Shown here: positions 1 through 64,000 of the stretch, piece after piece
Layout of the letters: every line of letters starts with the position of its first letter
How positions within the stretch are numbered: position 1 is the first letter of the stretch
Origin: a phage
Sequence record: PZ386975.1
Strand: one strand, 5' to 3'
Length of the DNA: 64,000 nucleotides
Made by a program: the position numbers and the translations under genes
The notes under the pieces: generated by a model
What the model was told of the DNA's origin: nothing
Databases searched by the model: none
What the model saw: the letters and a program-made list of their open reading frames with translations, nothing else

Positions 1-337
<337 letters not shown>

Positions 338-409
338 TTAGTTGATTGTTAAGTTGTTTGTAAAGAACCCTCAACAGAAGACTCTTTAGAAACTTGGTAG
401 ATTTTTAAC

Positions 410-650
410 GTGGCTACTACCATCCACCCATACCTCACATCACCATACCATACCATACCTGACCGGACCTAACCAAACTCCACAGCACCATACATCACAT
501 CACACAGCCTTATTAAAAGACCCTGTTTAAAGACCCTTTAAAAAGGTAAGTCTCATTTTAATGTAGCTGAGACTAACTACCCATACCAAACAGCACCGCA
601 CTATGCCTTACCCCACCTCACCGAGCCTCGCCCCACATCACTTAAAAACC
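410..650. repeat. strand-skewed low-complexity tract (CA-rich on plus, GT-rich on minus) with ATACC/ATCAC pentamer repeats
   Basis: Plus strand reads ccatccacccatacctcacatcaccataccataccatacc...; almost no G or T over about 240 bp, in an ORF-free gap between two minus-strand genes. Confidence 0.6.
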
Positions 651-738
651 CTTTTCAAAGACTCTTAAGTGATGTTGGTGAGTACCCGTTGGTTTATGCT
701 GCTCAGTATACTCACCAAATTTTCTATGTCAACAACTT

Positions 739-1878
739 TTACTCATAATCCCTAATAACTAGGCCAACAGGGAACTGTAAAGACCCCTTACGAGTCATCT
801 TCTGGAACTGAACCGTTAAAGGCTTCCCGATAAACTCTTCAGGATGCTCAGCCAGATACTGCTTTTTCTCATGAGTGGTTTTCCATGAGACATCTACAAA
901 GACGTTAGGAAGGGTCTCTACAACGAACTTGCCATGACCACGTTTATCAGTCTTTACACCAGTCACTTTAAACTCTTCAGTGTGCATCTTCTTATGCTTA
1001 ATCAAGAAGTATGAACGGTGACCGCACTCATAGAAAGATTCTTCAGAGATTGAACGGTACATTGCACCTTCAAACTTAGCCTCAACCCACTTATCATGAG
1101 CTTCATCAAACTCTTCCCAAGAATTTACACGGCGAGACTTAATAGGAACAACTTTACAGCCGTCTCTAAAGTCATTTAATGGTGAAGTCTCAATAATATC
1201 TCTACGCTCAGGCCACGTTTTAGTACTGTCACAGATATCATACCAGTAGAACTTAAGTAAGTGTCTGTCAGGATTGTCTTCATTTTTAATCATGGAGACA
1301 ATATCTTCTAAGTCCCACCCATGAGCATAAATCTCTCCATCAAATTCATCAACATCTTTGTGGAGCCTTAACATTGCCATAATGTCAGGTATTAGTTCAG
1401 TAGGGATTTTGTAAACAGTATTCTCACGAGAATATGCTGTAAATACACTGCCAATACTTAAGTGCCTTGAAATCCTACAACGTACACCATCAAGCTTCGG
1501 TTGAGCATCAGCAGGGAACTTCAGATACTTTGCATGACTAACCTTTGCAGCATCATGAGCAAGCTGTACACCTACCTTTTCAGTATTCTGTGCAGACTCT
1601 TTTGTGTAAGCATAACCTTTACGGTCAACTTGCTTTTTATACTTAGCAGCAACTTCAAAGAGAGCTTGCTGTTCAGCGTTACGCTCATTCTTTTTACCGA
1701 TGTTTTTAGGTTCTGCTGTATACTCTTCAAACATCATCTTGCCATTTTCTTTACCGTAGGTTGTAATAACTTTGTCACCTACAGCAACACATGACCAAAC
1801 GTTGAAGGAACCATCTTTATTTTGTTTGTATAGAATTGTCATTTTATTCCTCTGAGTGATACCAAGTATTGCAAGCAT
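739..1878 (-). CDS. ATP-dependent DNA ligase
   Basis: KxDG adenylation motif (PKLDGVRC); 379 aa, T7-ligase-like size. Confidence 0.75.
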   Translation of the reverse strand: MLAILGITQRNKMTILYKQNKDGSFNVWSCVAVGDKVITTYGKENGKMMFEEYTAEPKNIGKKNERNAEQQALFEVAAKYKKQVDRKGYAYTKESAQNTEKVGVQLAHDAAKVSHAKYLKFPADAQPKLDGVRCRISRHLSIGSVFTAYSRENTVYKIPTELIPDIMAMLRLHKDVDEFDGEIYAHGWDLEDIVSMIKNEDNPDRHLLKFYWYDICDSTKTWPERRDIIETSPLNDFRDGCKVVPIKSRRVNSWEEFDEAHDKWVEAKFEGAMYRSISEESFYECGHRSYFLIKHKKMHTEEFKVTGVKTDKRGHGKFVVETLPNVFVDVSWKTTHEKKQYLAEHPEEFIGKPLTVQFQKMTRKGSLQFPVGLVIRDYE

Positions 1879-2035
1879 TACATGCGTAAAGCTCTAAGTC
1901 ATTTTTATCAGGTTTATGAAAGCAGTTTGCTCCGCAGTGGCAACGAAACGGCTTTCCACCAACTGTCAGGGTGAAGGATTGAACCTTTCCATCAGGAGTT
2001 CGTACAGCATTTTTATGCTTATCTTCTTTGTTCAT
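1844..2035 (-). CDS. small zinc-ribbon protein
   Basis: CHCGANC...CNACN cysteine pairs in 63 aa. Confidence 0.4.
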   Translation of the reverse strand: MNKEDKHKNAVRTPDGKVQSFTLTVGGKPFRCHCGANCFHKPDKNDLELYACNACNTWYHSEE

Positions 2036-2337
2036 TTTCTCTTACCACCAATCTCTACGTCAATCACTTGAACATCACCAGCAACATCAAACTTATGAAT
2101 GATGCTTTCCACAGTGTAAGTCCAACTATCAATGCGAACTAACTCACCTTCTCGTGGGACGATTGGATTACGTTGAGCTACAGTTGTAGTGGAGTGAACA
2201 ACATCATAACAATAGATATAGTTTACTAATACTTCCATCGTGAAAACCTCACTCAATAACCGTGGTATGTGATTGACCATTTTTGCCATAGCTATAAGAT
2301 GTTGTTGTTTGAGAGTTTGGACATCTGACAACAACAA
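2032..2337 (-). CDS. hypothetical protein
   Basis: ORF in co-directional block; overlaps next ORF so true start may be internal. Confidence 0.3.
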   Translation of the reverse strand: MLLSDVQTLKQQHLIAMAKMVNHIPRLLSEVFTMEVLVNYIYCYDVVHSTTTVAQRNPIVPREGELVRIDSWTYTVESIIHKFDVAGDVQVIDVEIGGKRK

Positions 2338-2506
2338 TATCCCTGCTTATAGCGTCACCATTGAGTTTGTAGATTTTGCAGTCTTGCATCTCTGGAGGTA
2401 GGCTGTAAGAAGCATCTTTGTTTTCATAAGAAGGGTTGCAGCCAGCCAGAAAAATTACTCCAAGTGCAACCATTACTTTCACACAACTCTTAATCTTATT
2501 GTTCAC
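2249..2506 (-). CDS. putative lipoprotein
   Basis: N-terminal signal peptide with lipobox (VIFLAGC). Confidence 0.45.
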   Translation of the reverse strand: MNNKIKSCVKVMVALGVIFLAGCNPSYENKDASYSLPPEMQDCKIYKLNGDAISRDIVVVRCPNSQTTTSYSYGKNGQSHTTVIE

Positions 2507-2638
2507 GATAGTCTACCTCTCTGTATGTTTTTAAATAGTGGGTGATGAGTTCTGGTAATTCACTACGTTTAACGTTTGAACGAAGAAGTGTCCAGTCAAA
2601 ACCTTTACCAACCCTTCCCCAGAGACTGTACATTTTCT

Positions 2639-2872
2639 TCATAGCAACTCCAGAATATCAATACGTTCACCCTTAAGAACACCTGTACGGTCTCTTGCAA
2701 TCTTACCATCAACGATAAGGATATGCGCGACCTTTAAAGCCTCACCATTAAAACCTTTTACGAACTTGCTAGGCATCACTACAATGGACATCTCCTGAAT
2801 CAACTCTGGAGTATAGCAATTGTCGTGAAGTTGCTGAATAACGTCTGCAAGTGTCATTTTTGATGTCTCCAA
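2639..2872 (-). CDS. hypothetical protein
   Basis: ORF in co-directional block. Confidence 0.35.
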   Translation of the reverse strand: METSKMTLADVIQQLHDNCYTPELIQEMSIVVMPSKFVKGFNGEALKVAHILIVDGKIARDRTGVLKGERIDILELL

Positions 2873-3063
2873 TACTCAATGTCAATAAGTTCTTGTGCAA
2901 TGCTTTTCAGATTACCTTTCAAGAAAACCTTCTCAGAACCTGAAAGAGATGAATTGTCAATTAACCTGTTCATTCTCTCAAACAACTTCTGCTTACGGTT
3001 CTTGATAGTTTCCTTTGAAGCACCTTTCATCATCGCTGCATGGGTTCTTCCACGGTGGCTCAT
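2854..3063 (-). CDS. hypothetical protein
   Basis: ORF in co-directional block. Confidence 0.3.
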   Translation of the reverse strand: MSHRGRTHAAMMKGASKETIKNRKQKLFERMNRLIDNSSLSGSEKVFLKGNLKSIAQELIDIEYWRHQK

Positions 3064-3124
3064 AAGCCCTCCTATACAAGATATAGTATAAGGTACTCTT
3101 CCATGAGCACCTTGTCAATACTAG

Positions 3125-3681
3125 TCAGTGTACTTCAAGCCAATTCTTACCAACTTTACCAGTACCAGTTACAAGCGTTTCCTCCTTAAGCCCTAAGTTT
3201 CTTGATGCCTGACCATACATCCAGTCAATCACTGCTTTAACATCCTGTGTCATCTCTTCTGGGCACTCCCAACTATTCTCATCGTGGTATGCTAAAAGCA
3301 ATCTAGCACCAATAGCTGGTTTTCGACCATTCAGCTTTGTAAGACCCTCTTCACAAGTCCTTCTACAAGCAAGGTTGATGGCTTCATTCTGAACCTGACT
3401 TTCCGAACCCATGAGCAAGTAATTTAAAAGTTTGTGCGGAGATTTACACCACAACCATGCACCTGCTACCTTTACAAAACCACCCTTAGATATTGCAGCA
3501 GTCTTACCAAACACCTCTTCAAGAGCCTTCTTAGTGGCTTTGAAGTCTGCTTCTAAATTATCTATCAACTTCTTAATTTTAGGGAGGCGTACAAAGTATG
3601 TTTGCTTAGTTAAAGCACCTTCCTCAGTTGTAGATGCTTTAATCGTCTTAGCAAATTTCTCATCGCCAGCCCCGAACAATA
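3125..3681 (-). CDS. DNA polymerase (family A, T7 gp5-like), C-terminal exon
   Basis: Begins (L)FGAGDEKFAK matching the end of pol A motif B (T7 FLYGAGDEK); contains motif C HDE (LLAYHDENSWECPEE). Confidence 0.65.
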
Positions 3682-4486
3682 CATCTGGTCAATACACTCG
3701 CAAGGTGTACCAGTTCTCTTATGAACTTCTCCGCATTTCTACGGAGTGTCGGACTATATCACGTAGTAGTAGTAATACTACCGTTGCACTTGGGAATGGT
3801 CATTAGCTTACCACCCTACTCTACTCAGTTCATACGTTAAGTATGCTTTTCGATAGTCTCTGAACGTTTCTCTGTTAGGAATCTCTATAGTTATGTTATT
3901 TGCTTAGGTAGTCAATTGCCCTTTGCATATTATCAATGCTATCTGCAAGTAACCCCAAAGCTCTATTGCAATTGTGGCACAACATGCCTCTTACTTTTCC
4001 GGTTTTGTGGTCATGGTCAACGACAAGTTTAGCCTTATGCCGTGAACTATTCATGATAAAACCTTCACCGCCACAAATTTGACATTTGTAATCACAGTTA
4101 CGAAGTAGGGTCTCAACCTCTTCTCTTTCTAAACCATATGTTCTCAGGTAGTAATTCTTAACTCTACCTTTCTCTCCACAATGCGAAGAACAATAAACTT
4201 GCCTTGCTGTTCTAGGCATGAACACCTTCTCACAGCTAGGACATTTCTTAGTAAGAACCCTATATTCTGCTCTTCTGTCAAATTTTAATACGCAACTTCT
4301 GCACCGTTTTTGATTGTATTGGTACGGTTTAAACTCCGTGCCACACTCAGTGCATAATCTCTCTTCGTAACCTGCCATTGTCTCTCTCCTTTGTTTTAGG
4401 AGTCCTAACAGAGACTTCGCTGCTGATTACCATATCTTTACAGACTTAGGCTTCCAGCAATTCACAACGTTTTACATGCGCCACTG
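3682..4486 (-). mobile_element. intervening sequence in DNA polymerase gene, probable group I intron carrying a homing endonuclease
   Basis: Polymerase reading frame interrupted inside motif B; joining exon 1 ending ...GCG T to exon 2 TA TTG TTC GGG restores GIYALLFGAGDEK, colinear with T7 FIYGFLYGAGDEK; upstream exon ends in U and the insert ends in G. Confidence 0.55.
3896..4378 (-). CDS. endonuclease VII-family (His-Me finger) homing endonuclease
   Basis: VVDHDHKTGKVRGMLCHNCNRALG matches the T4 endo VII core as recalled (HLDHDHELNG...GKVRGLLCNLCN); N-terminal Cys-rich zinc ribbon. Confidence 0.65.
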   Translation of the reverse strand: MAGYEERLCTECGTEFKPYQYNQKRCRSCVLKFDRRAEYRVLTKKCPSCEKVFMPRTARQVYCSSHCGEKGRVKNYYLRTYGLEREEVETLLRNCDYKCQICGGEGFIMNSSRHKAKLVVDHDHKTGKVRGMLCHNCNRALGLLADSIDNMQRAIDYLSK

Positions 4487-6659
4487 ACGCATAAATGCCA
4501 TTTTTGGCTTTCTTACGGCCTTTACTAATTTCCTGAAGAAGATTTGTATCCTGAGTGGCTCGACAGGTCAAGATATCTTCCTCTTTATTAAGGCTGAAGT
4601 AGATGCTATTTAAAGTATGCGCATCAGTTCCTGAGTACACCACGTACAAGTCATTTTCCGAATCATAATGCAAATACTTGTCAATCTCTGGGTTTAGATA
4701 CTGGTCAAAATGTTTGCAATAGTATCTGCCATCCTCTTGTTTGACAAACTCAACCTCTTCTTTACCCTCTGTCACTGCTTTAGTGAACTCCTTATCACCC
4801 ATAAAGTTGCACAGCAGCACAAGTTGGGCACTATTCATATCTGCTGAAACAATATTAGTTCCTTCCTCACAAGTCCACACCTCCCTCATAGGCGCTCCAT
4901 AGACAGCAGCACCAGACGGTACGTTTACAATACCATATTGTGTCATACGTCCAGTTGAAGTACCAAACACCATTGCACCAGCACTAAGGCGACCATCAGG
5001 ACGAATCTGGTTAAGCCAACCTTTTTCATCATCCTTTGAGTTCTCAATAGTTCTGCGTCGGTGCATCAAAGTGTAGTATTTCGCAATCTTCTGTCCAAGC
5101 TCACCTTCAATCGTATCATAAGATGATTCAGTAAGTTTTGGTGAAGTACGGATTAAGCAAGGTTCAAGCAAATCTGTGTATTTCTTCACAGACCAGTTAT
5201 GCTCAATGTACTGTACACCTTCATGTTCAACATAACTCAAACCACACCGCTCAACCATTTCCTGCCACTTAGGATGTTTTGTAATCATCTTTTTATTGTC
5301 TTTGAAACGACAAACTTTGACAGGGCGACCATCTGAGTCTTTCTTGTAGTTCCAGTCATCTGGAATCCAACCAACTGATTTCAAGTAGTCTTTAACAACT
5401 GCTACCTGAGTCATACGAGAAACTTCAAACTCAATTGGTGTATATGGTGCATCAATCAAACCTGTGTAGCGACTTGACTCAAGTTCAAAGTGGTTAACAA
5501 CGTGGCTGTTATAGTACTTCACAGTTTTGACTGTTTTTACTGGCTTCCAGTCTTTGCACTTCTTACCAATCTTTGCATTCAACTCATTGCAAATTGCACG
5601 AGCATCCTTCATTGCTACAAAACCTTCCTTGTACTCTTCACCAGTTACAGTGTTGGTTGGTGTATAGCAATTCCTTTTTTCAATGTTAAAAATCTTTGTA
5701 GTTGGCTTACCAAATGGTTTGATTTCATATGTTTGCATCTCACCGTTACGCACCTGCTGACGATACTTTGTCTTAGGGTACTTGGTAATTCTCTTCAGTC
5801 CATCTGCATGACCAAATGTTTCAACATACTCATTCCAAGCTTTTGCAAACTCTTCTCCAGTGACTTTACCTTTGGTCTTAATAGTTGGAGGTAGATGCGG
5901 TTCAACCTCTGAAGCAAGCTCATTAGTCAATTTGTCAAGTTCCTTCACATGGAACTCCATAAGCTCTTTATCAGCTTTCCAGCCATTAATAGCTTGTTGA
6001 CTCATCCAGAAAGATGTCTCTTTAGCTCGCATGTAAGTCTCATAAGTGTCTATACCACACTTCTTAAGCTTGAGATACTCGTTATCAAGTGCCCGTTTAG
6101 TTTTGGCGTTAATACGGATATCTTCTACAACACGAGTGAAGATTTCTGCATTCCACACACCCCAATGTTCAATCTCTGGTTTACGGACACCAACACGAGC
6201 ACCCCATGCAGCCAAACCATGAGCACCTTTATAACCCTTTGGAGTTGGTCTATCCATCCACTGAACACGAGACTGGATAAGAGAATCCTGAAAGAAATTA
6301 CTCCACGGCTTACATTTTGGATTATCAAAGTTCCATAAATCCGGTGCAATGTGATTGAAGACCCACCAGTCATAACCGAGGCCGTTATGGATACAAAGTC
6401 GTTTTGCCTTTAACGCAAACTCAACACCTTCACGTAAACCACCCTTGATGTACTTAGTGTACTTGTGACCGAGGATAGGCTCATCTGTAAAGACCCATAC
6501 AGGTGGCTCTTCATCGTCAGATTTATAGTCTGCAAAAGCCATTACGTGAACTTTAGTGAACTCAAGGAGTAAACCATCAGTCTCTGTATCACCAACTAAA
6601 TGTAAGTTTTTAAAATCTACGTTTTCCATTTTTACTCCCTCTAAAATCATTAACCTCAT
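4487..6659 (-). CDS. DNA polymerase (family A, T7 gp5-like), N-terminal exon with 3'-5' exonuclease domain
   Basis: Exo I VGDTETDG, Exo II HNGLGYD, pol motif A-like VSADMNSAQLVLL; colinear with T7 gp5 blocks (AHGLAAWG, APYTPIEF); annotated frame ends at an in-insert stop at 4446. Confidence 0.7.
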
Positions 6660-6689
6660 ACATTACTGCAAAAAATTATAAAAAGCAAG

Positions 6690-6718
6690 TTGACAATGCA
6701 CTTGACAAGGTGTTAATC
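6690..6718 (+). promoter_or_regulatory. sigma70-like promoter in divergent intergenic region
   Basis: TTGACA, 17 nt spacer, TTAATC; overlaps recurring ACTTGACAAGGTG motif. Confidence 0.4.
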
Positions 6719-6886
6719 TTTGCGAAGTGGGTTTTTACTTAAAAGGTTACTTAACAGTTTAACTATACAGATACTTTAAAACTCTTAAAAGATTATTTAA
6801 TAGCTTTTAAAAAGCTTTAAAGTATAACGTATAGAATACGTTAAGATAAAAGATTAAAACTTAATAGTTACTTAAAAGAGGCTTAC

Positions 6887-7309
6887 ATGCAGAAAATGTT
6901 TGTTCACCCAGACATAGCTGACTTTGTTAGAGCTTTGCAGAAGTTGGAAGAACTTGACATTGCTGCTCAACGGGAATATGCTCACCATCACAGGAGAATG
7001 GTTGATATACAACATGAAATAGAGTTGTCTGAAGACTATGAAGATGACTTAAAATGCTCTGTATTTGAGCATATGAAAGATGTTGCTACAGCGAGACGTA
7101 AAGCTAAAGACACAGTTGCTTTACTAGATTCTCTTAAAAAGAGGTTGCAAAGTGGTACAGACCTGTGTAATCTAGCATCACTGATTAACGATGTTGAAAC
7201 TTCTTGGGATAGGCACTATTATCCACGTTCTGAAAAGACACTTGACTTTTCTTCATCAGAAAACTTAAAATGTTCTAGAAAGAAGCTTAACCAACTGAGA
7301 GAGAAATAA
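6887..7309 (+). CDS. hypothetical protein
   Basis: First ORF of plus block, preceded by AT-rich promoter region. Confidence 0.4.
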   Translation: MQKMFVHPDIADFVRALQKLEELDIAAQREYAHHHRRMVDIQHEIELSEDYEDDLKCSVFEHMKDVATARRKAKDTVALLDSLKKRLQSGTDLCNLASLINDVETSWDRHYYPRSEKTLDFSSSENLKCSRKKLNQLREK

Positions 7310-7310
7310 T

Positions 7311-8111
7311 ATGAATATCGATGTAGAAAAGATGCTTGAAGAAAAAGGTATTGACGAAGCGTTCTTAATCAATGCCGTAGAAAGTATGGCTATGATTCTT
7401 CGTGGGAACAACTACACAGAACAGTTTATGCCTTCAAGCTATAACTTGCCTGAAGACAAGTCTGATAACGGTGCTTTTGCAGAACAGGTTAACATGATGT
7501 TGACAGACACTACACTTGCTCTGGCATCTATTGCGGTTGGTGTTGATGCACTTGCTGAGTTCATTTTTTATGAAATGCAAAAGAATGACTATATCAGGAT
7601 GTCAGACGAAGATAAGGAACTGTTGCTGACTAAGGACACTGATTTCATTATTGATACGATTATCTCATCAACAAGTGCTGTTATGGCTGCTCTTGAGAAG
7701 CGAATGGAAGAGAAGCTGTCACGATATGAAAAACTTGATTGGGGTGTAGAAGAGTTAAATCCACGAATCCAAGAGATTATCCAGCAAACTAAAGACTCTT
7801 TAGAAGAAGCTGTGAAAGATGATTCCGTAGCTGATGTAGAACCACTACAGGTGAAGGTTGCTCTGATGATTCCAGCTATTTCTACAATGATGAATATCGT
7901 TGCACTAATCCAACTTTCTCAGATGTTGGGAGCAAGCATTGAGTTCATTGAGGAGATGACTGGTGGTGTCAGTATGCAAGCAATCAATGATGTTTTGGTA
8001 AACATTGGTGCTTCAATCATTGAAGAGAAACTACGCATTAACTTCGGTGATGATTTTGTGAAGCAAATCTCAGCTATGGCTGAAAAAGAGTCTGCTGAGC
8101 AACTGCACTAA
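7311..8111 (+). CDS. hypothetical protein
   Basis: Tightly packed ORF, acidic. Confidence 0.4.
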   Translation: MNIDVEKMLEEKGIDEAFLINAVESMAMILRGNNYTEQFMPSSYNLPEDKSDNGAFAEQVNMMLTDTTLALASIAVGVDALAEFIFYEMQKNDYIRMSDEDKELLLTKDTDFIIDTIISSTSAVMAALEKRMEEKLSRYEKLDWGVEELNPRIQEIIQQTKDSLEEAVKDDSVADVEPLQVKVALMIPAISTMMNIVALIQLSQMLGASIEFIEEMTGGVSMQAINDVLVNIGASIIEEKLRINFGDDFVKQISAMAEKESAEQLH

Positions 8112-8172
8112 GCCTTTATAAATCTTACAAGCCTCCTTAGTTGGGGGCTTTTTAGTAATTAAGGGAGGAAGA

Positions 8173-8916
8173 ATGAGTAGTATTATAGCATTTACTGGAA
8201 AGGCACGTTCTGGAAAAGACACCTCATGTTCTATTGTGAAGAACATCTTAGAGGATGAGTACGGCTACAATGTTGAAGTAATGGCCTTTGCAGACAACCT
8301 TAAACTATCTGCATCAAAGATATTTGACTTGACTTGGAATGACCTGTACGGTGAAACTAAAGAGACTTCACAGGTTTTTGACTTATCATATCCTGAACTG
8401 ATGTTTAAAGTTACGGAAGCTATGGAGTTTACCTTCAGAGATGAACGTTACCATATGGACTTCAAGCTTATGTCAGAGCTAACCGGACGATTAATCATGG
8501 AGCTTAAGAAGGTTGCTAAACCAACTCTATTGACACGTCTGGGGTTTAGCAAAAAGTATAAATTCTCATCAAGACAAATTCAACAGATTTGGGGTACTGA
8601 AGTTGTCCGTAAAGTAATGGGCGACAAGTTCTGGTCTAAAGACCTTGAAAAAAGAATGGTTAGATTCTATGAAATGTGCTCACTTAGAAATCAATATGGT
8701 TTTGTCTTAATCAGTGATTTAAGATTTGACTCTGAAGCTGAATGGCTGAGTAGATTTGCACACCAAACTATTGAAGTAAAAAGAGACAATGTGGACAAAG
8801 TTTCATCACATGTTTCAGAAAATGGGATTTCTACAAAATATGAGCGTGACATTATTCATAATAATGGTACTCTTGCAGACCTTGAGAACAAGCTAAGAGC
8901 CATCATTAAAGTTTAA
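8173..8916 (+). CDS. deoxynucleoside monophosphate kinase-like P-loop kinase
   Basis: N-terminus IIAFTGKARSGKDT resembles T4 gp1 dNMP kinase (LIFLSGVKRSGKDT); RBS GGAGG upstream. Confidence 0.55.
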   Translation: MSSIIAFTGKARSGKDTSCSIVKNILEDEYGYNVEVMAFADNLKLSASKIFDLTWNDLYGETKETSQVFDLSYPELMFKVTEAMEFTFRDERYHMDFKLMSELTGRLIMELKKVAKPTLLTRLGFSKKYKFSSRQIQQIWGTEVVRKVMGDKFWSKDLEKRMVRFYEMCSLRNQYGFVLISDLRFDSEAEWLSRFAHQTIEVKRDNVDKVSSHVSENGISTKYERDIIHNNGTLADLENKLRAIIKV

Positions 8917-8924
8917 AAGAGAGA

Positions 8925-9125
8925 ATGAAGATGAGAGTAAAAGACAATTTTAAAGTTATTGACCACCGTTTAGTGGAACTCTCATCTCTTTCCAATGAGG
9001 TAATGATTGAACGCCTTAAGAGAGTTGAATCACGAAGGAAAGAGATTGCAGATGAAATTCATGAACTGGACAAGATTGAAAATGGATTGAAGGCAGAACT
9101 ACAACGAAGAGGTGCTAATGTCTAA
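8925..9125 (+). CDS. hypothetical protein
   Basis: Small coiled-coil ORF. Confidence 0.3.
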   Translation: MKMRVKDNFKVIDHRLVELSSLSNEVMIERLKRVESRRKEIADEIHELDKIENGLKAELQRRGANV

Positions 9126-11103
9126 AGGTCGTAAATTGAAAGAGGCTGGTCAGTTTATTGGTCATTGTGCATGTCCACGTTGTGGTTCATCAGATGCTGG
9201 TTCAATCTATCATCATGACGATGATTCTTATTCGATGACTTGCTTTAGCTGTAACAAAGGTTTCCCAGAGTGGGATTTTGATAAAGGACAAATCGTGAGC
9301 ACTTATTCTACTGGTTCAGATAACAAAAACCGTACTTTCCGTGGAATGGATTTAGACGATGTAAAAGAAAACCTAGAAGCAATGGACTTGAAAGACAGGA
9401 AGATTCCTGCAAAAGTCCTTGAACGCTTAGGTATCAAGGTTGACATTGATAGTGATGGTGAAATTGATGCACATTTCTATCCAACTTACAAACGTAATGA
9501 GGATGGCAAGCTAGAACATGTTGGCTACCGTGTTCGTCACCGTTACCCAGAAGACCACCCAAAAGAACATCTACGTGGAAAGTTAAAAGACTTTTCAGGT
9601 GGTGTTGGAGACATTAAAGGTGAACTGGCAATGTTCGGTTCATGGATTGCTCCAGAAGGTGGTAACCGTCTATTCATCTGGGAAGGTGAGATGGAATGTG
9701 CGACAGCAATCTATATGACTTCTCTTGCGATTAAGGACAAGTCTCGTCGTAAGAATTACTGTCACGTATCTGTTCCATCAGGTGCAAACATCAAGTCTAT
9801 CAAAGACAACTATCAGTACATTACATCATTTGATGAGATTTACTTGTGCTTTGATAATGATGAAGCAGGTGCTAAAGCTACCAAAGAGGCTGCTGGTATC
9901 CTACCTATTGAGAAGGTTCGTTTATTCCAGTATCCAGAAGGTGTAAAAGACCTTAACGAGTGGTGGACAAAGTTCTATAAAGAGAAAGACACAGTTCTGG
10001 AAGGATTTAAGCAGCGTATCTACAATGCACCTCGTTACTGCCCTGCTGGTATCAAGAACTTCGCAGATGGTTTTGAGGCAATGAAGAACCGTGGTCAGAT
10101 TCCATTGATTCCTTTCCCAGAATCTTTCGGAGATTTGAACAGGTTGACTTATGGTGGTTATGGTTTAGGTGAGATTACAACTATTGCAGCACCATCTTCA
10201 GTAGGTAAGTCAGCTTACACTCGTGAGATGATTTATTCAGCTTGGAAAGAAACTGATTATAATATCGGTGTAATTCCTGTAGAAGATACCTATGAAGAGT
10301 TGATGGAGATGCTCTGTGCAATCCACCTGAGCAAACAGATTTCTGAGATTCCTTATGATGAACGAGATTGGGATGAATTAAAAGGAGCACACGCAGAACT
10401 ATCTAAAGGTCGTCGTATCCATATCGTTGACCATCAAGGGGCAATTGACCAAGATAACCTGCTGGAATTTGTTGACTATCTTGTTAATAGTTTAGACTGT
10501 AAGATTATCATTCTTGACCCTATTACGTTGGCTCTGTCACGTTCAGATACGGATGAAGAGGAAGTTTTGTCTGAGCTATTGCGTCGTTGCAAACGCTACC
10601 AGTATGCACAGGTGAACGTCTGTCACGTTCGTAAGAGTGCAGGTGGTCAGAAGGCTAATTCTGAAGGTGGGGATATCTCTGAAGAGGATATTAAAGGTTC
10701 TGGTGCGTATTTCCAGATTTCTATGAACAACATCCTGTTAATGCGTAACAAGGTTGACCCAGACCCTGTTAAGAAAAACTTGACAAAAATCAAGCTAACT
10801 AAGTGTCGTCGTCATGGTAAGTCAACAGGTATTGCTGGTCATACTTGGTACAATCCAGACACAGGACGTCTTATCAAAGCTTCTGGATGTGGTGTTGACA
10901 TTGATGGTGCAGCAGAAAATATCCGTCAACAGTTTGGTATTGGTGAAGCTGAAGACCATTATGACGACTCTTTACCTCATTATGAAGATGAAGTGTTTGA
11001 CCGTGAGACTGGTGAAGTCTATACTGAAGAACAGCGTCAAAGCTCAACGATTCCACCTGTATTAAGTGAGGATGCAGATGACTGCCCGTTTGAAACTGAG
11101 TGA
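9112..11103 (+). CDS. DNA primase/helicase (T7 gp4-like)
   Basis: Cys4 zinc ribbon (CPRCGSS...CFSCNKG), TOPRIM-like FDNDEAG, Walker A APSSVGKSA, Walker B IIILDPIT. Confidence 0.75.
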   Translation: MLMSKGRKLKEAGQFIGHCACPRCGSSDAGSIYHHDDDSYSMTCFSCNKGFPEWDFDKGQIVSTYSTGSDNKNRTFRGMDLDDVKENLEAMDLKDRKIPAKVLERLGIKVDIDSDGEIDAHFYPTYKRNEDGKLEHVGYRVRHRYPEDHPKEHLRGKLKDFSGGVGDIKGELAMFGSWIAPEGGNRLFIWEGEMECATAIYMTSLAIKDKSRRKNYCHVSVPSGANIKSIKDNYQYITSFDEIYLCFDNDEAGAKATKEAAGILPIEKVRLFQYPEGVKDLNEWWTKFYKEKDTVLEGFKQRIYNAPRYCPAGIKNFADGFEAMKNRGQIPLIPFPESFGDLNRLTYGGYGLGEITTIAAPSSVGKSAYTREMIYSAWKETDYNIGVIPVEDTYEELMEMLCAIHLSKQISEIPYDERDWDELKGAHAELSKGRRIHIVDHQGAIDQDNLLEFVDYLVNSLDCKIIILDPITLALSRSDTDEEEVLSELLRRCKRYQYAQVNVCHVRKSAGGQKANSEGGDISEEDIKGSGAYFQISMNNILLMRNKVDPDPVKKNLTKIKLTKCRRHGKSTGIAGHTWYNPDTGRLIKASGCGVDIDGAAENIRQQFGIGEAEDHYDDSLPHYEDEVFDRETGEVYTEEQRQSSTIPPVLSEDADDCPFETE

Positions 11104-11577
11104 TAGCTATAAAAGAGAGGGGTTCATACCCTTCTTTGAAGAAAAAAGTTTAAATGAATTTCAGGAAGAGTGTTTGACAAAGGTTGATAGGTTCTATAGA
11201 ATGCTCTACATGAAATGTGATGGAGGCGTTGAGGTAGAAGAAAAGTTCCATCACAGTATGATAACAGTCACTATTACTATACCTCGACATAATATTGGTT
11301 GGCTGTTTATAATTAAAGAAAATGTGTTTGAATATCAAGTATATCGGAGAATATCATGAAACACTCTAAAGCATTTGAACAAGTTTTTGGGGATTCCTTA
11401 AAAGCCACTGCTGGTAAACCAGCAAAATACTATGAAGAGAAGCGTGTAAGAACTGGAAAAACTGCACGTAAAGCAGCTTCTAAAGATAAGCACAACTTCC
11501 AGTAATTAATGTTTGACAATAGAGTATCAACAAATTAGAATTGGTACTCTTCATAAATTGAGATAGAGGTTTAAATA

Positions 11578-12435
11578 ATGTCTAAAGTTGTTAAAATGAA
11601 AGCTCCGGTAGAGAAGTACAATGGTACTGAACGTCAAACTCTGCGTTACCTTCTGAAAGATGTCTGGTTTTATTACCTGAACACTTCACCACGTCCGGGA
11701 AAAGGCAAGTCCATTGATAAGAAATTCCCAGGCAAAGACTGTAACTACAGCGTTTCAATTCTGGCAGAAGATGGTAACAAGCTGTTTAAAGAGTTTACTA
11801 AGTCTAAGAAAAATCCAGAAGGTTGGGATAAAGTTACTACTGAAGCAGTTGATGCAGATGACTTCGAAGAGAAGTTTGGTTGCAAACCACCATTTGAAGC
11901 AGATACTTACTACATCTTGAAAGTAAGTCGTGCAGCAGCTTATAAAGATGGTGCTGTGTGGACAGCTAAACAGTCATTCCCTGTTATGCTTATTGAAGAA
12001 GTAAATGGTAAGCGTGTAGCTGTTAAACAGCCGATGAAGAAAATCAAAGCTCAAGCATCTGATAAACATGAAGATGACAAGAACTATGATGTAATTCATC
12101 CAGATATTGCAGTTGGTAACGGTTCTTTTGGTAGTGTGATTCTTTCTACTCACTTCTACACTTTTGAGAACAATGTTCTGACAAAACCTATTCAGGAACA
12201 GTTTATCATTGATACTCTTGTACCTTACACTGGTGGTAATGGTGCTAATGGCGAACCTGAACTGGATGAAGACGAACTGGCTATGCTTGGTCTTGATGGT
12301 GTTGAAGATAACGGTGAAATCACTGAAGAAGACGCAACAGACCACAAACCTTCGAATCACTCTGATGATGGCGATGATGAAGACTTGCCAGACCCAGATG
12401 ACGAAGAAGATGAAGACTTCGATACAGAAGACTAA
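11578..12435 (+). CDS. ssDNA-binding protein (T7 gp2.5-like)
   Basis: Strongly acidic C-terminal tail DDGDDEDLPDPDDEEDEDFDTED; position after helicase. Confidence 0.5.
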   Translation: MSKVVKMKAPVEKYNGTERQTLRYLLKDVWFYYLNTSPRPGKGKSIDKKFPGKDCNYSVSILAEDGNKLFKEFTKSKKNPEGWDKVTTEAVDADDFEEKFGCKPPFEADTYYILKVSRAAAYKDGAVWTAKQSFPVMLIEEVNGKRVAVKQPMKKIKAQASDKHEDDKNYDVIHPDIAVGNGSFGSVILSTHFYTFENNVLTKPIQEQFIIDTLVPYTGGNGANGEPELDEDELAMLGLDGVEDNGEITEEDATDHKPSNHSDDGDDEDLPDPDDEEDEDFDTED

Positions 12436-12453
12436 TCTCTAAAAGTTACTTTA

Positions 12454-12482
12454 AAGCCCTGTACTTAGTATGGGGCTTTTTC
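12454..12482 (+). terminator. rho-independent terminator
   Basis: agccctgtacttagtatggggct hairpin followed by T run. Confidence 0.55.
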
Positions 12483-12497
12483 ATATGGAGAGTCACA

Positions 12498-13544
12498 ATG
12501 GAGAAGTATACGCTAACAAAACTTCCCGATTCAGTTACACATGTCTTTATTGACTCTGACAGTATTGCCTATAAAGGTGCTTGTGTAGTTGAGAAAGCAA
12601 AATATAAATACGTCAATAAACTCACAGCAGAAGAATCTGAATCATTTGATAATGCAAAAGATGCTGCAAGATGGTTAACAGACCAGAGAATCTTTGTGGA
12701 AGAGCTTGGCCTAACATTTGATGAAGATGAATGGGAAAGACAGACTTGGAAAGAAGCTAAGAGTGAAAAAGAAGCTATCATGGCTACTCAGCAGGTTCTT
12801 CAGGAATGGCTTAAGGTTGTTGGTAAAGAAAGAACTTGGGTAGGTTACTTAACAGAGAAGGGTGTACATAAACATAAAGACATTAAAGGTCTTGAGCACC
12901 AATATCAAGGTAACCGTAAAGAGGCTATCACACCAACACACTTAGTCGCTTGTCGTGAATACCTTCTGTCAAGACCAGAGTTCAAATTGATTCTTGATGG
13001 ATTTGAAGCTGACTCTATCGTGATTGCTAAAGCTGAAAAGATGGGTAAAAAGGCTGCCTTAATGAGCATTGATAAAGACCTTCGCCAAGCTGAAGGCACT
13101 TACTGCATTGATATGACCTATGAAAAATCACCTTTAATCTTCATTGCTGATAACAACGTTGGTGAAATTTGGGATTGTCCAATAAAATCGACACCAAAAG
13201 CTAAGAAGACAGTTGGGGTAGGTTTTAAATTTCTTTGCTATCAAGCTGTGGCTGGCGACAATGCGGATAATTATTTTGGTTTAAAGGGTGTTGGTAAAGC
13301 TACTGTGATGAAGGCTCTTGAAGGGAAAACAACTTACAAAGAGTGTCTTGATGCTATCTATGAACTTTATGCTAAGAAAGAGTCCTACACTTATGTCTCG
13401 TGGGATGGTCAAACAGTTACCAGAACACCTTTAGAACTAATGCAGCAACACTTCTTCTTAGCTTATCAGGAAAGAAATAAGAAAGATGATTTTACTTTTG
13501 ATAAGTATGGGTGGACACCAAATGTTAACTCAACAAACTCTTAA
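12498..13544 (+). CDS. 5'-3' exonuclease / flap endonuclease family
   Basis: Helix-hairpin-helix motif GLKGVGKATVMKALEG typical of FEN-type nucleases. Confidence 0.55.
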   Translation: MEKYTLTKLPDSVTHVFIDSDSIAYKGACVVEKAKYKYVNKLTAEESESFDNAKDAARWLTDQRIFVEELGLTFDEDEWERQTWKEAKSEKEAIMATQQVLQEWLKVVGKERTWVGYLTEKGVHKHKDIKGLEHQYQGNRKEAITPTHLVACREYLLSRPEFKLILDGFEADSIVIAKAEKMGKKAALMSIDKDLRQAEGTYCIDMTYEKSPLIFIADNNVGEIWDCPIKSTPKAKKTVGVGFKFLCYQAVAGDNADNYFGLKGVGKATVMKALEGKTTYKECLDAIYELYAKKESYTYVSWDGQTVTRTPLELMQQHFFLAYQERNKKDDFTFDKYGWTPNVNSTNS

Positions 13545-14013
13545 AGAGTACCTACATTATGACCCCGAAACAGGGGTCTTTACTTGGATTAAGAAATCTG
13601 CTAGACACACAAAAATTGGCTCTGTTGCAGGTACAAACTTAAGAGGGTACACCAGAATTTATTTGTTTGGTAAGGGTTATTATGCACATACCCTAGCCGT
13701 TCTGTATATGGATGGATACCTACCTGAGTGTGTTGACCATAAAAATCATGTAACACTAGACAATCGCTGGGTAAATCTTAGGGCATGTACGTTATCAGAG
13801 AACCAATGTAATAGGTTGCTCAATAAGAACAATAAATCAGGTGTTAAAGGTGTGTACTACAAAAAACAGTATGGTAAGTGGTCTACACAGATAACTTTTA
13901 AGAAGAGGGTCTACTTCTTCGGCAACTATGACACTATTGATGAAGCAGCAGAGGTTGTAAATAGGGAACGTCAACGTTTACACAAAGAGTTTGCTAATAA
14001 AGGTGATGAATGA
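13486..14013 (+). CDS. HNH-AP2 homing endonuclease
   Basis: HNH core (VDHKNHVTLDNRWVNLRACTLSEN) followed by AP2-like block (SGVKGVYYKKQYGKWSTQI...FGNYDTIDEAA). Confidence 0.65.
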   Translation: MILLLISMGGHQMLTQQTLKEYLHYDPETGVFTWIKKSARHTKIGSVAGTNLRGYTRIYLFGKGYYAHTLAVLYMDGYLPECVDHKNHVTLDNRWVNLRACTLSENQCNRLLNKNNKSGVKGVYYKKQYGKWSTQITFKKRVYFFGNYDTIDEAAEVVNRERQRLHKEFANKGDE

Positions 14014-14510
14014 GAAAAATAAAAGGTTTTGGCAATTGCCCTGAATATGGACATTGGGTTTCACTATGTGGTGAAGTTGACCCAGCAAAGCACTTTGGCT
14101 TTGTCTACCTAGTGTACTGCAAAAAGACTGGACAGTACTATTTGGGTAAGAAACAGCTTAATAGTGTGACCAAAAGGAAAGTTGCTGGGAAGACTCGGAA
14201 GAAGGTAGTCACTAAGGAAAGTGATTGGATGACTTATGAAACTTCTTCTGAGTATATTAAAAAAGATATCGAGAGCTTTGGAAAAGAATTTTTTGACTTT
14301 TACATTATCCAAACCTACTACACAAAAGGTGGCCTAGTCTATGGTGAAGCAAACCTTCAACATAAATTCGATGTAATGACAAAAAGGATTGACTCGAAGC
14401 TCAGACTCTTCTACAATGCCAATATTGCAGCAATTAAGTTTATTACTAAAGAAACTTATGAAGATGTTGAAAAAAGAATCCATAAGGTAATGAAAGCAAA
14501 TTGTGCTTGA
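14010..14510 (+). CDS. GIY-YIG-like endonuclease
   Basis: GFVYLVYCKKTGQYYLGK fits the GIY-x10-YIG pattern. Confidence 0.4.
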   Translation: MRKIKGFGNCPEYGHWVSLCGEVDPAKHFGFVYLVYCKKTGQYYLGKKQLNSVTKRKVAGKTRKKVVTKESDWMTYETSSEYIKKDIESFGKEFFDFYIIQTYYTKGGLVYGEANLQHKFDVMTKRIDSKLRLFYNANIAAIKFITKETYEDVEKRIHKVMKANCA

Positions 14511-14533
14511 TAACTATTGAGAGAGAGAATAAA

Positions 14534-14782
14534 ATGTTTAACAAAAGCAAAGCTGTGAGCCATGTAGCAAAAGTTGATAGCAAGATTGAAGAACTTGAGC
14601 GCATTCTTGCAAATGCCAGAGAGTCAATAATCAAAGAAGTTGAAGCTGTTGAATCTCAAATGCAGCACCTAATGCTTAAACGTCAAGAGCTACGTGAGCA
14701 TCTAGAATATATTGAAACACGAGAGCTAAAGGTTAACAAATATTTTAAGGAGTCCGAATGTTTAACTCAAGAGAATCAGTAA
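14534..14782 (+). CDS. hypothetical coiled-coil protein
   Basis: Start moved to MFNKSKAV, which has an RBS. Confidence 0.35.
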   Translation: MFNKSKAVSHVAKVDSKIEELERILANARESIIKEVEAVESQMQHLMLKRQELREHLEYIETRELKVNKYFKESECLTQENQ

Positions 14783-15513
14783 AAAACTGGAACCTTCGTT
14801 GTGGAAACACTCAAAAGCAACCTTACAGTAATGAGTATTGGGAATCTTTAAAATCTCAATCTCTGTGTATGCTTGAAGAAGCAAAAGAGCTTGTAAAAGC
14901 AATTGAAGAGAAAGACCCCATTGAGACACTGGATGCTCAGGCAGATTTGCAATATGTTCTTGACGGATTGATTTATCTGTCACAACATGACCATAACGGT
15001 GCTATGAAAGCTGTTTGCCATAATAATGACCTGAAGTACACAGATGACTATGAAGAAGCTTTAAAGCGTCTTGCAGATATTGAGAAGCGTACTGGTCAAG
15101 AGTGTATTATCAGAATGTCAGTAGTTGATGGTAAAGAGTGGTATGCGATTGTTCGTGCAGCCGATGGGAAGATTATGAAGCAATCAAATCTCCCTAAAGT
15201 ACAGCTTGGTGAATACATTGTAGAACTTGAAAGCCAAGAACTTTTTGTGGTAGTATCTGAGACATGCGTTATCTGCAAAGGTATTGTAGGTAGCTTAAAG
15301 GATTTGGGTGTAGATGGTTTTGTAGAAGTTAATCCAATTACCTCTAAAGCAGATAAAGACTTCTGTAAAGAGAATGGGCTATGGATTGCAGATATTGTCT
15401 ACTATGATGGTGAGCAGTTCCATGTAACCTCATACCCGAAACTGAATTATGATGCTAATAACCTGAAGTGCTGGTTAAAAGGGGTTGGTTATAATGGATT
15501 CACAGAACATTAA
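14758..15513 (+). CDS. MazG-like nucleotide pyrophosphohydrolase domain protein
   Basis: LEEAKELVKAIEE...DAQADLQYVLDGL resembles the MazG EExxE/D helix pair. Confidence 0.4.
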   Translation: MFNSRESVKNWNLRCGNTQKQPYSNEYWESLKSQSLCMLEEAKELVKAIEEKDPIETLDAQADLQYVLDGLIYLSQHDHNGAMKAVCHNNDLKYTDDYEEALKRLADIEKRTGQECIIRMSVVDGKEWYAIVRAADGKIMKQSNLPKVQLGEYIVELESQELFVVVSETCVICKGIVGSLKDLGVDGFVEVNPITSKADKDFCKENGLWIADIVYYDGEQFHVTSYPKLNYDANNLKCWLKGVGYNGFTEH

Positions 15514-15817
15514 TAAAGAGGGTGTGGCTCAGAAGAGCCACTTCTCAAACTACAATATTTCTATGACGGTGTTTATGAATGACCCGTTACTTGAAAAGTA
15601 TGGTGAGACTCCAGATACACTTCTGGATAATGAACAAGTTTTAAAAGCAGTCCTGTACAAATATGGGATTGATATTGAGAAAGAGTATTCCTTTGAAATC
15701 TGCCAACACAGGAACACTTTCGGTAAAGTTGTGATGGCTCCACTCTTTATGGGTGTAGAAAGGACTGACTATGGTTGGTTGTATCTAAAAAGAAACTTGG
15801 AGAAATACCGTGTCTAA
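15485..15817 (+). CDS. hypothetical protein
   Basis: ORF in co-directional block. Confidence 0.3.
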   Translation: MVIMDSQNINKEGVAQKSHFSNYNISMTVFMNDPLLEKYGETPDTLLDNEQVLKAVLYKYGIDIEKEYSFEICQHRNTFGKVVMAPLFMGVERTDYGWLYLKRNLEKYRV

Positions 15818-16145
15818 AGCAAAAAAGCTATCTTATGATGACATTATATCAGGTGCTAAGTTAGGTGTTGACAGTATCGGACAAGACGTTAAGCACGGAG
15901 ACACAGTTATGTACTGTGATGACCGAAGAGGTAGAAGTGCAATCTTGTTTGGGAGAATTGTTTGCAAGATGCGAGGTAATTACGTTGTTGCAGACATGTA
16001 TGTGAACGTTACACAAAAGCTTGAAACAATTATGGATGCTAATACACCATCATGGTTCCTGAATTGTATGCACACTTCTTCAGTCACAAAGGTAAGTGAT
16101 AAGTTTTACGATATGTGGCAGAATGAGCAAATTTTCAAGATTTAA
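15810..16145 (+). CDS. hypothetical protein
   Basis: ORF in co-directional block. Confidence 0.35.
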   Translation: MSKAKKLSYDDIISGAKLGVDSIGQDVKHGDTVMYCDDRRGRSAILFGRIVCKMRGNYVVADMYVNVTQKLETIMDANTPSWFLNCMHTSSVTKVSDKFYDMWQNEQIFKI

Positions 16146-16149
16146 ACTA

Positions 16150-16174
16150 GGGAGCCTCTTCGGAGGCTCTTTTC
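16150..16174 (+). terminator. rho-independent terminator
   Basis: gggagcctcttcggaggctc hairpin then TTTT. Confidence 0.6.
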
Positions 16175-16191
16175 ATCTGTAGGATTCAAAA

Positions 16192-18426
16192 ATGATTAAG
16201 ACAATTAAAAAATCAAACGGTACAGTAGTAAGCTTTGACCCAGAAAGACTGAATAAGTGGGCATCATGGGCAGATAAGCGCGGAATCATCTGGTCAGAAG
16301 TCACTATGGAAGCCATGAAACGTGTCTATGAAGGTTGCACTACAAAAGAGATGCACCAAGCCATGATTGATGTTTGTGTTGATAAACAAACTCAAGAGTA
16401 CTCAGATATGGCTGGACGGCTACTTCTGGGAATTATCTACAAAGAAGCCTTTGGAGGTTTTACTAAGGTTCCTACGCTGGTTACCTTCGTTAAAAATATG
16501 GAGAGAGCAGGACTTTGGGAGAAGATGGACTATTCTCAGGAAGAGCTTGAATACCTGCAAGGGTACATTGTGCACTCAAAAGATATCTCTTATGGTTATG
16601 CAGTCCTGAAACAGTTCAGAGACAAGTATGGTATCCGTGATATTAAAACGGGAAGACTTTTTGAGTCACCACAATTTATGTTTATGGGTATGGCTATGAA
16701 AGCCTTTGAGAAGCAACCAAAGCACCGTAGACTGCAAGATGTTATCAAGCTGTACACTTACCTATCTGACCTGAAGATTAACGCTCCTACACCTTATTTA
16801 AACGGTTTAAGAGCAACTAAATCAGGCTATGCGTCATGCTGTTTGATTAAGGCAAATGACACTGCCGAATCTCTCGGTATTGCTGCAAAGGTTGCTTATG
16901 ACATGACTACAAAGCAAGCTGGTATCGGGATGCTGATGGAGACTCGCACTATTGGTGATGGTATCCGTCAAAACACGATTGAGCACATGGGTAAGCTGCC
17001 TTATTATAAGCTTGTACGTTCATCTGTAGAGGCAAACAAACAGAAGAGTCGTGGTGGTTCAGCTAATAACTTCTACACTGCTCTAGACCCGCAGATTGAA
17101 GATTTACTGCGTTTGAAGCACCCTACAACGGTTCCTTCTAAACGTATTAATGAGATGGACTACTCATTCGGCACAAACGATTATTTCTGGCAGTGTGTTC
17201 AGTATGATACGGATTGGTTGCTATTCTCTTACAAAGATGCACCAAAACTCTATGACATGTTCTACACAGCATCTGCTGATGAGTTTGCTATGGCAGTTGG
17301 TCACGCAGTACATTCAGGAGTTAAGCACAGACGAGTAAAGGCTCGTGAAATTGCCAAGCTGTTTATTCAACAGCGTTATGCTACAGGTCGTGTGTATCCA
17401 TTCTTCACTAACAATGCGAACACACATACACCATTTAAAGAACCATTGAAGATGTCAAATCTTTGTATGGAAATTGTGTTGCCAGTGTATGGTTTTGAGA
17501 AAGAGACAGACCTTTACAGAGACGATGCTGTGAAAGAGGATGGTGAGGTGGCTCTTTGCTTCCTAGCTAGTTTGGTTGCAGGGAGAATTTCAGAAGATGA
17601 ATACGCTGACGTTGCTTATTATGCTCTTGCAATGGTTGACTCCGTTATTGACCTTATGGATTATCCGTATCCGTCGATGCGTAACCATGTTCAGAAGCGT
17701 CGTTCTGTTGGGATTGGCCTTACAAATGTGGCTCATTACCTTGCGAAGAACTACGTGAACTACTCTTCACGAGCAGGTAAAACGAAACTTCATGAACTGG
17801 CAGAGATGCACTCTTACTATCTGCATGAAGCCTCTCTGAGACTTGCTAAAGAGCGTGGCGTTCCAGAATACATGAAGTTCACTAAGTATCCTGAAGGCTG
17901 GGTTCCTCCAAAGACAGCTAACAAGAAGATTGATGAAAAGCATGATGCAAAACTACGATATGATTGGGATGACTTAGCACAACGTATCAAAGAAAATGGT
18001 GGAATCCGAAACTCTGTATTAGAAGCTTACATGCCTAATGAGAGTTCTTCACTGGCAACCAATACGACAAATGGCTTGTATCCAATTCGTGACTTTATTT
18101 TAACTAAAAAGTCTGCAACTGGTAACGTACTGTTTATTGTTCCAGATTATGAAGAGCTAAAGTATGTCTATGAAATTGCTTGGGATATTGACACCTTTGA
18201 TATGATTGATTGTTATGCAATTGTTCAAAAGTTCACTGGTCAAGCTATCTCTTCAGACTTCTATGTTGACTATGCAAAGTCTAAGAAGGTATCATTGTCT
18301 CAAGCTCTGAAGTACATGATTTATGCCAACTCAGTAGGTATGAAAACCATGTACTACCTTAACAGTCGCATTGGTGTAGGTAAATCTGCACTGCAAGATG
18401 CTTATTGCGAGGGTTGTGGTGTTTAG
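16192..18426 (+). CDS. nrdA: ribonucleotide reductase class Ia large subunit
   Basis: 744 aa, N-terminal ATP-cone-like start, C-terminal YCEGCGV tail typical of class I alpha subunits. Confidence 0.8.
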   Translation: MIKTIKKSNGTVVSFDPERLNKWASWADKRGIIWSEVTMEAMKRVYEGCTTKEMHQAMIDVCVDKQTQEYSDMAGRLLLGIIYKEAFGGFTKVPTLVTFVKNMERAGLWEKMDYSQEELEYLQGYIVHSKDISYGYAVLKQFRDKYGIRDIKTGRLFESPQFMFMGMAMKAFEKQPKHRRLQDVIKLYTYLSDLKINAPTPYLNGLRATKSGYASCCLIKANDTAESLGIAAKVAYDMTTKQAGIGMLMETRTIGDGIRQNTIEHMGKLPYYKLVRSSVEANKQKSRGGSANNFYTALDPQIEDLLRLKHPTTVPSKRINEMDYSFGTNDYFWQCVQYDTDWLLFSYKDAPKLYDMFYTASADEFAMAVGHAVHSGVKHRRVKAREIAKLFIQQRYATGRVYPFFTNNANTHTPFKEPLKMSNLCMEIVLPVYGFEKETDLYRDDAVKEDGEVALCFLASLVAGRISEDEYADVAYYALAMVDSVIDLMDYPYPSMRNHVQKRRSVGIGLTNVAHYLAKNYVNYSSRAGKTKLHELAEMHSYYLHEASLRLAKERGVPEYMKFTKYPEGWVPPKTANKKIDEKHDAKLRYDWDDLAQRIKENGGIRNSVLEAYMPNESSSLATNTTNGLYPIRDFILTKKSATGNVLFIVPDYEELKYVYEIAWDIDTFDMIDCYAIVQKFTGQAISSDFYVDYAKSKKVSLSQALKYMIYANSVGMKTMYYLNSRIGVGKSALQDAYCEGCGV

Positions 18427-18481
18427 TTTTAACAACTATGAGGGTCGTAAAAGACCCTCTAAAAATAACTTTGGAGAGACC

Positions 18482-18739
18482 ATGAAAGATTTAATAGAAA
18501 AACATGAGCGGCCTATATACTTGCTCCACAAGCCTCGGAAAACGATGTACTATGTGAGTAGCACAGATATGATGATAAAACAAAATGATGACTCATGGGT
18601 TGCTGGTATCTCTTACATCTCTACAGCAGATGGTAAAATCTACGCAAGACCTTATGAGATGTTTAACAAAGAAAATTGGGAAGTTTTAGACAGAAAACAA
18701 GCCTTAGAAATGATAAAGAAAGGAGAAATCACGCTATGA
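18482..18739 (+). CDS. hypothetical protein
   Basis: Start moved to MKDLIEK, which has an RBS. Confidence 0.35.
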   Translation: MKDLIEKHERPIYLLHKPRKTMYYVSSTDMMIKQNDDSWVAGISYISTADGKIYARPYEMFNKENWEVLDRKQALEMIKKGEITL

Positions 18740-19809
18740 TTAACCAGCACCCAATCTTTTTAGGTGGTGAGAGAAAAACTTTTGACTCACTTAATAAGCA
18801 CTACCCAAAAATCTTTGAACTTTATAAACAACAAAAAGCACAAGACTGGTCAGAAGATGAGTTCCCTTTTGAACAATCACGTCTTGATTTTGAGAGTGTC
18901 CCAGCATCAATGTCAGGTGTAATGCTTGAGATTCTTAAGTGGCAATGGGAAGCAGATACTCAAGTTGCTAAGAGCTTGGCATTTGCCTTTGCACCATTTA
19001 TCTCTGATGACATTTATGCAACTGCAATTATGAAGCAGTCTGAGATTGAAAACCTACATGCTCTCACTTACTCAGAGATTGTAAGACAATGTATTAAAAA
19101 CCCTGAAACAATCTTAGATGAGATTAACCAGAATGTTGCTGTGCAAGACCGATTAAAAACTGTGAATCGTGTTCTTGAAGAATTACTGGATGAAGGGATA
19201 AACTACCGACTGAGTTATGTCCGTGATTCACTTCTGGACAAAGACCCTTTACACTTCCATAAAGTGATTCTGAAAGGTCTATTTGCAGTGACTGCACTGG
19301 AAGGTATATCTTTTATGGCATCCTTTGCATGTACTTTTGCACTTGATGCTCAAGATAAATTTCAGGGTATTGCTCAAGCTGTGCAGAAGATTATGCTTGA
19401 TGAAATCCTTCACACTAAAATTGATATTGAAGTTTTAAAAGAAACTTTAAGGGATGATGAGTGGCAGAAAGCTTTTCAACAAATTCTTCCAGAGATTAAA
19501 GTAATCTTAGATGAAGTAGTTGAAAGTGAAGAGAAATGGTCGTATTATATCTTCTCCGAAGGACGTGCTGTAGTTGGCTTAAATACAAAGCTTCTTCATG
19601 AGTGGGTTTATTATAATGCTGCCCCACTGTATGATATGTTTGGCATTCCCAGAGATTTTGTAGCTCCTAAAGAACCACCTTTAAAGTACATGATTAAGAA
19701 GATGGAAATTGATAAAGAGCAGAATGCTAATCAGGAGCAACAGAACGGTGCGTACCTATTGAATACTGTTGTAGATGATTTGAATAGTGGATTTTTAGAG
19801 GTTCCTTAA
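18736..19809 (+). CDS. nrdB: ribonucleotide reductase class Ia small subunit
   Basis: Ferritin-like iron-binding region (EILHT); start moved to MINQHP after AAGGAGA RBS; directly follows nrdA. Confidence 0.75.
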   Translation: MINQHPIFLGGERKTFDSLNKHYPKIFELYKQQKAQDWSEDEFPFEQSRLDFESVPASMSGVMLEILKWQWEADTQVAKSLAFAFAPFISDDIYATAIMKQSEIENLHALTYSEIVRQCIKNPETILDEINQNVAVQDRLKTVNRVLEELLDEGINYRLSYVRDSLLDKDPLHFHKVILKGLFAVTALEGISFMASFACTFALDAQDKFQGIAQAVQKIMLDEILHTKIDIEVLKETLRDDEWQKAFQQILPEIKVILDEVVESEEKWSYYIFSEGRAVVGLNTKLLHEWVYYNAAPLYDMFGIPRDFVAPKEPPLKYMIKKMEIDKEQNANQEQQNGAYLLNTVVDDLNSGFLEVP

Positions 19810-20051
19810 TGACTTATGTAATTTACTCCAAAACTGGATGCCCTCAGTGTGAGACTGCAAAGAATTTTGCAAAAGCTCGTGGTATTGACCATGTTGTGAG
19901 AATGTTAGGGCAGGACTATGAGCTATCAGACTTGATGGATATTGCACAGATGCCAGTTCGTCAGATGCCATTCATCATGAAAACCGATGGACAAAACCTA
20001 AAACCTGTTGGGACGCTACAGAATTTTATGGCAGAGGTGAATAATGCTTAA
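19809..20051 (+). CDS. glutaredoxin/NrdH-like redoxin
   Basis: CPQC active-site motif in 80 aa, adjacent to RNR genes. Confidence 0.65.
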   Translation: MTYVIYSKTGCPQCETAKNFAKARGIDHVVRMLGQDYELSDLMDIAQMPVRQMPFIMKTDGQNLKPVGTLQNFMAEVNNA

Positions 20052-20250
20052 ACGCATTTGGGAAGGTTTGGTTGTTGATGCACCAGCTATTGTGATTGGT
20101 ATGCTTATTGTTAACCTATTTACTGACTTTGAACAAGGTTCATTGTTTGGAGCCATGTTACTATGGGTTATCTTCGAAATATTAGAGATACAGTTAGGTA
20201 TCACTGAAAAACTAAGAGAACTCTTTGCGAAGTTTTCTAAAAAGATTTAA
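20044..20250 (+). CDS. small membrane protein
   Basis: Hydrophobic 68 aa ORF. Confidence 0.3.
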   Translation: MLKRIWEGLVVDAPAIVIGMLIVNLFTDFEQGSLFGAMLLWVIFEILEIQLGITEKLRELFAKFSKKI

Positions 20251-20257
20251 AATGAAA

Positions 20258-20279
20258 GGGTCTCTTCGGAGACCTTTTT
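20258..20279 (+). terminator. rho-independent terminator
   Basis: gggtctcttcggagacc hairpin then TTTTT. Confidence 0.6.
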
Positions 20280-20298
20280 AGCATGTAAAGGGGAAATA

Positions 20299-21498
20299 AT
20301 GAACAAAGTACAGATTATTAAAAAGAATGGCTCACTCGAAGAACCTGATATCAAAAAAGTTTTAGCAGCAGTCACAAAGTCAGCTAATAGGGTTGGGTAT
20401 AAAGAACTCCCACCAGATGTTACTCAAGCTCTTGAGTCAGCATTTATGAGGATTCTGGTAAAGTCCACTAAGCAGAATAATTTGCTAATTTCTGTAAACG
20501 ATATTCACAGTATTGTTGAGGGTGCTTTGGCAGAAGTCAATCACGAAATTTATGAGTCTTACTCAACATACAGAAATTACCGTAAAGAAGTTGCTCAAAA
20601 TTGGGATGAACTCTACCAGAAGACCAAAGATACACTCTTCTTAGGTGACAGAGAGAATGCTAACTTTGACAGCAGTTTAATTTCTACAAAAGGCTCAATT
20701 ATTCGTGGTTACCTGACTAAAGAAATCTTTAAACAGTACCATTTAACACCAGAGGAACTTGAAGCCATTGAAAAAGGGTTTATCTATATCCATGATTTAA
20801 GAGACCTAATTTTTGGTGGTATCAACTGTTGCCTGTTTGACATTGGTAAAGTCCTGAAAGGTGGCTTTGAAATGTCTGGCATCGAATATTGTGAACCAAA
20901 GTCTGTGCTGTCGGCCTTACAGGTTATTGGTGACGTAGTTCTTTCAGCAACTGCACAGCAATTTGGTGGCTTTACTTTAGCAGAGATTGATAAGGTACTC
21001 GTACCGTATGCTAAGAAGTCTCTACGCTATCATGCTGAGAAAGCAGCATCTTATGGTATTCCTAAAGAACATTACCACAATTATATCATGGAGCAGCTAC
21101 AGATTGAACTGACTCAAGGTTTCCAGTCACTTGAAATGAAACTCAATACTGTGCCTTGTAGCCGTGGGGATTTTGCATTTACAACTTTGACATTCGGGTT
21201 ACTTGATTCAGATATGTCTAATGAAGATAACCGACTGCAATACATGATTGCAAGTACTCTCCTAGATGTTCGTATGAATGGACAAGGTAAGAGCAAGAAG
21301 CCTGTTGTATTCCCTAAACTGGTTTATATTTATGACCAGAAGAGACACGATGAGAATATCTGTCAAGGACACCTGTACAGTAAAGCCATTGAGTGTTGCT
21401 CTAAAGCAATGTATCCAGATTTCTTAAGTGTATCTGGTCATGGTGCTGTAGCAGAGGCTTTTGAGCGTTCTGGTAAGGTTATTTCACCGATGGGTTAA
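20299..21498 (+). CDS. nrdD: anaerobic ribonucleotide reductase (class III), exon 1
   Basis: Ends ...ISPMG at a position that in E. coli NrdD is followed by CRSFL; stop codon lies in the insert. Confidence 0.65.
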   Translation: MNKVQIIKKNGSLEEPDIKKVLAAVTKSANRVGYKELPPDVTQALESAFMRILVKSTKQNNLLISVNDIHSIVEGALAEVNHEIYESYSTYRNYRKEVAQNWDELYQKTKDTLFLGDRENANFDSSLISTKGSIIRGYLTKEIFKQYHLTPEELEAIEKGFIYIHDLRDLIFGGINCCLFDIGKVLKGGFEMSGIEYCEPKSVLSALQVIGDVVLSATAQQFGGFTLAEIDKVLVPYAKKSLRYHAEKAASYGIPKEHYHNYIMEQLQIELTQGFQSLEMKLNTVPCSRGDFAFTTLTFGLLDSDMSNEDNRLQYMIASTLLDVRMNGQGKSKKPVVFPKLVYIYDQKRHDENICQGHLYSKAIECCSKAMYPDFLSVSGHGAVAEAFERSGKVISPMG

Positions 21499-22237
21499 CA
21501 AGCTCTATAGCTCATCTAAAACGTGCCTAAACAGGGAAACTCTACAGATGTAGACAATCCTGTGCTAAATGATGTACGATGTAAGAAACTATACAACATA
21601 GGAGTCTTACATGCCAAACTATCACGTCACTGAAGATGGAAAAGTCTTTAGGGAAAATGGTGTAGAGCTTACGCAGTGGAAATCCAACACTGGGTATATG
21701 AAAGTGAGGTTTTACGGTAAGAAGAATCGTGACATGTATGTCCACAGGTTAGTTGCTGAGAAATATGTACCTAACCCGAATAATCTTCCAATTGTAAAAC
21801 ATAAGGACGATAACAAACTAAATAACCACGCATCTAACTTAGAATGGGGTACTCATTCTGAGAATGCTAAAGAAGGTTATGAGAACGGTTGCTACAAGTT
21901 CCACAAGCGTTCATATGCCGTGAAAGCCACACACAAAGTGACAAGGGAAGTTATTGTTACTAAGTCAATACGAGAGTTATCCAATATACTTGGACACAAT
22001 CGCAAGACCATCTCTTCAATATTGAAGGGTGTAAAAGAGCATAATAACTTCGAATATGAGTTTGAATACATCTAAATGCCGAACGACTAACCGTGATGAA
22101 TGTAGCGGTGTAGGGTCAAGCGACTCGAAATGGTACGCTACTTAGAAATAAGTAGAAGATATAGTCTGGACTTACTGGCGACAGTAAGCAGCTTGAATAA
22201 AGCGGGGTAAGCTTAGCGAACTTACCTGAACAACAAG
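21499..22237 (+). mobile_element. intervening sequence in nrdD, probable group I intron carrying an HNH endonuclease
   Basis: Exon 1 ends in T; in-frame sequence CRAFLSPYLNENGEEFYVGRANIGAVSLNLP resumes at 22238; insert ends in G. Confidence 0.55.
21611..22075 (+). CDS. HNH homing endonuclease (intron-encoded)
   Basis: IVKHKDDNKLNNHASNLEWGTHSEN HNH motif. Confidence 0.65.
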   Translation: MPNYHVTEDGKVFRENGVELTQWKSNTGYMKVRFYGKKNRDMYVHRLVAEKYVPNPNNLPIVKHKDDNKLNNHASNLEWGTHSENAKEGYENGCYKFHKRSYAVKATHKVTREVIVTKSIRELSNILGHNRKTISSILKGVKEHNNFEYEFEYI

Positions 22238-23185
22238 TGTAGAGCATTTTTATCACCATATCTTAACGAGAATGGGGAAGAGTTCTATGTAGGTCGTGCT
22301 AACATTGGTGCTGTGTCTTTGAACTTACCAATGATTTACCAGTATTCTAAAGAGAATGAATTAGATTTCTGGAAAGAGCTTGATAAGTACCTAGAAATGA
22401 TTCGCAGCTTCCACAAGAAACGTTACGAAATGATTGCTAATATGCCAGCAAGTTCTAACCCTCTTGCGTTCACACAAGGTGGTCTGTACAAAGGGAATAA
22501 GAAACCTACTGACAGGGTTGGCTGGGATATCGTGAAGTCCTTCACAGCTTCTTTTGGGGTTACTGCGCTTGATGAGCTATCTGTTCTTGCTGAAGGTAAA
22601 CGACTTCATGAAGTTGGAAGCTGTAGTTTTGCATACGATGTTCTGGAATACATCAACATGAAAACTGAAGAGTTTAAAAATGAAGATGGCTTCTTATATG
22701 CCGTCTATGGTACTCCAGCAGAATCACTTTGTGGAACTCAGCTAAAACAGTTCAGAGATATGTTTGGCGTTATCAAAGGTGTTTCTGATAAGGAATACTT
22801 TACAAACAGCTTCCATATGAATGTTGCAGCAGACATTACACCATTTGAGAAGCAGGACTTAGAAGAACCCTTCTTCCATATCTGTAGAGGCGGTAGAATC
22901 CAGTATGTAAGAGTGGCTAATCCAGAAAACTTATCAGCACTTAAGAGTTGTATTACGAGAGGTATGTTGAAAGGTTTCTATCAGGGACTGAACTTTGACT
23001 TAGCAATCTGTGAACATTGCGGTAACAGACCAAAGGCTGATGTTGAAGAATGTGAGGTTTGTCATTCACATGATATCTCTGTGATTAACAGGGTGTGCGG
23101 GTATCTCGGGTGGACTAAGATTAAAGGCGAATCCCGAATGAATGATGCAAAAATCGCTGAGATTCGTGACAGAGTTTCTATGTAA
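22238..23185 (+). CDS. nrdD: anaerobic ribonucleotide reductase (class III), exon 2
   Basis: Contains glycyl-radical region NRVCGYLG near C-terminus; frame is open upstream of the annotated GTG at 22313. Confidence 0.65.
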   Translation, partial: CRAFLSPYLNENGEEFYVGRANIGAVSLNLPMIYQYSKENELDFWKELDKYLEMIRSFHKKRYEMIANMPASSNPLAFTQGGLYKGNKKPTDRVGWDIVKSFTASFGVTALDELSVLAEGKRLHEVGSCSFAYDVLEYINMKTEEFKNEDGFLYAVYGTPAESLCGTQLKQFRDMFGVIKGVSDKEYFTNSFHMNVAADITPFEKQDLEEPFFHICRGGRIQYVRVANPENLSALKSCITRGMLKGFYQGLNFDLAICEHCGNRPKADVEECEVCHSHDISVINRVCGYLGWTKIKGESRMNDAKIAEIRDRVSM

Positions 23186-23194
23186 AACTTGACA

Positions 23195-23233
23195 AGGTGA
23201 TGTGAGTCTTGATAGGCTTACATCACCTTTTTT
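23195..23233 (+). terminator. rho-independent terminator
   Basis: ggtgatgtgagtcttgataggcttacatcacc hairpin then TTTTTT. Confidence 0.55.
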
Positions 23234-23339
23234 ATTGGATGTTAGATATGGCAGAGAACATCATTGGCCTATTCATAGGTTCTGTCTTACTAGGGTTCTT
23301 TTTAGGACTCTCTTATTGTGAATTAAGAGGCAAGTTAAA

Positions 23340-23540
23340 ATGTTTAAAATATCAAAAACGTTGATATACATACTACACATAGCAATCTTCTTCTTTGGTG
23401 TTAGTGTTATGGTGTGGGGTTTCTCAGACCCACAATGGAGCCTCTCATATCATGGTCAGATGGATTTATGGTCATGCTTCAAACCATTTTTAGGGTTAGC
23501 TATAGCATTCAGTGCATTGCCAACTAAGGTGAAATTATGA
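23340..23540 (+). CDS. small membrane protein
   Basis: Hydrophobic N-terminal helix. Confidence 0.3.
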   Translation: MFKISKTLIYILHIAIFFFGVSVMVWGFSDPQWSLSYHGQMDLWSCFKPFLGLAIAFSALPTKVKL

Positions 23541-23932
23541 TTAAGTTGAACAAAAAACAGTTAGAGTGGATTAAAGATTATGCCTCAGAGTGTGGCTCTT
23601 GCGAAAAGAATCACGTAAGATACTCAACATTCCATACGACCTTCACACTGTATATTGGTGACAATGTTCTAAGTGATTCTGTGGAAGATGGTGTAGCATT
23701 ACCTAATGAATTACTTGATAAACTAGCTGTAGTTTCTGGAACTTGGTCTGAAGAAGATGGTCACGAACTCTCTGATGATGTTGTATTCTACACCCTTGAA
23801 AACATCATGAATCCAGAGTACATTATGCTAATGACTTGCGCACAAGATTGTGTACCATTACAAAACTTCATTAAAGAGCACTGTGAAGAATTTATTACTA
23901 AACAGGTTCCTTGTCAGGTGGTGTTTGAATGA
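23537..23932 (+). CDS. hypothetical protein
   Basis: ORF in co-directional block. Confidence 0.35.
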   Translation: MIKLNKKQLEWIKDYASECGSCEKNHVRYSTFHTTFTLYIGDNVLSDSVEDGVALPNELLDKLAVVSGTWSEEDGHELSDDVVFYTLENIMNPEYIMLMTCAQDCVPLQNFIKEHCEEFITKQVPCQVVFE

Positions 23933-24228
23933 GTAAAACAATTCGAAGAAAAGGTTTAAAGAACGTTCATGGGCTTTATGAGTGGAGAAATGAGGTACGT
24001 AACAGAGAAAACGCTTCAGATGTCTACTTCCATTCTGATATGATGTCCAGAAAAGGTGGCTCTTATGACTTCACAAGTCAGCCTTGTAGAGAGATTAAGA
24101 AGGCTACTAAACGTCTTACAAGAACACAAATAAGGCAGCTTTCTAAGACATCTTTCTTAGATGAAGACTTTGACATTGACAGCAAGTCTCCAAAGAAAGC
24201 TGCTCAGAGCACTTATATGTATTGGTGA
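23929..24228 (+). CDS. hypothetical protein
   Basis: ORF in co-directional block. Confidence 0.35.
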   Translation: MSKTIRRKGLKNVHGLYEWRNEVRNRENASDVYFHSDMMSRKGGSYDFTSQPCREIKKATKRLTRTQIRQLSKTSFLDEDFDIDSKSPKKAAQSTYMYW

Positions 24229-24237
24229 GGTAACTAG

Positions 24238-24723
24238 ATGAATTACATGGAGATTAGACCATTTGACACAGCTAATGGTGAAGGGGTTCGTGTAAGCCTC
24301 TTCGTAGCTGGTTGTAAGCATCACTGTGAAGGCTGCTTTAACAGGGAGTCTTGGAAGTTTAATGCTGGTAAAGAGTTTACCTATGCAAACCTCTACGGCA
24401 TCATTAAGTTAATGGATGATAATGCTATCAGTGGGTTGTCAATACTTGGTGGGGAGCCTCTGGATGACAGAAACATTCAAGAGGTCACCAACATATGCAA
24501 GCGTATTAAAACTGTTTATCCAGAAAAGTCTATATGGCTTTGGACAGGTTTTCAACTGCACGAAAAAATTCACCTAGATGTGATGAAATATGTTGACGTG
24601 GTGATTGATGGTAAGTATGATTCATCTAAACCAACAGTTAAACCATATCGTGGTTCTGATAACCAAAACCTCTGGAGAAAAGAGTATGGGTGGCAAGGTG
24701 ATTGTCAATGGCGAGCAGAATGA
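24238..24723 (+). CDS. nrdG: anaerobic ribonucleotide reductase activating protein (radical SAM)
   Basis: CKHHCEGC = CxxxCxxC radical-SAM cluster motif; 161 aa. Confidence 0.7.
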   Translation: MNYMEIRPFDTANGEGVRVSLFVAGCKHHCEGCFNRESWKFNAGKEFTYANLYGIIKLMDDNAISGLSILGGEPLDDRNIQEVTNICKRIKTVYPEKSIWLWTGFQLHEKIHLDVMKYVDVVIDGKYDSSKPTVKPYRGSDNQNLWRKEYGWQGDCQWRAE

Positions 24724-24976
24724 TTATTCTGGCAAGTGGACTTATGACATCAACAAGTTAGATGCCTGGATTATTTATACAAGAGAAAAATTTGGTGTAC
24801 ATTCATTATGTGCTCTTGCAACGATTGTAAAGAATGTCACCTTTGTCATAAACAAGTCAGATAAATTTGGAGATTTCTACAGGATTCAAAACATCAGAGA
24901 AGGTGTAACTCCAATAGGAATCACTGAAGAAGAACTTCATAAGTTCTGTATTAAACTTTAATGAGAGAGTCTAAAA

Positions 24977-25243
24977 ATGGGAATTTTAGGTAATATGAAG
25001 GCTGGCTTCTTGAAGGCACTGGCAAAAGCAGCAGCAATCATTTCTATGACTGGAAAGCAGGTTGGTGTAGATGCTTCAGCAGTTGCACAAGTTCTTGCAA
25101 GCCAAATTGAACAGCAGCCTTACATCCACGTAGGACGTGGAAAAGGTGGTAAGAAACAAGCACATCGACCAACTGGTGCAGCAGCTATTAAACGAGCAGC
25201 TAAGAAAGCTCGTAACCGTAAACGCAATAAGAAGGCTAAATAA
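24977..25243 (+). CDS. small basic protein
   Basis: Lys/Arg-rich C-terminus (KRAAKKARNRKRNKKAK). Confidence 0.35.
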   Translation: MGILGNMKAGFLKALAKAAAIISMTGKQVGVDASAVAQVLASQIEQQPYIHVGRGKGGKKQAHRPTGAAAIKRAAKKARNRKRNKKAK

Positions 25244-25245
25244 TC

Positions 25246-25566
25246 ATGAGCAAAGTTTATAACACTCGCAAATTACAGATTTTCGTACTGTGCCAGTTTA
25301 TGGCTAAAGAATACAACTTCTACTATTGTGGCACAGGTTTTATTAGCGACGATGATGGTTCATACCTACCATTTAAAGAAGCTGTGAAGCTCTTTAATGA
25401 AGAGAAAAACTCTAAGAAAGATATCGAAAAGGTCAAGCTAACCTATAGCAAGAAAGATAAGAAGATTATCTGCCTAGATAACTTTGTAAAAGTTACTGGA
25501 GAAGCAAAAGAGTTTATGGATGAGAGTGAGATTTCATTCACAAGCATCTTGAAAGTAGCTCAGTAA
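25246..25566 (+). CDS. hypothetical protein
   Basis: ORF in co-directional block. Confidence 0.35.
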   Translation: MSKVYNTRKLQIFVLCQFMAKEYNFYYCGTGFISDDDGSYLPFKEAVKLFNEEKNSKKDIEKVKLTYSKKDKKIICLDNFVKVTGEAKEFMDESEISFTSILKVAQ

Positions 25567-25579
25567 ACAGATACTATAA

Positions 25580-25603
25580 GGGAACCTTTACAGTTCCCTT
25601 TTT
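25580..25603 (+). terminator. rho-independent terminator
   Basis: gggaacctttacagttccc hairpin then TTTTT. Confidence 0.55.
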
Positions 25604-25617
25604 ATTTTGGAGATAAA

Positions 25618-26133
25618 ATGTATCTGTCAAACCTGAAACGTTCGGCTGCAATGTCAGTTCTAAGACTCAGCTTTGAGGAACGTCAAGAGTTCATTGACTC
25701 CCACCAATACGACCCTTCTAACTCGAATCACATGGTTCTTTGGAATCGTGATAACTTCCGTGAAAGAGCACTTGTCCGTTATTACCCACACTACACAATA
25801 GATAACCTGTATGAATGGTGTGTTGTGAAGAACACTATTGCAACACTGAACAATCTTTGCAGGTATACAGGTAAGCAAGCATTTACATTAGGTCACCACA
25901 AACCTGTTACAAAGGGTGGTGAGCATCACTGTGCAAACTGGTTTATCCAGACTAAACTTGATAACCAGAAGCAAGGAGATAGCCTTCTAAGCATCCCTAA
26001 GATGACCTATGAAGAGCAAGAGAAATATATCAAAAATAATATGCCAGATGTGCTTGACAACAACTATACAGATTTGGCAATATCTCTCCTGTTGAAGTTC
26101 GAGACAGTTTATAGGGCAACTTACAATGGCTAA
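25618..26133 (+). CDS. hypothetical protein with possible HNH-like motif
   Basis: LGHHKPVTKGGEHHCANWFIQTKLDNQ. Confidence 0.3.
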   Translation: MYLSNLKRSAAMSVLRLSFEERQEFIDSHQYDPSNSNHMVLWNRDNFRERALVRYYPHYTIDNLYEWCVVKNTIATLNNLCRYTGKQAFTLGHHKPVTKGGEHHCANWFIQTKLDNQKQGDSLLSIPKMTYEEQEKYIKNNMPDVLDNNYTDLAISLLLKFETVYRATYNG

Positions 26134-26404
26134 AGAGAAGTGGGAGCTTTTACCATTAATCAGTGAAGGCGGTAATGGTTGTGAAATGTACATGATACGT
26201 GGTCATGTTCCAGAACCAATTGCACTTGAGATGGTAAACAACTTTACAGATGGCTCTTACAAAGACTTAGAGGAGCCAACTATAAAGCAGCAATGGGTAA
26301 AGCCTGTACCAGATAGCACAGGTAACTGTAGTGTACTTTATCACGTTGTAGACCCTGCAAAATGCAAATCTGCAATGGCAGTAACAAACGTAACTTTTGA
26401 TTGA
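26126..26404 (+). CDS. hypothetical protein
   Basis: ORF in co-directional block. Confidence 0.3.
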   Translation: MAKEKWELLPLISEGGNGCEMYMIRGHVPEPIALEMVNNFTDGSYKDLEEPTIKQQWVKPVPDSTGNCSVLYHVVDPAKCKSAMAVTNVTFD

Positions 26405-27297
26405 GAGGGAAAACTATGAAAACTGTTATTGAAGCCGTCGTCACCGCACAAGAGAAATTCTTCCACACAGAAAAATTTAATATCATTCAATTCCCATCTG
26501 GAGAAATTGGTGGAAACTTCTCTGAAGATTTTGTTAAGTTTACTGAGCGTAATGCTGGTAAGATTGATAATGTTATACTTACTGTACAGGGATATGACAA
26601 AGACACACTGTTTGCATTAGCTTTGGCTAAAGATGCCGTTGACAGTCTTGTTCCCCAGAAATCAGCGATGAAAACCGTTGTTTTCGGGTTCTTACCAAAT
26701 GCTCGATATGACCGCCACATGTTCAAAGGTGATGCAGCAGCACTGAAAGTCTTTGCCAACCTCGTTAATGCAATGGGTTTTGATGCAGTATGTGCTCTTG
26801 ACCCTCACAGTAATGTTGCAGAAAACTTATTTAAGTGCTTTCAGAGCATGAAGCAAAAAGATGTTGCAGCACACTTTGCAAGTGACCCACGCATTGATTT
26901 CTTGGTAGCCCCAGATGCAGGTGCAGCTAAGAAGACTGAAAATACCGCTAAAGAAGTGGATAAACCGTATATCACAATGTCTAAGGTACGTAACCTTAAG
27001 ACTGGTGAAATTACTGGTATGCGAATCCTTGATGATGTTGATTTGACAGATAAAACTGTCATGATTCTGGATGATATTTGTGATGGAGGCCGAACCTTCG
27101 TAGAGGCAGCGAAACACCTACGCGAAGCAGGTGCAAAACGTGTGGAACTATATGTAACACATGGAATTTTCTCTAAAGGTGTTGAAAACTTGCTTGACAA
27201 CGGAATCGACCATATCTACACTACAAACACTTTAGGTGAAGCTAAAGACCGTGGATTAACACATTATGGTCAAGTTACTGTAGCAAACATTGATTGA
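26401..27297 (+). CDS. ribose-phosphate pyrophosphokinase homologue (Prs-like; possibly ADP-ribose pyrophosphokinase of NARP1 type)
   Basis: DPHSNV (ribose-phosphate site-like) and ILDDICDGGRTF (PRPP-binding loop-like); 298 aa. Confidence 0.6.
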   Translation: MRGKTMKTVIEAVVTAQEKFFHTEKFNIIQFPSGEIGGNFSEDFVKFTERNAGKIDNVILTVQGYDKDTLFALALAKDAVDSLVPQKSAMKTVVFGFLPNARYDRHMFKGDAAALKVFANLVNAMGFDAVCALDPHSNVAENLFKCFQSMKQKDVAAHFASDPRIDFLVAPDAGAAKKTENTAKEVDKPYITMSKVRNLKTGEITGMRILDDVDLTDKTVMILDDICDGGRTFVEAAKHLREAGAKRVELYVTHGIFSKGVENLLDNGIDHIYTTNTLGEAKDRGLTHYGQVTVANID

Positions 27298-27306
27298 AAC
27301 TTTATA

Positions 27307-27330
27307 GGGGGCTTCAAAGCCCCATTTTGA
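27307..27330 (+). terminator. hairpin, weak terminator
   Basis: gggggcttcaaagcccc then attttg. Confidence 0.35.
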
Positions 27331-27343
27331 GAGAGATTAAAAG

Positions 27344-29125
27344 ATGACTAAATCACTTTATGCAGTACCAGCAGGTTTAAATGCGGACGCTTACAAGTCT
27401 GGCCATATATACCAGTACCCCAGTGCAACAGAGTACTTGATGTTCAACCTGACACCACGTAGCGACAAATGGTTTAACAGCCCTTTGGCAATTGACGGTG
27501 TAGTGGCTTTTGGTATTCAACGTTTTGTTAAAGATTACTTGATAGACCACTGGAATGCCACTTTCTTTGAACGTGATAAAAAAGAAGCAATTGACGAAAT
27601 CTTAGAAGTCATGAATGGTGTTCTGGGTAAAGATGCTATCGGTCGGGAGCATTGGGAAGCACTTCACGACTTAGGTTATCTACCAGTTGGAGTATACGCT
27701 GTAGAAGAAGGCACAGTTGTCCCTATGCGTGTTCCGATGATTGTTTTCCAGAACACTGTTTCAGGTTTCCATTGGGTAGCAGGTTATCTAGAAGATGCTT
27801 TCTCTGCTGAGATTTGGAAGGCTTGTACCATTGCAACTATTGCATTGCACTACAAACGTATCTGTAAGAAGTGGGCTGACCTTACTTGTGATAACGACTT
27901 ACATTTACCTTATCAGTGCCATGACTTTGCTATGCGTGGTATGTCCGGCTTTACTGATGACGCATTTAACGCTGTAGGCCACTTAACCAGCTTTAAAGGG
28001 ACTGATAGCTTCCCTGCTGTATATACAGCTAAACGCATCTACGGACAGTCTTACCCAGTCTCTGATATTGGTGGTTCTGTACCAGCCACTGAACACTCTG
28101 TAATGTGTGCAAACATTGCTTGGGAAGGTGGTAATGAATTGATTGAAGAAGAAAGACGCTTTAAAGGTGAATTACAAACCTTCCGTCGCTTCTTAACAGA
28201 AACTTATCCAACTGGTATTGCAAGTGTTGTTTCAGATACTTATAACTTCTGGAGAACTGTGTCAGAAATCTTACCAGCACTCCGTAAAGAAATTATGGAA
28301 CGTGATGGTAAACTGGTGATTCGTCCTGACTCTGGAGACCCTGTACATATTGTCACAGGCTATAAAGCAATCCACTTAGAGTGTGCTAAGAAGGCTTATT
28401 ACGAGCACCTGAGCAAGCTGGAAGCTAGTGACACAATGCTGAATGCTGTTCTGAACATGAAGCTTGAAAACATCAACTATGGTATTGCTGGATGGCTACT
28501 GTCAGAAGGCTACGAAATGGTTGTTGACAGAGAAGACTTTGAAGTTGCGGATACAGTATTGCTAAAGAACGCTTATATGGTTGGTTCTGCAAACGTTGTA
28601 ACACGCCCTGTAGCAGAGATTGATGGAGCTATTAAGACACTGTACAACATCTTTGGAGGGACTATCAACTCTAAAGGGTTTAAGGTACTGGATGAGCACA
28701 TCGGCCTTATCTATGGTGACTCTATCACACTGGAACGTGCAAACGAAATCCTGAAGCGCCTGTATGAAATGGGTTTTGCAAGCTCTAACGTAGTGTTTGG
28801 CGTAGGCTCTTACACTTACCAGTACATGACTCGTGACACCTTTGCATTTGCTGTCAAAGCAACTCTTGCAAGCATTGGTGGTAAAGAGGTTATGCTTGCA
28901 AAAGACCCTAAAACAGATAGTGGTGTTAAGAAGTCTGCTTTTGGTGGTGTAGCACCTATGTGGGATGGTGATAAGTTGAAAGCTGTAGATGGCTATGGAT
29001 TCCAGAGCTTTGCAGATGCACTTGAACATCCAGCTTGTGCTTTACGTTTAGTCTTTAGTGACTCTGAGCAGTACGGTTACACATCTCTTGGTGATATTCG
29101 AAATAATATTGACAAGCAGCTTTAA
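27344..29125 (+). CDS. nicotinamide phosphoribosyltransferase homologue (NAMPT/NadV-like; possibly Namat of NARP1 type)
   Basis: 593 aa with NAMPT-like architecture; adjacent to Prs homologue; no NMNAT gene seen nearby. Confidence 0.6.
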   Translation: MTKSLYAVPAGLNADAYKSGHIYQYPSATEYLMFNLTPRSDKWFNSPLAIDGVVAFGIQRFVKDYLIDHWNATFFERDKKEAIDEILEVMNGVLGKDAIGREHWEALHDLGYLPVGVYAVEEGTVVPMRVPMIVFQNTVSGFHWVAGYLEDAFSAEIWKACTIATIALHYKRICKKWADLTCDNDLHLPYQCHDFAMRGMSGFTDDAFNAVGHLTSFKGTDSFPAVYTAKRIYGQSYPVSDIGGSVPATEHSVMCANIAWEGGNELIEEERRFKGELQTFRRFLTETYPTGIASVVSDTYNFWRTVSEILPALRKEIMERDGKLVIRPDSGDPVHIVTGYKAIHLECAKKAYYEHLSKLEASDTMLNAVLNMKLENINYGIAGWLLSEGYEMVVDREDFEVADTVLLKNAYMVGSANVVTRPVAEIDGAIKTLYNIFGGTINSKGFKVLDEHIGLIYGDSITLERANEILKRLYEMGFASSNVVFGVGSYTYQYMTRDTFAFAVKATLASIGGKEVMLAKDPKTDSGVKKSAFGGVAPMWDGDKLKAVDGYGFQSFADALEHPACALRLVFSDSEQYGYTSLGDIRNNIDKQL

Positions 29126-29139
29126 AAGTATATGATAAG

Positions 29140-29162
29140 AGGCTCCTACGGGAGCCTTTTTA
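29140..29162 (+). terminator. rho-independent terminator
   Basis: aggctcctacgggagcct hairpin then TTTTT. Confidence 0.6.
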
Positions 29163-29178
29163 ATTTCTGGAGAAAACT

Positions 29179-29514
29179 ATGAAAATCAAAGAGATGAACA
29201 TCAACGTTGTCTTAGAAGAACGTTGGGAGAACATTAAGAAGCCTGAAGATGGTAAAAAGTTCCTTAACAAAATTTTAGTAGCAGCTAAAGAAGAACTGAC
29301 TGGGAAGATTGCAGCAGCAATCACAATAAAGGTTTGTGTAAAAGGTCTTCCACAACATCACCAGTTTGCTCTTGACGAGTTTAAAGAAAGCTTCTACAAT
29401 CCAAATAAACAGATGCTTGAAAGTAACTTTGCAGTATCTACAAGTATCGTTCATGACAGAAGCTTTATCCTTTACAAAAACATGAGAGGTGAGTCATGCA
29501 AGCATATTGGATAG
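29179..29514 (+). CDS. hypothetical protein
   Basis: ORF in co-directional block. Confidence 0.35.
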   Translation: MKIKEMNINVVLEERWENIKKPEDGKKFLNKILVAAKEELTGKIAAAITIKVCVKGLPQHHQFALDEFKESFYNPNKQMLESNFAVSTSIVHDRSFILYKNMRGESCKHIG

Positions 29515-29672
29515 AAATTTTACTGTCACTTGGTAGTGTAGCAGTATTTGTTTACCTTCTTTGCAAGTACTATGCAGAGCACAAGAAGTGTGATTACTGC
29601 AACGGGGAAGGGTATACAAGAGCAGGCTGTTGCCCTATTTGTGGCGGTTCTGGTAAAATGTTTAATAAGTAA
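29496..29672 (+). CDS. membrane-anchored DnaJ-type zinc-finger mini-protein (58 aa)
   Basis: Below ORF-track size cutoff; hydrophobic N-terminus then two CxxCxGxG repeats (CDYCNGEG, CPICGGSG). Confidence 0.35.
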   Translation: MQAYWIEILLSLGSVAVFVYLLCKYYAEHKKCDYCNGEGYTRAGCCPICGGSGKMFNK

Positions 29673-29700
29673 TTTAACAGTAAACTAAGAGGAAAGTATT

Positions 29701-32067
29701 ATGCGCATGGTAAACGACCACGCAGAAGTGATTAAGAGTTCAACTTCTTTGGAGACATCTCAAGCACAGATTACAATGACACCTGAAATGTTCAGCCTTT
29801 TAAGTTCAGGTGTATACACATTTAAAGAAAGGGCAGTGATTCGTGAACTGTCATGTAACGCAGTAGATGCTCAAAAAGAAGCTGGAAAAGAGAACATCCC
29901 ATTCCATGTGCATTTACCTACTCGATTTGAGCCTTACTTTGAAGTCCGTGACTTTGGAACTGGTTTAACCCATGACAAAGTAATGAGTTTGTATCTGAAC
30001 TATGGGGCTTCTACGAAGAATGACTCCAATGATTACATTGGTGCAATGGGTATCGGCTCAAAATCCCCATTTGCAATTGCTCAGTCATTCACAGTATCTA
30101 GCTATGTTGATGGTGTTGTTAATAAGTACTCTGTTTACCTTGAGAATGGTATCCCTCAAGTAACTAAGCTTACTACCAACCCAACAAATGAACCCAATGG
30201 TTTAGCTGTACGTGTAGCAGTTGCTGACCATCGTATTTCAAAGTTCTTTGAAGAGGCTGGTCACGTATACTCATACTTTGCTGTAAAACCAGAAAGTAAC
30301 GTTGTATATGATGATGTATTAGCAGATATGAATGTCATTGCCCGTGAAGAGGGTGTTTATGATGCTATGATTCATAAGCAAAGCTGGCGTTCTAGTGGCA
30401 ACAGGACAGAGTTTAATGTGGTGATGGGTAATATTGCCTACCCAGTGAACATGGAAGCATTACTTGGTGATGATTTCTTCAAAGTCTTGCCAGAGTTTTT
30501 CCGTAGGAGCGTAGACCTTGTAAACATCTACATGCCTATTGGTTCAGTGGCTATTGCAGCTTCTCGTGAAGCATTGCAGATGAATGACACGACAAAAAAT
30601 GTTATCATTGAGGCTACTAAAAAGATAACTGAAGCCATTACAAAGGATGTTATCAAGAAAGTTAACAGCCAACCTACACTCATGGATGCTGCACAGGCTT
30701 ATGCTGAGTTACGTTTGAACTCACGAGAGATGTTTAATGCTGTGTGTCCAAAGCTAGAGTGGGGAGGCGTTAAGCTTGATTCTCTGGAAGAAGAATTACT
30801 AAACATTCGTCGTGGGATTATCTACGCAGAAGACGGCTCAGTCATTTATGAACGTGACGGTAAAGGTAATATCAAGGTTGATAGGAACGGGAACAATATC
30901 CCTAAAGTGGATTATCTTTATAATCCAGTTGCTTATGTCAAGTTCAACTCTTTAGAGAGTAAGATTCGTGCAACAGCACTTTCCTACACTCAAGAGGCAA
31001 GTATGTTCAATATCTTTGGTGCAATGCGTAAAAGCCAAATTGAACAGTTTTTGTTCGTGATTAATGACCGTCGTAATAAAAATGGCACTGAGAAGACTGT
31101 AGGCCGCAATCAGATTCTGCGTGGTGCATGTCGAGACTACGCTAACGAGTCAAGCCTGTTCCACAGATACAATGGTATTGTGTTTGTATTCTCGACTGAA
31201 AAAGAGTTAGATGATTTAATCAATCTGCATAAACTTGATAAAAGTTTGTTAAAGATTGTGAAGATGTCTGATAAGGAACACCATTATCAGCGTAAAGAAG
31301 CTGTGAGGGGTGTTGTAAAACTCTGGAAAGCTGTTCCATCAGAAACTAAAGCTTCATACACAGAGGTGTCAGAAGACCTAGATACAATTGAAGAACCCCA
31401 GCTTTATATCAAGGCAGTAGGCGACACAGTTGATGGTGAATGTTTTTGCTCATCCCCAGAAGATGTAGCTAAAACAATTGCTAATGTTATAGGAAAAACA
31501 GTCTATGTTTTCCGAAAAGCAAATTGGAAAAAGATACCAGAAGACTGGATTGAAGTAGATGAGAAGCTATTGAATGACAGCTTAACTGATGTTCACTGGA
31601 TTAATCATAACAGGTATATGACACGTATCTATATGAATGGTGTCCTTGACCTTACAAGTAGTTGGATTATTGCCAGAAACTTTACGTTTAATAACAAGAA
31701 GATTTCTCGCGGGTATTGCTATTCACGAGATACAAACAAAACCATCTTCTTAGAAGGTAATGAGAATGCTGTTGAGGCAATGTTTGGTAAGATTCAGTAT
31801 GTGGCTGCACCGTTTGCATACACTTACACTATCAGTGTTCTTCAGGATTTGAAGTCATGCCTTGACAATGATACAAAACTGTACAAAAAGATTAAGAAAG
31901 CGGGTGACCGCATGGTTATCAAACTGACAAACTACCTTTCAAAAAGAAAACAAGAAAACTTCTTGCTTTCCCATTTAGATTGGAATAAAGTGTCACCCAT
32001 CGAAGTGAGTAAGTTCTTAGGCTTTGATGTGAAGTGTGTTCCAGAAGGGACTACAATTTACGATTAA
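29701..32067 (+). CDS. rIIA: rIIA-like protein with GHKL ATPase domain
   Basis: GHKL N-box ELSCNAVDA, G1 box DFGTGL, G2 box GAMGIGSKS; size and position before an rIIB-like gene. Confidence 0.6.
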   Translation: MRMVNDHAEVIKSSTSLETSQAQITMTPEMFSLLSSGVYTFKERAVIRELSCNAVDAQKEAGKENIPFHVHLPTRFEPYFEVRDFGTGLTHDKVMSLYLNYGASTKNDSNDYIGAMGIGSKSPFAIAQSFTVSSYVDGVVNKYSVYLENGIPQVTKLTTNPTNEPNGLAVRVAVADHRISKFFEEAGHVYSYFAVKPESNVVYDDVLADMNVIAREEGVYDAMIHKQSWRSSGNRTEFNVVMGNIAYPVNMEALLGDDFFKVLPEFFRRSVDLVNIYMPIGSVAIAASREALQMNDTTKNVIIEATKKITEAITKDVIKKVNSQPTLMDAAQAYAELRLNSREMFNAVCPKLEWGGVKLDSLEEELLNIRRGIIYAEDGSVIYERDGKGNIKVDRNGNNIPKVDYLYNPVAYVKFNSLESKIRATALSYTQEASMFNIFGAMRKSQIEQFLFVINDRRNKNGTEKTVGRNQILRGACRDYANESSLFHRYNGIVFVFSTEKELDDLINLHKLDKSLLKIVKMSDKEHHYQRKEAVRGVVKLWKAVPSETKASYTEVSEDLDTIEEPQLYIKAVGDTVDGECFCSSPEDVAKTIANVIGKTVYVFRKANWKKIPEDWIEVDEKLLNDSLTDVHWINHNRYMTRIYMNGVLDLTSSWIIARNFTFNNKKISRGYCYSRDTNKTIFLEGNENAVEAMFGKIQYVAAPFAYTYTISVLQDLKSCLDNDTKLYKKIKKAGDRMVIKLTNYLSKRKQENFLLSHLDWNKVSPIEVSKFLGFDVKCVPEGTTIYD

Positions 32068-32146
32068 AGTGTTTGACAAGGGGCTTTGAAGCCCCTTAGA
32101 ATAGCCTTACAAAATGATTTATTAACTAACAAGAGAGAGTAATAAG

Positions 32147-33256
32147 ATGACTATTAAAACTAAAGCACAGATTGACGCAGAAATTTACAAACTGGTTAAA
32201 GAGGGTAAGCTGACTAAAACAGCTATTGCACAGAAATTTAACACCTCAACCCGTTCAGTCGGTCGTGCTGTAGAGCGTCATGAAGCAACCTTAAAAGGTA
32301 AGAAAAAGGTAGCTTCTAAACCAGCTACGAAGACTTTGAAGCAAGTTGCTAAATCAGTTAAAAAGAAAGCTGGAAAACCAGTTGAAAATGTTGTTAAAGA
32401 GACTGTACAAAAGGCTCCGGTAAATAAACTACACGAAGCTATGCAGAATGGTAACCAGATTGAGTATATGATTACTGGCGATTCTGTTATCATGACTTTC
32501 GGTGCAGATTCTGAAATCGTTGAATCTACCCATCCGAACTACAAAGAAATCGTAATGGCTGTTGTATCCGGTGAGTATAAGAAAGCTTTCGAACTGATGA
32601 ACATTCGTAAATCTATCGAAAACTTCACTCAGGGTGCTATCACCATCAAAGGTGACAAGTTATTCTACGGTACTGTTGAGATGCGTTCTACTCTGGTTGA
32701 CCGTATTCTTCACATGATGAAGACTGGAGATAAAGGTTTTGAACGCCTTGTGATGTTCTTCGAAAAACTGATGGAAAACCCATCTAAAGACTCTGTAGAA
32801 CAACTTTGGGGCTTTGTATCTCACCTTGATGTTGAAATTGATGAAGAAGGCTACATCATTGGTTGGAAGAAAGTCTCTACTCGTGAAGGCAAGCTGGTTG
32901 ACTCCCACACCTACAAAGTACCTAATGATTTGGGTAACATTGTAGAAATGCCACGTTGGATGGTTGATAACAACCGTAACGTGACTTGCTCTCAAGGTCT
33001 TCATGTTGGTGCTTGGGACTATGTTCGTTGCTTCTCAGGTGATACAATCCTGAAGGTTCGTGTCCATCCACGAGATGTTGTATCTGTTCCAACTGATTAC
33101 AACGATATGAAGATGCGTTCGTCTCGTTATGAAGTTGCAGCAATCGTTGATAATCAACGTAAAGTGCTGAAAGCATGGGATGGCAAGACTGAAGCTTTGC
33201 ATGTCATCGTTGGCACTGCTGGAGAACTTATCTCCCAACGTAAACGTGAAATCTAA
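32147..33256 (+). CDS. rIIB: rIIB-like protein
   Basis: Follows rIIA-like gene; N-terminal helix-turn-helix-like segment recalled as similar to T4 rIIB start. Confidence 0.4.
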   Translation: MTIKTKAQIDAEIYKLVKEGKLTKTAIAQKFNTSTRSVGRAVERHEATLKGKKKVASKPATKTLKQVAKSVKKKAGKPVENVVKETVQKAPVNKLHEAMQNGNQIEYMITGDSVIMTFGADSEIVESTHPNYKEIVMAVVSGEYKKAFELMNIRKSIENFTQGAITIKGDKLFYGTVEMRSTLVDRILHMMKTGDKGFERLVMFFEKLMENPSKDSVEQLWGFVSHLDVEIDEEGYIIGWKKVSTREGKLVDSHTYKVPNDLGNIVEMPRWMVDNNRNVTCSQGLHVGAWDYVRCFSGDTILKVRVHPRDVVSVPTDYNDMKMRSSRYEVAAIVDNQRKVLKAWDGKTEALHVIVGTAGELISQRKREI

Positions 33257-33273
33257 TAAGTAATTTCTTAAAA

Positions 33274-33298
33274 GGCTGCTTCGGCGGCCTTTTTTTAT
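33274..33298 (+). terminator. rho-independent terminator
   Basis: ggctgcttcggcggcc hairpin then TTTTTTT. Confidence 0.6.
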
Positions 33299-33357
33299 TT
33301 GTATTTTGTGCAGAGTGCTGTATAATTGTTGTCACGATAAACTAAACAGGAGAACCA

Positions 33358-33906
33358 ATGAAGAAATTGATTCTAGGTTTGTGCTTAATGTTTACAGCAC
33401 ACTTATCTTATGCAGTTGACTGCCCAGAGCTATCAATTAGCCAAAAAGTAAACATGTTAAAAGCTTACCAGTATGGTGAGAATAACATGGGTAAAGGTTG
33501 GGGTATCACTCTAGCTGCTATAGCCTTACAAGAGTCAGAGTTAGGCCTGAATGTAGAGAATAAAAAGACACATGATTATGGTATCTTCCAGAATCACTTG
33601 AAGACTGTTGTAAAGCGTAACAAAATCAGTCCTAATGTGGCTAAAAAGAAACTCTTAAAAGACTTTGACTATGCTGCGAAGGAAACGCACAAAGAGCTTG
33701 AGTTTTGGACAAAGGTGCATGGTCAGCCAAAGTCAAAGAAGACTTTACAAAAAGTTTTAGCATCTTATAATGCTGGGTATTCGTACAAAATCCCTAAAGC
33801 TAAGAAATATTCTCAAGATGTCTATAACAACATGAAAGCGATTGCTCAATGTGAATTTGCAACAAACATTTCTAAGGTAAATCATGAAAAAATTAAGAAA
33901 GTCTGA
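33358..33906 (+). CDS. secreted lytic transglycosylase-like (SLT domain) protein
   Basis: Signal peptide MKKLILGLCLMFTAHLSYA; SLT-like ALQESELG...DYGIFQ. Confidence 0.45.
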   Translation: MKKLILGLCLMFTAHLSYAVDCPELSISQKVNMLKAYQYGENNMGKGWGITLAAIALQESELGLNVENKKTHDYGIFQNHLKTVVKRNKISPNVAKKKLLKDFDYAAKETHKELEFWTKVHGQPKSKKTLQKVLASYNAGYSYKIPKAKKYSQDVYNNMKAIAQCEFATNISKVNHEKIKKV

Positions 33907-34579
33907 TGAAGTATTGTGCCATGCTTATGACTTACATCCTCATGAGTTAGGTCTTGATTCCTGTGTATGGACTCCAGAACAGTGCAGGGATTTTGAAGAC
34001 ACAGCAAGAGAAGTTGTATGTTCACTTGAAGAGTTCCACACAACAGAGCCAATTGTGAATGTTGTAGATAAAGAGACTGGACAAGCTATAGGTGTAAGTC
34101 GTGACAGCTTATTCATAGTCAATAAAGACCTTGTAGAAAAAGGTAACCTCATCTTAGCAGATATTGATGGTGTTCTTACAAATTTTAATCACGAAGATTG
34201 TTCAACGGAATTGACTGATGGTTCATTTTCACAGTACACTAATCTTCTTGACTCTGTAAGAGCAAAACCAACGTATGTTTTCAATATCATTGATGCAATT
34301 GCTAATCATGCTGCCGTTGGACTCTTGACAGCGAGAGGCGAATCTCAGAGAATACCTACTGAGATGTTTTTAAGGCATAACACAGAGCATGATTATATGC
34401 TTTTTATGCGTGGTTTTGGAACTAACTCTATAAGTGCAGAAAGTTTGAAAGTGAGGATGATTCAGTCTTGCATTCTGCCTTACTTTAATATAGTATGTTT
34501 TATAGAAGATACAGAGAAGAATGTGCAGAAGGTGAACAGAATCCTTCCACACATCAAAACCATGTTAGTTAAACATTGA
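33884..34579 (+). CDS. HAD-superfamily phosphatase-like (5'-deoxyribonucleotidase-like)
   Basis: ILADIDGVLTNF resembles HAD motif I DxDGVL. Confidence 0.4.
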   Translation: MKKLRKSDEVLCHAYDLHPHELGLDSCVWTPEQCRDFEDTAREVVCSLEEFHTTEPIVNVVDKETGQAIGVSRDSLFIVNKDLVEKGNLILADIDGVLTNFNHEDCSTELTDGSFSQYTNLLDSVRAKPTYVFNIIDAIANHAAVGLLTARGESQRIPTEMFLRHNTEHDYMLFMRGFGTNSISAESLKVRMIQSCILPYFNIVCFIEDTEKNVQKVNRILPHIKTMLVKH

Positions 34580-34589
34580 GAGAAAACTT

Positions 34590-35054
34590 ATGAACAATAT
34601 CATTACGGTAGCACTGGACGTTACGGCAAACAAATCTGAAGTAGTTCGTAACATTATCAAGAGCAACTTTGAGGGTAAAATCTTCCGTGCTGTCAATGTA
34701 AAAGCAGACGGCAACATCCGAGAGTATCGTGCTCTTTTGAATGTTAAGAAACACGTCAAAGGTTCTGGTTCAACGACTGCACACAAAGAAAACCTGATGA
34801 CTATCTATGATATGGGGATGGCCTCAGAATTAGGTGCTGAAGGTATCGTTAAAGAAGGTGCTCCGTACCGCTCTTTCAATCTGGAAACTGCTCTTATGCT
34901 TTCCTTTACAAGTGGTTCTAAAACAACTACTTATCTCTTTACTGATGCTGCAACGGTATCTGCTATCAAGGATGGCACTGTCAAAGCTGGCGTAGTTGCT
35001 GCTGCAAAAGCTTCTTCGATGGCTGCGAATATCCTTGCTAAAGTCCTCAGTTAA
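34590..35054 (+). CDS. hypothetical protein
   Basis: ORF with RBS. Confidence 0.4.
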   Translation: MNNIITVALDVTANKSEVVRNIIKSNFEGKIFRAVNVKADGNIREYRALLNVKKHVKGSGSTTAHKENLMTIYDMGMASELGAEGIVKEGAPYRSFNLETALMLSFTSGSKTTTYLFTDAATVSAIKDGTVKAGVVAAAKASSMAANILAKVLS

Positions 35055-35065
35055 GGTTAAGATAC

Positions 35066-35088
35066 AGGCTCCTTCGGGAGCCTTTTTC
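35066..35088 (+). terminator. rho-independent terminator
   Basis: aggctccttcgggagcct hairpin then TTTTT. Confidence 0.6.
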
Positions 35089-35106
35089 ATTTCAGGAGGT
35101 TGTTAA

Positions 35107-35454
35107 ATGACATTTAAAGAGTTCTGTCAAGCTACTTTCATAATTGTTTTCTTAGTTGGGGCAGGTGTCTGGGGAGGATACTCTTACAGAGACTACCAAG
35201 TTGCTGAAACTGAGCTAAACAATCAAAAGCTCATAAGTGTTGCTAAAGATGCTTATCAGGAAGGATTAGTTACACTGAGCACCAATTACAAAAATGATTT
35301 GAAAGATGTGCTTGCTAAGAATAAGCACACAAAAGAGGTACTAACATATGAAAAAACTAAGCCAGAGTTTTATAATGTTTGTGTTACTGATAATTATGTC
35401 AGGGTGTTCAACGAACAAAGTGAACAGTACATTCAAAAACTCCCAAGTAAGTGA
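35107..35454 (+). CDS. putative i-spanin (Rz-like)
   Basis: N-terminal transmembrane helix then charged coiled-coil; overlapped by a lipoprotein ORF in another frame. Confidence 0.4.
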   Translation: MTFKEFCQATFIIVFLVGAGVWGGYSYRDYQVAETELNNQKLISVAKDAYQEGLVTLSTNYKNDLKDVLAKNKHTKEVLTYEKTKPEFYNVCVTDNYVRVFNEQSEQYIQKLPSK

Positions 35455-35617
35455 GAGTGATAAGTACACTCAAGAAGAATCACGGTATATCATCAAAGGC
35501 AACACAGGCAGTGATGTAGCAGCAGCACTTGAGTTCTACCGTGACGGCTTTTACCAGTGTACAATTAAAGCTAATAACCTTATTGACATGATTTTATTAG
35601 GGAATAAGCAGCAATGA
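35348..35617 (+). CDS. putative o-spanin (Rz1-like lipoprotein)
   Basis: Signal peptide with lipobox (IMSGC); start embedded in the preceding ORF. Confidence 0.4.
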   Translation: MKKLSQSFIMFVLLIIMSGCSTNKVNSTFKNSQVSESDKYTQEESRYIIKGNTGSDVAAALEFYRDGFYQCTIKANNLIDMILLGNKQQ

Positions 35618-35883
35618 CAGAGAATCAAGACACTTTCTATGTAGAAGGTTACTTACTGTTGCCACGACCAAAAGAAACTTATATGCGAATTGATTTCTTA
35701 CCAACCATTATGGATAATGTGATGTACCATATCTTTATGCAAGGTGTCACAGCACAACTTAAACATGTTGGTAAAGAGTGCAAAATAAAGATTGACACTC
35801 ATCCAGAAATCAAAGAGAATCACTACACATGGTTCTTACCAGACTCTAAAGAAATCTTAGCAGTTCTTAAAACGAGGAAGTAA
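35614..35883 (+). CDS. hypothetical protein
   Basis: ORF in co-directional block. Confidence 0.35.
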   Translation: MTENQDTFYVEGYLLLPRPKETYMRIDFLPTIMDNVMYHIFMQGVTAQLKHVGKECKIKIDTHPEIKENHYTWFLPDSKEILAVLKTRK

Positions 35884-35885
35884 CT

Positions 35886-36212
35886 ATGCAGATTAATGGA
35901 AGAGACTTTGTAGCCGTTTACTACGAGAAAGGTAAAGAAGTTGGCGTAGCACAAGTATCTTATGGCAATGGTAAGTGGCTATATGGAACAATCGCAGTAG
36001 TAGGAACAAGAAGTGATACAAAAACTTTTAAAGATTGTGTTGAACTTCTTGAAGAATCCATCCATAATCATTGGTGTCTGATATGGATGACTGATAACGA
36101 AGTGATGGAGCGTTTCAAAAAGATTGATATCCACATTGACAGTATTGAGCATGTTGATTTATATGAGCTAACTGAGAAGGTAAACTATGAAAGTAATACT
36201 AGCCAGAGATAA
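35886..36212 (+). CDS. hypothetical protein
   Basis: ORF in co-directional block. Confidence 0.35.
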   Translation: MQINGRDFVAVYYEKGKEVGVAQVSYGNGKWLYGTIAVVGTRSDTKTFKDCVELLEESIHNHWCLIWMTDNEVMERFKKIDIHIDSIEHVDLYELTEKVNYESNTSQR

Positions 36213-36420
36213 AAAGACCCGCAAGATTGTACGTTCAGCAGTATTCATAGGGAGAGATGAAGTCGTCCCGTTTGCAGGGGAAGATGTGCTAACTTATAAG
36301 AAGGGTTTAAAACGTAAATTCAGTGACCGTTTACGCGGCTTCATCTCTGAACCATTAGAAGATTTCAAAAGTCGCTGTGGCGAAGGCATCATCATTCAAG
36401 AGGCAATTATTCATGGCTGA
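36187..36420 (+). CDS. hypothetical protein
   Basis: ORF in co-directional block. Confidence 0.3.
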   Translation: MKVILARDKKTRKIVRSAVFIGRDEVVPFAGEDVLTYKKGLKRKFSDRLRGFISEPLEDFKSRCGEGIIIQEAIIHG

Positions 36421-36613
36421 TTTCTGCAAAGATTGTGCTATCGAAATGTTTGGACGTGATACAGGTGACTTAAAAGGTCTCATCACTGAAGATGACTTTA
36501 AAGCTGGCTATGCAATGCCAGTAATCTGTGAAGGTTGTGGGTGCATCTGGGTAGACCACGAAGGGCAACGTGTAAAACCTTCAGAAGATAAAGAATCTTG
36601 GGAGAGATGTTAA
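36377..36613 (+). CDS. small zinc-binding protein
   Basis: CKDC...CEGCGC cysteine clusters. Confidence 0.35.
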   Translation: MAKASSFKRQLFMADFCKDCAIEMFGRDTGDLKGLITEDDFKAGYAMPVICEGCGCIWVDHEGQRVKPSEDKESWERC

Positions 36614-37399
36614 ATGGGTATTGTAAAAATCATCAATGGTGATATCTTTGCAGCATTTGATAAAGGTAAGTTTGACGTCATTGGTCACGGTTGCAACTGT
36701 ATGAATTTAATGGGTGCAGGTATCGCTGACAAGATTTCTAAACTTTACCCAAAAGCATATGAGACTGATACAGAAGTTTATCTATATGCAGGCGGTATAG
36801 GCCACAAACCCTGTGAAAATTTACTGGGTAATTTCTCCGTAGCACGTTTAAAACAAGGTCGTATAGCTAACCTTTACACTCAGCTTAAGACTGGTAAAGA
36901 TGCCAGATACAGTGCTTTAGAGTCATCTTTGAAACAGCTTAACAGATACTGTGAAGTCAACCAGTTGAAGAAGGTTGGTCTACCTATGATTGGTGCAGGT
37001 ATCGGTGGGCTAGACCCTCAAGCCGTCACAGTTATCATTAATCAGGTGATGAAGAGTGTAGATGTGTATCTTTATGTCTACGAAGGAGAGATGTACCACA
37101 AGTTACGCTCAGGTTGGAAGAACTACTGTGAACCAGAATACTTTGCAGGTGTAGTAGTGTTCACTAATGATGCAGTTACCCTCTTCAGACGAAGAAAAGG
37201 TAAGATACATCAAAGTAACCCTCCGGTTGAAAAGATGTCTCTAAGTAACGCTCTAGTTACCCACCTGTCGAAGAGCAGTCACAGGATTGCAGTAACATTT
37301 GGCAGTGATGCAGATGCTTACATCTATGCAAGAACTGATGAGGATATCGAGACGGTTTTCTCTTCACCAGAGCTTACCTTCTTAGACGCAAAGAACTAA
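36614..37399 (+). CDS. macrodomain protein (TARG1/OARD1/DarG-like ADP-ribose processing)
   Basis: GDIFAAFDKGKFDVIGHGCNCMNLMGAGIA and LPMIGAGIGGL resemble the TARG1-type macrodomain (GDLF...AHCISEDCRMGAGIA; PRIGCGL) as recalled. Confidence 0.55.
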   Translation: MGIVKIINGDIFAAFDKGKFDVIGHGCNCMNLMGAGIADKISKLYPKAYETDTEVYLYAGGIGHKPCENLLGNFSVARLKQGRIANLYTQLKTGKDARYSALESSLKQLNRYCEVNQLKKVGLPMIGAGIGGLDPQAVTVIINQVMKSVDVYLYVYEGEMYHKLRSGWKNYCEPEYFAGVVVFTNDAVTLFRRRKGKIHQSNPPVEKMSLSNALVTHLSKSSHRIAVTFGSDADAYIYARTDEDIETVFSSPELTFLDAKN

Positions 37400-37472
37400 G
37401 AAACTTCGTAGTATATTCACAATAGACTAAGCCTTTCTTATCTGGTAAATTTTTCAGGTAAGGAGGGCTTTT

Positions 37473-37655
37473 TCATTTCAGAATTGTGCAGGTAGAGTTC
37501 TGTAGAGAAATCTATAGAGAAAATTTTGAACTCCAAAGAGAAAATTCATTTTCAAACTGTGCAGGTAATCTCCAAAGAGCTTTTCCATTTTCAAAACGTG
37601 CAGACCCCACTCAGGTCGGGCAAGAAAAATCATTTTAGAATTGTGCAGGTAGGTG
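37473..37655 (+). repeat. four direct repeats of about 22 bp (CATTTTCARAAYTGTGCAGGTA)
   Basis: Copies near 37476, 37546, 37585, 37632 in an ORF-free gap upstream of the small-gene array. Confidence 0.6.
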
Positions 37656-37827
37656 GGTGTAGGTGGGGCTGTCGCCATTTCTCACAAGGCTACCACATAT
37701 GAAAATAAAAGTCAACAGAAAAATTTGTAGCGGATTGAAAAATAATTCTTGATTGTAGTTCTGTTTTGTGGTAGTCATGCGCGCCCGTTTCATTCCATTT
37801 TTGCAAAAATATTTTTAAAATTTTTTA

Positions 37828-37856
37828 TTGACTCTTTGAACGGGTTTTTATAGTAT
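37828..37856 (+). promoter_or_regulatory. sigma70-like promoter
   Basis: TTGACT, 17 nt spacer, TAGTAT; upstream of first array gene. Confidence 0.5.
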
Positions 37857-37906
37857 TTGCATCAGACGGGCAATCAAGCCCACTTCCTAAACTGGAGAAT
37901 CTAAAA

Positions 37907-38113
37907 ATGCTTTACAGTCGTGAATTGATGGTTACAACTAACGTTAACACAAAGGTAAAACGTTTTTACATGCAAATTTGTGGCGTATGGTCTAGAATAT
38001 CAGAGGCTGACTATTGCAACTATGTAGGAACAGCTATAGAATCTAATTGCTACCTTACAAGAAACACTAAGAACTTTATAAGACAGACAGCAATTTACTA
38101 CTACGATAAATAA
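37907..38113 (+). CDS. array gene 1, hypothetical (68 aa)
   Basis: Own promoter and RBS. Confidence 0.4.
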   Translation: MLYSRELMVTTNVNTKVKRFYMQICGVWSRISEADYCNYVGTAIESNCYLTRNTKNFIRQTAIYYYDK

Positions 38114-38203
38114 AAAGTACTTTACAGGGGGCTTATAAGGCTGTACAGTAAGCCCCAGATAAAGAGCTTTACCACATTAACCCTTAAACTAGGAGATTCT
38201 AAA
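38113..38203 (+). promoter_or_regulatory. type A promoter-hairpin cassette
   Basis: AAGTACTTTACA, stem GGGGCTTA/TAAGCCCC with variable loop, AGATAAAGAGCTTTACCAC, RBS AGGAGA, ATG. Confidence 0.55.
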
Positions 38204-38587
38204 ATGGCATATCGCGCACCTAAATTCATCAATAAAGACAACTTTCGCAACGCACTGGAGAAGTCACTTGATGAGAATTTTAAAGGCAACGTTATTGTTG
38301 TTCACTCGTTTAATTTCAAGTATGATATCAACGGGAATAAAATCAACCATTACACGGCAACCATGATAGATGGTACACTATCAAGTGAAAAAGCCATTTT
38401 GCATGCACTTGCTGGACGTGGTAAAAACCTGATAAAATGTGATAAGAGACGTTATCAGGGTGGCGCATATGGTTATGATGATGCTGTTTATCATCTTGAA
38501 AATATGGGCTATCAAGTAGAAAAAGCTGGAGCGTCTCAAATAATCGGTAGTGATGGTTACGTAACTATCTTCAAAATTAACAAATAA
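38204..38587 (+). CDS. array gene 2, hypothetical (127 aa)
   Basis: Preceded by type A cassette; ends ...KINK. Confidence 0.45.
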   Translation: MAYRAPKFINKDNFRNALEKSLDENFKGNVIVVHSFNFKYDINGNKINHYTATMIDGTLSSEKAILHALAGRGKNLIKCDKRRYQGGAYGYDDAVYHLENMGYQVEKAGASQIIGSDGYVTIFKINK

Positions 38588-38672
38588 AGTACTTTACAAG
38601 GGGCTTATAGTTCGATAAAGTAAGCCCCAGATAAAGAGCTTTACCACTCAATCCTAAATTGGAGAACTAAAA
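38588..38672 (+). promoter_or_regulatory. type A promoter-hairpin cassette
   Basis: Near-identical to cassette at 41437-41522. Confidence 0.55.
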
Positions 38673-38966
38673 ATGGCTATTATCAAAAACGTTGTAATTG
38701 CTGCAAAAACTCGTGATGACGCTCGCGTTATGGCTAAAAAGTTATGCGGGAAAGTGGTTGACAACGGAAAACAATCTGCTGTAAGGTGGGGCGTGAAGGC
38801 TGATAAACAGTTGAAGTTAAAAAATTCACCGATAAACCTTTTTACATGTGTAAACACTATCGGGAAGACAACTGTATACACGAAAAAGGCATACATTAGA
38901 CGCGTAGCATTAACATCCCCCATTCGTACAATGAGAAGTTATGCAAAGCTGAAAATTAACAAATAA
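38673..38966 (+). CDS. array gene 3, hypothetical basic protein (97 aa)
   Basis: Preceded by type A cassette; ends ...KINK. Confidence 0.45.
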   Translation: MAIIKNVVIAAKTRDDARVMAKKLCGKVVDNGKQSAVRWGVKADKQLKLKNSPINLFTCVNTIGKTTVYTKKAYIRRVALTSPIRTMRSYAKLKINK

Positions 38967-48239: not shown

Positions 48240-48830
48240 TTATACTCGGCAAGAGTACTTCTTAGGCATTAATGCACTGCGTTTGCTACTTTCTTCACTC
48301 AATAGTGCGATAAAGTCATCACCTTTACCTTTCCACGGGCTGAATGAAGGGATATGCTCACGAATAGCCTCAATAACCGTCTTAAGTGCTGTATTTTTCA
48401 TCCACCAATCAGAATCTGCTGATGCCACTACGTAGTATCCACCTTCATCAGTCAGAATTGGCTCTGAGATACATGGAGAAATCAAAGTTGTGATGATTGA
48501 ACCATTGTTCATGTAGTATGTACGCTTAATAACCTTTTCAAGAAGCTTGTGTAGGTCACCAAACAGTGTGACAAGCTCTTTATGGTCAATGTCTTTTTCG
48601 AGGCTTGCTCGATACTTCAATAGTGCAGCATCAACTTCTCTGTCATTGAATTTGAAGTATTGTACTTCATCAACAAGGCAAACACTGATATTGTTGACAT
48701 TCATAGTCAACTTACAGACTTTTGCAGGAGAATTGATACTTGGTTGAAAAAGTGCAACACAACCTTCAATGTTCCCAAAATGTTGGACTAGTGTTACTTG
48801 TGGGGTAATATTCTGTTGCTCTTCGGACAT
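48240..48830 (-). CDS. hypothetical protein
   Basis: ORF in co-directional block. Confidence 0.4.
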   Translation of the reverse strand: MSEEQQNITPQVTLVQHFGNIEGCVALFQPSINSPAKVCKLTMNVNNISVCLVDEVQYFKFNDREVDAALLKYRASLEKDIDHKELVTLFGDLHKLLEKVIKRTYYMNNGSIITTLISPCISEPILTDEGGYYVVASADSDWWMKNTALKTVIEAIREHIPSFSPWKGKGDDFIALLSEESSKRSALMPKKYSCRV

Positions 48831-49174
48831 TACAGTTTCCTCATTAAATACTTTTTAAGTTGTGTGTTAGGTTTCTCAAAAACCTCTATAGAAGATATCT
48901 TGACAGATTCACCACGCATACCTGTATGTTTGAATATATAGTACTCTAACATCCCTATATACTTCGCTGGTAAGTCATACTTGACATACACCGTTACAGA
49001 ATCTTCAAATTCAACAACCTTTGTACCATCTTTGTAGTTAAACTCTTTAGGGTGGTCGTAGTTGTCGATATCGTACATTAAAAAGAGTCTTTTCCGTTGC
49101 ATGTCAAGCTTATTTGTTAAAGACTCTTTAATATCTGAGAAGTTTTTGTAAACTGTGACATGGAGCTTACTCAT
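48830..49174 (-). CDS. hypothetical protein
   Basis: ORF in co-directional block. Confidence 0.4.
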   Translation of the reverse strand: MSKLHVTVYKNFSDIKESLTNKLDMQRKRLFLMYDIDNYDHPKEFNYKDGTKVVEFEDSVTVYVKYDLPAKYIGMLEYYIFKHTGMRGESVKISSIEVFEKPNTQLKKYLMRKL

Positions 49175-49460
49175 CGTTAAACTCTCTGACGAAGAAATAG
49201 TTGACTTTATTATTACCTACCATAAGGTCAAAGCAGGTGTTCTCAAAAGGCTTGTTGTAGGCATCATATGAAGTGTACGTATCAGCTACTTGCTTAGTAG
49301 TGAGCTTTTTACTTGATGGATTTAAGAGGCCACCATACAGTTTCTTGATAGCCTCTTCTACAACAGACCAGATGATTTCGTCAGTAATTTCTTCGTACAG
49401 GTCAAGTTCACGCTCTAGTGAGAAGTCACAAATAGGGAAAATAACCTGTACTTTACTCAT
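49167..49460 (-). CDS. hypothetical protein
   Basis: ORF in co-directional block. Confidence 0.4.
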   Translation of the reverse strand: MSKVQVIFPICDFSLERELDLYEEITDEIIWSVVEEAIKKLYGGLLNPSSKKLTTKQVADTYTSYDAYNKPFENTCFDLMVGNNKVNYFFVREFNDE

Positions 49461-49855
49461 TAACGAATCACCTGTGAGACTTGAATTGCTTCAGTTACTG
49501 ACAAGTCACCTACTTTCTCTTCTTTGATAAAGGTGAAGGTAAGTTCAACAGGCTCTCGCTCTTCTTGCTCAACTGGAACACCATTAAGCTCATCAAAGAT
49601 TGATTGAGTTGTCCAGTCTTCTCCACCATCTGGATAATGGATTGCATAAAGAGGAAACTCTAAATTGTACCAAGCAAAAACAGGACAACCATCGGCATCA
49701 TCTCGGCATCTGTGGAGATATGTGTTTGTACCTTCAAAATGCAAATGCAGATTGCCATTCTTCTCAAAGAGAAGAGCATCTTGCAGGTCTAATTCTTCAT
49801 TTTCACTGTAACGACTGACATCAACTTTAACGTGGATATGACTGCTATTATTCAT
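49460..49855 (-). CDS. hypothetical protein
   Basis: ORF in co-directional block. Confidence 0.4.
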   Translation of the reverse strand: MNNSSHIHVKVDVSRYSENEELDLQDALLFEKNGNLHLHFEGTNTYLHRCRDDADGCPVFAWYNLEFPLYAIHYPDGGEDWTTQSIFDELNGVPVEQEEREPVELTFTFIKEEKVGDLSVTEAIQVSQVIR

Positions 49856-50246
49856 AAAAACCTCTCTCTGCTTGTTCGATTTTTGCTCTTAAAGCTTCAC
49901 AATGTTGTAAATGATAGTTAGCTTCTTGTTCATGTGTTGCTAACTGCCTTTCAAGAACAGTTTTATAATAACTTGCAAGTTGCTCTTTTGTCAATGGGTG
50001 CTCTGAAATAATATCAAGTCCACTCTCGCCAAGAGGGTTGAATTGTCCATGCTCATTGACATTGTAAGTCTCAAACTTGAACAGACCATTGTTCACAGAC
50101 TCAATAGGTGACAGTTCAACAAGCTCTACAGTAAACCGTGTATACACCTTGTCACCTCTTGAAACTACATTGTTTCCGACAATGCGTACAAGCGAGCCAT
50201 TACGAGTGTACTTAAAAGTCCCAAAGTCACTAGCCCAAAGCTTCAT
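49848..50246 (-). CDS. hypothetical protein
   Basis: ORF in co-directional block. Confidence 0.4.
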   Translation of the reverse strand: MKLWASDFGTFKYTRNGSLVRIVGNNVVSRGDKVYTRFTVELVELSPIESVNNGLFKFETYNVNEHGQFNPLGESGLDIISEHPLTKEQLASYYKTVLERQLATHEQEANYHLQHCEALRAKIEQAERGFYE

Positions 50247-50260
50247 AGTTTTCTCCTTAG

Positions 50261-50287
50261 AAAATAAAAAGGCTCCCGAAGGAGCCT
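50261..50287 (-). terminator. rho-independent terminator (minus strand)
   Basis: aggctcccgaaggagcct hairpin with T run on minus strand, just downstream of lysozyme gene. Confidence 0.55.
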
Positions 50288-50296
50288 ATGAAGATA

Positions 50297-50761
50297 TTAC
50301 TTTGGGTATACACTGTCAAGATAAATGTCAGCTTCCATTCTACGTCTGTTTTTCAGTCCGTTTGAAGTGACTTTCTTACCTTCGACTGTAACCTTGTTCC
50401 ACCACTGCATAGCTTCTGCACAACCTACCTTATTACCAGCGTTGTGGCGCTTGATAAATGTGGAATCCTGCATAGCTGTGATACCGATGTTGTATGTTTC
50501 ACTTACAAGTGCATCAAACTCGTTCTGAGAAGTTGGAACCTTGATGGCTTTATTCACTGCTGCAACGAATTTCTCAACATCTGCAAGAAGATACTGTTCA
50601 GCTTGTTCAGCGGTAATCTTCATACCCATCTTAACAGGCTTCCCACCAATACGGATTGTCCCATACCCAATTGTGGGGATTCCAGCAGAATCTTCGTAAG
50701 CCTCCAGCTTAAGACCTTCAAAGAACTTAATAGCTTCTAAACCTTTTCTTGAGAGTTGCAT
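50297..50761 (-). CDS. endolysin, GH24-type lysozyme
   Basis: LEAIKFFEGLKLEAYEDSAGIPTIGYGT catalytic-region signature. Confidence 0.7.
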   Translation of the reverse strand: MQLSRKGLEAIKFFEGLKLEAYEDSAGIPTIGYGTIRIGGKPVKMGMKITAEQAEQYLLADVEKFVAAVNKAIKVPTSQNEFDALVSETYNIGITAMQDSTFIKRHNAGNKVGCAEAMQWWNKVTVEGKKVTSNGLKNRRRMEADIYLDSVYPK

Positions 50762-51393
50762 TATGCCTCCCCTGCTGGGTTAACTGTAACTGTTGCTGCA
50801 TTAGATGTTACAGAGCCACCTGCACCAGTAACTACACAGGTGTAGCTTCCTGCATCAGCAGTGGTTGCACCTTCTTTGGTGTAAGTTGCAGTAGTTGCAT
50901 CGAGGATGTCTTCCTCACCTTTCTTCCACTGGTAACCTGTCGCACCTGTTGCCGCAACATTCAGCGTTAAGGTCTCACCTTCATTAATTTCTTGATTGGT
51001 TGGCTGTTGAGTGATTGCTGGTGGCTTGATAGCATCCTTCAACTTAGCATTCAGCATTGAGAATGGTTTAACTCTTGCCAGCCATTCACAATAAACTGTA
51101 TCAACGTCTTTACCATTGATAATTGCATATTGTAAGTCCATGAAGAAGTCAGAAGTTCTCATTTGAGCACCAATGCTGTAAAGCAACTCATCACTAAATG
51201 GAACTTTGTAGTCTGGTTTGTAGTCAAACTCATCGACTTCTGCAATATCAGCTTCAGGCCAATATGAACTATAGGTAAGTGGTAAAATAACCTCTTGATA
51301 TGTTCTAAAATCATATCTCTTACCAGCCTTTACATTTGCAATGAAACCCTTCACAAACTCTTTGAAGTCTGGGTAAGTCTTTGCTTTAATCAT
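50761..51393 (-). CDS. hypothetical protein with C-terminal Ig-like domain; paralogue of next gene
   Basis: N-terminal 120 aa alignable to 51390-51761 product (shared RY, YKP, LLY, FMDLQY blocks); C-terminus Thr/Gly/Ala-rich Ig-like (YTCVVTGAGGSVTSNAATVTV). Confidence 0.4.
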   Translation of the reverse strand: MIKAKTYPDFKEFVKGFIANVKAGKRYDFRTYQEVILPLTYSSYWPEADIAEVDEFDYKPDYKVPFSDELLYSIGAQMRTSDFFMDLQYAIINGKDVDTVYCEWLARVKPFSMLNAKLKDAIKPPAITQQPTNQEINEGETLTLNVAATGATGYQWKKGEEDILDATTATYTKEGATTADAGSYTCVVTGAGGSVTSNAATVTVNPAGEA

Positions 51394-51761
51394 TTCTTTT
51401 TAGCCTCTAAATGTGCGTTTAGTCTAAAATAGCCTTTGTGATGCGGAGATACATCACCAACAACAATACCTTTAACCTTATAACCTTTACCAATTACATA
51501 CTGGATATCCATAAGGAATCTTCCAAGACCAACAATATGGAACATTGGATATAATAGATTCTCAGAGTCTGGAATATTGATTTCGGGTTTGTAGGTGCGT
51601 TGTTCGGTTATTGGTGTAATATCTTCTTCAGGCCATTTACTGAGTCTCCATGTCAAAGGTGTTGGGATAACATCATTAAGGTTGTATCTTTCACCATTTT
51701 GCACGGAATTGATATAGGATTGTAGGAAGCAATAAAAGTCTTTTGCACTCTTAGCTTTCAT
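51390..51761 (-). CDS. hypothetical protein, paralogue of 50761-51393 N-domain
   Basis: Shared conserved blocks with neighbour. Confidence 0.4.
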   Translation of the reverse strand: MKAKSAKDFYCFLQSYINSVQNGERYNLNDVIPTPLTWRLSKWPEEDITPITEQRTYKPEINIPDSENLLYPMFHIVGLGRFLMDIQYVIGKGYKVKGIVVGDVSPHHKGYFRLNAHLEAKKK

Positions 51762-51808
51762 TAAATATCCTTATAAATAGTTAAAGGGGCATCAGCCCCT
51801 ATTCACAC

Positions 51809-52399
51809 TTAAGCTTTGGTCTTAAGTAGGTTCTTAAGTTTTTTAAGATTCATACTCTCATCAAACTTAAAACCAAATCCATTGACATAATCAATGAACT
51901 CGGATTTCTTACTGAGTGACAATGCGTAACTCATATCAAAGTTCTTACTTGTTTCTGCGTCTGGACTAGAGTTCACATCAAATGAAATTTCTGTAGGCTC
52001 TTGCTTACTTTTTCTCATATTATCAACCAACAAACATGTATAGTTTGCTGGATAGAAATTTACACTGCCGTCGACGTAGCTGTACTTATTATTATGAATA
52101 AGGTTGGAAAATACCTTAAGGAATGTTTCTGAGTCGTGGCAAACAAGTTTGAATTGGCTGCTCTCTCCAAGCGCAACTAATGAGTACGGACTTTCACTAT
52201 CAAAGTCATAATTTGGATTCGATGCCGTCACTGTTACACGCATCAAGTTATTAGCAATAGTCTTCTGTTTAAAAGAATTTTGAACATAGTGAAGACCTCT
52301 ATCACACTGATTGACTAGCTCTTTAAGTAGGTCATTTGCATATGGTGAATTAATTGATACAGAGCCATCACTATTGTAATTAAAACTTACTGTTAACAT
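51809..52399 (-). CDS. hypothetical protein
   Basis: ORF in co-directional block. Confidence 0.4.
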   Translation of the reverse strand: MLTVSFNYNSDGSVSINSPYANDLLKELVNQCDRGLHYVQNSFKQKTIANNLMRVTVTASNPNYDFDSESPYSLVALGESSQFKLVCHDSETFLKVFSNLIHNNKYSYVDGSVNFYPANYTCLLVDNMRKSKQEPTEISFDVNSSPDAETSKNFDMSYALSLSKKSEFIDYVNGFGFKFDESMNLKKLKNLLKTKA

Positions 52400-52626
52400 T
52401 TTTCAGTTCTCCTGCGATTTATGATTTTGCTGCAATAGAGAAACGAAGTAAACTCACTGGAAGAAACCACTAAGTGTTGTTCACTAGATTGAGCCATTGC
52501 CCTGAAATACATTCCAGTCAAAGCATCATAGTGACTATTCTTTCCAATTGAGGTTATATAGCCATGACTCTTTGCAGTTTGATATAAATCTATAATATCT
52601 GCGATTTCTAATTGGGAACTACACAT
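52393..52626 (-). CDS. hypothetical protein
   Basis: ORF in co-directional block. Confidence 0.3.
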   Translation of the reverse strand: MCSSQLEIADIIDLYQTAKSHGYITSIGKNSHYDALTGMYFRAMAQSSEQHLVVSSSEFTSFLYCSKIINRRRTEKC

Positions 52627-52790
52627 AGATAATCCTCTTGTCTTCTGTAATTTTGAAAGAACAGGTACAGACCAATTTCAGAGGATGAATAGTAGATTAA
52701 TTCTACCCTTTTTGATTCCTTACAGTGATTGGTATTCTTACCTTTCTTCGGTTTATTTGATTTTCTCATTAAGTCTCCTTTGTAGAACAA
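52608..52790 (-). CDS. hypothetical small basic protein
   Basis: First ORF of minus block. Confidence 0.3.
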   Translation of the reverse strand: MFYKGDLMRKSNKPKKGKNTNHCKESKRVELIYYSSSEIGLYLFFQNYRRQEDYLCVVPN

Positions 52791-53018
52791 GGCAGACCTA
52801 CAGCTTTAAGTAAGATGGTACAGTAATCCATACAACAAGTCAAGAACTATTGCAAGTTAAAAAAGTCGTTGACAAAGTACTTGACAAGGTGTAGGCTTAT
52901 AAATACTTAGAAGATAACTTAAAAGGTTCCTCTAAAAAGGCTATTTAAACAGATATCTTTCTGGATATCTATCTTTTATCTTAAAAGCCTTTTAAGAGGT
53001 CTTATAAGAGGCATACCA

Positions 53019-53390
53019 ATGAAAAACAGAACAAACAAAGGCCAGTTTAAAAAAGGCCAGTCTGGAAACCCATCTGGAAGACCAAAAGGCTCTCGTAACA
53101 AAAGCTCACTCGTAAAAGCTCAACTGACCATTGATAATTCTGCTGAGTTTGCTGCAAAGCTGTTTGAGGCGATTGTTACAAGGGATGCTGCTAAGCTTGC
53201 AGAGTTCGGGTTAAACACAGACGATGTAACCATCAAGAGTATGATTGAGGTCGGTAAAACTATCATGACTCACTCAGCAGGTGAGATGAAAGCAATTGCA
53301 GCAGACACTAAGAAGACTCCTGATAATGGTGGTCAAACCCAGACAGATAACAAACCAACGTTCTCTGCTGTAGCGACTCTCAAAAAATAA
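53019..53390 (+). CDS. hypothetical protein with GNPSGRPKG motif
   Basis: N-terminal basic motif; function unknown. Confidence 0.35.
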   Translation: MKNRTNKGQFKKGQSGNPSGRPKGSRNKSSLVKAQLTIDNSAEFAAKLFEAIVTRDAAKLAEFGLNTDDVTIKSMIEVGKTIMTHSAGEMKAIAADTKKTPDNGGQTQTDNKPTFSAVATLKK

Positions 53391-53471
53391 TTTTAAAAGG
53401 TGTTGACAGACTCTACAAAGTTGCTCTAAAGTCTGTCACATCAAACAACAAATGAGAGAAGAGAGTAAAAT

Positions 53472-54887
53472 ATGAGCGAATTATTCAAACATGCGCACCT
53501 TCATGCAGGTCGAACTGAAAATGGTGCTGTAAACCATACTTCATCAATGTCTGCTCTTGTAGACTTTTACAAAGCTGCTGGTTCTAGCCGTAGCAATGTA
53601 GAAATCTTACCAGACTTGTTCTACAAAGCTTTGCATGAGGATGTTGATGTTGCAGTTCGTATTTTACTGCATATGCGAGATGTACGAGAAGGTATGGGTG
53701 AGCGTAAAGCTTTCCGAACTGTTTTACTTCAAGCGATTGAAGATAAGATTTTAGAGCCTACACAGGTTCTTCGCATTATGGATAAGATTGCAGAACTTGG
53801 TCGTTTTGATGACTTCAAAATCTTCGTAGGTACTCGTTTTGAGACAGATGCCTTCAAACATTTAGAAGCAGCATTACTAGACCCTGCAACAGCAGGTTTA
53901 GCAGCTAAGTGGTTGCCACGAGTAAAACCACGCCACAAACATTTTGTAAAACGTTTCTGTAAGTTTGCAAACTTAAGCGAGAAAGAGTACCGCACACTGT
54001 TATCTGCACTGTCTGATACGGTTGAGCAAAAAATCTCTGCTAATGAGTTTGGTAAGATTGACTACAGCAAGATTCCTTCACTCGCTGCTGCACGTTACCA
54101 AAAACTCTTTAACCGTAAAGATGGAGAACGTTACAAAGCTTACATCGAATCACTCTCAAAGGGTGAGGCTAAGATTAACGCTGGTGCTGTTTACCCATAC
54201 GATGTGATTAAGTCTATCAAGCATGGTAATGCAGATGTTGCCAATGAGCAGTGGAAAGCACTACCAAACTGGATGGCAGAAGGTGAGAACATTCTGTGTA
54301 TGACCGATGTTTCAAGCTCAATGTCTTGGGTGAATCTTGGTTCAATCACTGCCCTTGATATTGGTGTATCACTTGCCTTGTATGTAGCAGAACGCAATAC
54401 TGGTTGTTTTAAGAATGAGTTAATGGTTTACTCAACAAACCCTCACTTCATCGAACTGAGTGGTGATTTACGAAACCGTCATCGTCAGGTGATGCGTCAT
54501 GTTGAATATGGCTCAACTAACTTACAAGCAGCTTTTGACCGTATTCTTGAGATAGGTAAAAGAAACAACTTGACTCAGAAAGATATGCCAAGTAAGCTTA
54601 TCATCTTCTCCGATATGGAGTTCAATCAGGTTGATGGTGCTAACGGTCGTACAAACTTTGAAGCAATTCAGAGTAAGTACAAAAAAGCTGGATATGAGAT
54701 GCCACAACTGGTATTCTGGTACTTAGCAAACCGTAATGGCACTTGCGAAGTATCTGTTAAGGATAACGGTGTAGCAATGGTATCTGGTTTCTCTCCAGCC
54801 ACTTTAAAAGCTCTGCTTGGTGGTGAGAAGTTTGACCCAATCAGCGTAATGCTCAAAGCAGTAATGATTGACCGTTATATCTGGTAA
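53472..54887 (+). CDS. Ro60/Rsr-like protein (TROVE-like N-terminal region plus vWA domain with MIDAS motif)
   Basis: MTDVSSSMSWVNLGSI (MIDAS DxSxS), GSTN and IIFSDMEFN blocks resemble Ro60 vWA domain as recalled (AVDVSASM...LGSI, GGTD, IVFTDNETF); about 280 aa helical N-terminal region. Confidence 0.5.
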   Translation: MSELFKHAHLHAGRTENGAVNHTSSMSALVDFYKAAGSSRSNVEILPDLFYKALHEDVDVAVRILLHMRDVREGMGERKAFRTVLLQAIEDKILEPTQVLRIMDKIAELGRFDDFKIFVGTRFETDAFKHLEAALLDPATAGLAAKWLPRVKPRHKHFVKRFCKFANLSEKEYRTLLSALSDTVEQKISANEFGKIDYSKIPSLAAARYQKLFNRKDGERYKAYIESLSKGEAKINAGAVYPYDVIKSIKHGNADVANEQWKALPNWMAEGENILCMTDVSSSMSWVNLGSITALDIGVSLALYVAERNTGCFKNELMVYSTNPHFIELSGDLRNRHRQVMRHVEYGSTNLQAAFDRILEIGKRNNLTQKDMPSKLIIFSDMEFNQVDGANGRTNFEAIQSKYKKAGYEMPQLVFWYLANRNGTCEVSVKDNGVAMVSGFSPATLKALLGGEKFDPISVMLKAVMIDRYIW

Positions 54888-54905
54888 AAAGTTTTAAAAA
54901 GGGTA

Positions 54906-54934
54906 TTGACAATGTGTTTGATACCCTTTAATAT
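54906..54934 (+). promoter_or_regulatory. sigma70-like promoter upstream of tRNA cluster
   Basis: TTGACA, 17 nt spacer, TAATAT. Confidence 0.5.
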
Positions 54935-55052
54935 GTTCTACATAGAAACGAAATGAGAGCTTTTCTAAGATACTGAAAAATATTTTAAAAAAGTTCTTGA
55001 CAACCACTAAAAAATAATGTTAAAGTGGTTACATAGAGTTTGAAAAGTTTAT

Positions 55053-55129
55053 CTCTGTTTAGCTCAGCTTGGTAGAGCGTTCCGTTTGGGGCGGTAAGGC
55101 CGGAGGTTCAAGTCCTCCAACAGAGACCA
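55053..55129 (+). tRNA. tRNA-Pro (TGG), tentative
   Basis: 7 bp acceptor ctctgtt/aacagag, T-arm ggaggttcaagtcctcc, encoded CCA. Confidence 0.6.
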
Positions 55130-55146
55130 AATTTAAAGGGGTTACT

Positions 55147-55503
55147 ATGAGATTTTTAAAAGAATGTCCAGTTCATGGTTTAACTGAACATAGCATTCAT
55201 AAGAATGGTAACGCCGGTAATAGAGTAAATTGTCTAAAATGTTGTGCATTAAGGACAAAACTTAGAGAGGATGCCAATAGGGAGAAAGCATACAAGTTTT
55301 ATGGCGATAGTTGCAAAATTTGTGGCTATAATAAATGTAAAAATGCTTTAGAATGGCATCACCTTAACCCAAACGAAAAAGAGAATACACCATCAAAAAT
55401 TATGGGTGCATCTTGGGAAAAGGTTAAAAAAGAACTTGATAAATGTGTTTTGCTCTGTGCTAATTGCCACAGAGAGGTTCATAGTGGAATTACAACGGTT
55501 TAA
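55147..55503 (+). CDS. HNH endonuclease inside tRNA cluster
   Basis: CKICG...EWHHLNP...CANCHREVH; start moved to MRFLKE because annotated start overlaps a tRNA. Confidence 0.55.
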   Translation: MRFLKECPVHGLTEHSIHKNGNAGNRVNCLKCCALRTKLREDANREKAYKFYGDSCKICGYNKCKNALEWHHLNPNEKENTPSKIMGASWEKVKKELDKCVLLCANCHREVHSGITTV

Positions 55504-55504
55504 T

Positions 55505-55579
55505 GTCGTAGAAGGCAAATGGTTAGCCACCTGACCTTCAATCAGTTGCTCGCAGGTTCGAATCCTGTCTACGACACCA
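55505..55579 (+). tRNA. tRNA, anticodon possibly TTC (Glu)
   Basis: Acceptor gtcgtag/ctacgac, T-arm gcaggttcgaatcctgt, CCA. Confidence 0.5.
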
Positions 55580-55586
55580 GTTTTGA

Positions 55587-55659
55587 CAGAAGACCAATTA
55601 CAGCAAACTTAATCTTATTCATCTGAAGGTAAATCGGACAAAGAAGAGATTTGGTCTGG
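55587..55659 (+). ncRNA. conserved stem element A (CAGAAGACCA ... TTGGTCTGG)
   Basis: Member of a 4-copy family with covarying closing stem and conserved TACAGCAA. Confidence 0.35.
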
Positions 55660-55670
55660 TCATTAAGAAT

Positions 55671-55747
55671 TGCGGGTATAGAGAAAGGGCGTCTCACATG
55701 TCTCATTAGCATGGTATCGGCAGGTTCGACTCCTGCACCCGCCTCCA
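55671..55747 (+). tRNA. tRNA-Met-like (CAT), non-canonical 1:72 pair
   Basis: Anticodon loop ctcatta, T-arm gcaggttcgactcctgc, CCA; acceptor pairing imperfect. Confidence 0.4.
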
Positions 55748-55753
55748 ATTTTG

Positions 55754-55813
55754 CAGAAGACCGTATTCAGCAACAAACTACTTTTTGCGGATAAAAGAAA
55801 AAACACGGTCTGG
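55754..55813 (+). ncRNA. conserved stem element B (CAGAAGACCG ... CGGTCTGG)
   Basis: Covarying G-C in place of A-T relative to element A. Confidence 0.35.
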
Positions 55814-55824
55814 CAATGTATTAA

Positions 55825-55901
55825 GGTTAGGAAGCACATAAGGTATGTGCGGTCGCCTGTTAAGCGAATGGCACAGGGTTCGAATCCCTGACTAACCGCC
55901 A
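55825..55901 (+). tRNA. tRNA-Asn (GTT)
   Basis: Acceptor ggttagg/actaacc, anticodon loop ctgttaa, T-arm cagggttcgaatccctg, CCA. Confidence 0.6.
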
Positions 55902-55970
55902 AATTTAGGAGAGAAGCGATTGCTCACCGATTTGTAAGGTGCAAGTCCTTAGCCTGAATAGAAATTAAAT

Positions 55971-56058
55971 GTGTCGTTATCCCGTAGATGGTAGCGGTGG
56001 GGACTGTAAATCCCTTGTCATTGAGACTCGGTAGGTTCGACTCCTACACGGCACACCA
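55971..56058 (+). tRNA. tRNA-Tyr (GTA), long variable arm
   Basis: Acceptor gtgtcgt/acggcac, anticodon loop ctgtaaa, T-arm gtaggttcgactcctac, CCA. Confidence 0.6.
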
Positions 56059-56063
56059 ATAAA

Positions 56064-56141
56064 GGTTATGTAGTTTAATTTGGTTAAAATACTCCCCTGT
56101 CACGGGAGATGATGAGGGTTCAAATCCCTTCGTAACCGCCA
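56064..56141 (+). tRNA. tRNA-Asp (GTC)
   Basis: Acceptor ggttatg/cgtaacc, anticodon stem-loop ctccc ctgtcac gggag, CCA. Confidence 0.65.
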
Positions 56142-56202
56142 ATTTTGAGAGGGCTATTTAGCCCCTCCCTTAAAGGGTTCTTACGAGTATCCTTTAAAGG
56201 AG

Positions 56203-56278
56203 CAGAAGACCAAATACAGCAAGAACGTATGAAAATTTCAAGCCAATTTAATTTTGAAAAATTTAAAACTTGGTCTGG
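56203..56278 (+). ncRNA. conserved stem element C (CAGAAGACCA ... TTGGTCTGG)
   Basis: Same family as A, B, D. Confidence 0.35.
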
Positions 56279-56291
56279 CTCAACAAATTTA

Positions 56292-56422
56292 CAGAAGACC
56301 GTTTACAGCAAAACTTAAACAATCTATTTCTCGGTAAAGAAAAGGCGAAGGTTCGATTCCTTCACTCGGCAGATGTCGAGTTGGTGTAATGGTAGCACTT
56401 AAGATGATAAACAACGGTCTGG
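56292..56422 (+). ncRNA. candidate Y-RNA-like ncRNA (element D) with permuted tRNA-like module
   Basis: Closing stem CAGAAGACCG/CGGTCTGG; internal T-arm gaaggttcgattccttc, acceptor-like hairpin actcggc-agat-gtcgagt, then D-arm-like ggtgtaatggtagcac; no conventional 5' acceptor partner. Confidence 0.4.
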
Positions 56423-56424
56423 TA

Positions 56425-56566
56425 ATTATCTTTGTAGATAAGTTATTAAGCTTACCTGTGAGTATGCGACCACAAAGGGTGAAAGGGTAAATTCTAGATT
56501 TAAACCCAAAAAGGCACATCGCTACAGACCTTAAGCAAGTCTGGGTAGCTTATCTACAAAGATAAT
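56425..56566 (+). repeat. 18 bp perfect inverted repeat enclosing about 106 nt
   Basis: attatctttgtagataag at 56425-56442 and its exact reverse complement at 56549-56566. Confidence 0.6.
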
Positions 56567-56571
56567 TTAAT

Positions 56572-56647
56572 GGAAGTGTAGCAGAATGGTGATGCGGCAG
56601 ACTTTTAATCTGACAGGCGATGGGTTCGAATCCCTCCACTTCTACCA
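56572..56647 (+). tRNA. tRNA-Lys (TTT)
   Basis: Acceptor ggaagtg/cacttct, anticodon loop cttttaa, T-loop ttcgaat, CCA. Confidence 0.55.
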
Positions 56648-56651
56648 AAAT

Positions 56652-56728
56652 GGTTCAGTCGCAGATAAGGTAATTCAAGGGTCTCATAAGACCTATGAAT
56701 GTGGGTTCGATTCCCATCTGAACCTCCA
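56652..56728 (+). tRNA. tRNA-Met or Ile2 (CAT)
   Basis: Exact 7 bp acceptor ggttcag/ctgaacc, anticodon loop ctcataa, CCA. Confidence 0.6.
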
Positions 56729-56730
56729 AT

Positions 56731-56805
56731 TGTGGGTTAGCATAAATGGTAATGCAAACGGCTGATAACCGTTAGAAGAGGGTTCGATACCCTCACCTAC
56801 AACCA
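56731..56805 (+). tRNA. tRNA-Ile (GAT)
   Basis: Anticodon stem-loop aacgg ctgataa ccgtt, T-arm gagggttcgataccctc, CCA. Confidence 0.65.
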
Positions 56806-56820
56806 ATTTCAATAAAGTTG

Positions 56821-56849
56821 TTGACATTGAGATGTGACTACTTTATAGT
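56821..56849 (+). promoter_or_regulatory. sigma70-like promoter inside tRNA cluster
   Basis: TTGACA, 17 nt spacer, TATAGT. Confidence 0.55.
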
Positions 56850-57052
56850 AACCTTAGTTTTCGTTGCGTAGCGTCTATTTTGCAAATTTAAAATAAATGC
56901 AAACGACAATGTTTTTCTGGCAGTAGCTTGATAGGCTAAACACCAGTGAGGTCTTCCAATCCCTCATCAAAGAATTTGGCGTACTAGCCCACGGTATGAT
57001 TAATAAAGTGGGCATCTTTAAGGGCTTTCTAAGAGAGTCTTTAAAGATTAAT

Positions 57053-64000: not shown

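Follow-up and report, generated by a model that had tools for sequence, protein, structure and literature searches.

The interrupted DNA polymerase gene

The window analyzed here, i.e., the entire 64,000-nucleotide stretch of DNA to which all positions refer, comes from a Felixounavirus and shares 96.8% identity with Salmonella phage Si3. On its minus strand lies a family-A DNA polymerase gene that is interrupted by an 805-nt insert, with breaks at 4487|4486 and 3682|3681. The program-made list of ORFs gives at this locus a 737-aa ORF that ends inside the insert (4446..6659, minus strand; C-terminal end ...AKNGIYASVAHVKRCELLEA*), a 160-aa ORF lying within the insert (3896..4378, minus strand), and a 184-aa ORF with a TTG start and the N-terminus (M)FGAGDEK (3125..3679, minus strand). 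We parsed the locus into the following features:

4487..6659, minus strand: DNA polymerase exon 1 (ORF list; gapless alignment to intron-less alleles)
3682..4486, minus strand: predicted group I intron, 805 nt, IA2-like (Rfam RF00028; boundaries in relatives; length relative to intron-less alleles)
3896..4378, minus strand: putative homing endonuclease gene, 160 aa (Pfam PF02945; PDB matches; ORF of Yersinia phage Berlin)
3125..3681, minus strand: DNA polymerase exon 2 (ORF list; Pfam; PHROG; T7 gp5 alignment)

Exon 1 matches the PHROG DNA polymerase family phrog_17 (9.8e-82), and its last base, U4487, opens a Leu codon that the insert splits. The ORF list starts this gene mechanically at ATG 6659; we consider ATG 6629 (MENVDF) the likelier start because it is preceded by GGGAG and yields a joined polymerase of 899 aa, equal in length to that of phage NBEco005. 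Exon 2 opens with the UA that finishes the split UUA Leu codon, continues as LFGAGDEK... and extends through motif C (HDE) to a stop codon at 3127-3125; it corresponds to positions 218-380 of the Pfam DNA_pol_A profile and to phrog_6375 (2.4e-86).

Joining T4487 to T3681-A3680 produces a 2730-nt in-frame CDS that reads ...GIYALLFGAGDEK..., and the gene with the insert removed aligns without gaps to the uninterrupted alleles of Felix O1 (...TACGCCCTGTTATTT...) and NBEco005 (...TATGCACTACTGTTC...). Over the compared interval these alleles are exactly 805 bp shorter (2996 vs 3801 bp), which is the length of the insert. The alignment to T7 gp5 (PDB 6n7w) runs across the junction without a break (GRKKAKNGIYALLFGAGDEK vs T7 517 TRDNAKTFIYGFLYGAGDEK) and also matches the motif C HDE further on; therefore, the split falls inside motif B/O-helix, at the codon that corresponds to T7 F528. 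The first-pass annotation had proposed this split within motif B and the same join, with a 737-aa ORF ending in the insert and a 184-aa ORF that begins with FGAGDEK and carries motif C, and it had pointed to the terminal U of exon 1 and the terminal G (3682) of the insert; all of these points stand.

Conserved catalytic motifs of replication enzymes are typical intein sites, and the position of the insert would suit an intein or another in-frame protein-level insertion. We rejected this reading on the basis of the reading frames and regard it as vanishingly improbable: the insert is out of frame, with the exon-1 frame meeting a UAA (4448-4446) after 13 codons; moreover, the nuclease ORF has a start of its own and a Pfam search recovered no Hint/intein domain.

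Structure of the insert and comparison with the group I intron model

The insert begins with CAGUGGCGCAUG... and ends with ...GACCAGAUG, G3682 being the terminal guanosine (omega-G), and these boundaries are identical in 10 relatives. We modeled its RNA with the following elements:

4476..4492, minus strand: P1 (sequence inspection; pair counts in 9 copies)
4419..4469, minus strand: 5' core (Rfam P4-P6 alignment, 24.6 bits; Rfam alignment on L007; pair counts)
4469-4465, minus strand: P3 5' strand, CGUUG
4459-4454 with 4426-4421, minus strand: P4, UGCUGG/UCAGCA
4450-4430, minus strand: P5, with a GUAA tetraloop
4420-4419 and 3865-3864, minus strand: P6 5' strand and 3' strand
4403..4414 and 3880-3869, minus strand: P6a 5' arm UCUCUGUUAGGA and 3' arm UCCUAACAGAGA
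3682..3880, minus strand: 3' core (Rfam alignments; hand model checked by pair counts)
3858-3854, minus strand: P7 GACUA (with J6/7)
3845-3831, minus strand: P7.1
3816-3792, minus strand: P7.2
3786-3782, minus strand: P3 3' strand, CAACG
3781-3763, minus strand: P8
3756-3752, minus strand: P7' UAGUC (with J8/7 GUGAUA)
3746-3729, minus strand: P9, with a GAAA loop
3726-3713, minus strand: P9.1
3712-3686, minus strand: P9.2

In P1, the exon sequence AUGCGU (4492-4487) is matched to the internal guide GCGCAU (4481-4476), which places a U4487.G4481 pair at the 5' splice site, and in P10 the loop CAGUG (4486-4482) is matched to UAUUG of exon 2 (3681-3677). P6a is a 12-bp helix with a 520-nt loop that houses the nuclease gene, and its arms border the nuclease ORF in every ORF-containing copy. 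The model has no P2. For the structure alignment, the ORF was removed by explicit cuts at the P6a arms, and the 'UNVERIFIED' records GE_vB_NS7 and GE_vB_B3 were left out on account of apparent indel errors. Pairwise MAFFT alignment against the copy of phage warpig was discarded as a means of ORF removal, having misplaced the large gap in four sequences.

All P1 and P10 pairs are standard and none varies in 9/9 copies, and omega-G, like P10, is found in every one of them. Across the 9 copies, 99.9% of the cells of the 84-pair hand model are paired vs 30-45% in slid controls, a comparison in which the model was drawn from the same 9 sequences (~95% identical) that were used for the pair counts. 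As a result of this high identity, 78 of the 84 pairs are invariant, and the covariation support is thin; it comprises two compensatory UA<->CG changes, one in P6a (base pair 83-116) and one in P8, along with GU->GC / AU->GU changes in P5 and P8. Extra hairpins P7.1 and P7.2, placed after P7 and before the P3 3' strand, mark the phage-type subgroup IA2; the hand model shows two hairpins in this position, which are fully paired and invariant in the 9 copies. An MFE fold of a 288-nt ORF-less RNA recovered P1, P4, P5, P7.1, P7.2, P8, P9, and P9.1; its gain in stability over shuffles was not significant (z = -1.65), and we therefore did not count thermodynamic stability as evidence. The P8 loop of the window copy is also longer by 3 nt (UAC).

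The first-pass annotation had called for a covariance-model search of 3682-4486. With Rfam RF00028 (curated gathering score 50 bits), this search retrieved partial matches to P4-P6 (4369-4459, 24.6 bits) and to the 3' core (3729-4062, 17.9 bits; GUUCAGAGACUA, GAUAUAGUCC, and P9), both of which fall short of the gathering score because the 520-nt ORF loop divides the core. When all 64 kb of the window were scanned, E<=1 was reached by just two group I signals, namely the P4-P6 match of the insert and a second one located at the split nrdD gene. Natural ORF-less copies from sister phages (267–311 nt), which occupy the same site with identical boundaries, score 64.2, 63.3, 63.3, and 52.7 bits with the same model. 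In the stretches that they have in common, the window ribozyme segments and the ORF-less copies of 268 and 311 nt show ~95-99% identity; given its own sub-threshold scores, the membership of the window copy in RF00028 is assigned through this near-identity of its ribozyme arms to above-threshold copies.

These data also bear on an alternative in which the polymerase gene is genuinely split, with the insert being either what remains of a defunct intron or simply an inserted nuclease gene, and an N-terminal polypeptide of ~727-737 aa associating non-covalently with a C-terminal one of 184 aa. Such non-covalent association has been reported for some nuclease-split phage genes, and the two separate ORFs, the two 'DNA polymerase' CDSs annotated in most GenBank records, and the sub-threshold score of the window copy would all fit it. 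We nevertheless hold it to be highly improbable and side with the first-pass annotation in favoring a group I intron over a simple split gene: the orthologous ORF-less copies exceed the Rfam threshold; no copy in the structure model has lost P1 with its U.G, P10, or omega-G; the ribozyme arms are better conserved than the surrounding coding sequences; and the middle of the O-helix/motif B would be a poor place for a non-covalent split. Further, on sequence inspection the C-terminal fragment has only TTG 3679 as a start, with no Shine-Dalgarno sequence upstream, making its independent translation unlikely, and an ATG close by (3684-3682) lies in another frame. A scan of 3000-7000 for promoters and terminators found no terminators, and promoter-like sites were less frequent than in shuffled sequence; it offers no support for exon 2 or the nuclease gene being transcribed separately.

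A further observation was counted against the intron: the UAA that closes the exon-1 frame lies within P5, 13 codons inside the insert, so that ribosomes on unspliced RNA would enter P1-P4. The predicted products are a ligated-exon RNA with the junction ...UAUGCGU|UAUUGUUC... and a joined polymerase of ~103 kDa with the junction peptide ...NGIYALLFGAGDEK..., vs separate fragments of ~82 and ~21 kDa for a split gene.

The nuclease encoded within the insert

The 160-aa ORF encodes a member of the Pfam Endonuclease_7 family (PF02945: E=4.5e-20, 71.8 bits vs a cutoff of 23.6), in keeping with the earlier call of an endo VII-type His-Me finger nuclease in the insert. Its N-terminus contains two CxxC...CxxC zinc-ribbon-like modules and its C-terminus an Endo VII/His-Me finger domain with D121, H122, H124, R130, and N138; alignment to T4 endonuclease VII additionally identifies Cys99/102/134/137 as the zinc-binding cysteines. 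Matches in the PDB include Hpy99I (1.8e-5) and T4 endonuclease VII (1e7d; 3.4e-3), with the DHDH...R...N residues aligned. Based on these features, we predict that it is an Endo VII-motif (His-Me finger, 'DHHRN' family) homing endonuclease. An AGGAG (4390-4386) is situated 7 nt upstream of its AUG. A CUCCU/AGGAG hairpin predicted over this ribosome-binding site is not significant (z = -0.91); that it hides the site may be offered as a speculation from the folding model.

Alternatively, the intron might splice while the Endo VII-type ORF no longer specifies a working homing enzyme, being either in decay or kept for another role, e.g., splicing assistance. Homing endonuclease genes are known to pass through a cycle of gain, decay, and loss, and the commonness of the 267-311-nt ORF-less forms, which indicates that the ORF is dispensable, and its break into two ORFs in phage VpaE1, the one decayed copy known, are consistent with such a cycle. 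For the window copy we consider this unlikely: its ORF is intact and preceded by the above AGGAG, and all the aligned catalytic and zinc-binding residues are kept. Likewise, the ORFs of FSL SP-010 and S.Kent remain intact (160-161 aa) at 73-81% DNA identity, which argues for selection on the protein.

Distribution and mobility

About 100 of the 262 phage records matching the polymerase contain the insert, 41 of them in the full form with the nuclease gene and ~59 in the ORF-less form, while the remaining polymerase matches are without the intron; thus, a single polymerase site displays three allele states. Sequence identity is higher in the ribozyme (91–97%) than in the nuclease ORF (73–81%) or the flanking exons (~76–80%); for instance, between the window and FSL SP-010 it amounts to 91-92% in the ribozyme, 73% in the ORF, and 76% in the exons. 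The intron is found in at least four exon backgrounds, which are 73-80% identical to one another, and some intron-plus alleles are nearest to intron-less ones (warpig/NBEco005, 90%; fBSPA4/Felix O1, 92%). The sequence TATGCGT|TATTGTT is common to all intron-plus alleles, whereas intron-less alleles differ there at synonymous sites. Like the optional elements associated with Endo VII-motif homing endonucleases, the insert is present or absent among homologous alleles and bears signs of lateral spread; its presence/absence across diverged exon backgrounds is the pattern that would be expected from homing.

Relationship to known phage introns

The intron element is already known from sister phages. 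Fang & Zeng 2018 (PMC6083498) list the nucleases of JH2, EC6, and FSL SP-010 as intron-encoded members of the DHHRN family, and the announcement of phage Meda (PMC6486253) describes a polymerase intron without an endonuclease ORF. The sister Felixounaviruses share the identical insertion site and boundaries, with ribozymes 91-99% and Endo VII-type ORFs 73-97% identical, and we found nothing essential that sets them apart. Our search of the literature found no splicing experiment for any Felixounavirus.

Yersinia phage Berlin likewise has an insertion in motif B of a family-A polymerase gene, with an RF00028 signal below the gathering score (26.0 bits) and a homologous nuclease ORF (49% identity over 116 aa) inside its annotated polymerase intron; both introns contain exactly the same J8/7-P7' string (GAUAUAGUC) and P9.1 hairpin (GUUCAUAAGAGAAC). 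However, Berlin is a podovirus, unlike the myovirus considered here, its intron is 680 nt long, its ORF shows DHCR instead of DHDH, and the two insertion sites lie 11 nt apart: the Berlin intron interrupts the F codon in AKTF|IYGF (TT|T), and the Felixounavirus intron the codon that corresponds to T7 F528 (U|UA).

Pf-WMP3 (I-PfoP3I; PMC3428280), SPO1, SP82, and Bastille also carry self-splicing IA2 introns with His-Me/HNH-type endonuclease ORFs in phage family-A polymerase genes. As in our model, the Pf-WMP3 intron is without P2 and has its ORF in P6a (PMC3428280), and, as cited in the same source, the PhiI/W31 ORF likewise lies in P6a. These systems differ in their polymerase insertion sites and in having classic HNH nicking enzymes as opposed to an Endo VII-motif enzyme; they are also backed by experimental splicing and cleavage data, whereas for the Felixounavirus intron splicing and cleavage are predictions. 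The catalytic motif family of the predicted nuclease, D-H-H-R-N, aligned here to T4 endonuclease VII, is shared with F-CphI of cyanophage S-PM2, the founding DHHRN/Endo VII-motif homing endonuclease (PMC6083498); however, F-CphI is free-standing and lies beside an intron-containing psbA, whereas the Felixounavirus enzyme is encoded inside the intron.

Interpretation and significance

In our interpretation, the insert is a mobile, IA2-like group I intron of phage type for which we predict self-splicing and a homing nuclease; we assign this reading a probability of roughly 0.9. The polymerase gene would be transcribed as a single pre-mRNA, in which the intron RNA would fold such that P1 (AUGCGU/GCGCAU, with U.G at the cleavage site) positions the 5' splice site and P10 the 3' exon. 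Using an external guanosine, the intron would probably excise itself after G3682, and ligation of the exons (...GIYA-L-LFGAGDEK...) would give the full-length polymerase of ~899 aa. The nuclease gene in the P6a loop would be expressed in a free-standing style from its own Shine-Dalgarno sequence. In mixed infections, we infer that the nuclease would nick or cut intron-less polymerase alleles near the insertion site, and that repair from an intron-plus allele would transfer the intron, together with a few adjacent exon bases, to the allele that was cut.

In some Felixounavirus genomes, the polymerase gene is bordered at its 3' end by unrelated free-standing HNH genes, and upstream of the insertion site, at a distance of ~400 nt, there is a sharp recombination boundary. 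A tentative extension, for which we see some room, would take the nuclease-bearing, ORF-less, and intron-less states along with these HNH genes as a live homing-cycle or 'collaborative homing' system, and the intron of the T7-like phage Berlin as a related intron and nuclease pair retargeted to a site 11 nt away. Two nuclease families would then compete or cooperate on the polymerase gene and could drive the recombination boundary. If true, this would provide a tractable E. coli/Salmonella model for target-site shifts of intron-nuclease pairs.

The main practical value of these findings lies in annotation, since the ~100 related GenBank records are inconsistent: most give the polymerase as two proteins (two CDSs) or drop the second exon, which in Seyj1-1 is missing altogether. 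A better annotation would be one joined CDS (6629..4487 + 3681..3125, minus strand), an intron, and a homing endonuclease gene. The polymerase intron raises no new question in itself; it adds another case in which a group I intron targets the catalytic motif that is most conserved in a replication enzyme, and it offers a clean natural example, with many representatives, of how homing endonuclease genes are gained, decay, and are lost, in hosts that are easily grown coliphages and Salmonella phages used for biocontrol.

The interrupted polymerase gene

All sequence details of the first-pass annotation proved correct on inspection of the sequence, and the minus strand of 3125-6659 holds three ORFs. 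The locus is organized as follows:

4446..6659, minus strand: 737-aa ORF, N-terminal part of a family-A DNA polymerase (PHROG phrog_17, 9.8e-82)
4486..3682, minus strand: 805-nt insert, ending ...CCAGAUG (sequence inspection)
3896..4378, minus strand: 160-aa ORF; matches Pfam PF02945 (recombination endonuclease VII) at 4.5e-20 and 71.8 bits (cutoff 23.6)
3125..3679, minus strand: 184-aa ORF with a TTG start, polymerase C-terminus (phrog_6375 at 2.4e-86; positions 218-380 of the Pfam DNA_pol_A profile)

Exon 1 ends in ...GGC AUU UAU GCG U (last base 4487) and exon 2 begins with UA UUG UUC GGG... (first base 3681), such that the upstream exon terminates in U and the insert in G (3682), as had been noted. 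The window belongs to a Felixounavirus with Salmonella phages SBA-1781 and Si3 as its best match (96.8%), and many relatives, e.g., Felix O1 (906 aa) and NBEco005 (899 aa), possess an uninterrupted polymerase; in these two the locus spans 2996 bp versus 3801 bp in the window, a difference of exactly 805 bp. The proposed joining restores the polymerase: the joined CDS of 2730 nt is in frame, and its alignment with Felix O1 and NBEco005 crosses the junction gap-free, with Y-A-L-L-F-G encoded in all. The predicted spliced protein also aligns continuously with T7 gp5, for which structures are solved (GRKKAKNGIYALLFGAGDEK opposite T7 517-TRDNAKTFIYGFLYGAGDEK; the HDE of motif C is likewise aligned), which places the interruption in motif B, as claimed earlier, within the O-helix and at the codon corresponding to T7 F528. 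The polymerase itself probably starts at the ATG at 6629 rather than at the ATG of the mechanical ORF at 6659: the former has a GGGAG Shine-Dalgarno sequence upstream, yields an 899-aa product of the same length as that of NBEco005, and matches the annotated start in Si3.

It is unlikely that the gene is truly split and yields two polypeptides: exon 2 lacks a usable start signal, the break falls mid-helix, and the ribozyme is both intact and conserved (see below). An intein was also considered and is ruled out by the reading frames.

GenBank annotation of this locus varies across relatives between two polymerases, hypothetical proteins, and one polymerase; in the record of Salmonella phage vB Seyj1-1 (locus record L016, own numbering, 3105-3930), the second polymerase exon is wholly unannotated. 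This inconsistency is a systematic problem.

Evidence that the insert is a group I intron

In the window itself, the Rfam group I model RF00028 (curated threshold 50 bits) recovered only two sub-threshold partial matches: one to P4-P6 (4369-4459, 24.6 bits) and another (17.9 bits) holding the hallmark strings GUUCAGAGACUA (J6/7-P7) and GAUAUAGUCC (J8/7-P7') as well as P9. A permissive scan (E<=1) of the whole 64-kb window revealed no signals beyond the P4-P6 match of the insert and the split nrdD gene; with just two signals in 64 kb, the insert matches are not background. The low score of the window copy stems from a 520-nt loop containing the nuclease gene. An insert-only search retrieved about 100 phage records with the insert, of which 41 are full-length and the others natural ORF-less forms of ~311 nt (warpig, Mushroom) or ~268 nt (A132, SUT_S820, fBSPA4); boundaries are the same in all sequenced copies (UAUGCGU|CAGUGGCGCAUG...GACCAGAUG|UAUUGUU). 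The compact copies score above the curated threshold (64.2, 63.3, 63.3, and 52.7 bits; E ~1e-14). The covariance-model check suggested earlier thus gave scores above the threshold for the compact orthologues and partial matches below it for the window copy.

Using Rfam alignments and inspection, we obtained a predicted secondary structure that is complete from P1 to the terminal G:

Elements of the structure model (minus strand)
P1: AUGCGU/GCGCAU, with U4487.G4481 at the 5' splice site
P10: CAGUG/UAUUG
P2: absent
P3: CGUUG/CAACG
P4: UGCUGG/UCAGCA
P5: GUAA tetraloop at its tip; relatives have UAAA or GAGA
P6, then 12-bp P6a: UCUCUGUUAGGA/UCCUAACAGAGA; the P6a loop contains the ORF
P7: GACUA/UAGUC
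P7.1 and P7.2: two hairpins between P7 and the P3 3' strand
P8, P9 (GAAA loop), P9.1, P9.2: downstream of the P3 3' strand
Terminal G: 3682

In this model, the P7.1/P7.2 pair would be the signature of subgroup IA. Pairs were counted across nine aligned copies after removal of the ORF loop at the P6a arms: 99.9% of 735 pair cells hold standard pairs, versus 30-45% with partners slid by 1-3 columns. Compensatory UA<->CG changes occur at two pairs (P6a 83-116 and P8 211-218) and GU->GC or AU->GU changes at two more; 78 of the 84 model pairs are invariant, owing to the ~95% identity of the copies. As the model was drawn from the very sequences used for these counts, few pairs vary, and the MFE stability of the folded intron RNA was not significant, the independent support comes from the Rfam score and not from covariation.

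The non-coding arms are the best conserved part of the locus, as a functional ribozyme predicts: between the window and FSL SP-010, identity is 76-77% in the flanking exons, 73% in the nuclease ORF, and 91-92% in the ribozyme segments; for S.Kent, the respective values are 76-80%, 81%, and 93-97%. Together, the exact junction, the compact copies passing the Rfam threshold, the complete structure model, and these conserved arms support the original interpretation of the insert as a group I intron.

The intron-encoded nuclease

The endonuclease VII-type nuclease reported within the insert is upheld by the Pfam match and by alignment of its C-terminal Endo VII/His-Me finger domain with T4 endonuclease VII and Hpy99I, in which D121, H122, H124, R130, and N138 are in place, as are the zinc cysteines. 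N-terminal to this are two CxxC...CxxC modules, putative DNA-binding zinc ribbons, for which the sole Pfam support is a weak zf match (E=0.0018). An AGGAG lies 7 nt 5' of the AUG. The nuclease may well still be active: its ORF is intact, the catalytic residues are kept, and the ORF has persisted at 73-81% DNA identity.

In the T7-like Yersinia phage Berlin, whose polymerase is a joined CDS in GenBank, the polymerase intron contains an ORF that shares 49% identity with this protein over 116 aa (E=7e-41). Our reconstruction of the Berlin splice gives a 680-nt intron and an in-frame 704-aa product, with the junction in codon F of AKTF|IYGF. Thus, the two phages carry related intron-nuclease pairs in the same motif, with insertion sites 11 nt apart.

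Allele states and mobility

The intron is present in at least four exon backgrounds, mutually just 73-80% identical (matrix of 780-nt exon flanks), and some intron-plus alleles have an intron-less one as their nearest relative: warpig (90% to NBEco005) and fBSPA4 (92% to Felix O1). Every intron-plus allele has the junction TATGCGT|TATTGTT, and intron-less alleles have TATGCAC|TACTGTT, TACGCCC|TGTTATT, or TATGCAC|TGCTATT, all differences being synonymous; the P1- and P10-pairing bases therefore travel with the intron. About 400 nt upstream of the site, the DNA identity between the polymerase gene of the window and intron-less alleles drops sharply from 94-97% to ~75%, and stays low from about 4890 to the gene end at 3125. 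The drop suggests a boundary of recombination or co-conversion tied to the mobile element. The original Felix O1 paper reportedly found zero introns, which is correct since that phage carries the empty allele.

In VpaE1 (L012, 509-969), the intron is 780 nt long and its nuclease gene is disrupted, leaving two overlapping ORFs. The 311-nt form of warpig (L004, 2615-2925) retains the P6a arms and the final ORF codons and could have arisen by deletion between CCUAA repeats, and the 268-nt form of A132 (L007, 401-668) has a short P6a with a UUAA cap. These loci show the nuclease gene at different stages of decay. As judged from sequence comparison, the HEG-containing, ORF-less, and empty alleles, the decayed VpaE1 nuclease gene, and the multiple exon backgrounds are the picture of classic homing and the homing-endonuclease life cycle.

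Unrelated free-standing HNH/'homing endonuclease' genes adjoin or overlap the polymerase 3' end in three relatives:

Felix O1, L002 3353-3856: empty allele
warpig, L004 3469-4005: ORF-less intron
Si3, L005 4131-4484: full intron

No such gene was found 3' of the polymerase in the window (2854-3124). Two nuclease families may act on the polymerase gene.

Other loci

A second gene of the window, nrdD (20299-23185, plus strand), is also split:

20299..21498, plus strand: nrdD N-terminal part (Pfam NRDD positions 1-250 of 562, plus ATP-cone)
21611..22075, plus strand: HNH_3 endonuclease ORF, within the split
22313..23185, plus strand: nrdD C-terminal part (NRDD positions 283-560 of 562, plus Gly_radical)

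A sub-threshold RF00028 match here (22008..22188, 33.1 bits) includes GAAGAUAUAGUCU and P9; a second group I intron with a homing endonuclease gene probably interrupts nrdD here, in agreement with the interrupted nrdD reported in UAB_Phi87 and Meda (Meda: PMC6486253).

The window also has 23 tRNA genes above the Rfam gathering score, clustered on the plus strand at 55053-60305; such a cluster is typical of Felix O1-like phages.

The Erwinia phage MIF8 (Schitoviridae; L015, 1455-1702) yielded a strong RF00028 match (94.4 bits, E=2.4e-24), which begins at the annotated end of an 'RNAP2-like protein' CDS (375..1466), the intron being unannotated there; over 65 nt of the P3-P5 region, it shares 81.5% identity with the polymerase intron of the window. 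In this N4-like phage, the gene for the virion-associated RNA polymerase subunit is probably interrupted and mis-annotated.

Relationship to known elements

Phage family-A polymerase genes are well known to harbor group IA2 introns that carry His-Me/HNH nuclease ORFs, e.g., in SPO1, Bastille, PhiI/W31, phiL7, and Pf-WMP3 (PMC3428280; PMC11878797); P6a is the site of the ORF in PhiI/W31 and Pf-WMP3 (PMC3428280). Fang and Zeng (2018) treated the Endo VII-motif proteins of JH2, EC6, FSL SP-010, and 2 JES-2013 as encoded by introns and as belonging to their DHHRN homing-endonuclease family, and placed the Berlin, YpP-G, and LUZ24 nucleases in polymerase introns (PMC6083498). We found the insert of the window in JH2, EC6, and FSL SP-010 too. 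The Meda genome announcement mentions a polymerase intron without an endonuclease (PMC6486253), and the SPJ41 paper two introns from an ncRNA scan (PMC9951933). Our search of the literature turned up no experiment that shows splicing or cleavage by the Felixounavirus element. The element is already known and of a well-known kind; the observation is confirmed and its interpretation supported. Its residual value lies in the correct annotation, namely one joined polymerase CDS together with the intron and its homing endonuclease gene, and in offering a handy natural system for homing dynamics.

Follow-up and report, generated by a model that had tools for sequence, protein, structure and literature searches.

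The window analysed here, a 64,000-nt stretch of DNA from a Felix O1-like phage (PZ386975.1), carries an nrdD gene whose coding sequence lies in two segments, and the insert that separates them contains an open reading frame of its own for an HNH homing endonuclease. The activase gene nrdG follows downstream. Class Ia NrdA and NrdB are also encoded by the phage, just upstream. The features of the locus are collected in Table 1.

Table 1 Features of the nrdD locus, with positions counted from the first base of the window.
Feature	Position	Strand	Description and evidence
nrdD exon 1	20299–21495	+	Codons 1–399: ATP-cone and N-terminal half of NrdD barrel; Pfam PF03477, PF13597
Group I intron, subgroup IA2	21496–22237	+	742 nt; empty-site allele, RF00028, covariation, RNAalifold
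Internal guide sequence	21502–21516	+	Read off the sequence
P10	Guide 21502–21509 (GCUCUAUA) with exon 2 22238–22245 (UGUAGAGC)	+	8 bp
P1	Guide 21510–21516 (GCUCAUC) with exon 1 21489–21495 (GAUGGGU)	+	7 bp
Core 5′ half	21522–21576	+	P3 5′ strand 21522–27; P4 21532–36 with 21558–62; P5 21541–45 with 21550–54; P6 5′ strand 21564–65; P6a 5′ strand 21571–76
Hairpin at ORF start	21579–21612	+	Stem AUGUAAGA 21579–86 with UCUUACAU 21605–12; −11.3 kcal/mol, z −2.7
HNH homing endonuclease gene	21611–22075	+	154 aa, in P6a loop; PF13392, phrog_59, I-HmuI match
Core 3′ half	22067–22226	+	P6a 3′ strand 22067–72; P6 3′ strand 22078–79; P7 22085–89 with 22162–66; P7.1 22090–93 with 22106–09; P7.2 22113–17 with 22122–26; P3 3′ strand 22132–37; P8 22138–44 with 22149–55; P9 22171–77 with 22182–88; P9.1 22191–94 with 22200–03; P9.2 22206–11 with 22221–26
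nrdD exon 2	22238–23185	+	Codons 400–714; PF13597 and PF01228; T4 NrdD alignment; PDB matches 9D3X, 1H78
nrdG	24238–24723	+	Radical-SAM activase of NrdD; PF13353, E 2.3e-43; context, intact partner gene

The upstream reading frame (20299–21498) encodes 399 residues ending in KVISPMG before its stop, as the initial annotation had read it, and matches the ATP-cone and the N-terminal part of NRDD (profile positions 1–250 of 562) in Pfam. Exon 1 is collinear with the nrdD of phage ESCO49, which is uninterrupted. The frame from 22238, which reads CRAFLSPYLNENGEEFYVGRANIGAVSLNLP, matches NRDD profile positions 264–560 together with Gly_radical. Across the exon junction, NrdD proteins of known structure have the sequence (A/S)PMGCRSFL, which bears out the early proposal that the frame upstream of the second ORF continues NrdD (SPMGCRSFL). 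Exact removal of the insert gives a 714-aa NrdD with zero internal stops that retains the equivalents of T4 NrdD C79, C290, N311 and G580 as well as four zinc cysteines. When mapped onto T4 NrdD, Cys177 in exon 1 aligns with Cys79, and Cys400, the first codon of exon 2, aligns with Cys290; exon 2 also holds Asn421 (T4 Asn311), the zinc-site cysteines, and Gly687 (T4 Gly580). Established work on T4 NrdD assigns the thiyl radical to the cysteine with which Cys400 aligns, and T4 Gly580, the counterpart of Gly687, is the glycyl radical site.

The intron boundaries can be fixed to the base because intron-less relatives, such as phage ESCO49, read CCGATGGGT followed directly by TGCAGAGCC. This places the insertion after the Gly399 codon and directly before that of Cys400 (GGT↓TGT, with the arrow marking the junction). 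The last base of exon 1 is T at 21495, the first three intron bases (21496–21498) are an in-frame stop UAA, and the terminal base at 22237 is G; no boundary other than 21496–22237 preserves the frame while also following a T and ending in G. The initial annotation had placed a 739-nt insert at 21499–22237, after a T and ending in G. The 3′ end holds, but the 5′ end lay 3 nt too far downstream, since the TAA at 21496–21498 would remain in the mRNA and the base preceding 21499 is A, not T. A boundary at 21497–22238 gives the same product through the duplicated T and was rejected, as the intron would then end in T rather than G. An intein was ruled out, since a stop codon opens the insert; by coordinate arithmetic, the HNH ORF also lies out of the exon 1 frame. 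An 80-nt query spanning the intron-less junction is unbroken in about 140 records, whereas against intron-bearing records the match ends at query base 41, one base beyond the junction, because the first base past the junction (T) is identical in exon and intron.

At the gathering threshold, an Rfam search of the whole window returned tRNAs only, with the intron falling below threshold. As the ORF breaks the model, the search was redone on the insert and on alleles that lack the ORF. Against RF00028 the insert scores 33.1 bits (E 1.8e-6, or 1.2e-4 against the whole window), below the gathering score of 50, while the ORF-less alleles of EC6 and RPN213 score 53.6 and 60.4 bits. The EC6 allele has 1 core difference in 316 nt, and ORF-less alleles overall have 1–3. 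The covariance-model check proposed at the outset therefore succeeds for the ORF-less alleles and falls short for the window copy itself. In the Michel–Westhof classification, subgroup IA2 is defined by two additional helices, P7.1 and P7.2, that lie between P7 and the P3 3′ strand. All the helices of a complete group I fold of this subgroup, of the T4 td, nrdB and nrdD type, were located in the intron RNA. P1 and P10 are made by neighbouring halves of one guide sequence, with a U21495–G21510 wobble in P1 at the splice site.

The predicted fold was compared with the cores of 11 relatives, trimmed of their ORFs and including those of T4 td and T4 nrdD. Paired cells make up 92.2%, versus 35–42% when the partners are slid, a figure biased upwards in that the structure came from the window sequence and the constructs were trimmed by hand. 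Less touched by this bias are the double-change counts and RNAalifold. Changes on both sides of a pair occur in 50 of the 77 pairs, a number reached by none of 500 shuffles, and RNAalifold independently finds P1, P3, P4, P5, P6, P6a, P7.1, P8, P9 and P9.2. The helices P3, P4, P6a and P8 are 98–100% paired with compensatory changes; both-side changes are seen in 5/6 pairs of P3 (100% paired), 6/6 of P6a (98.5%) and 6/7 of P8 (100%), and also in 4/4 of P7.1 (97.7%). P1 pairing is retained in 88% of cells. Neither P7 nor GAUAUAGUC varies among the 11 relatives, and P7 and the J8/7 element are the same as in T4 td and T4 nrdD. Support is weakest for P7.2, P9.1 and parts of P10, which MAFFT mis-registers because the loop lengths differ.

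The endonuclease ORF is woven into this fold, with the 3′ strand of P6a supplied by its final two sense codons. Its product matches PF13392 (HNH_3; E 1.3e-10, 41.2 bits, cutoff 24.8) and phrog_59 (E 1.2e-42), confirming that the insert codes for an HNH nuclease, as the first reading had it. Among solved structures the best match is I-HmuI (PDB 1U3E; E 4.7e-9, residues 3–152), from the DNA polymerase intron of Bacillus phage SPO1. The alignment is near full length, taking in the N-terminal region, the HNH motif (KHKDDNKLNNHASNLEWGTHSEN, intact) and the C-terminal region (a helix-turn-helix in I-HmuI). Each of the two enzymes has its gene in a group I intron of a phage gene for DNA metabolism, but they share little sequence similarity and have different host genes and targets; I-HmuI nicks a single strand. 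Between the window and UAB_Phi87 the ORF shows 27 synonymous and 8 non-synonymous codon changes, which indicates that it is under purifying selection. The hairpin at the ORF start encloses the Shine–Dalgarno AGGAG (21600–04) and draws the first two AUG bases into its stem, and by analogy with T4 intron ORFs it may regulate translation. A promoter scan of 20000–23400 gave 7 sites versus 8.7 in shuffled sequence, and so no excess.

The reading that we favor, at a probability of about 90%, is that a mobile IA2 group I intron with an HNH homing endonuclease gene interrupts nrdD at Gly399–Cys400. The initial annotation had already favored a group I intron with an HNH gene, and the restoration of a full-length NrdD with all catalytic residues upon exact excision upholds it. 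Under this model, nrdD would be transcribed as a single pre-mRNA in which the guide base-pairs to the final 7 nucleotides of exon 1 (P1) and the first 8 of exon 2 (P10), and the P3–P9 core would bind guanosine and carry out both transesterifications. The exons would then be ligated as GGU↓UGU, with the spliced junction ...CCGAUGGGU↓UGUAGAGCA..., to encode the 714-aa protein, and the UAA that forms the first intron codon would halt ribosomes entering from exon 1. The I-HmuI-like enzyme presumably nicks or cuts the intron-less nrdD of co-infecting phages near the insertion site, and recombinational repair would copy the intron and adjoining exon sequence into the cut allele (homing). Splicing by this intron, and the activity and target of its HNH protein, are thus predicted from sequence features; the literature that we searched holds no experiment on splicing or endonuclease activity in any Felixounavirus.

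An nrdD intron with an HNH gene is a commonplace kind of mobile element for which annotations already exist. Salmonella phage Meda (MH586731.1) has in the same gene and at the same position a 742-nt insert that is 98.0% identical, and in its record the nrdD CDS is a join of two parts that enclose the HNH endonuclease gene. The Meda genome announcement describes an HNH that interrupts nrdD and then 'another intron' in the DNA polymerase gene (PMC6486253). The Meda element is structurally no different from ours, and the work on it does not describe the fold, the intron class or the splice-site pairing and includes no experiment. In most sister records, among them FSL SP-010, UAB_Phi87 and Mushroom, two separate genes are annotated instead of a join.

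Beyond these close relatives, five further phage lineages have homologous introns inserted at the identical site, GGT↓TGY, and their ORFs, where present, are homologous. They include the introns of phi92, Vequintavirus (navn, EPFV3), Phapecoctavirus nieznany, and the Vibrio phages F97 and 1.084.O. All occupy the same phosphodiester between the codons for Gly and the catalytic Cys (...ATGGGT↓intron...G↓TG(T/C)...), and they have the IA2 architecture in common, with a core identity of 66–71%. The ORFs, where present, sit in the P6a loop and are 48% (navn) and 40% (Vibrio phage F101, a sister) identical to that of the window. By contrast, the host genes are only ~30% identical to the window NrdD at the protein level, and the introns differ in the sequence of the peripheral helices P7.2, P8, P9 and P9.1. 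The phi92 copy is 279 nt long without an ORF, and the phi92 record annotates gp192A as a 'spliced variant'.

The T4 td intron (I-TevI) resembles that of the window in being IA2, in carrying its ORF in the P6 or P6a loop, and in having a UAA right after the 5′ splice site. J6/7–P7, J8/7 and the intron 3′ end are nearly identical, and BLAST finds 71% identity over 160 nt in the 3′ half. However, the td host gene is thymidylate synthase, its endonuclease is GIY-YIG rather than HNH, it has a P2 hairpin that the window intron lacks, and core identity is 65%. A specifically td-like core was considered and rejected, as trimmed-core identity is 65–71% to all relatives, with the same-site nrdD introns marginally closest. 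The parallel with the T4 nrdD (sunY) intron that the initial annotation drew holds as to the kind of element, with the same host gene family, the IA2 family and 69% core identity. It does not extend to orthology, which we reject because site, endonuclease family and ORF placement all differ: the T4 intron lies at T4 codon ~180, corresponding to residue ~280 here and about 120 codons upstream of Gly399–Cys400, its endonuclease I-TevII is GIY-YIG with the ORF after P9, and P6a in T4 is a closed hairpin.

Felixounavirus records fall into three allele states, with about 140 lacking the intron, about 33 having the intron without the ORF, and about 60 having intron and ORF. There have been two independent ORF deletions, one of 426 nt and in frame (EC6 type) and one of 450 nt (RPN213 type), which shows that the phage can do without the ORF, while these endonuclease-less alleles preserve a 292–316-nt RNA core intact. 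The intron core has 1–3 differences in 316 nt versus 133–155 in 2145 nt of exon (Fisher p about 2e-7 and 9e-7), which corresponds to 0.3–0.9% divergence (roughly 99–100% identity) against 6–7%. The last ~100–200 nt of exon 1 also have almost no mismatches. A near-identical intron core beside diverged exons points to recent homing.

These data bear directly on the possibility that the ribozyme works but its HNH ORF is an inert passenger or does not home, with the intron inherited vertically and lost by deletion. A length of 154 aa is short for a homing endonuclease, and two deletions of the ORF are in keeping with such a passenger. We nevertheless consider it unlikely, as the HNH motif region has been kept intact and can be aligned with I-HmuI from end to end, synonymous changes in the ORF outnumber non-synonymous ones, and the intron is far closer between genomes than are the exons; together with the mismatch-free tract of exon 1 beside the junction, this contrast is the pattern expected of recent endonuclease-driven transfer.

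It is also conceivable that the intron splices poorly or not at all, and that nrdD is a pseudogene in intron-bearing phages, which would draw dNTPs from NrdAB. The presence of class Ia NrdA and NrdB makes this thinkable, nrdD may be dispensable in aerobic laboratory growth, and the D1-2 record gives exon 1 and the intron as a misc_feature 'similar to' NrdD, with no nrdD CDS. Other observations speak against it. In intron-bearing genomes synonymous and non-synonymous codon changes stand at 114:13, 105:25 and 120:23, a sign of strong purifying selection on both exons; none of the spliced CDSs has an internal stop, the catalytic residues are all retained, and nrdG is intact. Alleles differ little in the core (7 in 277 nt, versus 39 in 465 nt of ORF), and P7 and J8/7 match exactly those of the T4 td and T4 nrdD introns, which self-splice. 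We therefore regard the pseudogene as very improbable.

Scarcely tenable is a truly split nrdD in the style of Aeh1 nrdA-a/nrdA-b, in which an endonuclease cassette separates halves that are translated apart and assemble without splicing: most GenBank records list two nrdD CDSs and an endonuclease, one paper speaks of a 'split gene' (PMC4837284), and a functional split RNR has precedent in Aeromonas phage Aeh1 (PMC3653736), but the exon 2 frame has a TAG stop at 22214–16, 7 codons upstream of Cys400, and the first ATG, GTG or TTG after it is the GTG at 22313 (residue 425), so that a separate second half would lack Cys400 (T4 C290) and Asn421 (T4 N311), and the insert contains a complete, covarying group I core whose survival in endonuclease-less alleles a plain endonuclease cassette cannot account for.

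With the mobile intron thus preferred, the distribution of its relatives suggests a broader picture, towards which we lean by a modest degree: a single lineage of IA2 intron and I-HmuI-like HNH enzyme, specialised for the junction of the nrdD glycine and thiyl-radical cysteine codons, may have moved between no fewer than six phage groups that are unrelated to one another (Felixounavirus, Vequintavirus, Phapecoctavirus, Justusliebigvirus and two Vibrio phage groups) and may now be sweeping Felixounavirus, where uninvaded, invaded and ORF-decayed alleles coexist. Our literature search found no description of such a specialised, group-crossing, sweeping nrdD intron lineage.

For annotation, the consequence is practical. 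Most intron-bearing Felixounavirus records, many of them for candidates in biocontrol or therapy, list nrdD as two genes, and the recorded NrdD proteins are truncated artefacts, the second gene having been given a start that falls past the catalytic cysteine; joining the exons at GGT↓TGT recovers the real enzyme of 714 aa. The system raises no new question, but the use of the most conserved catalytic codon as a site, its reuse across phage groups and the three allele states make it a clean textbook case of the homing cycle that lends itself to study by simple mixed infections. If the broader picture is true, these widely isolated phages would be a natural system for measuring homing dynamics.

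The nrdD gene of this Felix O1-like myovirus (genus Felixounavirus) is interrupted by an insert that encodes an HNH protein, as the initial annotation had proposed. The upstream 399-aa ORF, ending in ...KVISPMG*, matches positions 1–250 of 562 in the NRDD family profile (its N-terminal part) and also the ATP-cone domain, the frame that opens at 22238 (CRAFLSPYLNENGEEFYVGRANIGAV...) covers NRDD profile positions 264–560 and the glycyl-radical domain, and a 154-aa ORF for an HNH_3 protein lies between the two halves. The insert had been placed at 21499–22237, directly after an exon-terminal T. Its 3′ end, with a terminal G, holds; the 5′ end is 3 nt off, as base 21498 is an A and positions 21496–21498 form a TAA stop that would stay in the message. 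An insert of 742 nt, from 21496 to 22237, is the sole solution in which the frame is kept, the preceding base is T and the last base is G. The corresponding sequence of ESCO49, a phage with an uninterrupted allele, is CCGATGGGT/TGCAGAGCC (slash, junction), which shows that the insert is exactly TAACAAG...CAACAAG.

Features of the nrdD region and of other loci in the window
Feature	Position (nt)	Remarks
DNA polymerase gene	3125–6659	minus strand
Break in polymerase gene	~3685–4492	minus strand
Endonuclease_7 ORF in the break	3896–4378	160 aa
nrdA	16192–18426	
nrdB	18676–19809	
Glutaredoxin	19809–20051	
Hairpin 5′ of nrdD	20259–20274	
nrdD upstream ORF	20299–21498	
P1	21489–95 and 21510–16	GAUGGGU (exon 1) with GCUCAUC; U21495–G21510 at splice site
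P10	21502–09 and 22238–45	GCUCUAUA with UGUAGAGC (exon 2)
Hairpin at start of intron ORF	21579–21612	
HNH ORF	21611–22075	
Hairpin 3′ of nrdD	23194–23229	
nrdG	24238–24723	
tRNA gene cluster	55053–60305	plus strand

The block around nrdD consists of nucleotide-metabolism genes. The 2887-nt nrdD region is 97.0% identical to that of Salmonella phage FSL SP-010 and 95–97% identical in dozens of Salmonella and E. coli phages. Just 5′ of the nrdD start is a hairpin resembling a terminator, called on the minus strand; GGTCTCTTCGGAGACC with a T run after it can also be read on the plus strand there. Beyond the nrdD stop there is a terminator-like stem of 16 bp with a T run, and the record of Salmonella phage Meda annotates terminators at positions matching both hairpins. 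Elsewhere in the window, 23 tRNA genes are clustered, one of which (57369–57456) has a long variable arm and also a weak tRNA-Sec score; a sub-threshold "permuted tmRNA" match (56748–56931) falls inside the cluster.

Splicing of 21495 to 22238 would give a 714-aa NrdD free of internal stops, with 34% identity to T4 NrdD. The T4 residues C79, C290, N311 and G580 are all retained (C177, C400, N421 and G687), as are the four zinc cysteines, and we take their roles to be those established for T4 NrdD, with Cys400 as the thiyl-radical cysteine. As C290 aligns with C400, the intron sits directly 5′ of the codon for this cysteine. Two separately translated, functional halves, the case that the initial annotation had named as contrary to its reading, would require a start in the exon 2 frame. 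That frame contains a TAG 7 codons 5′ of Cys400 and its earliest possible start is a GTG at 22313, corresponding to residue 425, so that a separate C-terminal half would lack both Cys400 and Asn421, which speaks against a split gene. A pseudogene is likewise rejected, as the spliced coding sequence has no internal stops and the 133–155 differences in 2145 positions between intron-bearing genomes are nearly all synonymous (synonymous to non-synonymous, 114:13, 105:25 and 120:23).

The element is a group I intron, a real and ordinary feature that the initial annotation had read correctly. A covariance-model search, the check suggested there, gave a sub-threshold match: the Rfam group I model RF00028 matches the 742-nt insert at 33.1 bits (E 1.8e-6), mostly over J8/7–P7–P9 (GAAGAUAUAGUCU...), which is short of its gathering value of 50, as the model is split by the ORF. 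Natural ORF-less alleles exceed the threshold (53.6 and 60.4 bits), and that of phage EC6 differs from the window core at 1 base in 316. By inspection the full IA2 architecture is present, with a guide sequence whose two exon-binding halves adjoin, helices P3, P4, P5, P6, P6a, P7, P7.1, P7.2, P8, P9, P9.1 and P9.2, GAAA and GCGA loops on P8 and P9, respectively, and a terminal G. We counted the pairs of this structure in a MAFFT alignment (A2) of 11 ORF-trimmed introns from the window, RPN213, T4 td, T4 nrdD, two Vibrio phages, EPFV3, navn, nieznany and two Aeromonas phages. Paired cells make up 92.2%, a value inflated by drawing the structure from one member sequence, versus 35–42% after sliding the 3′ partners by 1–3 columns. 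Both-side changes, whose count is free of this inflation, occur in 50 of the 77 pairs, and none of 500 shuffles reached the observed values. The clearest helices are P3 (100% paired, 5 of 6 pairs covarying), P6a (98.5%, 6 of 6) and P8 (100%, 6 of 7), while P7 is unchanging across the 11 introns. RNAalifold, which was not given the drawn structure, recovered P1, P3, P4, P5, P6, P6a, P7.1, P8, P9 and P9.2; the pseudoknotted P7 is beyond its prediction.

The P6a loop contains the HNH ORF, whose stop codon falls in the internal loop between P6 and P6a and whose final two sense codons make up the 3′ strand of P6a. The encoded protein matches PF13392 and phrog_59 (E 1.2e-42), and its match among solved structures is I-HmuI (1U3E; E 4.7e-9) over nearly the full length. 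Against the most divergent ORF-bearing allele, that of UAB_Phi87, there are 7 differences in the 277 nt of ribozyme core and 39 in the 465 nt of ORF, the latter giving 27 synonymous codon changes and 8 non-synonymous ones, most of these conservative, which indicates that protein and RNA are both constrained. At the ORF start lies a hairpin (−11.3 kcal/mol, z −2.7) with the Shine-Dalgarno sequence inside it and the first AUG bases paired in its stem; by analogy with T4 intron ORFs, it may restrict translation from the pre-mRNA.

Queried with the hypothetical spliced junction, Felixounavirus relatives show three allele classes: uninterrupted, with an insert of ~292–316 nt, and with the 742-nt insert (~140, ~33 and ~60 records, respectively, not dereplicated). 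Each short insert is this element without most of its ORF; two independent deletions account for them, a clean in-frame 426-nt loss in EC6 and D1-2 (remnant ATGCCA/AATAAC...TAA) and a 450-nt loss with other end points in RPN213. An 80-nt intron-less junction is unbroken in the ~140 uninterrupted records, among them Felix O1 itself, whose genome paper likewise states that these genes are free of insertions (PMC3185647). Where the intron is present, the match runs to query base 41, one base beyond the junction, since exon and intron share a T there. Two records labeled Campylobacter phage A132 and A126 (MG065664.1 and MG065668.1) contain a Felixounavirus nrdD with a 316-nt intron, 96% identical to the window, and probably do not represent Campylobacter phages but mislabeled records or mixed assemblies.

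Sequence comparisons give evidence of mobility: between genomes the intron is far more alike than its host gene, with 1 and 3 core differences in 316 nt against 133 and 155 in the 2145 nt of exons (Fisher p 2e-7 and 9e-7); among ORF-bearing alleles the insert is ~99.3% identical, compared with 96.5% for the whole region. In exon 1 the first 100–200 nt from the junction are almost mismatch-free and 8–14 mismatches per 100 nt lie beyond, the pattern expected of co-conversion. Intron-less ESCO49 differs from intron-bearing exon 2 at +3, +9, +12, +18 and +25, mostly third-codon positions. We put at roughly 90% the probability that nrdD is interrupted at Gly399/Cys400 by a mobile group I intron of subgroup IA2 encoding a homing endonuclease of the I-HmuI-like HNH type, its splicing and homing being inferred.

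Earlier phage papers describe an nrdD "split by a homing endonuclease" (PMC4837284) or mention just the large number of homing endonucleases (PMC3728262); one lists "two introns" among the ncRNAs of phage SPJ41 with no detail given (PMC9951933). In the Meda record the insert is 98% identical and nrdD is given as a join of two parts that enclose the HNH gene; the Meda announcement calls a polymerase insert "another intron" (PMC6486253). The element had thus been recognized, though not characterized. Our literature search found no paper pairing Felixounavirus with "group I intron", no splicing experiment, and no account of intron class, guide pairing, catalytic-codon site, cross-genus family or population structure. 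The DNA polymerase gene of the window is also split: its ORF stops at 4446 and resumes, after an Endonuclease_7 (HNH-type) ORF (PF02945, E 4.5e-20), to run on to 3125, with weak RF00028 matches at 4369–4459 (24.6 bits) and 3729–4062 (17.9 bits). In Meda the polymerase is annotated as a join around an ORF-less intron; the window is ~537 nt longer there. Tentative splice sites (GGCATTT/ATGCG...GACCAG/ATGTATTG) would yield IYVLFGAGDEK, resembling PolA motif B.

The likeness drawn initially to the T4 nrdD intron stands as to the kind of element but not as to the insertion: the T4 intron is sited at T4 codon ~180 rather than at the Gly/Cys site, and has a closed P6a and encodes I-TevII, a GIY-YIG enzyme, 3′ of P9. 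Homologous introns at the exact site are found in Vequintavirus (EPFV3, navn), Phapecoctavirus nieznany, phi92 and Vibrio phages 1.084.O and F97. The shared site reads ...ATGGGT/...G/TGTAGA (GGT/TGC in F97), the carriers' NrdD proteins are only ~30% identical to that of the window, and the window core is 65–71% identical to all relatives. Most have a ~169-aa ORF in P6a (48% identical to the window ORF in navn and 40% in F101, a sister phage of F97); that of phi92 is ORF-less, and its record annotates a "spliced variant". The navn nrdD contains a second, ORF-less intron of about 300 nt (locus L015, ~1112–1422) after ...INTLTSVNG, aligned to T4 ...EVNTLFSSNG around T4 residue 190, which makes a third nrdD insertion site, separate from the T4 and Gly/Cys sites. 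The F97 gene (locus L006, 225–2706) is annotated in at least four pieces, with a further break at 3303/3304; two inserts encode HNH proteins of 310 aa (327–1256) and 168 aa (2027–2533), the second being the same-site homolog of the window intron. Closely related ORF-less IA2 cores interrupt the large terminase gene of Aeromonas phage 2L372D (locus L012, ~1730–2030), an unannotated gene of phiA047 (L014, ~1730–1990) and the phiKZ-like RNA polymerase beta-subunit gene of Pseudomonas phage HUST_1 (L010, ~1650–1980), indicating that the same ribozyme family is distributed over many phage genes.

Follow-up and report, generated by a model that had tools for sequence, protein, structure and literature searches.

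NARP1 is a two-gene phage pathway composed of Adps and Namat, and it was defined by the deletion of genes 79-80 of Escherichia phage JohannRWettstein (Bas63) (10.1101/2024.02.11.579819). Deletion of the two genes sensitised Bas63 about 20-fold to SIR2-HerA, and ADPR-PP was found in vivo only with the wild-type phage and the defence system together (10.1101/2024.02.11.579819). Bas63 NARP1 has a counter-defence phenotype and restores NAD+ independently of host PncC and NadR; Bas63 Adps "did not purify well", and the in-vitro enzymology comes from other homologues (10.1101/2024.02.11.579819). In the proposed mechanism, ADP-ribose (ADPR) and nicotinamide would be what remains of NAD+ once a defensive NADase of the bacterium (such as SIR2-HerA/Nezha, type I Thoeris, DSR1/DSR2, or SEFIR) has cut it. 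Adps would move the beta-gamma pyrophosphate of ATP onto ADPR's distal ribose, yielding ADPR-PP, and Namat would then exchange the pyrophosphate of ADPR-PP for nicotinamide, yielding NAD+ directly with neither an NMN intermediate nor an NMNAT. Extended forms exist: Vibrio phage Gary has NARP1-AP (Adps-Adpp-Namat) (10.64898/2026.01.28.702374), and mycobacteriophage DyoEdafos has a NARP1 extended by RyDEP (10.64898/2026.05.28.727677). Other NAD+-restoring systems are NARP2 of Vibrio phage KVP40, which pairs Nampt with a bifunctional Nmnat/Nudix enzyme, and NARP3 of Bas30, which pairs a PnuC-like transporter with a NadR-like bifunctional enzyme (PMC13464706).

In this study, we analysed a 64,000-nucleotide stretch of the phage sequence record PZ386975.1 (hereafter, the window), in which a first-pass annotation had noticed neighbouring Prs-like and NAMPT-like genes and had offered NARP1 as a possible reading. 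The pair is almost certainly a Felixounavirus NARP1 operon in its two-gene form, a counter-defence of Felix-O1-like phages. It is an already known pair, as its gene family and phage genus are those of the published NARP1 discovery case. The features of the locus are as follows.

25578-25600: terminator-like hairpin ahead of the two small upstream ORFs (terminator scan)
25618..26404, plus strand: two small ORFs upstream of adps (171 aa, phrog_3500, weakly HNH-like; 92 aa, phrog_4726)
26416..27297, plus strand: adps, predicted ADP-ribose pyrophosphokinase (ADPR + ATP -> ADPR-PP + AMP), 293 aa, Prs-like
26983-26985, plus strand: predicted catalytic Lys190 of Adps, aligned with SPbetaL1 K162 and ICP1 K185 (two alignments)
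27070-27099, plus strand: PP loop of Adps, DDICDGGRTF (DDICDGAASF in ICP1, DDMIDTGGTL in E. coli Prs)
27308..27323, plus strand: G+C-rich hairpin in the adps-namat gap, GGGGC-TTCAAA-GCCCC followed by ATTTT (read from the sequence)
27344..29125, plus strand: namat, predicted nicotinamide ADP-ribose transferase (ADPR-PP + nicotinamide -> NAD+ + PPi), 593 aa, NAMPT-like
27452-27484, plus strand: clamp loop (SCL) of Namat, TPRSDKWFNSP, with S40-D41-K42-W43 (residue mapping)
28094-28096, plus strand: predicted catalytic His251 of Namat (residue mapping)
28322-28324, plus strand: Arg327 of Namat (residue mapping)
28388..28618, plus strand: 77-aa insertion in Namat, residues 349-425 (alignment against the crystallised SPbetaL1 Namat)
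28805-28837, plus strand: clamp helix motif (SCH) of Namat, GSYTYQYMTRD, residues 488-498 (residue mapping)
29137..29160, plus strand: intrinsic-terminator-like hairpin, 10-bp stem with 5 G-C pairs and a T-run (terminator scan)

Two open reading frames, 26401..27297 and 27344..29125, lie side by side on the plus strand as the first-pass annotation had described, and their family matches fit. The adps ORF matched Pfam Pribosyltran/Pribosyl_synth and phrog_619 (4.9e-99), and the namat ORF matched NAPRTase, NAMPT_N, and phrog_448 (7.7e-202). The length of 593 aa that had been given for the NAMPT-like product is that encoded by 27344..29125. Position 26401 is merely the first in-frame TTG of the adps ORF; the likely start is the ATG at 26416, giving 293 aa. 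This ATG is preceded by GAGAGGG (26403-26409), and the Bas63 annotation uses the same start. The dN/dS values against Bas63 are 0.079 for adps and 0.049 for namat. Purifying selection on both genes is strong, and, in view of these values, the two ORFs are considered real genes and not chance ones.

The region is 95.8% nucleotide-identical to Bas63 across 99% of its length, with the same gene order, and the window belongs to a Felixounavirus. Adps is identical to Bas63_0079 at 288 of 293 residues (98%), and Namat to Bas63_0080 at 578 of 593 (97%), both without gaps; no substitution (0 of 20) falls on a mapped functional residue. Bas63 Adps was a query for, and is a member of, the published phage-specific Adps clade. 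The enzymology and structures come from distant homologues only, those of SPbetaL1 and ICP1, to which identity is 29-30% for Adps and 46% for Namat. We infer that the window proteins share the activities of Bas63 and of these distant homologues. Counter-defence and NAD+ restoration by the window pair are predicted by transfer from Bas63, the link being solely the 97-98% protein identity.

The Adps signature residues are present in the window protein: K190, R97, H131, D167, D219, D220, D223, F26, and F228, the last following the PP loop CDGGRT. The catalytic beta-hairpin lysine is conserved as K190; PRPS has an equivalent lysine, so this residue is necessary but does not discriminate. In Adps, the PP loop is remodelled and conserved (C215-S220 in ICP1), and the aromatic residues F18, F92, F221, and F223 contact ADPR/ATP (PMC13586617). 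The window PP loop begins with the same C-D-G as ICP1 and continues with GGRT, where ICP1 has GAAS. Two aromatic contacts match those of ICP1 Adps (F26 and F228), whereas two differ (F92 is replaced by M102 and F223 by E230); the positions of M102 and E230 are variable in the SPbetaL1 and Coenus Adps as well. Adps has lost a C-terminal module of PRPS, alpha11-alpha12, and this loss has been called a "defining evolutionary signature" (PMC13586617). This module is absent from the window Adps, which stops shortly past the last core strand, and in an alignment the C-terminal segment of E. coli Prs found no counterpart in it. Adps scored 332 bits against the phage family phrog_619 versus 72 bits against the best PDB Prs. 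It fell below every NCBIfam Prs equivalog cut-off (NF002320, 102 bits versus 297; NF002095, 114 versus 296) and passed only the broad TIGR01251 (139.6 bits, cut-off 113); E. coli Prs scored 533 bits on NF002320. Pairwise identity to distant references was tried as a test for Adps and was uninformative (29% to SPbetaL1 Adps versus 25-27% to E. coli Prs). For that reason, the assignment relies on orthology to Bas63 and on the signature features.

Namat scored 427 bits against the SPbetaL1 Namat structures 9W5W/9W5X, versus about 140 bits against human NAMPT. Its core residues are conserved (D15, Y17, F195, R198, D221, H251, R327, D329, G458, and D459); the Nampt-like catalytic part of this core (Y17, F195, R198, D221, H251, R327, and D329) is common to Nampt, hence necessary but non-discriminating. 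The SCH consensus of Namat is GSX-Phi1-X-Phi2-X-Phi3-TRD, in which motif positions 3 and 7 are aromatic (PMC12774641). The window motif, identical in Bas63, conforms to it with aromatic Y490 and Y494; Phi3 is Met, where "mainly Asn/Val" has been described (PMC12774641). The KVP40-type Nampt has GGGLLQQLDRD where the window Namat has this adenine-clamp motif. The third residue of the SCL is Arg, Lys, or Tyr in Namat, and with Lys or Tyr the fourth residue stacks (PMC12774641). By sequence, the window has K42-W43 here, identical to Bas63, which is the published example of the Lys case. The length of 593 aa, which the first-pass annotation had called long, is mostly explained by two insertions relative to SPbetaL1 Namat, the 77-aa one and about 15 extra residues at 258-277. 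Bas63 has the 77-aa insertion at the same length, and Vibrio phage IW18 has a shorter version; among phages infecting Gram-negative hosts, many Namat homologues align unbroken across it. In alignments, SPbetaL1 Namat and the KVP40-type Nampt lack it. As a weaker possibility, residues 349-425 may add a regulatory or interaction role without parallel in the crystallised SPbetaL1 enzyme.

The two genes follow one another on one strand, adps before namat, with a 46-nt gap; the arrangement is also found in Bas63, SPbetaL1, ICP1, IW18, and Coenus. The hairpin in the gap (27308..27323) was not called in the terminator scan, its T-run being too short, and the namat Shine-Dalgarno sequence GAGAGAG sits 3' of it. 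The hairpin at 29137..29160 begins 12 nt past the namat stop, is identical in sequence in Bas63, and probably marks the 3' end of the adps-namat unit. With the 46-nt gap, Shine-Dalgarno sequences before both ATGs, and a predicted terminator straight after namat, the layout appears operon-like. The 171-aa and 92-aa ORFs upstream overlap each other, and the second stops 11 nt ahead of the adps start. They may share a transcript with adps-namat and are outside NARP1 as defined. Bas63 and Coenus, a distant Erwinia phage, keep the two ORFs in the same order; since the Coenus neighbourhood is syntenic throughout, the linkage of these ORFs to NARP1 carries little weight. The promoter scan around the operon returned 15 sites versus 11.3 +/- 3.7 in shuffled sequence; as this is no excess, no promoter is claimed. 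RNA elements were not found within or beside the operon in Rfam.

Further NAD+ pathway genes were sought with Pfam in 71 window ORFs, namely 10 flanking ORFs and 61 further ORFs of at least 90 aa; distant ORFs shorter than 90 aa, ORFs cut at the window ends, and roughly 23 kb of the genome beyond the window lie outside this set. Among the 71 ORFs, the scans reported no CTP_transf_like/NMNAT, NUDIX, NadR, PnuC, or RyR family. The lack of an NMNAT near the pair, remarked on in the first-pass annotation, was thus borne out, and a candidate NMNAT elsewhere in the window was dismissed on the same scans. For NARP2, neither a CTP_transf_like nor a NUDIX match was seen among the 71 ORFs; for RyDEP, no PF02026 (RyR/R12) match, and for NARP3, no PnuC-like or NadR-like family among the ORFs scanned. 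A Macro domain, as in NARP1-AP, was not found by Pfam in the ORFs flanking the operon. The window NARP1 is the plain two-gene form, having neither a Macro phosphatase nor a RyDEP gene in or next to the operon.

One Macro-domain gene, the only one among the ORFs scanned, is located 7.5 kb and 13 genes downstream of the operon.

36614-37399: Macro-domain ORF (Pfam Macro, 32.3 bits, cut-off 22; phrog_335 "phosphatase")

It has a Bas63 counterpart, bas63_0095, and its protein carries a C-terminal extension of about 100 aa. It is conceivable, though unlikely, that the pathway is split, with this protein dephosphorylating ADPR-1''-phosphate in trans (Adpp-like) or otherwise freeing ADPR to feed NARP1. 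The two-gene NARP1 would then become a functional NARP1-AP resisting aRES, and the published survey of plus-or-minus two genes would have under-counted NARP1-AP-like capability: that survey of Adpp spanned at most 2 genes from each NARP1 operon, and a gene 13 genes away would escape counting. Besides its Pfam domain and its membership in phrog_335, the ORF is distantly homologous (28% identity, pairwise E 1e-14) to the Macro gene that lies between Adps and Namat in IW18. However, it is closer to T4 Tk.4 (35% identity, 82 bits) than to the IW18 protein (56 bits), and T4 Tk.4 is AdfM, an anti-DarTG2 factor (10.1101/2025.11.20.689424). Its best NCBIfam match is the DarG antitoxin, and its best PDB sequence match is TARG1/OARD1, with Poa1p at an E-value of about 0.02. 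Members of the Macro family are present in 2,851 phage records; T4 is one of these and is not among the Adps/Namat matches listed. In Erwinia Ounavirinae, the Macro gene comes after the spanins, away from NARP1: phage vEam_S_24 has it there, as the window does, and the Coenus NARP1 locus has no Macro gene. An apparent Macro-NARP1 adjacency in Erwinia phages was discarded as a coincidence of genome permutation, the Macro gene (about 76.0 kb) and Namat (about 77.05 kb) coming from different phages. The Macro ORF was accordingly downgraded as a candidate Adpp, given its closer homologue Tk.4 (AdfM) and the NCBIfam match to DarG; by sequence, it resembles T4 AdfM (anti-DarTG2) more than Adpp.

Conventional salvage, in which a true PRPP synthetase and a true Nampt/NadV make NMN and host NadR or PncC/NadD completes NAD+, is very improbable for the window pair. 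Such a pathway would resemble NARP2 minus its own NMNAT. It fits the generic names given by Pfam, PHROGs, NCBIfam (NF006629 and TIGR01251), and all 258 related GenBank records, but these models do not discriminate. The curated NCBIfam models were rejected as a membership test, as NF006629 ranks the proven SPbetaL1 Namat (594 bits) above a true phage Nampt of the KVP40 type (507 bits). SPbetaL1 Namat does keep PRPP-to-NMN activity in vitro, and a preference for ADPR-PP over PRPP has been shown for this Namat only (PMC12774641; 10.1101/2024.02.11.579819). By analogy, the window Namat may have some conventional PRPP-to-NMN activity. Against conventional salvage, the Prs-type control reaction of the SPbetaL1 Adps homologue yielded no product (10.1101/2024.02.11.579819), the window Namat carries an adenine-clamp motif and the KVP40-type Nampt does not, Adps lies below all the NCBIfam Prs equivalog cut-offs, and this route has already been largely refuted for Bas63. 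The first-pass annotation had held that sequence alone could not tell NARP1 from Prs/NadV. On this point it was too cautious: near-identity to the type genes, the Namat clamp motif, and the Adps signatures do separate the two. Together with conserved gene order, the orthology to Bas63 genes 79-80 (98% and 97%), the clamp motif, and the Adps signatures uphold the Adps-Namat reading. That the genes are decayed, non-functional copies kept by synteny is scarcely credible, as nothing was found in favour, both ORFs are full length and gap-free against Bas63, all mapped catalytic residues are intact, and dN/dS is 0.05-0.08.

With the pair read as NARP1, public annotation of adps and namat is misleading, as all 258 related phage records found give them names such as "ribose-phosphate pyrophosphokinase" and "nicotinamide phosphoribosyltransferase". 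Models for Adps or Namat are missing from NCBIfam (June 2026), and Namat is not told apart from Nampt by either Pfam or NCBIfam. Two re-annotation rules are suggested: a GSX-X-X-TRD motif indicates Namat, and C-terminal truncation with failed Prs equivalog cut-offs indicates Adps. The phage is predicted to overcome those NADase defences that produce ADPR (SIR2-HerA/Nezha, type I Thoeris, DSR1/2, and SEFIR). Following published logic, plain NARP1 by itself should not beat aRES and should leave the phage exposed to it, because aRES yields ADPR-1''-P. Such defence-range predictions, including aRES exposure, bear on the choice of phages for therapy.

Compared with known systems, the window pair has the NAD+-restoring purpose in common with NARP2 and NARP3, which need Nmnat, Nudix, PnuC, or NadR genes; none was reported among the scanned window ORFs. 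NARP2 and NARP3 act, as NARP1 does, during NADase-based defence, and the NARP2 Nampt is homologous to Namat (the KVP40-like Nampt is 31% identical to the window Namat). Human and Xanthomonas Nampt have the same fold and chemistry as the window Namat, nicotinamide displacing pyrophosphate. Cellular Prs (E. coli b1207) has the fold and pyrophosphoryl-transfer chemistry of the window Adps at 25-27% identity, whereas the window protein lacks an N-terminal segment and the C-terminal regulatory/filament helices. NARP1-AP and the RyDEP-extended form have the same two core enzymes; unlike them, the window operon has no Macro or RyR-domain gene within or beside it. Vibrio phage ICP1 Adps (PMC13586617; apo, substrate, and product structures) is 30% identical to the window Adps, and the two have in common the catalytic Lys, the acceptor Arg/His/Asp, the Phe stacking residue from the neighbouring protomer, the C-D-G start of the PP loop, and the missing C-terminal alpha11-alpha12 module. 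Bacillus phage SPbetaL1 NARP1 (PMC12774641; 9W5W/9W5X) is also an Adps-then-Namat operon, with identities of 29% (Adps) and 46% (Namat), common catalytic Lys/Arg and NAM-binding residues, and an SCH of GSFTYQYNTRD versus GSYTYQYMTRD in the window. Where SPbetaL1 has Arg40, the window has Lys42-Trp43 in a 4-residue-longer loop, and its Namat has the 77-aa and roughly 15-aa insertions. The closest system is Bas63 (bas63_0079/0080). It differs by 5 amino-acid substitutions in Adps and 15 in Namat, and by a 114-aa ORF after namat (bas63_0081) that the window lacks through a clean, gene-sized indel. The two phages are of the same genus and have the gene order nrdG ... gp77, gp78, adps, namat ... 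rIIA, rIIB in common, and the protein lengths, clamp motifs, and terminator are identical.

The first-pass annotation had placed a Prs-like and a NAMPT-like gene next to each other in one orientation, and both open reading frames (ORFs) were found at 26401..27297 and 27344..29125. Position 26401 is merely the first in-frame TTG of the first ORF. The ATG at 26416 is preceded at 6 nt by a Shine-Dalgarno sequence (GAGAGGG, 26403-26409) and agrees with the annotated start in phage Bas63 (JohannRWettstein); hence the first protein is 293 aa long. The genes 26416-27297 and 27344-29125 are referred to here as adps (ADP-ribose pyrophosphokinase) and namat (nicotinamide ADP-ribose transferase). Pfam assigned Pribosyltran and Pribosyl_synth to the first protein and NAPRTase and NAMPT_N to the second; in PHROGs, Adps matched phrog_619 (4.9e-99) and Namat phrog_448 (7.7e-202). 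The features of the locus are as follows.

25578-25600: terminator-like hairpin, upstream of both small ORFs
25618-26133, plus strand: first small upstream ORF
26126-26404, plus strand: second small upstream ORF, overlapping the first and stopping 11 nt 5' of the adps start
27295-27297, plus strand: adps stop codon (TGA), read from the sequence
27308-27323, plus strand: small hairpin GGGGC-TTCAAA-GCCCC with a short T-run, between the adps stop and namat
28388-28618, plus strand: 77-aa insertion of Namat (residues 349-425), relative to the crystallised SPbetaL1 Namat
29137-29160, plus strand: strong terminator-like hairpin (10-bp stem and T-run), 12 nt 3' of the namat stop

The hairpin behind adps is followed by a Shine-Dalgarno sequence (GAGAGAG) and then by the namat ATG (27344). 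The sequence of the terminator-like hairpin behind namat is unchanged in Bas63. The two small upstream ORFs may be co-transcribed with the operon. The order small ORFs-adps-namat recurs in the distant Erwinia phage Coenus, which gives weak support to a functional link because the entire neighbourhood is syntenic there. A promoter scan around the operon yielded no more sites than shuffled sequence. A sigma-70-like, near-consensus promoter (TTGACA, 16 nt, TATGAT; 11/12 matches) was seen at 29109-29136 on the plus strand, overlapping the final namat codons and stopping 1 nt 5' of the terminator hairpin. Transcription from this promoter would begin within that hairpin; the site is kept in Bas63.

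Megablast of 26300-29200 retrieved 258 phage records with up to 96.3% identity, nearly all of them Felixounavirus from Escherichia, Salmonella, Shigella, and Citrobacter. Bas63 was among them (95.8% identity over 99% of the query) and has the same gene order: nrdG, small ORFs, bas63_0079 (labelled "ribose-phosphate pyrophosphokinase"), bas63_0080 ("nicotinamide phosphoribosyltransferase"), small ORFs, rIIA, and rIIB. Without gaps, Adps is identical to Bas63 gp79 at 288/293 positions (98%) and Namat to gp80 at 578/593 (97%). The dN/dS ratios against Bas63 (Nei-Gojobori) were 0.079 for adps and 0.049 for namat; therefore, both are functional genes under strong constraint.

Several further observations concern these relatives. 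Relative to the window protein, Felixounavirus Adps sequences form two classes, one of about 50 records (95-99% identity) and one of about 200 (roughly 78-83%), and Namat is 95-99% identical in 206 records. Judged from these identities, the split in Adps against the uniformity of Namat suggests that adps alone is mosaic or has undergone allelic replacement; the allele found in both the window and Bas63 is the rarer one. GU169904, "Staphylococcus phage SA1", is 95.4% identical to this Enterobacteriaceae-phage region, a match suggesting that the entry is mislabelled or mixed. The 114-aa ORF bas63_0081, which comes after namat in Bas63, is absent from the window. The junction is at 29160-29180, 3' of the namat terminator, and the indel is clean, about 350 bp, and flanked by similar start-codon contexts (GAGAAAACTATGAAAATC vs AAAAGCTATGAAAATC), as if a single gene cassette had been gained or lost.

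Bas63 is the phage in which NARP1, the pathway rebuilding NAD+ from ADP-ribose (ADPR) and nicotinamide, was discovered through deletion of genes 79-80 (Osterman et al., bioRxiv 10.1101/2024.02.11.579819). Plaque formation by the deletion mutant on SIR2-HerA cells was reduced ~20-fold; only wild-type Bas63 restored NAD+, and a new metabolite, ADPR-pyrophosphate (ADPR-PP), was seen only when wild-type phage met the defence system. The enzymology was done on SPbetaL1 homologues because the Bas63 enzyme purified poorly. SPbetaL1 Adps converted ADPR and ATP to ADPR-PP, and the Prs-type control reaction yielded no product. Its partner Namat formed NAD+ out of ADPR-PP and nicotinamide, favouring ADPR-PP over PRPP. 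K162A in Adps and R306G in Namat abolished function (10.1101/2024.02.11.579819). Structures are published for SPbetaL1 Namat with its "selectivity clamp" (PDB 9W5X and 9W5W; PMC12774641) and for Vibrio phage ICP1 Adps in apo, substrate-bound, and product-bound forms (PMC13586617).

The ICP1 residues were mapped onto an alignment of Adps from the window, Bas63, ICP1, IW18, SPbetaL1, and Erwinia phage Coenus with E. coli Prs. The catalytic lysine is K190, and the acceptor set (R97, H131, D167, D219, D220, and D223) the stacking phenylalanine (F26), and F228 are present. The PP loop reads DDICDGGRTF in the window, DDICDGAASF in ICP1, and DDMIDTGGTL in E. coli Prs. Window Adps also lacks the C-terminal alpha11-alpha12 module of PRPS, a loss described as a defining signature of the Adps family (PMC13586617). 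Two peripheral ICP1 contacts are altered (F92 to M102 and F223 to E230), at positions that vary in SPbetaL1 and Coenus as well. Agreement with ICP1 in the PP loop and the aromatic contacts is partial.

For Namat, published residues were mapped onto an alignment of the window, Bas63, Vibrio phage IW18, SPbetaL1, and a KVP40-like Nampt. The catalytic-core residues are conserved (D15, Y17, F195, R198, D221, H251, R327, D329, G458, and D459). The clamp helix, GSYTYQYMTRD (residues 488-498, nt 28805-28837), fits the GSX-Phi-X-Phi-X-Phi-TRD consensus, whereas the KVP40-type Nampt has GGGLLQQLDRD at this position. The clamp loop, TPRSDKWFNSP, carries Lys42 followed by Trp43, the Lys-then-stacking-residue case exemplified by Bas63 (PMC12774641). 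The 20 substitutions that separate the two proteins from those of Bas63 all lie outside the mapped residues. Against solved structures, Namat scored 427 bits to 9W5W/9W5X; the next entries, more remote members of the NAMPT family (7yqo, "Pre-B cell enhancing factor related protein"), came to ~179 bits, and human NAMPT to ~140. Its length of 593 aa, compared with 491 aa in SPbetaL1, comes mainly from the 77-aa insertion and ~15 residues at 258-277. The insertion is shorter in IW18 and variable in length in many homologues from phages of Gram-negative hosts, which match across it in one piece, but it is missing from the SPbetaL1, Staphylococcus, Mycobacterium, and ICP1 homologues. It is not discussed in the paper on the SPbetaL1 Namat structures (PMC12774641).

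The earlier statement that sequence alone cannot distinguish this pathway from conventional PRPP and NMN synthesis holds for generic annotation but not for the signature motifs, which do discriminate. NCBIfam has no Adps or Namat model. Window Adps fell below every NCBIfam Prs equivalog cut-off (e.g., 102 vs 297 bits; E. coli Prs, 533), and the "nicotinate phosphoribosyltransferase" model scored the biochemically proven SPbetaL1 Namat (594 bits) above a true phage Nampt (507). With models missing and scores inverted, generic annotation is therefore unable to tell the two functions apart. All GenBank records related to 26300-29200 carry Prs and Nampt/NAPRT-type labels; since neither Pfam nor NCBIfam distinguishes Namat from Nampt, this amounts to systematic mis-annotation.

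Other parts of the window were also surveyed. The plus-strand block 6887-24723 holds replication and nucleotide-metabolism genes, including two separate ORFs matching DNA_pol_A, a PRA-PH/MazG-like pyrophosphohydrolase match, and several homing-endonuclease-type ORFs (two HNH_3 and one SegE-like GIY-YIG). Within it, nrdD occupies two plus-strand ORFs (20299-21498 and 22313-23185) split by an HNH/AP2 homing-endonuclease ORF (21611-22075). The arrangement matches Bas63, where nrdD is a joined, intron-like CDS with an internal homing endonuclease; an Rfam gathering scan of 20299-23185 found no group I/II intron model. Between convergent gene blocks, 43904-45656 is a 1.75-kb stretch (GC ~0.35) without an ORF of at least 50 aa, dense in short degenerate repeats, direct and inverted, of the CT(A/G)TAAAG and TTGTTA(G/A)AAG types; one run, at 45390-45454, has a period of 12 nt. 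The stretch carries no annotation in Bas63, is 80-90% identical in 257 Felixounavirus records, and is labelled "repeat_region" in one of these; no Rfam family matched it. From its sequence it looks iteron-like and is possibly an origin of replication. Twenty-three tRNA genes (Rfam RF00005) cluster at 55053-60305 on the plus strand, as is typical of Felix-O1-like phages, and because they occupy this stretch, several small mechanical ORFs there are probably not genes.

The absence of a nearby NMNAT gene, noted at first pass, was borne out. Pfam scans, which covered the 10 flanking ORFs and, elsewhere in the window, 61 further complete ORFs of at least 90 aa, found no NMNAT-type nucleotidyltransferase, Nudix, NadR, PnuC, or RyR domain. 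A single Macro-domain gene lies elsewhere in the window:

36614-37399, plus strand: Macro-domain ORF, 261 aa (Pfam Macro, 32.3 bits; phrog_335 "phosphatase")

This ORF, also in Bas63 (bas63_0095), is 7.5 kb and 13 genes downstream of the operon. In NARP1-AP, an in-operon Macro-domain ADPR-1''-P phosphatase (Adpp) is added to NARP1, which then beats aRES, a defence yielding ADPR-1''-P. The IW18 Macro gene has this layout, between Adps and Namat, whereas the window ORF is unlinked. The ORF is probably an AdfM-like DNA de-ADP-ribosylase with a C-terminal extension, judging from its relatives: over its N-terminal ~155 aa it is 35% identical to T4 Tk.4 (82 bits), which is AdfM, a shown anti-DarTG2 factor (10.1101/2025.11.20.689424), and its best NCBIfam and PDB sequence matches are the DarG antitoxin and TARG1/OARD1. 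The C-terminal ~100 aa matched no family. That it acts in trans as an Adpp is the less well supported reading and a very unlikely one. The same N-terminal part is 28% identical to the IW18 Macro gene, a distant relation (56 bits), and the published Adpp survey, confined to two genes either side of each NARP1 operon, would miss an ORF 13 genes away; however, the closer match is to Tk.4, members of the family are found in 2,851 phage records, and in Erwinia Ounavirinae the Macro gene does not adjoin NARP1.

Near-identity to Bas63 gp79 and gp80, together with the signature residues, supports the NARP1 interpretation first proposed, and the pair almost certainly constitutes a functional NARP1. The pathway has three known extensions or alternatives: NARP1-AP with its Adpp, RyDEP (a RyR-domain glycosidase, encoded inside a NARP1 locus, which turns cyclic ADPR signals into ADPR), and NARP3 (PnuC and a NadR-like enzyme). 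Pfam scans of the flanking and window ORFs detected none of these additional genes in or beside the operon; the window thus has the plain two-gene version. By published logic, the NARP1 of this phage is predicted to overcome defences that release free ADPR but would not by itself overcome aRES. The pair is a textbook case of the published system.

What the first reader, a model, noticed from the sequence alone, without database searches (positions are those of the whole stretch)
36614..37399. TARG1/DarG-like macrodomain protein
The N-terminal 170 aa match the TARG1-type macrodomain signature (GD-hydrophobic-F, then HGCNC-MGAGIA, then P-MIGAGIGGL). Macrodomains of this type remove ADP-ribose from protein or DNA; DarG uses one to reverse DarT DNA ADP-ribosylation, and DarTG is an anti-phage system. 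A phage-encoded copy could counter ADP-ribosylating defenses, and it sits in the same gene block as the candidate NAD+ pathway.
Basis: partly seen in the sequence, partly recalled or inferred. Interest (0 to 1): 0.6.

Follow-up and report, generated by a model that had tools for sequence, protein, structure and literature searches.

The report
Phage macrodomain enzyme, Tk.4/AdfM type
This Felix O1-like phage gene encodes an ADP-ribose-processing macrodomain, most like the phage T4 protein that protects T4 from the DarTG2 defence, fused to a fast-evolving extra domain with no known relatives; the family is already known but this two-domain version is untested.

Summary
The window is a Felixounavirus, about 95% identical to known phages. 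Residues 1-157 are a confident macrodomain of the TARG1/DarG/Poa1p class (Pfam, PDB profile, AlphaFold plus Foldseek).

It is not a TARG1- or DarG-type enzyme in its catalytic residues. TARG1 K84 / DarG K80 is an invariant Gln (Q90), and TARG1 D125 is Gly. It fails the NCBIfam DarG model (47.5 bits against a cut-off of 250).

It belongs to a phage-wide family (PHROG 335) with two studied members:
- T4 Tk.4/AdfM, whose knockout sensitises T4 to DarTG2.
- Vibrio phage Gary Adpp, an ADPR-1''-phosphate phosphatase that extends the NARP1 NAD+ pathway against aRES.

The window protein is closest to Tk.4 (35% identity, E=2e-24). It shares Tk.4's discrete characters: no loop insertion after the Gln, and a GAGIGG loop. 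Every NARP1-adjacent Adpp that I aligned has the insertion and a different loop.

Best guess: an anti-DarTG2 DNA de-ADP-ribosylase (0.45). Main rival: an Adpp acting in trans for the phage's own NARP1 (0.25).

Residues 158-261 form an orphan, faster-evolving domain found only in Ounavirinae. The gene is also a site of allele replacement. Overall this is a new variant of a known kind, of moderate interest.

The parts
36600..36606 (+). Shine-Dalgarno-like GGGAGAG, 7 nt before the ATG. The upstream ORF's TAA stop (36611-36613) abuts the ATG, so translational coupling is likely.
   Evidence: Read directly from the sequence.
36614..37399 (+). CDS of 261 aa: a two-domain macrodomain protein, annotated in relatives as 'putative phosphatase', 'macro domain-containing protein' or 'O-acetyl-ADP-ribose deacetylase'.
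   Evidence: Purifying selection across 6 Felixounavirus alleles.
36614..37084 (+). Macrodomain, residues 1-157 (ALC1/TARG1-like class, Tk.4/AdfM subtype).
   Evidence: Pfam, PDB profile, AlphaFold2 plus Foldseek, BLASTP to T4 Tk.4. dN/dS is about 0.07.
36638..36649 (+). G9-D10-I11-F12 motif. By analogy with other macrodomains, the Asp contacts the adenine (inferred).
   Evidence: Sequence; G9 is nearly invariant in alignment A1.
36686..36727 (+). Loop 1, H25-G-C-N-C-M-N-L-M-G-A-G-I-A38. H25 corresponds to Gary Adpp H24 and Poa1p H23. N28 corresponds to DarG N22.
   Evidence: H25, G26, N28, C29, M33, G36 and A38 are invariant. Alignments. The H24A mutant primers are in the aRES preprint supplement.
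36869..36883 (+). N86-L-Y-T-Q90, invariant. Q90 occupies the position of the catalytic Lys of TARG1 (K84) and DarG (K80). No loop insertion follows it, unlike Adpp and Poa1p.
36983..37015 (+). Loop 2 (diphosphate-binding loop), P124-M-I-G-A-G-I-G-G-L-D134. G131 sits where TARG1 has D125.
   Evidence: Residues 128-130 are the only low-confidence segment of the model, which would fit a loop that orders only on ligand binding (inferred).
37085..37396 (+). C-terminal orphan domain, residues 158-261: about six beta strands plus short helices. It is found only in Ounavirinae macro proteins.
37429..37480 (+). Terminator-like hairpin (17-pair stem) with a T tract, 30 nt after the stop codon. It probably ends the transcription unit.
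   Evidence: This is a consensus match only; function is inferred.
26401..29125 (+). Context only: the NARP1 NAD+ reconstitution pair. Adps (PRPS-like) is at 26401-27297, with an uncertain start, and Namat (NAMPT-like) is at 27344-29125.
   Evidence: Pfam; annotations of relatives. NARP1 was defined in the Felixounavirus Bas63, genes 79-80 (preprint 10.1101/2024.02.11.579819).

Best explanation
The gene encodes a counter-defence enzyme.

Macrodomain (residues 1-157). It binds the ADP-ribose moiety through loop 1 (HGCNC...MGAGIA) and loop 2 (PMIGAGIGGLD). It hydrolyses whatever is attached to C1'' of the distal ribose. The likely catalytic residues are His25, Asn28 and Gln90, rather than the Lys/Asp pair of TARG1.

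Most likely physiological substrate. This is ADP-ribose placed on thymidines of single-stranded phage DNA by DarT2-type toxins. The protein would then act like T4 Tk.4/AdfM and let the phage replicate in DarTG2-carrying hosts.

C-terminal domain (residues 158-261). This is an Ounavirinae-specific add-on that evolves faster than the macrodomain. I infer that it supplies targeting or partner binding (DNA, replisome or a host defence protein).

Shown here: the macrodomain fold, family membership, the conserved active-site residues, closest similarity to Tk.4, and purifying selection.

Inferred: enzymatic activity, DNA-ADP-ribose as the substrate, the anti-DarTG2 role, and any role for the C-terminal domain.
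For: Fold and family:
- establish the macrodomain fold and family.

Closest characterised homologue is T4 Tk.4 (T4p110):
- BLASTP to Tk.4 gives 82.4 bits, E=2e-24, 35% identity.
- The comparisons are 66.6 bits (Acinetobacter Adpp), 53.1 bits (Gary Adpp) and 46.6 bits (TARG1).
- A tk.4 knockout sensitises T4 to DarTG2 (preprint 10.1101/2025.11.20.689424).

Shared discrete characters with Tk.4:
- HGCNC, NLYTQ with no insertion after Q, and G-A-G-I-G loop 2.
- These are absent from the NARP1-adjacent macros. The strings IGAGIG, IGAGIA and IGCGIG occur 0 times in Table S1 of the aRES preprint. All 11 aligned Table S1 sequences, and the further Table S1 lineages read by eye, carry a 3-7 residue insertion after Q.
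- Glycohydrolases (TARG1, DarG, PhiKZ AdfM) lack the insertion. The bona fide phosphatase Poa1p has it (the Poa1p sequence was verified).

Conservation:
- H25, N28 and N86-Q90 are invariant over 28 homologues.
- Macrodomain dN/dS is about 0.07.

Signs of an arms-race locus:
- The C-terminal domain has dN/dS of about 0.30.
- In phages otherwise about 94% identical, an allele only 41% identical replaces the gene, with a breakpoint inside it.
Against: - No experiment exists on any Ounavirinae macro protein.
- The Tk.4 result is genetic only and comes from a preprint. Removal of ADP-ribose from DNA by a Gln-type macrodomain has not been shown biochemically.
- DarG K80 is essential for DarG activity, and this protein has Gln at that position.
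- The NJ phylogeny does not resolve whether the Ounavirinae clade groups with Tk.4 or with the Adpps; deep-node bootstrap support is below 40%.
- The phage carries NARP1, which would make an Adpp activity useful. Macrodomains of this class are often promiscuous in vitro (aRES preprint discussion), so the two roles are not exclusive.
Confidence: 0.45

Rival explanations
1. It is an unlinked Adpp. The macrodomain dephosphorylates ADP-ribose-1''-phosphate, the product of RES-type NAD+ phosphorylases such as aRES, to ADP-ribose. The phage's own NARP1 enzymes (Adps and Namat, 26401-29125) then rebuild NAD+ from it. That would amount to a NARP1-AP pathway split across the genome. The same activity could also salvage ADPR-cyclic-phosphate-derived by-products of NARP1's ADPR-PP intermediate.
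For: - It is homologous to the experimentally validated Gary Adpp (27% identity, E=1e-13) and to other NARP1-adjacent macros (29%, E=1e-18).
- The essential His (Gary H24) is conserved as H25.
- Gary Adpp behaves like the window protein in PDB searches, with TARG1 first and Poa1p weak.
- The phage encodes NARP1, which was defined in its close relative Bas63.
- The gene order NARP1-rIIA-rIIB-...-macro is kept in divergent Ounavirinae whose macro proteins are only 31-45% identical.
- The Sorek screen looked only within two genes of NARP1, so it could not have found this gene. Table S1 lists no Escherichia or Salmonella phage.
- ADPR-cyclic-phosphate accumulates in Bas63 infection.
Against: - It is not adjacent to NARP1: 7.5 kb and 15 or more genes downstream, in a different apparent transcription unit.
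- It lacks both discrete characters shared by the NARP1-adjacent macros aligned or read here (11 aligned, further Table S1 lineages by eye): the 3-7 residue insertion after the Gln, and the GxGL(A/G)GGD or MGCDRAGG loop. The one IMG/VR macro found between Namat and Adps homologues (L089/L090) also has them.
- Of about 45 insertion-less relatives outside Ounavirinae, none has both NARP1 genes within 10 kb.
- It is closer to T4 Tk.4. From my own knowledge, T4 has no NARP1; I did not test this here.
- The conserved synteny may simply reflect the shared Ounavirinae backbone.
Confidence: 0.25
2. It reverses some other ADP-ribosylation or clears another ADP-ribose derivative. Candidates are protein or RNA ADP-ribosylation by host defence ARTs (for example CmdTAC-type mRNA ADP-ribosylation), O-acetyl-ADP-ribose, or histidine-ADPR-type immune signals.
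For: - TARG1-class macrodomains act on several C1''-linked substrates.
- Relatives are annotated 'O-acetyl-ADP-ribose deacetylase'.
- The family is very widespread: 2851 phage records across many hosts. That suggests a general rather than single-system role.
- The orphan C-terminal domain could redirect specificity.
Against: - No homologue has been shown to do any of this in phage infection.
- The database annotations are transferred by similarity only.
- The two members with experimental data point to DarTG2 and to ADPR-1''-phosphate.
Confidence: 0.15
3. It is a non-catalytic ADP-ribose binder: a sponge for ADPR-derived signals, or a reader that recruits the C-terminal domain to ADP-ribosylated targets.
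For: - The TARG1/DarG catalytic Lys is missing.
- Some macrodomains only bind.
- Phage sponges for ADPR-based Thoeris signals are known; this comes from my own knowledge and from the abstract listed.
Against: - The invariant His25, Asn28 and Gln90 are shared with the catalytically active Gary Adpp, whose H24A mutant is inactive.
- Very strong purifying selection on the active-site region fits an enzyme.
Confidence: 0.05

Closest known systems
T4 Tk.4 = AdfM (anti-DarT factor, macrodomain), gene T4p110; preprint 10.1101/2025.11.20.689424
   Same: - Same phage macrodomain family (PHROG 335).
- 35% identity over 155 residues, E=2e-24.
- Same HGCNC, NLYTQ and GAGIG motifs, with no loop insertion and Gln at the TARG1/DarG Lys position.
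- Also an orphan phage gene with no toxin partner.
   Different: - Tk.4 is a single domain of 155 aa, whereas this protein has an extra 104-residue orphan domain.
- The host phage here also carries NARP1.
- The anti-DarTG2 phenotype has been shown only for T4.
Adpp, the ADPR-1''-phosphate phosphatase of NARP1-AP (Vibrio phage Gary KNV71_gp137); preprint 10.64898/2026.01.28.702374
   Same: - Same PHROG and the same His/Asn/Gln triad.
- 27-29% identity.
- Both occur in phages that carry Adps and Namat.
   Different: - Adpp genes lie within two genes of NARP1, whereas this one is 7.5 kb away.
- Adpps have a 3-7 residue insertion after the Gln and a GxGL(A/G)GGD or MGCDRAGG loop 2, which are absent here.
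- Adpps are single-domain proteins.
PhiKZ gp104 AdfM and the bacterial DarG2 macrodomain (PDB 5M31, 5M3E, 5M3I); PMC13309987
   Same: Same fold and class (target TM 0.77-0.83). The Asn equivalent to DarG N22 is kept as N28.
   Different: - DarG and PhiKZ AdfM have TVN...FPTK with a catalytic Lys and no His; here the motifs are HGCNC...LYTQ.
- On the NCBIfam DarG model, PhiKZ AdfM scores 137.8 bits and this protein 47.5.
- DarG's C-terminal DarT-binding domain is not matched.
Human TARG1/OARD1 (PDB 4J5R, 4J5S)
   Same: It is the best solved-structure match by sequence profile (E=2.3e-16) and by fold (E=4e-10, target TM 0.86). The GD-x-F, H...MGAGIA and P-x-IG-x-G motifs are shared.
   Different: The catalytic K84 and D125 are replaced by Q90 and G131. 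TARG1 is a single domain.
Yeast Poa1p (PDB 6LFQ), ADP-ribose-1''-phosphate phosphatase
   Same: Same class (target TM 0.76; profile E=1e-11). It has an HSCNC motif, with H23 corresponding to H25.
   Different: Poa1p has Ser where this protein has Q90, plus a 7-residue insertion after that position. Its S30 and F152 correspond to L32 and G131 here.

Membership tests
Macro domain (Pfam PF01661) | Score above the Pfam gathering threshold. | tested here: met
   32.3 bits against a cut-off of 22, E=1e-7, residues 25-141.
Macro domain (Pfam PF01661) | Macrodomain alpha/beta/alpha fold. | tested here: met
   The AlphaFold2 model has pLDDT 90.8. Foldseek against PDB gives 241 hits at E<=1e-3, and the listed top 50 are all macrodomain-fold entries, led by TARG1, DarG and Poa1p.
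TARG1 / ALC1-like macrodomain class | Closest solved relatives belong to this class. | tested here: met
   Family profile against PDB: TARG1 2.3e-16, DarG 7e-15 and 4.8e-13, SCO6735 6.3e-13, Poa1p 1e-11.
TARG1 (enzyme type) | Catalytic Lys84 and Asp125. | tested here: not met
   K84 aligns with the invariant Q90, and D125 aligns with G131.
DarG antitoxin (NCBIfam NF048014, PADLOC DarG) | Score at or above the equivalog cut-off. | tested here: not met
   47.5 bits against a cut-off of 250, and only profile positions 12-153 of 338 are matched. PADLOC DarG gives E=2.9e-13 for the macro part only.
DarG antitoxin | Catalytic Lys (Taq K80) in the FPTK motif. | tested here: not met
   The motif here is LYTQ, with Q90 at that position.
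DarG antitoxin | C-terminal DarT-binding domain and an adjacent darT gene. | tested here: not met
   The C-terminal 104 residues match nothing in the DarG models or in PDB. The neighbouring genes are small phage ORFs of unknown function.
AdfM, T4 Tk.4 type | Significant homology to Tk.4 and shared subtype motifs (HGCNC, NLYTQ without insertion, GxGI(G/A)G). | tested here: met
   BLASTP gives 82.4 bits, E=2e-24. See also the motif tables.
AdfM, T4 Tk.4 type | Protects the phage from DarTG2. | not testable with these tools
   This needs a phage deletion mutant and plaque assays. It has been shown only for T4.
Adpp / NARP1-AP | Macro gene within two genes of Adps/Namat (the preprint's operational definition). 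| tested here: not met
   The gene starts 7.5 kb after the end of Namat, with 15 or more genes in between.
Adpp / NARP1-AP | NARP1 present in the same genome. | tested here: met
   Adps-like and Namat-like genes lie at 26401-29125. They are orthologous to Bas63 genes 79-80.
Adpp / NARP1-AP | Conserved catalytic His (Gary H24). | tested here: met
   H25 is invariant in 28 homologues.
Adpp / NARP1-AP | Sequence signature shared by NARP1-adjacent macros: an insertion after the Gln, and a GxGL(A/G)GGD or MGCDRAGG loop. | tested here: not met
   The window protein has no insertion and has GAGIGG. The strings IGAGIG, IGAGIA and IGCGIG occur 0 times in Table S1. This signature is my own observation, not a published criterion.
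Adpp / NARP1-AP | ADPR-1''-phosphate phosphatase activity. | not testable with these tools
   This needs purified protein and LC-MS.

The most novel reading that the evidence does not exclude
The Ounavirinae protein could be a convergent, phage-made counterpart of a full DarG antitoxin. In this reading, a Gln-type macrodomain erases ADP-ribose, and the orphan, rapidly evolving C-terminal domain directly binds a host defence protein (DarT2 or another NAD+-using effector) or ssDNA. That would give two-pronged neutralisation. The same enzyme might additionally feed ADP-ribose released from DNA, or from ADPR-1''-phosphate, into the phage's NARP1. The allele replacement seen at this locus would then reflect an arms race with variable host toxins.
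Probability: 0.15. Interest if true: 0.65.

Novelty: new variant of a known kind. Interest (0 to 1): 0.4.

Why it matters
Felix O1-like phages are widely used as Salmonella and E. coli biocontrol and therapy candidates, and Bas63 is the model in which NARP1 was discovered.

If this protein is an AdfM, DarTG2 resistance can be predicted for a whole subfamily of about 260 sequenced phages. It would also show that a Gln-type macrodomain, not only the Lys-type DarG fold, can reverse DNA ADP-ribosylation.

If it is instead an Adpp acting in trans, the published NARP1-AP census (15% of NARP1 phages) is an underestimate, because it looked only at adjacent genes.

The insertion and loop signature that separates NARP1-adjacent macros from Tk.4-type macros is a testable specificity determinant.

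The orphan C-terminal domain is a candidate new targeting or inhibitor module.

Tried and rejected
- Phylogeny. I built a neighbour-joining tree with 500 bootstraps from 35 macrodomains. Only shallow clades are supported: DarG plus PhiKZ AdfM at 100%, and the two-domain clade at 75%. The position of the window clade relative to Tk.4 and the Adpps is unresolved. An earlier run had a distance-cap bug and a time-out, so I relied on discrete characters instead.
- Membership in DarG or TARG1. I rejected both on catalytic residues and on the NCBIfam cut-off.
- PDB ranking as a discriminator between Adpp and TARG1. I rejected it because the validated Gary Adpp itself ranks TARG1 first and Poa1p at E=0.79.
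- Synteny with NARP1 as independent evidence. It is conserved across Ounavirinae, but I treat it as weak because it may reflect the shared genome backbone.
- Literature. I found no paper on the Bas63 or Felix O1 macro protein. The Poa1p structure paper is not in the library.
- tRNA link via PNK and Tpt1-type ADPR-1''-phosphate production. I considered it and dropped it, because no 2'-phosphotransferase or 2H phosphoesterase was seen near the gene.
Full report
**What the window is.** The 2 kb around the finding is 93-95% identical to about 200 Felix O1-like phages of E. coli, Salmonella and Shigella (genus Felixounavirus). In those records the gene is annotated 'putative phosphatase', 'macro domain-containing protein', 'O-acetyl-ADP-ribose deacetylase' or 'hypothetical protein'.

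**Observation check.**
- The ORF 36614..37399 (+) encodes 261 aa.
- A GGGAGAG site lies 7 nt upstream, and the ATG directly follows the TAA of the preceding small ORF.
- A 17-pair hairpin with a T tract follows 30 nt after the stop codon (37429-37470). The gene is therefore probably the last one in a run of small same-strand genes.
Two details differ: the macrodomain ends near residue 157 rather than 170, and a second domain follows it.

**The N-terminal domain is a macrodomain of the TARG1/DarG/Poa1p class.**
- Pfam Macro passes its gathering score, and PHROG 335 'phosphatase' matches at E=1.8e-112.
- A profile of 28 homologues hits TARG1 (2.3e-16), M. tuberculosis and T. aquaticus DarG (7e-15, 4.8e-13), SCO6735 (6.3e-13) and yeast Poa1p (1e-11).
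- An AlphaFold2 model built on that alignment is confident (pLDDT 90.8, pTM 0.89).
- By Foldseek the model superposes on TARG1 (target TM 0.86), DarG (0.81-0.83) and Poa1p (0.76).

**It is not a TARG1- or DarG-type enzyme.**
- In every alignment the catalytic Lys of TARG1 (K84) and DarG (K80) falls on Q90. Q90 is part of an invariant N-L-Y-T-Q motif. TARG1 D125 falls on G131.
- The NCBIfam DarG equivalog gives 47.5 bits against a cut-off of 250, and only the macro part of that model is matched.
- By contrast, PhiKZ gp104 has the DarG motifs TVN...FPTK and scores 137.8 bits. PhiKZ gp104 is the chimallivirus 'AdfM' shown biochemically to remove DarT2 ADP-ribose from DNA (PMC13309987).

**The family has two studied phage members.**
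- *T4 Tk.4.* A transposon screen and a clean knockout showed that tk.4 is required for T4 to resist DarTG2, and the authors named it adfM. DNA de-ADP-ribosylation was inferred, not measured (preprint 10.1101/2025.11.20.689424). I confirmed that the T4 hit is tk.4 (T4p110, 'phosphatase, A1pp motif').
- *Adpp.* Osterman et al. found that RES-domain 'aRES' proteins split NAD+ into nicotinamide and ADP-ribose-1''-phosphate, which NARP1 cannot use. In 15% of NARP1 phages, a Macro protein within two genes of NARP1 dephosphorylates that product to ADP-ribose. The Vibrio phage Gary enzyme was purified and shown to do this (preprint 10.64898/2026.01.28.702374).
- Their Table S1 contains no Escherichia or Salmonella phage, so the Felixounavirus gene was outside their search.
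- NARP1 itself was discovered in the Felixounavirus Bas63. The window carries the orthologous pair at 26401-29125.

**Which of the two does the window protein resemble?**
- *Pairwise BLASTP bit scores.*

| Compared with | Bits | E-value |
|---|---|---|
| T4 Tk.4 | 82.4 | 2e-24 |
| Acinetobacter Adpp | 66.6 | 1e-18 |
| Gary Adpp | 53.1 | 1e-13 |
| TARG1 | 46.6 | 2e-11 |

- *Phylogeny.* A bootstrapped NJ tree does not resolve the deep branching, so I looked for discrete characters.
- *Tk.4-type characters.* The window protein, all two-domain Ounavirinae proteins, T4 Tk.4 and about 40 IMG/VR relatives share three features: HG(C/A)NC, N-x-Y-T-Q followed directly by x-x-(P/T)-G, and loop 2 G(A/C)GI(G/A)G.
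- *Adpp-type characters.* All 11 Table S1 sequences I aligned carry an insertion of 4-7 residues right after the Gln and a loop 2 of the form G(A/C)GL(A/G)GGD or MGCDRAGG. The further Table S1 lineages I read by eye in part 2 (Rheinheimera, Aeromonas, Pectobacterium) show a 3-4 residue insertion too. I read parts 1 and 2 of the four-part table in full and string-searched the whole file.
- *String search.* The strings IGAGIG, IGAGIA and IGCGIG occur 0 times in Table S1.
- *IMG/VR sample.* The only macro in my sample lying between Namat and Adps homologues (L089/L090) also has the insertion and the GAGLAGGD loop.
- *Reference enzymes.* The phosphatase Poa1p has a 7-residue insertion at the same place (sequence verified against 6LFQ). 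The glycohydrolases TARG1, DarG and PhiKZ AdfM have none.
- *Conclusion.* On these characters the window protein is of the Tk.4/AdfM subtype, not the Adpp subtype. That the insertion determines phosphatase specificity is my inference, not an established fact.

**Genomic context.**
- The macro gene starts 7.5 kb after the end of Namat. In between lie rIIA, rIIB, a PNK-like gene, spanins and small ORFs of unknown function.
- The order NARP1-rIIA-rIIB-...-macro is kept in distant Ounavirinae and related contigs whose macro proteins are only 31-45% identical. This may simply reflect the conserved backbone.
- Among about 45 insertion-less relatives outside Ounavirinae, none has both NARP1 genes within 10 kb. 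One has a weak Namat-like hit 9.6 kb away.

**The C-terminal domain (residues 158-261).**
- It is predicted with good confidence as a small beta-rich domain packed on the macrodomain.
- It does not match the DarT-binding part of the DarG models.
- It is translated sequence under purifying selection, but it evolves faster than the macrodomain. dN/dS is about 0.30 against 0.07 across six Felixounavirus alleles. Between the two allele groups it is only about 23% identical.

**Allele replacement.**
- Contigs L040 and L005 are about 94% identical to the window from 27.3 kb up to position 36756, which is codon 48 of the macro gene.
- Homology then collapses and returns only near 38.96 kb.
- The macro protein in those contigs is 41% identical overall, yet it keeps the same two-domain architecture and the same catalytic motifs.
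- Such cassette exchange, together with a fast-evolving accessory domain, is what one expects of a counter-defence locus. This is inference.

**Mechanism proposed.**
- The macrodomain binds ADP-ribose through loops 1 and 2 and hydrolyses the substituent on C1''. It would use His25, Asn28 and Gln90 rather than a Lys/Asp pair.
- The most likely physiological substrate is thymidine-linked ADP-ribose on phage ssDNA made by DarT2, as proposed for T4 Tk.4 (confidence 0.45).
- The main rival is dephosphorylation of ADPR-1''-phosphate to feed the phage's own NARP1 (0.25).
- The two roles are not exclusive, because the chemistry is at the same carbon and macrodomains of this class are promiscuous in vitro.
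- Smaller rivals are other ADP-ribosylated targets or ADPR derivatives (0.15) and a non-catalytic binder (0.05).
- That the protein is an active ADP-ribose-processing macrodomain used in phage-host conflict I hold at about 0.85.

**Novelty and interest.**
- The macrodomain identity is already in GenBank annotations, and the family's two functions were published in 2025-2026 preprints.
- What is new here:
  - the assignment of the Ounavirinae protein to the Tk.4 subtype on discrete characters;
  - the sequence signature separating NARP1-adjacent macros from Tk.4-type macros;
  - the orphan, faster-evolving C-terminal domain;
  - the allele-replacement breakpoint inside the gene.
- I rate it a new variant of a known kind, with interest 0.4.

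Noticed in passing
window 26401-29125 (+): This is the NARP1 NAD+ reconstitution pair: an Adps (PRPS-like, TTG/ATG start uncertain) and a Namat (NAMPT-like, 593 aa). It is orthologous to genes 79-80 of Bas63, the phage in which NARP1 was discovered. rIIA (29701-32067) and rIIB (32147-33256) follow directly.
   Followed up: partly
window ~36756 to ~38960; loci L040, L005: This is an allele-replacement cassette. Phages about 94% identical on both sides carry a macro allele only 41% identical, plus different downstream small genes. The left breakpoint lies inside the macro gene at about codon 48, within the conserved N-terminal motifs.
   Followed up: partly
window 38112-42513 (+), copies near 38112, 38584, 38963, 39580, 40637, 41433; a second family near 40314, 41178, 42429: These are repeated intergenic cassettes of about 60-100 nt between successive small + strand genes. 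Each has a GGGCTTA...TAAGCCCC hairpin followed by AGATAAAGAGCTTTACCAC and a ribosome-binding site, at 62-87% identity. A second family has the form GGGGAGG...CCTTCCC. They look like promoter or terminator modules that could mediate gene shuffling.
   Followed up: partly
window 37473-37652 (+): In the 500-nt gene-free stretch after the macro terminator there are three direct copies of a 23-nt motif, TCATTTTAGAATTGTGCAGGTAG. They overlap with 34-nt repeats. Two near-exact copies are found against 0 expected by chance. Their function is unknown.
   Followed up: partly
window 55053-60308 (+): A cluster of 24 tRNA genes that covers most amino acids. This is typical of Felix O1-like phages.
   Followed up: no
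window 33884-34579 (+) and 33358-33906 (+): A PNK-like protein (PHROG 3970 'polynucleotide kinase', HAD-type), overlapped at its start by an ORF with a weak transglycosylase SLT match. Both lie between rIIB and the macro gene.
   Followed up: no
window 36377-36613 (+): A small Cys-rich ORF (CxxC...CxGC; PHROG 2210, unknown function). Its stop codon abuts the macro start codon, so it may be co-translated with it.
   Followed up: no
phage records (e.g. vB_EcoM_ZYD PQ110661, Bacillus phage Tsamsa): Several unrelated large phages carry both a PHROG-335 macro gene and a Namat-like gene tens of kb apart. The published '15% of NARP1 phages have a Macro gene' figure counts only adjacent genes, so it may understate co-occurrence.
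   Followed up: no

What the first reader, a model, noticed from the sequence alone, without database searches (positions are those of the whole stretch)
37473..37655. Four direct repeats upstream of the small-gene array
CATTTTCARAAYTGTGCAGGTA occurs four times within 180 bp in an ORF-free gap, followed by a strong sigma70-like promoter. The pattern suggests operator sites for a regulator or an origin-like iteron set. The track ORF on the minus strand here is probably spurious.
Basis: seen in the sequence. Interest (0 to 1): 0.5.

Follow-up and report, generated by a model that had tools for sequence, protein, structure and literature searches.

The report
Conserved four-repeat DNA-binding array in Felix O1-like phage
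Four same-direction copies of a two-part DNA motif sit in a non-coding gap of a Felix O1-like phage, occur nowhere else in the genome and are kept across the whole phage subfamily, so they are almost certainly docking sites for a DNA-binding protein (most likely a replication-origin or control element), but the protein and the function are still unknown.

Summary
The repeats are real. Four head-to-tail copies of TCATTT-N6-GTGCAG(GTA) lie at 37473, 37546, 37585 and 37630; the third copy is degenerate at its 3' end. The core occurs nowhere else in the window or in a complete 87-kb relative (chance expectation 0.15 per 64 kb).

The window is a Felixounavirus. The array sits in a 507-bp gap, after the intrinsic terminator that follows the macro-domain gene and 175 bp before the first sigma70-like promoter of a small-gene array.

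Three to five copies hold this position in Felixounavirus, SUSP2-like, Mooglevirus, Erwinia Kolesnikvirus and a further distant lineage. The half-sites are near-invariant (47/48 columns against 75/137 elsewhere, p=3e-9), while spacers and flanks diverge.

No ORF is conserved, no RNA structure or Rfam family is detected, and nothing similar occurs in E. coli genomes, plasmids or other bacteria. These are therefore selected DNA sites for a sequence-specific protein, which remains unidentified.

Physical ends mapped in relatives place the array about 7.4 kb (about 8%) inside one genome end, at the inner edge of the terminal small-gene block.

Best guess: origin-type iterons (about 0.35). Rivals: a distal regulatory or insulator element for the small-gene (presumed early) block (about 0.25), and a T5-like DNA-entry boundary (about 0.07). 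Interest is moderate.

The parts
36614..37399 (+). Upstream gene: 261-aa macro-domain protein (annotated 'phosphatase' in relatives), the last gene of the long + strand block. The repeat array follows this gene in every lineage examined.
   Evidence: Pfam Macro 1e-07 and phrog_335; synteny.
37429..37470 (+). Intrinsic terminator: a 17-bp stem followed by a T-run. The T-run is also the A/T tract of repeat 1.
   Evidence: Terminator scan; annotated as a terminator in phage Barry; conserved in the alignment.
37473..37495 (+). Repeat 1: TCATTTCAGAATTGTGCAGGTAG.
37499..37522 (+). Tandem pair TCTGTAGAGAAA / TCTATAGAGAAA in the long spacer between repeats 1 and 2. The TRTAGAGA motif is also enriched in the terminal non-coding region.
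   Evidence: (family D4).
37546..37568 (+). Repeat 2: TCATTTTCAAACTGTGCAGGTAA, preceded by CTCCAAAGAG and an A-tract.
37585..37607 (+). Repeat 3, degenerate at its 3' end: CCATTTTCAAAACGTGCAGACCC, preceded by CTCCAAAGAG and a T-tract.
37630..37652 (+). Repeat 4: TCATTTTAGAATTGTGCAGGTAG. Repeats 3-4 are the only stretch of the gap that still aligns by BLAST with an Erwinia phage.
   Evidence: (H90).
37653..37707 (+). Variable 55-bp cassette, G-rich/mixed in this phage. Felix O1, Mooglevirus, the SUSP2-like locus and Erwinia phages carry a C-rich polypyrimidine tract of the same or nearly the same length.
37708..37776 (+). Conserved non-coding block (AAAGTCAAsAGAAAAATTTGTAG...TTGATTGTAGTTCTGTTTTGTGGTAGTC), shared by Felixounavirus, the SUSP2-like locus and Mooglevirus. 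Function unknown.
   Evidence: Alignment.
37800..37856 (+). A/T-rich upstream stretch plus a sigma70-like promoter (TTGACT-17-TAGTAT), the first promoter of the small-gene array. Its core is conserved as far as Erwinia phages.
37907..38113 (+). First gene of the small-gene array (68 aa, phrog_5293, unknown function). No homologue was detected downstream of the repeats in the Erwinia or L070 lineages.

Best explanation
The four repeats are a unique cis-acting array of asymmetric, two-part DNA sites. Each has the half-sites TCATTT and GTGCAG(GTA), one helical turn apart, and is preceded by an A5 or T5 tract. I propose that a sequence-specific DNA-binding protein binds them head-to-tail.

SHOWN:
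- The array is real, unique in the genome and non-coding.
- It gives no RNA-structure signal.
- It is conserved in place, copy number and half-site sequence across the subfamily Ounavirinae.
- It lies in a stretch bounded upstream by an intrinsic-terminator-like hairpin and downstream by the next sigma70-like promoter, so it is presumably little transcribed.

INFERRED (general claim, about 0.85): it is a protein-binding nucleoprotein site under selection.

INFERRED (the specific mechanism I commit to, about 0.35): it is an iteron-type origin of replication. A phage-encoded initiator, not yet recognisable by sequence, would occupy the four sites and bend the DNA at the A/T tracts. It would help open the neighbouring A/T-rich promoter-proximal DNA, possibly aided by transcription from the flanking promoter. 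The phage's fused primase-helicase and family-A polymerase could then start replication.
For: - Real and non-random: four copies in 180 bp against 0.145 expected per 64 kb.
- Unique: no other copy in the window or in a complete 87-kb relative.
- Conserved: three to five copies directly after the macro-domain gene's terminator in Felixounavirus, the SUSP2-like locus, Mooglevirus, Kolesnikvirus and the L070 lineage (46-58% aa identity).
- Selective conservation: half-site columns are at least 90% identical in 47/48 cases against 75/137 for the rest of the 185 bp (Fisher p=2.6e-9), while the 7-nt spacer varies. Repeats 3-4 are the only part of the gap still alignable with an Erwinia phage.
- Not coding and not RNA.
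- Restricted to Ounavirinae in viral, metagenome, genome, E. coli and plasmid collections.
- Origin-like traits: head-to-tail asymmetric sites with two half-sites a helical turn apart, as in Rep-type iterons (own knowledge); a single locus at the end of the replication/nucleotide-metabolism gene block; an A/T-rich stretch (76% AT, seventh highest in the window) and a strong promoter nearby.
- In the L070 lineage a very A/T-rich TTAACA-repeat stretch directly abuts the last repeat.
- The gene downstream of the repeats is not conserved between lineages, so the array tracks the core genome rather than one regulated gene.
Against: - No initiator or other Rep-like protein was found among the 26 window proteins scanned or in two annotated relatives.
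- Spacing is 37-45 and 73-78 bp, not the roughly 22 bp of classical iterons, and helical phasing is not conserved between genera.
- In this phage a 55-bp GC-containing cassette, not an unwinding element, adjoins the repeats.
- No GC-skew inflection is seen; skew follows transcription direction.
- Phages with T7-like replisomes are known to start replication from promoters rather than iterons (own knowledge).
- No experimental data on Felix O1 replication origins were found.
Confidence: 0.35

Rival explanations
1. Distal regulatory or insulator element of the terminal small-gene block (presumed early genes). A phage regulator made after infection, for example the conserved 99-aa HTH_3 protein, or a host factor, would occupy the four sites. 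It would either control the first promoter of the array from a distance or act as a roadblock backing up the terminator. Either way, transcription of the upstream 30-kb block and of the small-gene array would be kept separate.
For: - The array lies exactly between a strong terminator and the first promoter of the array.
- The array and that promoter, with its A/T-rich upstream stretch, are co-conserved as far as Erwinia phages.
- The only recognisable DNA-binding regulator (HTH_3, 4.9e-10) is present in 261 records, the same Felixounavirus/SUSP-like/Mooglevirus set that carries the GTGCAGGTA-type motif.
- Precedent: T7 Gp5.7, a small phage DNA-binding protein that shuts off host-polymerase promoters on the phage genome (abstract of PMC5569994, listed).
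Against: - The last repeat ends 175 bp upstream of the -35 hexamer, and no motif copy overlaps or adjoins the promoter.
- None of the other promoter-like modules of the small-gene array carries the motif.
- The sites are asymmetric direct repeats, whereas Cro/C1-type HTH dimers normally read inverted repeats (own knowledge).
- Erwinia phages keep the repeats but show no tblastn homologue of the HTH_3 protein.
- The gene downstream of the promoter is not conserved between lineages.
Confidence: 0.25
2. Boundary signal of a first-entering terminal DNA segment, analogous in position to the T5 injection-stop region. A protein bound to the repeats would pause or mark DNA entry, or processing, about 8% from the genome end. 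The terminal small-gene array would then be expressed before the rest of the genome.
For: - Ends mapped in relatives: the PhageTerm DTR of Pr103Blw corresponds to window 44430-45040.
- The UAB_Phi87 Bal31/SpeI fragments (4322 + 2819 = 7141 bp) fit the same place: SpeI sites 6568 bp apart plus the 608-bp DTR give 7176 bp.
- The array therefore lies 7.4-7.6 kb, about 8%, inside one end, at the inner edge of the small-gene block.
- The same layout holds in the L070 lineage even though the block contains different genes.
- The T5 stop region is likewise a conserved untranslated repeat cluster at 7.9%.
- In the Erwinia and L070 lineages the right half-site is one or two mismatches from a DnaA box, the element Davison invokes for T5.
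Against: - No evidence of staged DNA entry in Felix O1-like phages was found.
- Which end enters first is unknown.
- The genes of the array are transcribed outwards.
- The DTR is 0.6 kb, not about 10 kb, and the repeats lie outside it.
- In the window the DnaA-box resemblance is lost (3 mismatches).
- The T5 mechanism is itself only a hypothesis.
Confidence: 0.07
3. Binding sites for a host DNA-binding protein (nucleoid-associated protein, DnaA or a transcription factor) recruited by the phage.
For: - The hosts of all lineages whose host is recorded are Enterobacterales.
- A/T tracts flank each site.
- The right half-site is near a DnaA box in two lineages.
Against: - I could match no known enterobacterial factor's consensus (DnaA, IHF, Fis, CRP, MarA/SoxS/Rob, Tus-Ter, checked by eye from memory).
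- The paired motif is absent from representative bacterial genomes of Enterobacterales and from 5,426 E. coli genomes.
- The right half-site differs between phage lineages (GTGCAGGTA against GTGCATAG), which is better explained by a co-evolving phage protein.
Confidence: 0.1
4. No DNA-level function: the repeats are a neutral tandem duplication, part of a small protein-coding gene, or a structured RNA.
For: - Units 2-4 look like 39-45-bp tandem duplications (family D1).
- Several GenBank records annotate small ORFs here.
- In part of the Felixounavirus genomes a 66-aa minus-strand ORF with a promoter-like site is open.
Against: - The half-sites survive where all surrounding non-coding DNA has diverged beyond alignment.
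- The ORFs are broken by stops or frameshifts in other genera, and variable sites fall 11/6/11 by codon position.
- Spacings are not multiples of 3 in Mooglevirus or Erwinia phages.
- RNA folding z-scores are 0.05 and -0.37, and no Rfam family comes near its threshold.
Confidence: 0.05

Closest known systems
Iteron-type replication origins (lambda ori, P1 oriR, F/pSC101/R6K Rep-iteron origins, origins of lactococcal lytic phages)
   Same: - Three to five asymmetric repeats of about 20 bp in one orientation.
- Each repeat has two conserved halves a helical turn apart.
- A single locus per genome, in non-coding DNA next to a promoter and A/T-rich DNA, at the end of the replication gene block.
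   Different: - Period of about 40 bp (and one gap of about 75 bp) instead of about 22 bp.
- No recognisable initiator gene next to it or anywhere in the genome.
- No clear unwinding element abutting the repeats in this phage.
- No DnaA or IHF sites.
- Origin activity is untested.
Phage T5 injection-stop region (Repeat Region 3 of the left terminal repeat; Davison preprint 10.1101/866236)
   Same: - A highly conserved untranslated repeat cluster about 8% from a genome end.
- It lies at the inner edge of a terminal block of small genes whose content varies between relatives.
   Different: - The T5 cluster is 1.2 kb, full of inverted repeats, palindromes and DnaA boxes, and lies within a 10-kb terminal repeat.
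- Here there are 180 bp of four direct repeats outside a 0.6-kb DTR.
- There is no sequence similarity.
- Two-step DNA transfer is not known for Felix O1-like phages.
Asymmetric or multi-site phage regulator targets (P1 C1 operators, phi29 p4 sites, Mu repressor sites)
   Same: Non-palindromic sites of about 17-25 bp in multiple copies in an intergenic control region between transcription units (own knowledge).
   Different: - Those sites overlap or closely flank the promoters they control, and usually occur at several loci.
- Here there is one locus, 175-350 bp from the nearest promoter.
- The other promoter-like modules of the array lack the motif.
Tus-Ter type polar barriers
   Same: Asymmetric sites of about 23 bp, all in one orientation, in a position where they could block traffic in one direction.
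   Different: - There is no match to the Ter core GTTGTAAC.
- The sites are clustered within 180 bp rather than dispersed.
- No Tus-like gene is known in these phages.

Membership tests
Iteron-type origin of replication | Three or more direct repeats of about 17-23 bp in the same orientation | tested here: met
   Four copies on the + strand at 37473, 37546, 37585 and 37630; three to five copies in relatives.
Iteron-type origin of replication | Regular spacing of about two helical turns (about 22 bp) | tested here: not met
   Spacing is 73/39/45 bp in the window and 37-45 or 73-78 bp in relatives.
Iteron-type origin of replication | A/T-rich DNA-unwinding element directly next to the repeats | tested here: inconclusive
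   The nearest A/T-rich stretch (76% AT) lies about 130 bp away at the promoter, and a 55-bp GC-containing cassette adjoins the repeats. In the L070 lineage an A/T-rich TTAACA-repeat stretch does abut them.
Iteron-type origin of replication | Cognate initiator (Rep/O-like) protein encoded by the element | tested here: inconclusive
   No Rep-like or initiator domain was found in the 26 window proteins scanned (Pfam, PHROGs; three of them also against PDB sequences) or in two annotated genomes. Many proteins remain unannotated.
Iteron-type origin of replication | Replication actually starts there | not testable with these tools
   This needs marker-frequency analysis, 2D gels or plasmid-based origin assays.
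Operator array of a phage repressor or regulator | Sites overlap or adjoin the regulated promoter | tested here: not met
   The last repeat ends at 37652 and the -35 hexamer starts at 37828. No motif copy is found at that promoter or at the other promoter-like modules of the array.
Operator array of a phage repressor or regulator | A regulator gene is present in the genome | tested here: inconclusive
   One HTH_3 protein (99 aa) is present in Felixounavirus, SUSP-like and Mooglevirus genomes but is not detected in Erwinia phages that also carry the repeats. Binding is untested.
T5-like injection-stop region | Conserved untranslated repeat cluster at the inner edge of the terminal segment, about 8% from a physical end | tested here: met
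   The ends map to window 44430-45040 by homology to the Pr103Blw DTR and the UAB_Phi87 Bal31/SpeI data. The array lies 7.4-7.6 kb inside. This is positional only.
T5-like injection-stop region | Cluster of DnaA boxes, inverted repeats and palindromes inside a long terminal repeat | tested here: not met
   The array consists of direct repeats only and lies outside the 0.6-kb DTR. The right half-site is 3 mismatches from a DnaA box in the window (1-2 in the Erwinia and L070 lineages).
T5-like injection-stop region | Two-step DNA transfer | not testable with these tools
   No report was found for Felix O1-like phages.
Structured non-coding RNA or small protein gene | Conserved structure, or a conserved reading frame with a coding substitution pattern | tested here: not met
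   Folding z-scores are 0.05 and -0.37, and there are no Rfam matches near threshold. ORFs are broken in other genera, and variable sites by codon position are 11/6/11.

The most novel reading that the evidence does not exclude
The repeat array is the inner boundary signal of a terminal 'first-in' module. In Felix O1-like phages, the last roughly 8% of the packaged genome (the small-gene array next to the 0.6-kb terminal repeat) would be delivered or activated first. A protein bound to the four repeats would pause DNA entry, or insulate the module, until early products are made. That would make Ounavirinae a second, unrelated phage group with T5-style staged genome delivery.
Probability: 0.06. 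Interest if true: 0.8.

Novelty: new member of a known kind. Interest (0 to 1): 0.42.

Why it matters
Felix O1-like phages are classical Salmonella typing phages and are widely used in biocontrol. According to the Felix O1 genome paper, how their transcription is timed is not known, and I found no report that locates their replication origin.

This array is the only unique non-coding element of its kind seen in the genome. It is conserved across five lineages (four named or provisional genera and one unnamed lineage), and it marks the junction between the replication/metabolism block and the terminal small-gene block.

- It is therefore a concrete handle for origin mapping, for finding an unknown sequence-specific DNA-binding protein, and for testing how the presumed early module is insulated or delivered.
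- If it is an origin or an essential control site, it also matters for engineering these phages and for plasmid-borne interference with them.

Tried and rejected
- Terminal repeat or packaging site: rejected. The mapped DTR lies at window 44430-45040, about 7 kb away. The start of the UAB_Phi87 GenBank record in the tRNA cluster is not its physical end.
- General phage promoter class: rejected. The motif is unique in the genome.
- Structured RNA or Rfam family: rejected.
- Small protein genes on either strand: rejected.
- The G-rich cassette after repeat 4 as an inverted copy of the C-rich cassette of Felix O1: not supported. The reverse-complement alignment score is 14 against a shuffle mean of 11.2, and 134/1000 shuffles do as well.
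- Contigs and records ending in the gap as evidence of a physical end: rejected as assembly breaks in the C-rich tract. One contig is fused to a Nextera adapter, one is chimeric, and one is a circular-assembly overlap.
- Known host-factor consensus sites (DnaA, IHF, Fis, CRP, marbox, Ter, LexA and others): compared by eye from memory, with no convincing match in the window. Only the Erwinia and L070 versions approach a DnaA box.
- Copies in hosts, plasmids, satellites or other phages: none found.
- The downstream 68-aa gene as the cognate binder: unlikely. No homologue follows the repeats in the Erwinia or L070 lineages.
- Search for an initiator or DNA-binding domain in neighbouring and replication-module proteins: only the macro, primase-helicase, HNH/AP2 and HTH_3 domains were recognised.
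- Literature on Felix O1 origins, transcription or DNA entry: nothing relevant. The Felix O1 genome paper lists other direct repeats but not these.

Full report
**Identity of the window**

The 2-kb stretch around the finding matches 227 phage records at 80-99% identity. Almost all are Felix O1-like myoviruses (Ounavirinae, Felixounavirus) of E. coli, Salmonella and Shigella.

The finding lies in a 507-bp gap (37400-37906). Upstream is a 261-aa macro-domain gene (36614-37399; Pfam Macro, phrog_335). Downstream is a 68-aa gene of unknown function (37907-38113).

In annotated relatives the macro-domain gene is the last gene of a roughly 30-kb co-directional block. That block encodes the primase-helicase, exonuclease, ribonucleotide reductases, rIIA/B and spanins. 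The 68-aa gene is the first of an array of about 14 small genes of unknown function.

**The observation**

Four same-strand copies are present at 37473-37495, 37546-37568, 37585-37607 and 37630-37652, with spacing of 73, 39 and 45 bp.

The corrected 23-mer TCATTTYMRAAYTGTGCAGGTAR matches three copies exactly. The third copy keeps CATTT-N7-GTGCAG but diverges after that.

The core CATTT-N7-GTGCA is expected 0.145 times per 64 kb. It occurs four times in 180 bp and nowhere else in the window. In the complete 87-kb genome of phage JohannRWettstein it occurs only at the orthologous site. The repeats are therefore real, non-random and unique in the genome.

**Anatomy of the gap**

- An intrinsic terminator (17-bp stem plus T-run, 37429-37470) ends exactly where repeat 1 begins.
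- Each repeat is preceded by an A5 or T5 tract and, further upstream, by a purine-rich element (CTCCAAAGAG, or GGTCGGGCAAG before repeat 4). The full unit is therefore about 40 bp.
- The long spacer after repeat 1 holds a TCTGTAGAGAAA/TCTATAGAGAAA pair.
- After repeat 4 comes a 55-bp variable cassette.
- Next comes a strongly conserved 70-bp block.
- Then comes an A/T-rich stretch and a sigma70-like promoter (TTGACT-17-TAGTAT, 37828-37856), 175 bp from the last repeat.

**Conservation**

The gap is 86-95% identical in about 240 Felixounavirus records and about 72% identical in Mooglevirus. In an Erwinia phage (Kolesnikvirus) only repeats 3-4 are still detectable by BLAST.

Reading the sequences shows four copies directly after the macro-domain gene's terminator in the following:
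- Felix O1;
- Citrobacter phage Michonne;
- the SUSP2-like locus L029;
- Erwinia phage Ea_Tu10, where the motif reads CATTTT-N6-GTGCATAG.

Some Felixounavirus genomes, such as phiWec172 and Si3, have three copies.

A further distant lineage (IMG/VR contig L070/L276, 46-58% amino-acid identity, about 84.9 kb) has five copies in the same place, two of them degenerate.

In an alignment of 27 Felixounavirus, SUSP2-like and Mooglevirus gaps, the half-site columns (TCATTT, GTGCAG) are at least 90% identical in 47 of 48 cases. The rest of the 185 bp reaches that level in 75 of 137 columns (Fisher p=2.6e-9). The 7-nt spacer between the half-sites shows 2-6 variants per copy.

The pattern is two short blocks conserved one helical turn apart, a free but A/T-rich spacer, and flanking A/T tracts. 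This is what a protein reading two successive major grooves would leave.

**What it is not**

- Not a protein gene. The 66-aa minus-strand ORF (37678->37478) has no start codon in C-type Felixounavirus genomes. It is frameshifted in four genomes and carries 4-5 stops in Mooglevirus and the SUSP2-like locus. Variable sites fall 11/6/11 over codon positions, and the other three ORFs tested fare no better. Repeat spacings are not multiples of three in Mooglevirus or Erwinia phages.
- Not a structured RNA. Folding z-scores are 0.05 (+ strand) and -0.37 (- strand), and no Rfam family comes near its threshold.
- Not a promoter class, because it is unique in the genome.
- Not borrowed from hosts or other mobile elements. 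There is no blastn match in 5,426 E. coli genomes or 72,556 plasmids. A two-site pattern scan of viral, genome and metagenome collections returned only Ounavirinae as true clusters. The remaining hits were unrelated tandem repeats in other organisms.

**Relation to the genome ends**

Several records and contigs of relatives end inside this gap, which suggested a physical end. That idea is rejected.
- The breaks fall in the C-rich tract after repeat 4.
- One contig end is fused to a Nextera adapter, and one is chimeric.
- A further contig, in the L070 lineage, ends in a 55-nt circular-assembly overlap.

The real ends are elsewhere. The PhageTerm-defined 581-bp DTR of Pr103Blw maps to window 44430-45040. 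In UAB_Phi87 the homologous 614 bp lies between SpeI sites 6568 bp apart. Adding the published 608-bp DTR gives 7176 bp, which matches the two Bal31-sensitive SpeI fragments (4322 + 2819 = 7141 bp).

The repeat array is therefore 7.4-7.6 kb, about 8% of the genome, inside one end of the packaged DNA. It sits at the inner edge of the small-gene array (37907-43903). That array is followed by a 1.75-kb non-coding terminal region.

The same layout holds in the L070 lineage, although the genes inside the block are different. The order is macro-domain gene, repeats, promoter, gene block, non-coding TTAACA/TGTTAA repeat region, convergent genes.

**Who binds?**

This is unknown.
- The genes of the small-gene array have no recognisable domains.
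- No homologue of the window's first downstream gene follows the repeats in the Erwinia or L070 lineages.
- The replication module gives only primase-helicase, HNH/AP2 and MazG-type hits. Three unknown proteins have no PDB relatives by sequence.
- The one recognisable regulator is a 99-aa Cro/C1-type HTH protein encoded outside the window (HTH_3, 4.9e-10). It is found in 261 Felixounavirus, SUSP-like and Mooglevirus records but not in Erwinia phages. Such dimers normally read inverted repeats (own knowledge).

**Interpretation**

The general claim is that this is a selected, unique protein-binding DNA array. I hold it at about 0.85.

For the function I commit to an origin-type iteron array, at about 0.35. 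The reasons are as follows:
- It is a single locus per genome.
- The sites are head-to-tail, asymmetric and two-part.
- It lies between a predicted terminator and the next promoter, at the end of the replication/metabolism block.
- It is next to a strong promoter and A/T-rich DNA.
- It tracks the core genome rather than a particular downstream gene.
- From my own knowledge of lambdoid, P1, SPP1 and lactococcal phages, unique non-coding repeat arrays in phages have most often turned out to be origins.

The following count against an origin:
- No initiator was identified.
- The period is about 40 bp.
- No unwinding element abuts the repeats in this phage.
- The replisome is T7-like, a type known to start from promoters.

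A distal regulatory or insulator role for the small-gene block is the main rival (about 0.25). A host-factor site (about 0.10), a T5-like DNA-entry boundary (about 0.07) and no function, ORF or RNA (about 0.05) follow.

**Novelty and interest**

I found no description of these repeats. The Felix O1 genome paper lists twelve direct repeats of at least 24 bp, describes other ones, and states that temporal control of transcription is unknown.

The kind of feature, an iteron-like array in a phage intergenic region, is familiar. The motif, its conservation across the subfamily and its position about 8% from the genome end are new details.

Interest is moderate. The array is a well-defined and testable handle on open questions for an important phage group, but nothing here shows that it departs from known principles.

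Noticed in passing
window 43904-45656 (DTR-homologous part 44430-~45040): A 1.75-kb stretch with no ORF of 50 aa or more lies between the convergent gene blocks. Its core is homologous to the PhageTerm-defined 581-bp direct terminal repeat of phage Pr103Blw. It is packed with CTTGTTA(A/G)/CTGTTAAG units at a 10-12-bp period, first as TTAACA and then as TGTTAA. These are probably sites for a packaging or end-binding protein. From memory, the half-site and 11-bp period also resemble ArcA direct repeats.
   Followed up: partly
window 38112-38214, 38584-38686, 38963-39065, 39580-39639, 40637-40739, 41433-41535; second family at 40274-40398, 41139-41262, 42398-42513, 42969-43045, 43550-43627: Many genes of the small-gene array are preceded by a repeated 60-100-bp module. 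It consists of a sigma70-like promoter (e.g. TTTACA-17-TACAGT) whose spacer contains a GC-rich hairpin (GGGGCTTA...TAAGCCCC), followed by a conserved leader and ribosome-binding site. There are two module families. The Felix O1 paper noted two of these repeats without interpreting them.
   Followed up: partly
window 37653-37707; L002 1054-1108; L016, L017 and L007 ends: The 55-bp cassette after repeat 4 exists in two forms of equal length. Felix O1, Mooglevirus, the SUSP2-like locus and Erwinia phages carry a C-rich polypyrimidine tract, G4-prone on the other strand. This window carries a mixed, G-rich form. Three independent assemblies break within 2 nt of each other inside the C tract, one of them fused to a Nextera adapter, which suggests a sequencing or assembly obstacle.
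   Followed up: partly
window 37715->37687 and 37678->37478 (minus strand): The G-type cassette creates a leftward promoter-like site (TTGACT-17-TGgTAGCCT) and the ATG of a 66-aa ORF that reads antisense through the repeats. The ORF is open in 12 of 14 G-type genomes but is absent or broken elsewhere. It is probably fortuitous, but an antisense transcript cannot be excluded.
   Followed up: partly
L004 1466-1605 (Erwinia phage Ea_Tu10); L070 770-1020: In the Erwinia and L070 lineages the right half-site reads CTATGCACA or TTATGCACG, one or two mismatches from the DnaA box TTATNCACA. In the window it is three mismatches away.
   Followed up: no
L093 8153-8766 (JN225449 record ~15.15-15.77 kb); L006: The GenBank record of UAB_Phi87 starts inside the tRNA cluster, not at its experimentally determined 608-bp terminal repeat. 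The DTR-homologous stretch lies about 15 kb into the record.
   Followed up: yes
window 37501, 37513, 44232, 44638, 45303, 45362, 45519: The octamer TRTAGAGA occurs 16 times in the window (5.9 expected). Seven of these fall in the gap with the repeats or in the terminal non-coding region.
   Followed up: no
L026 (IMG/VR 3300045988_004180) from ~3520; L070/L276 (3300045988_063805): One metagenome contig switches after repeat 3 into unrelated GC-rich sequence that looks like an ATPase gene, so it is probably a chimeric assembly. Another contig carries a 3,471-bp assembly redundancy (88,375 bp against 84,893 bp for its sister contig).
   Followed up: partly
window 55053-60305: A cluster of 23 tRNA genes (Rfam), as expected for Felix O1-like phages.
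   Followed up: no
window 13486-14013: An HNH endonuclease with an AP2 DNA-binding domain (a homing-endonuclease type) is inserted in the replication/metabolism block.
   Followed up: no
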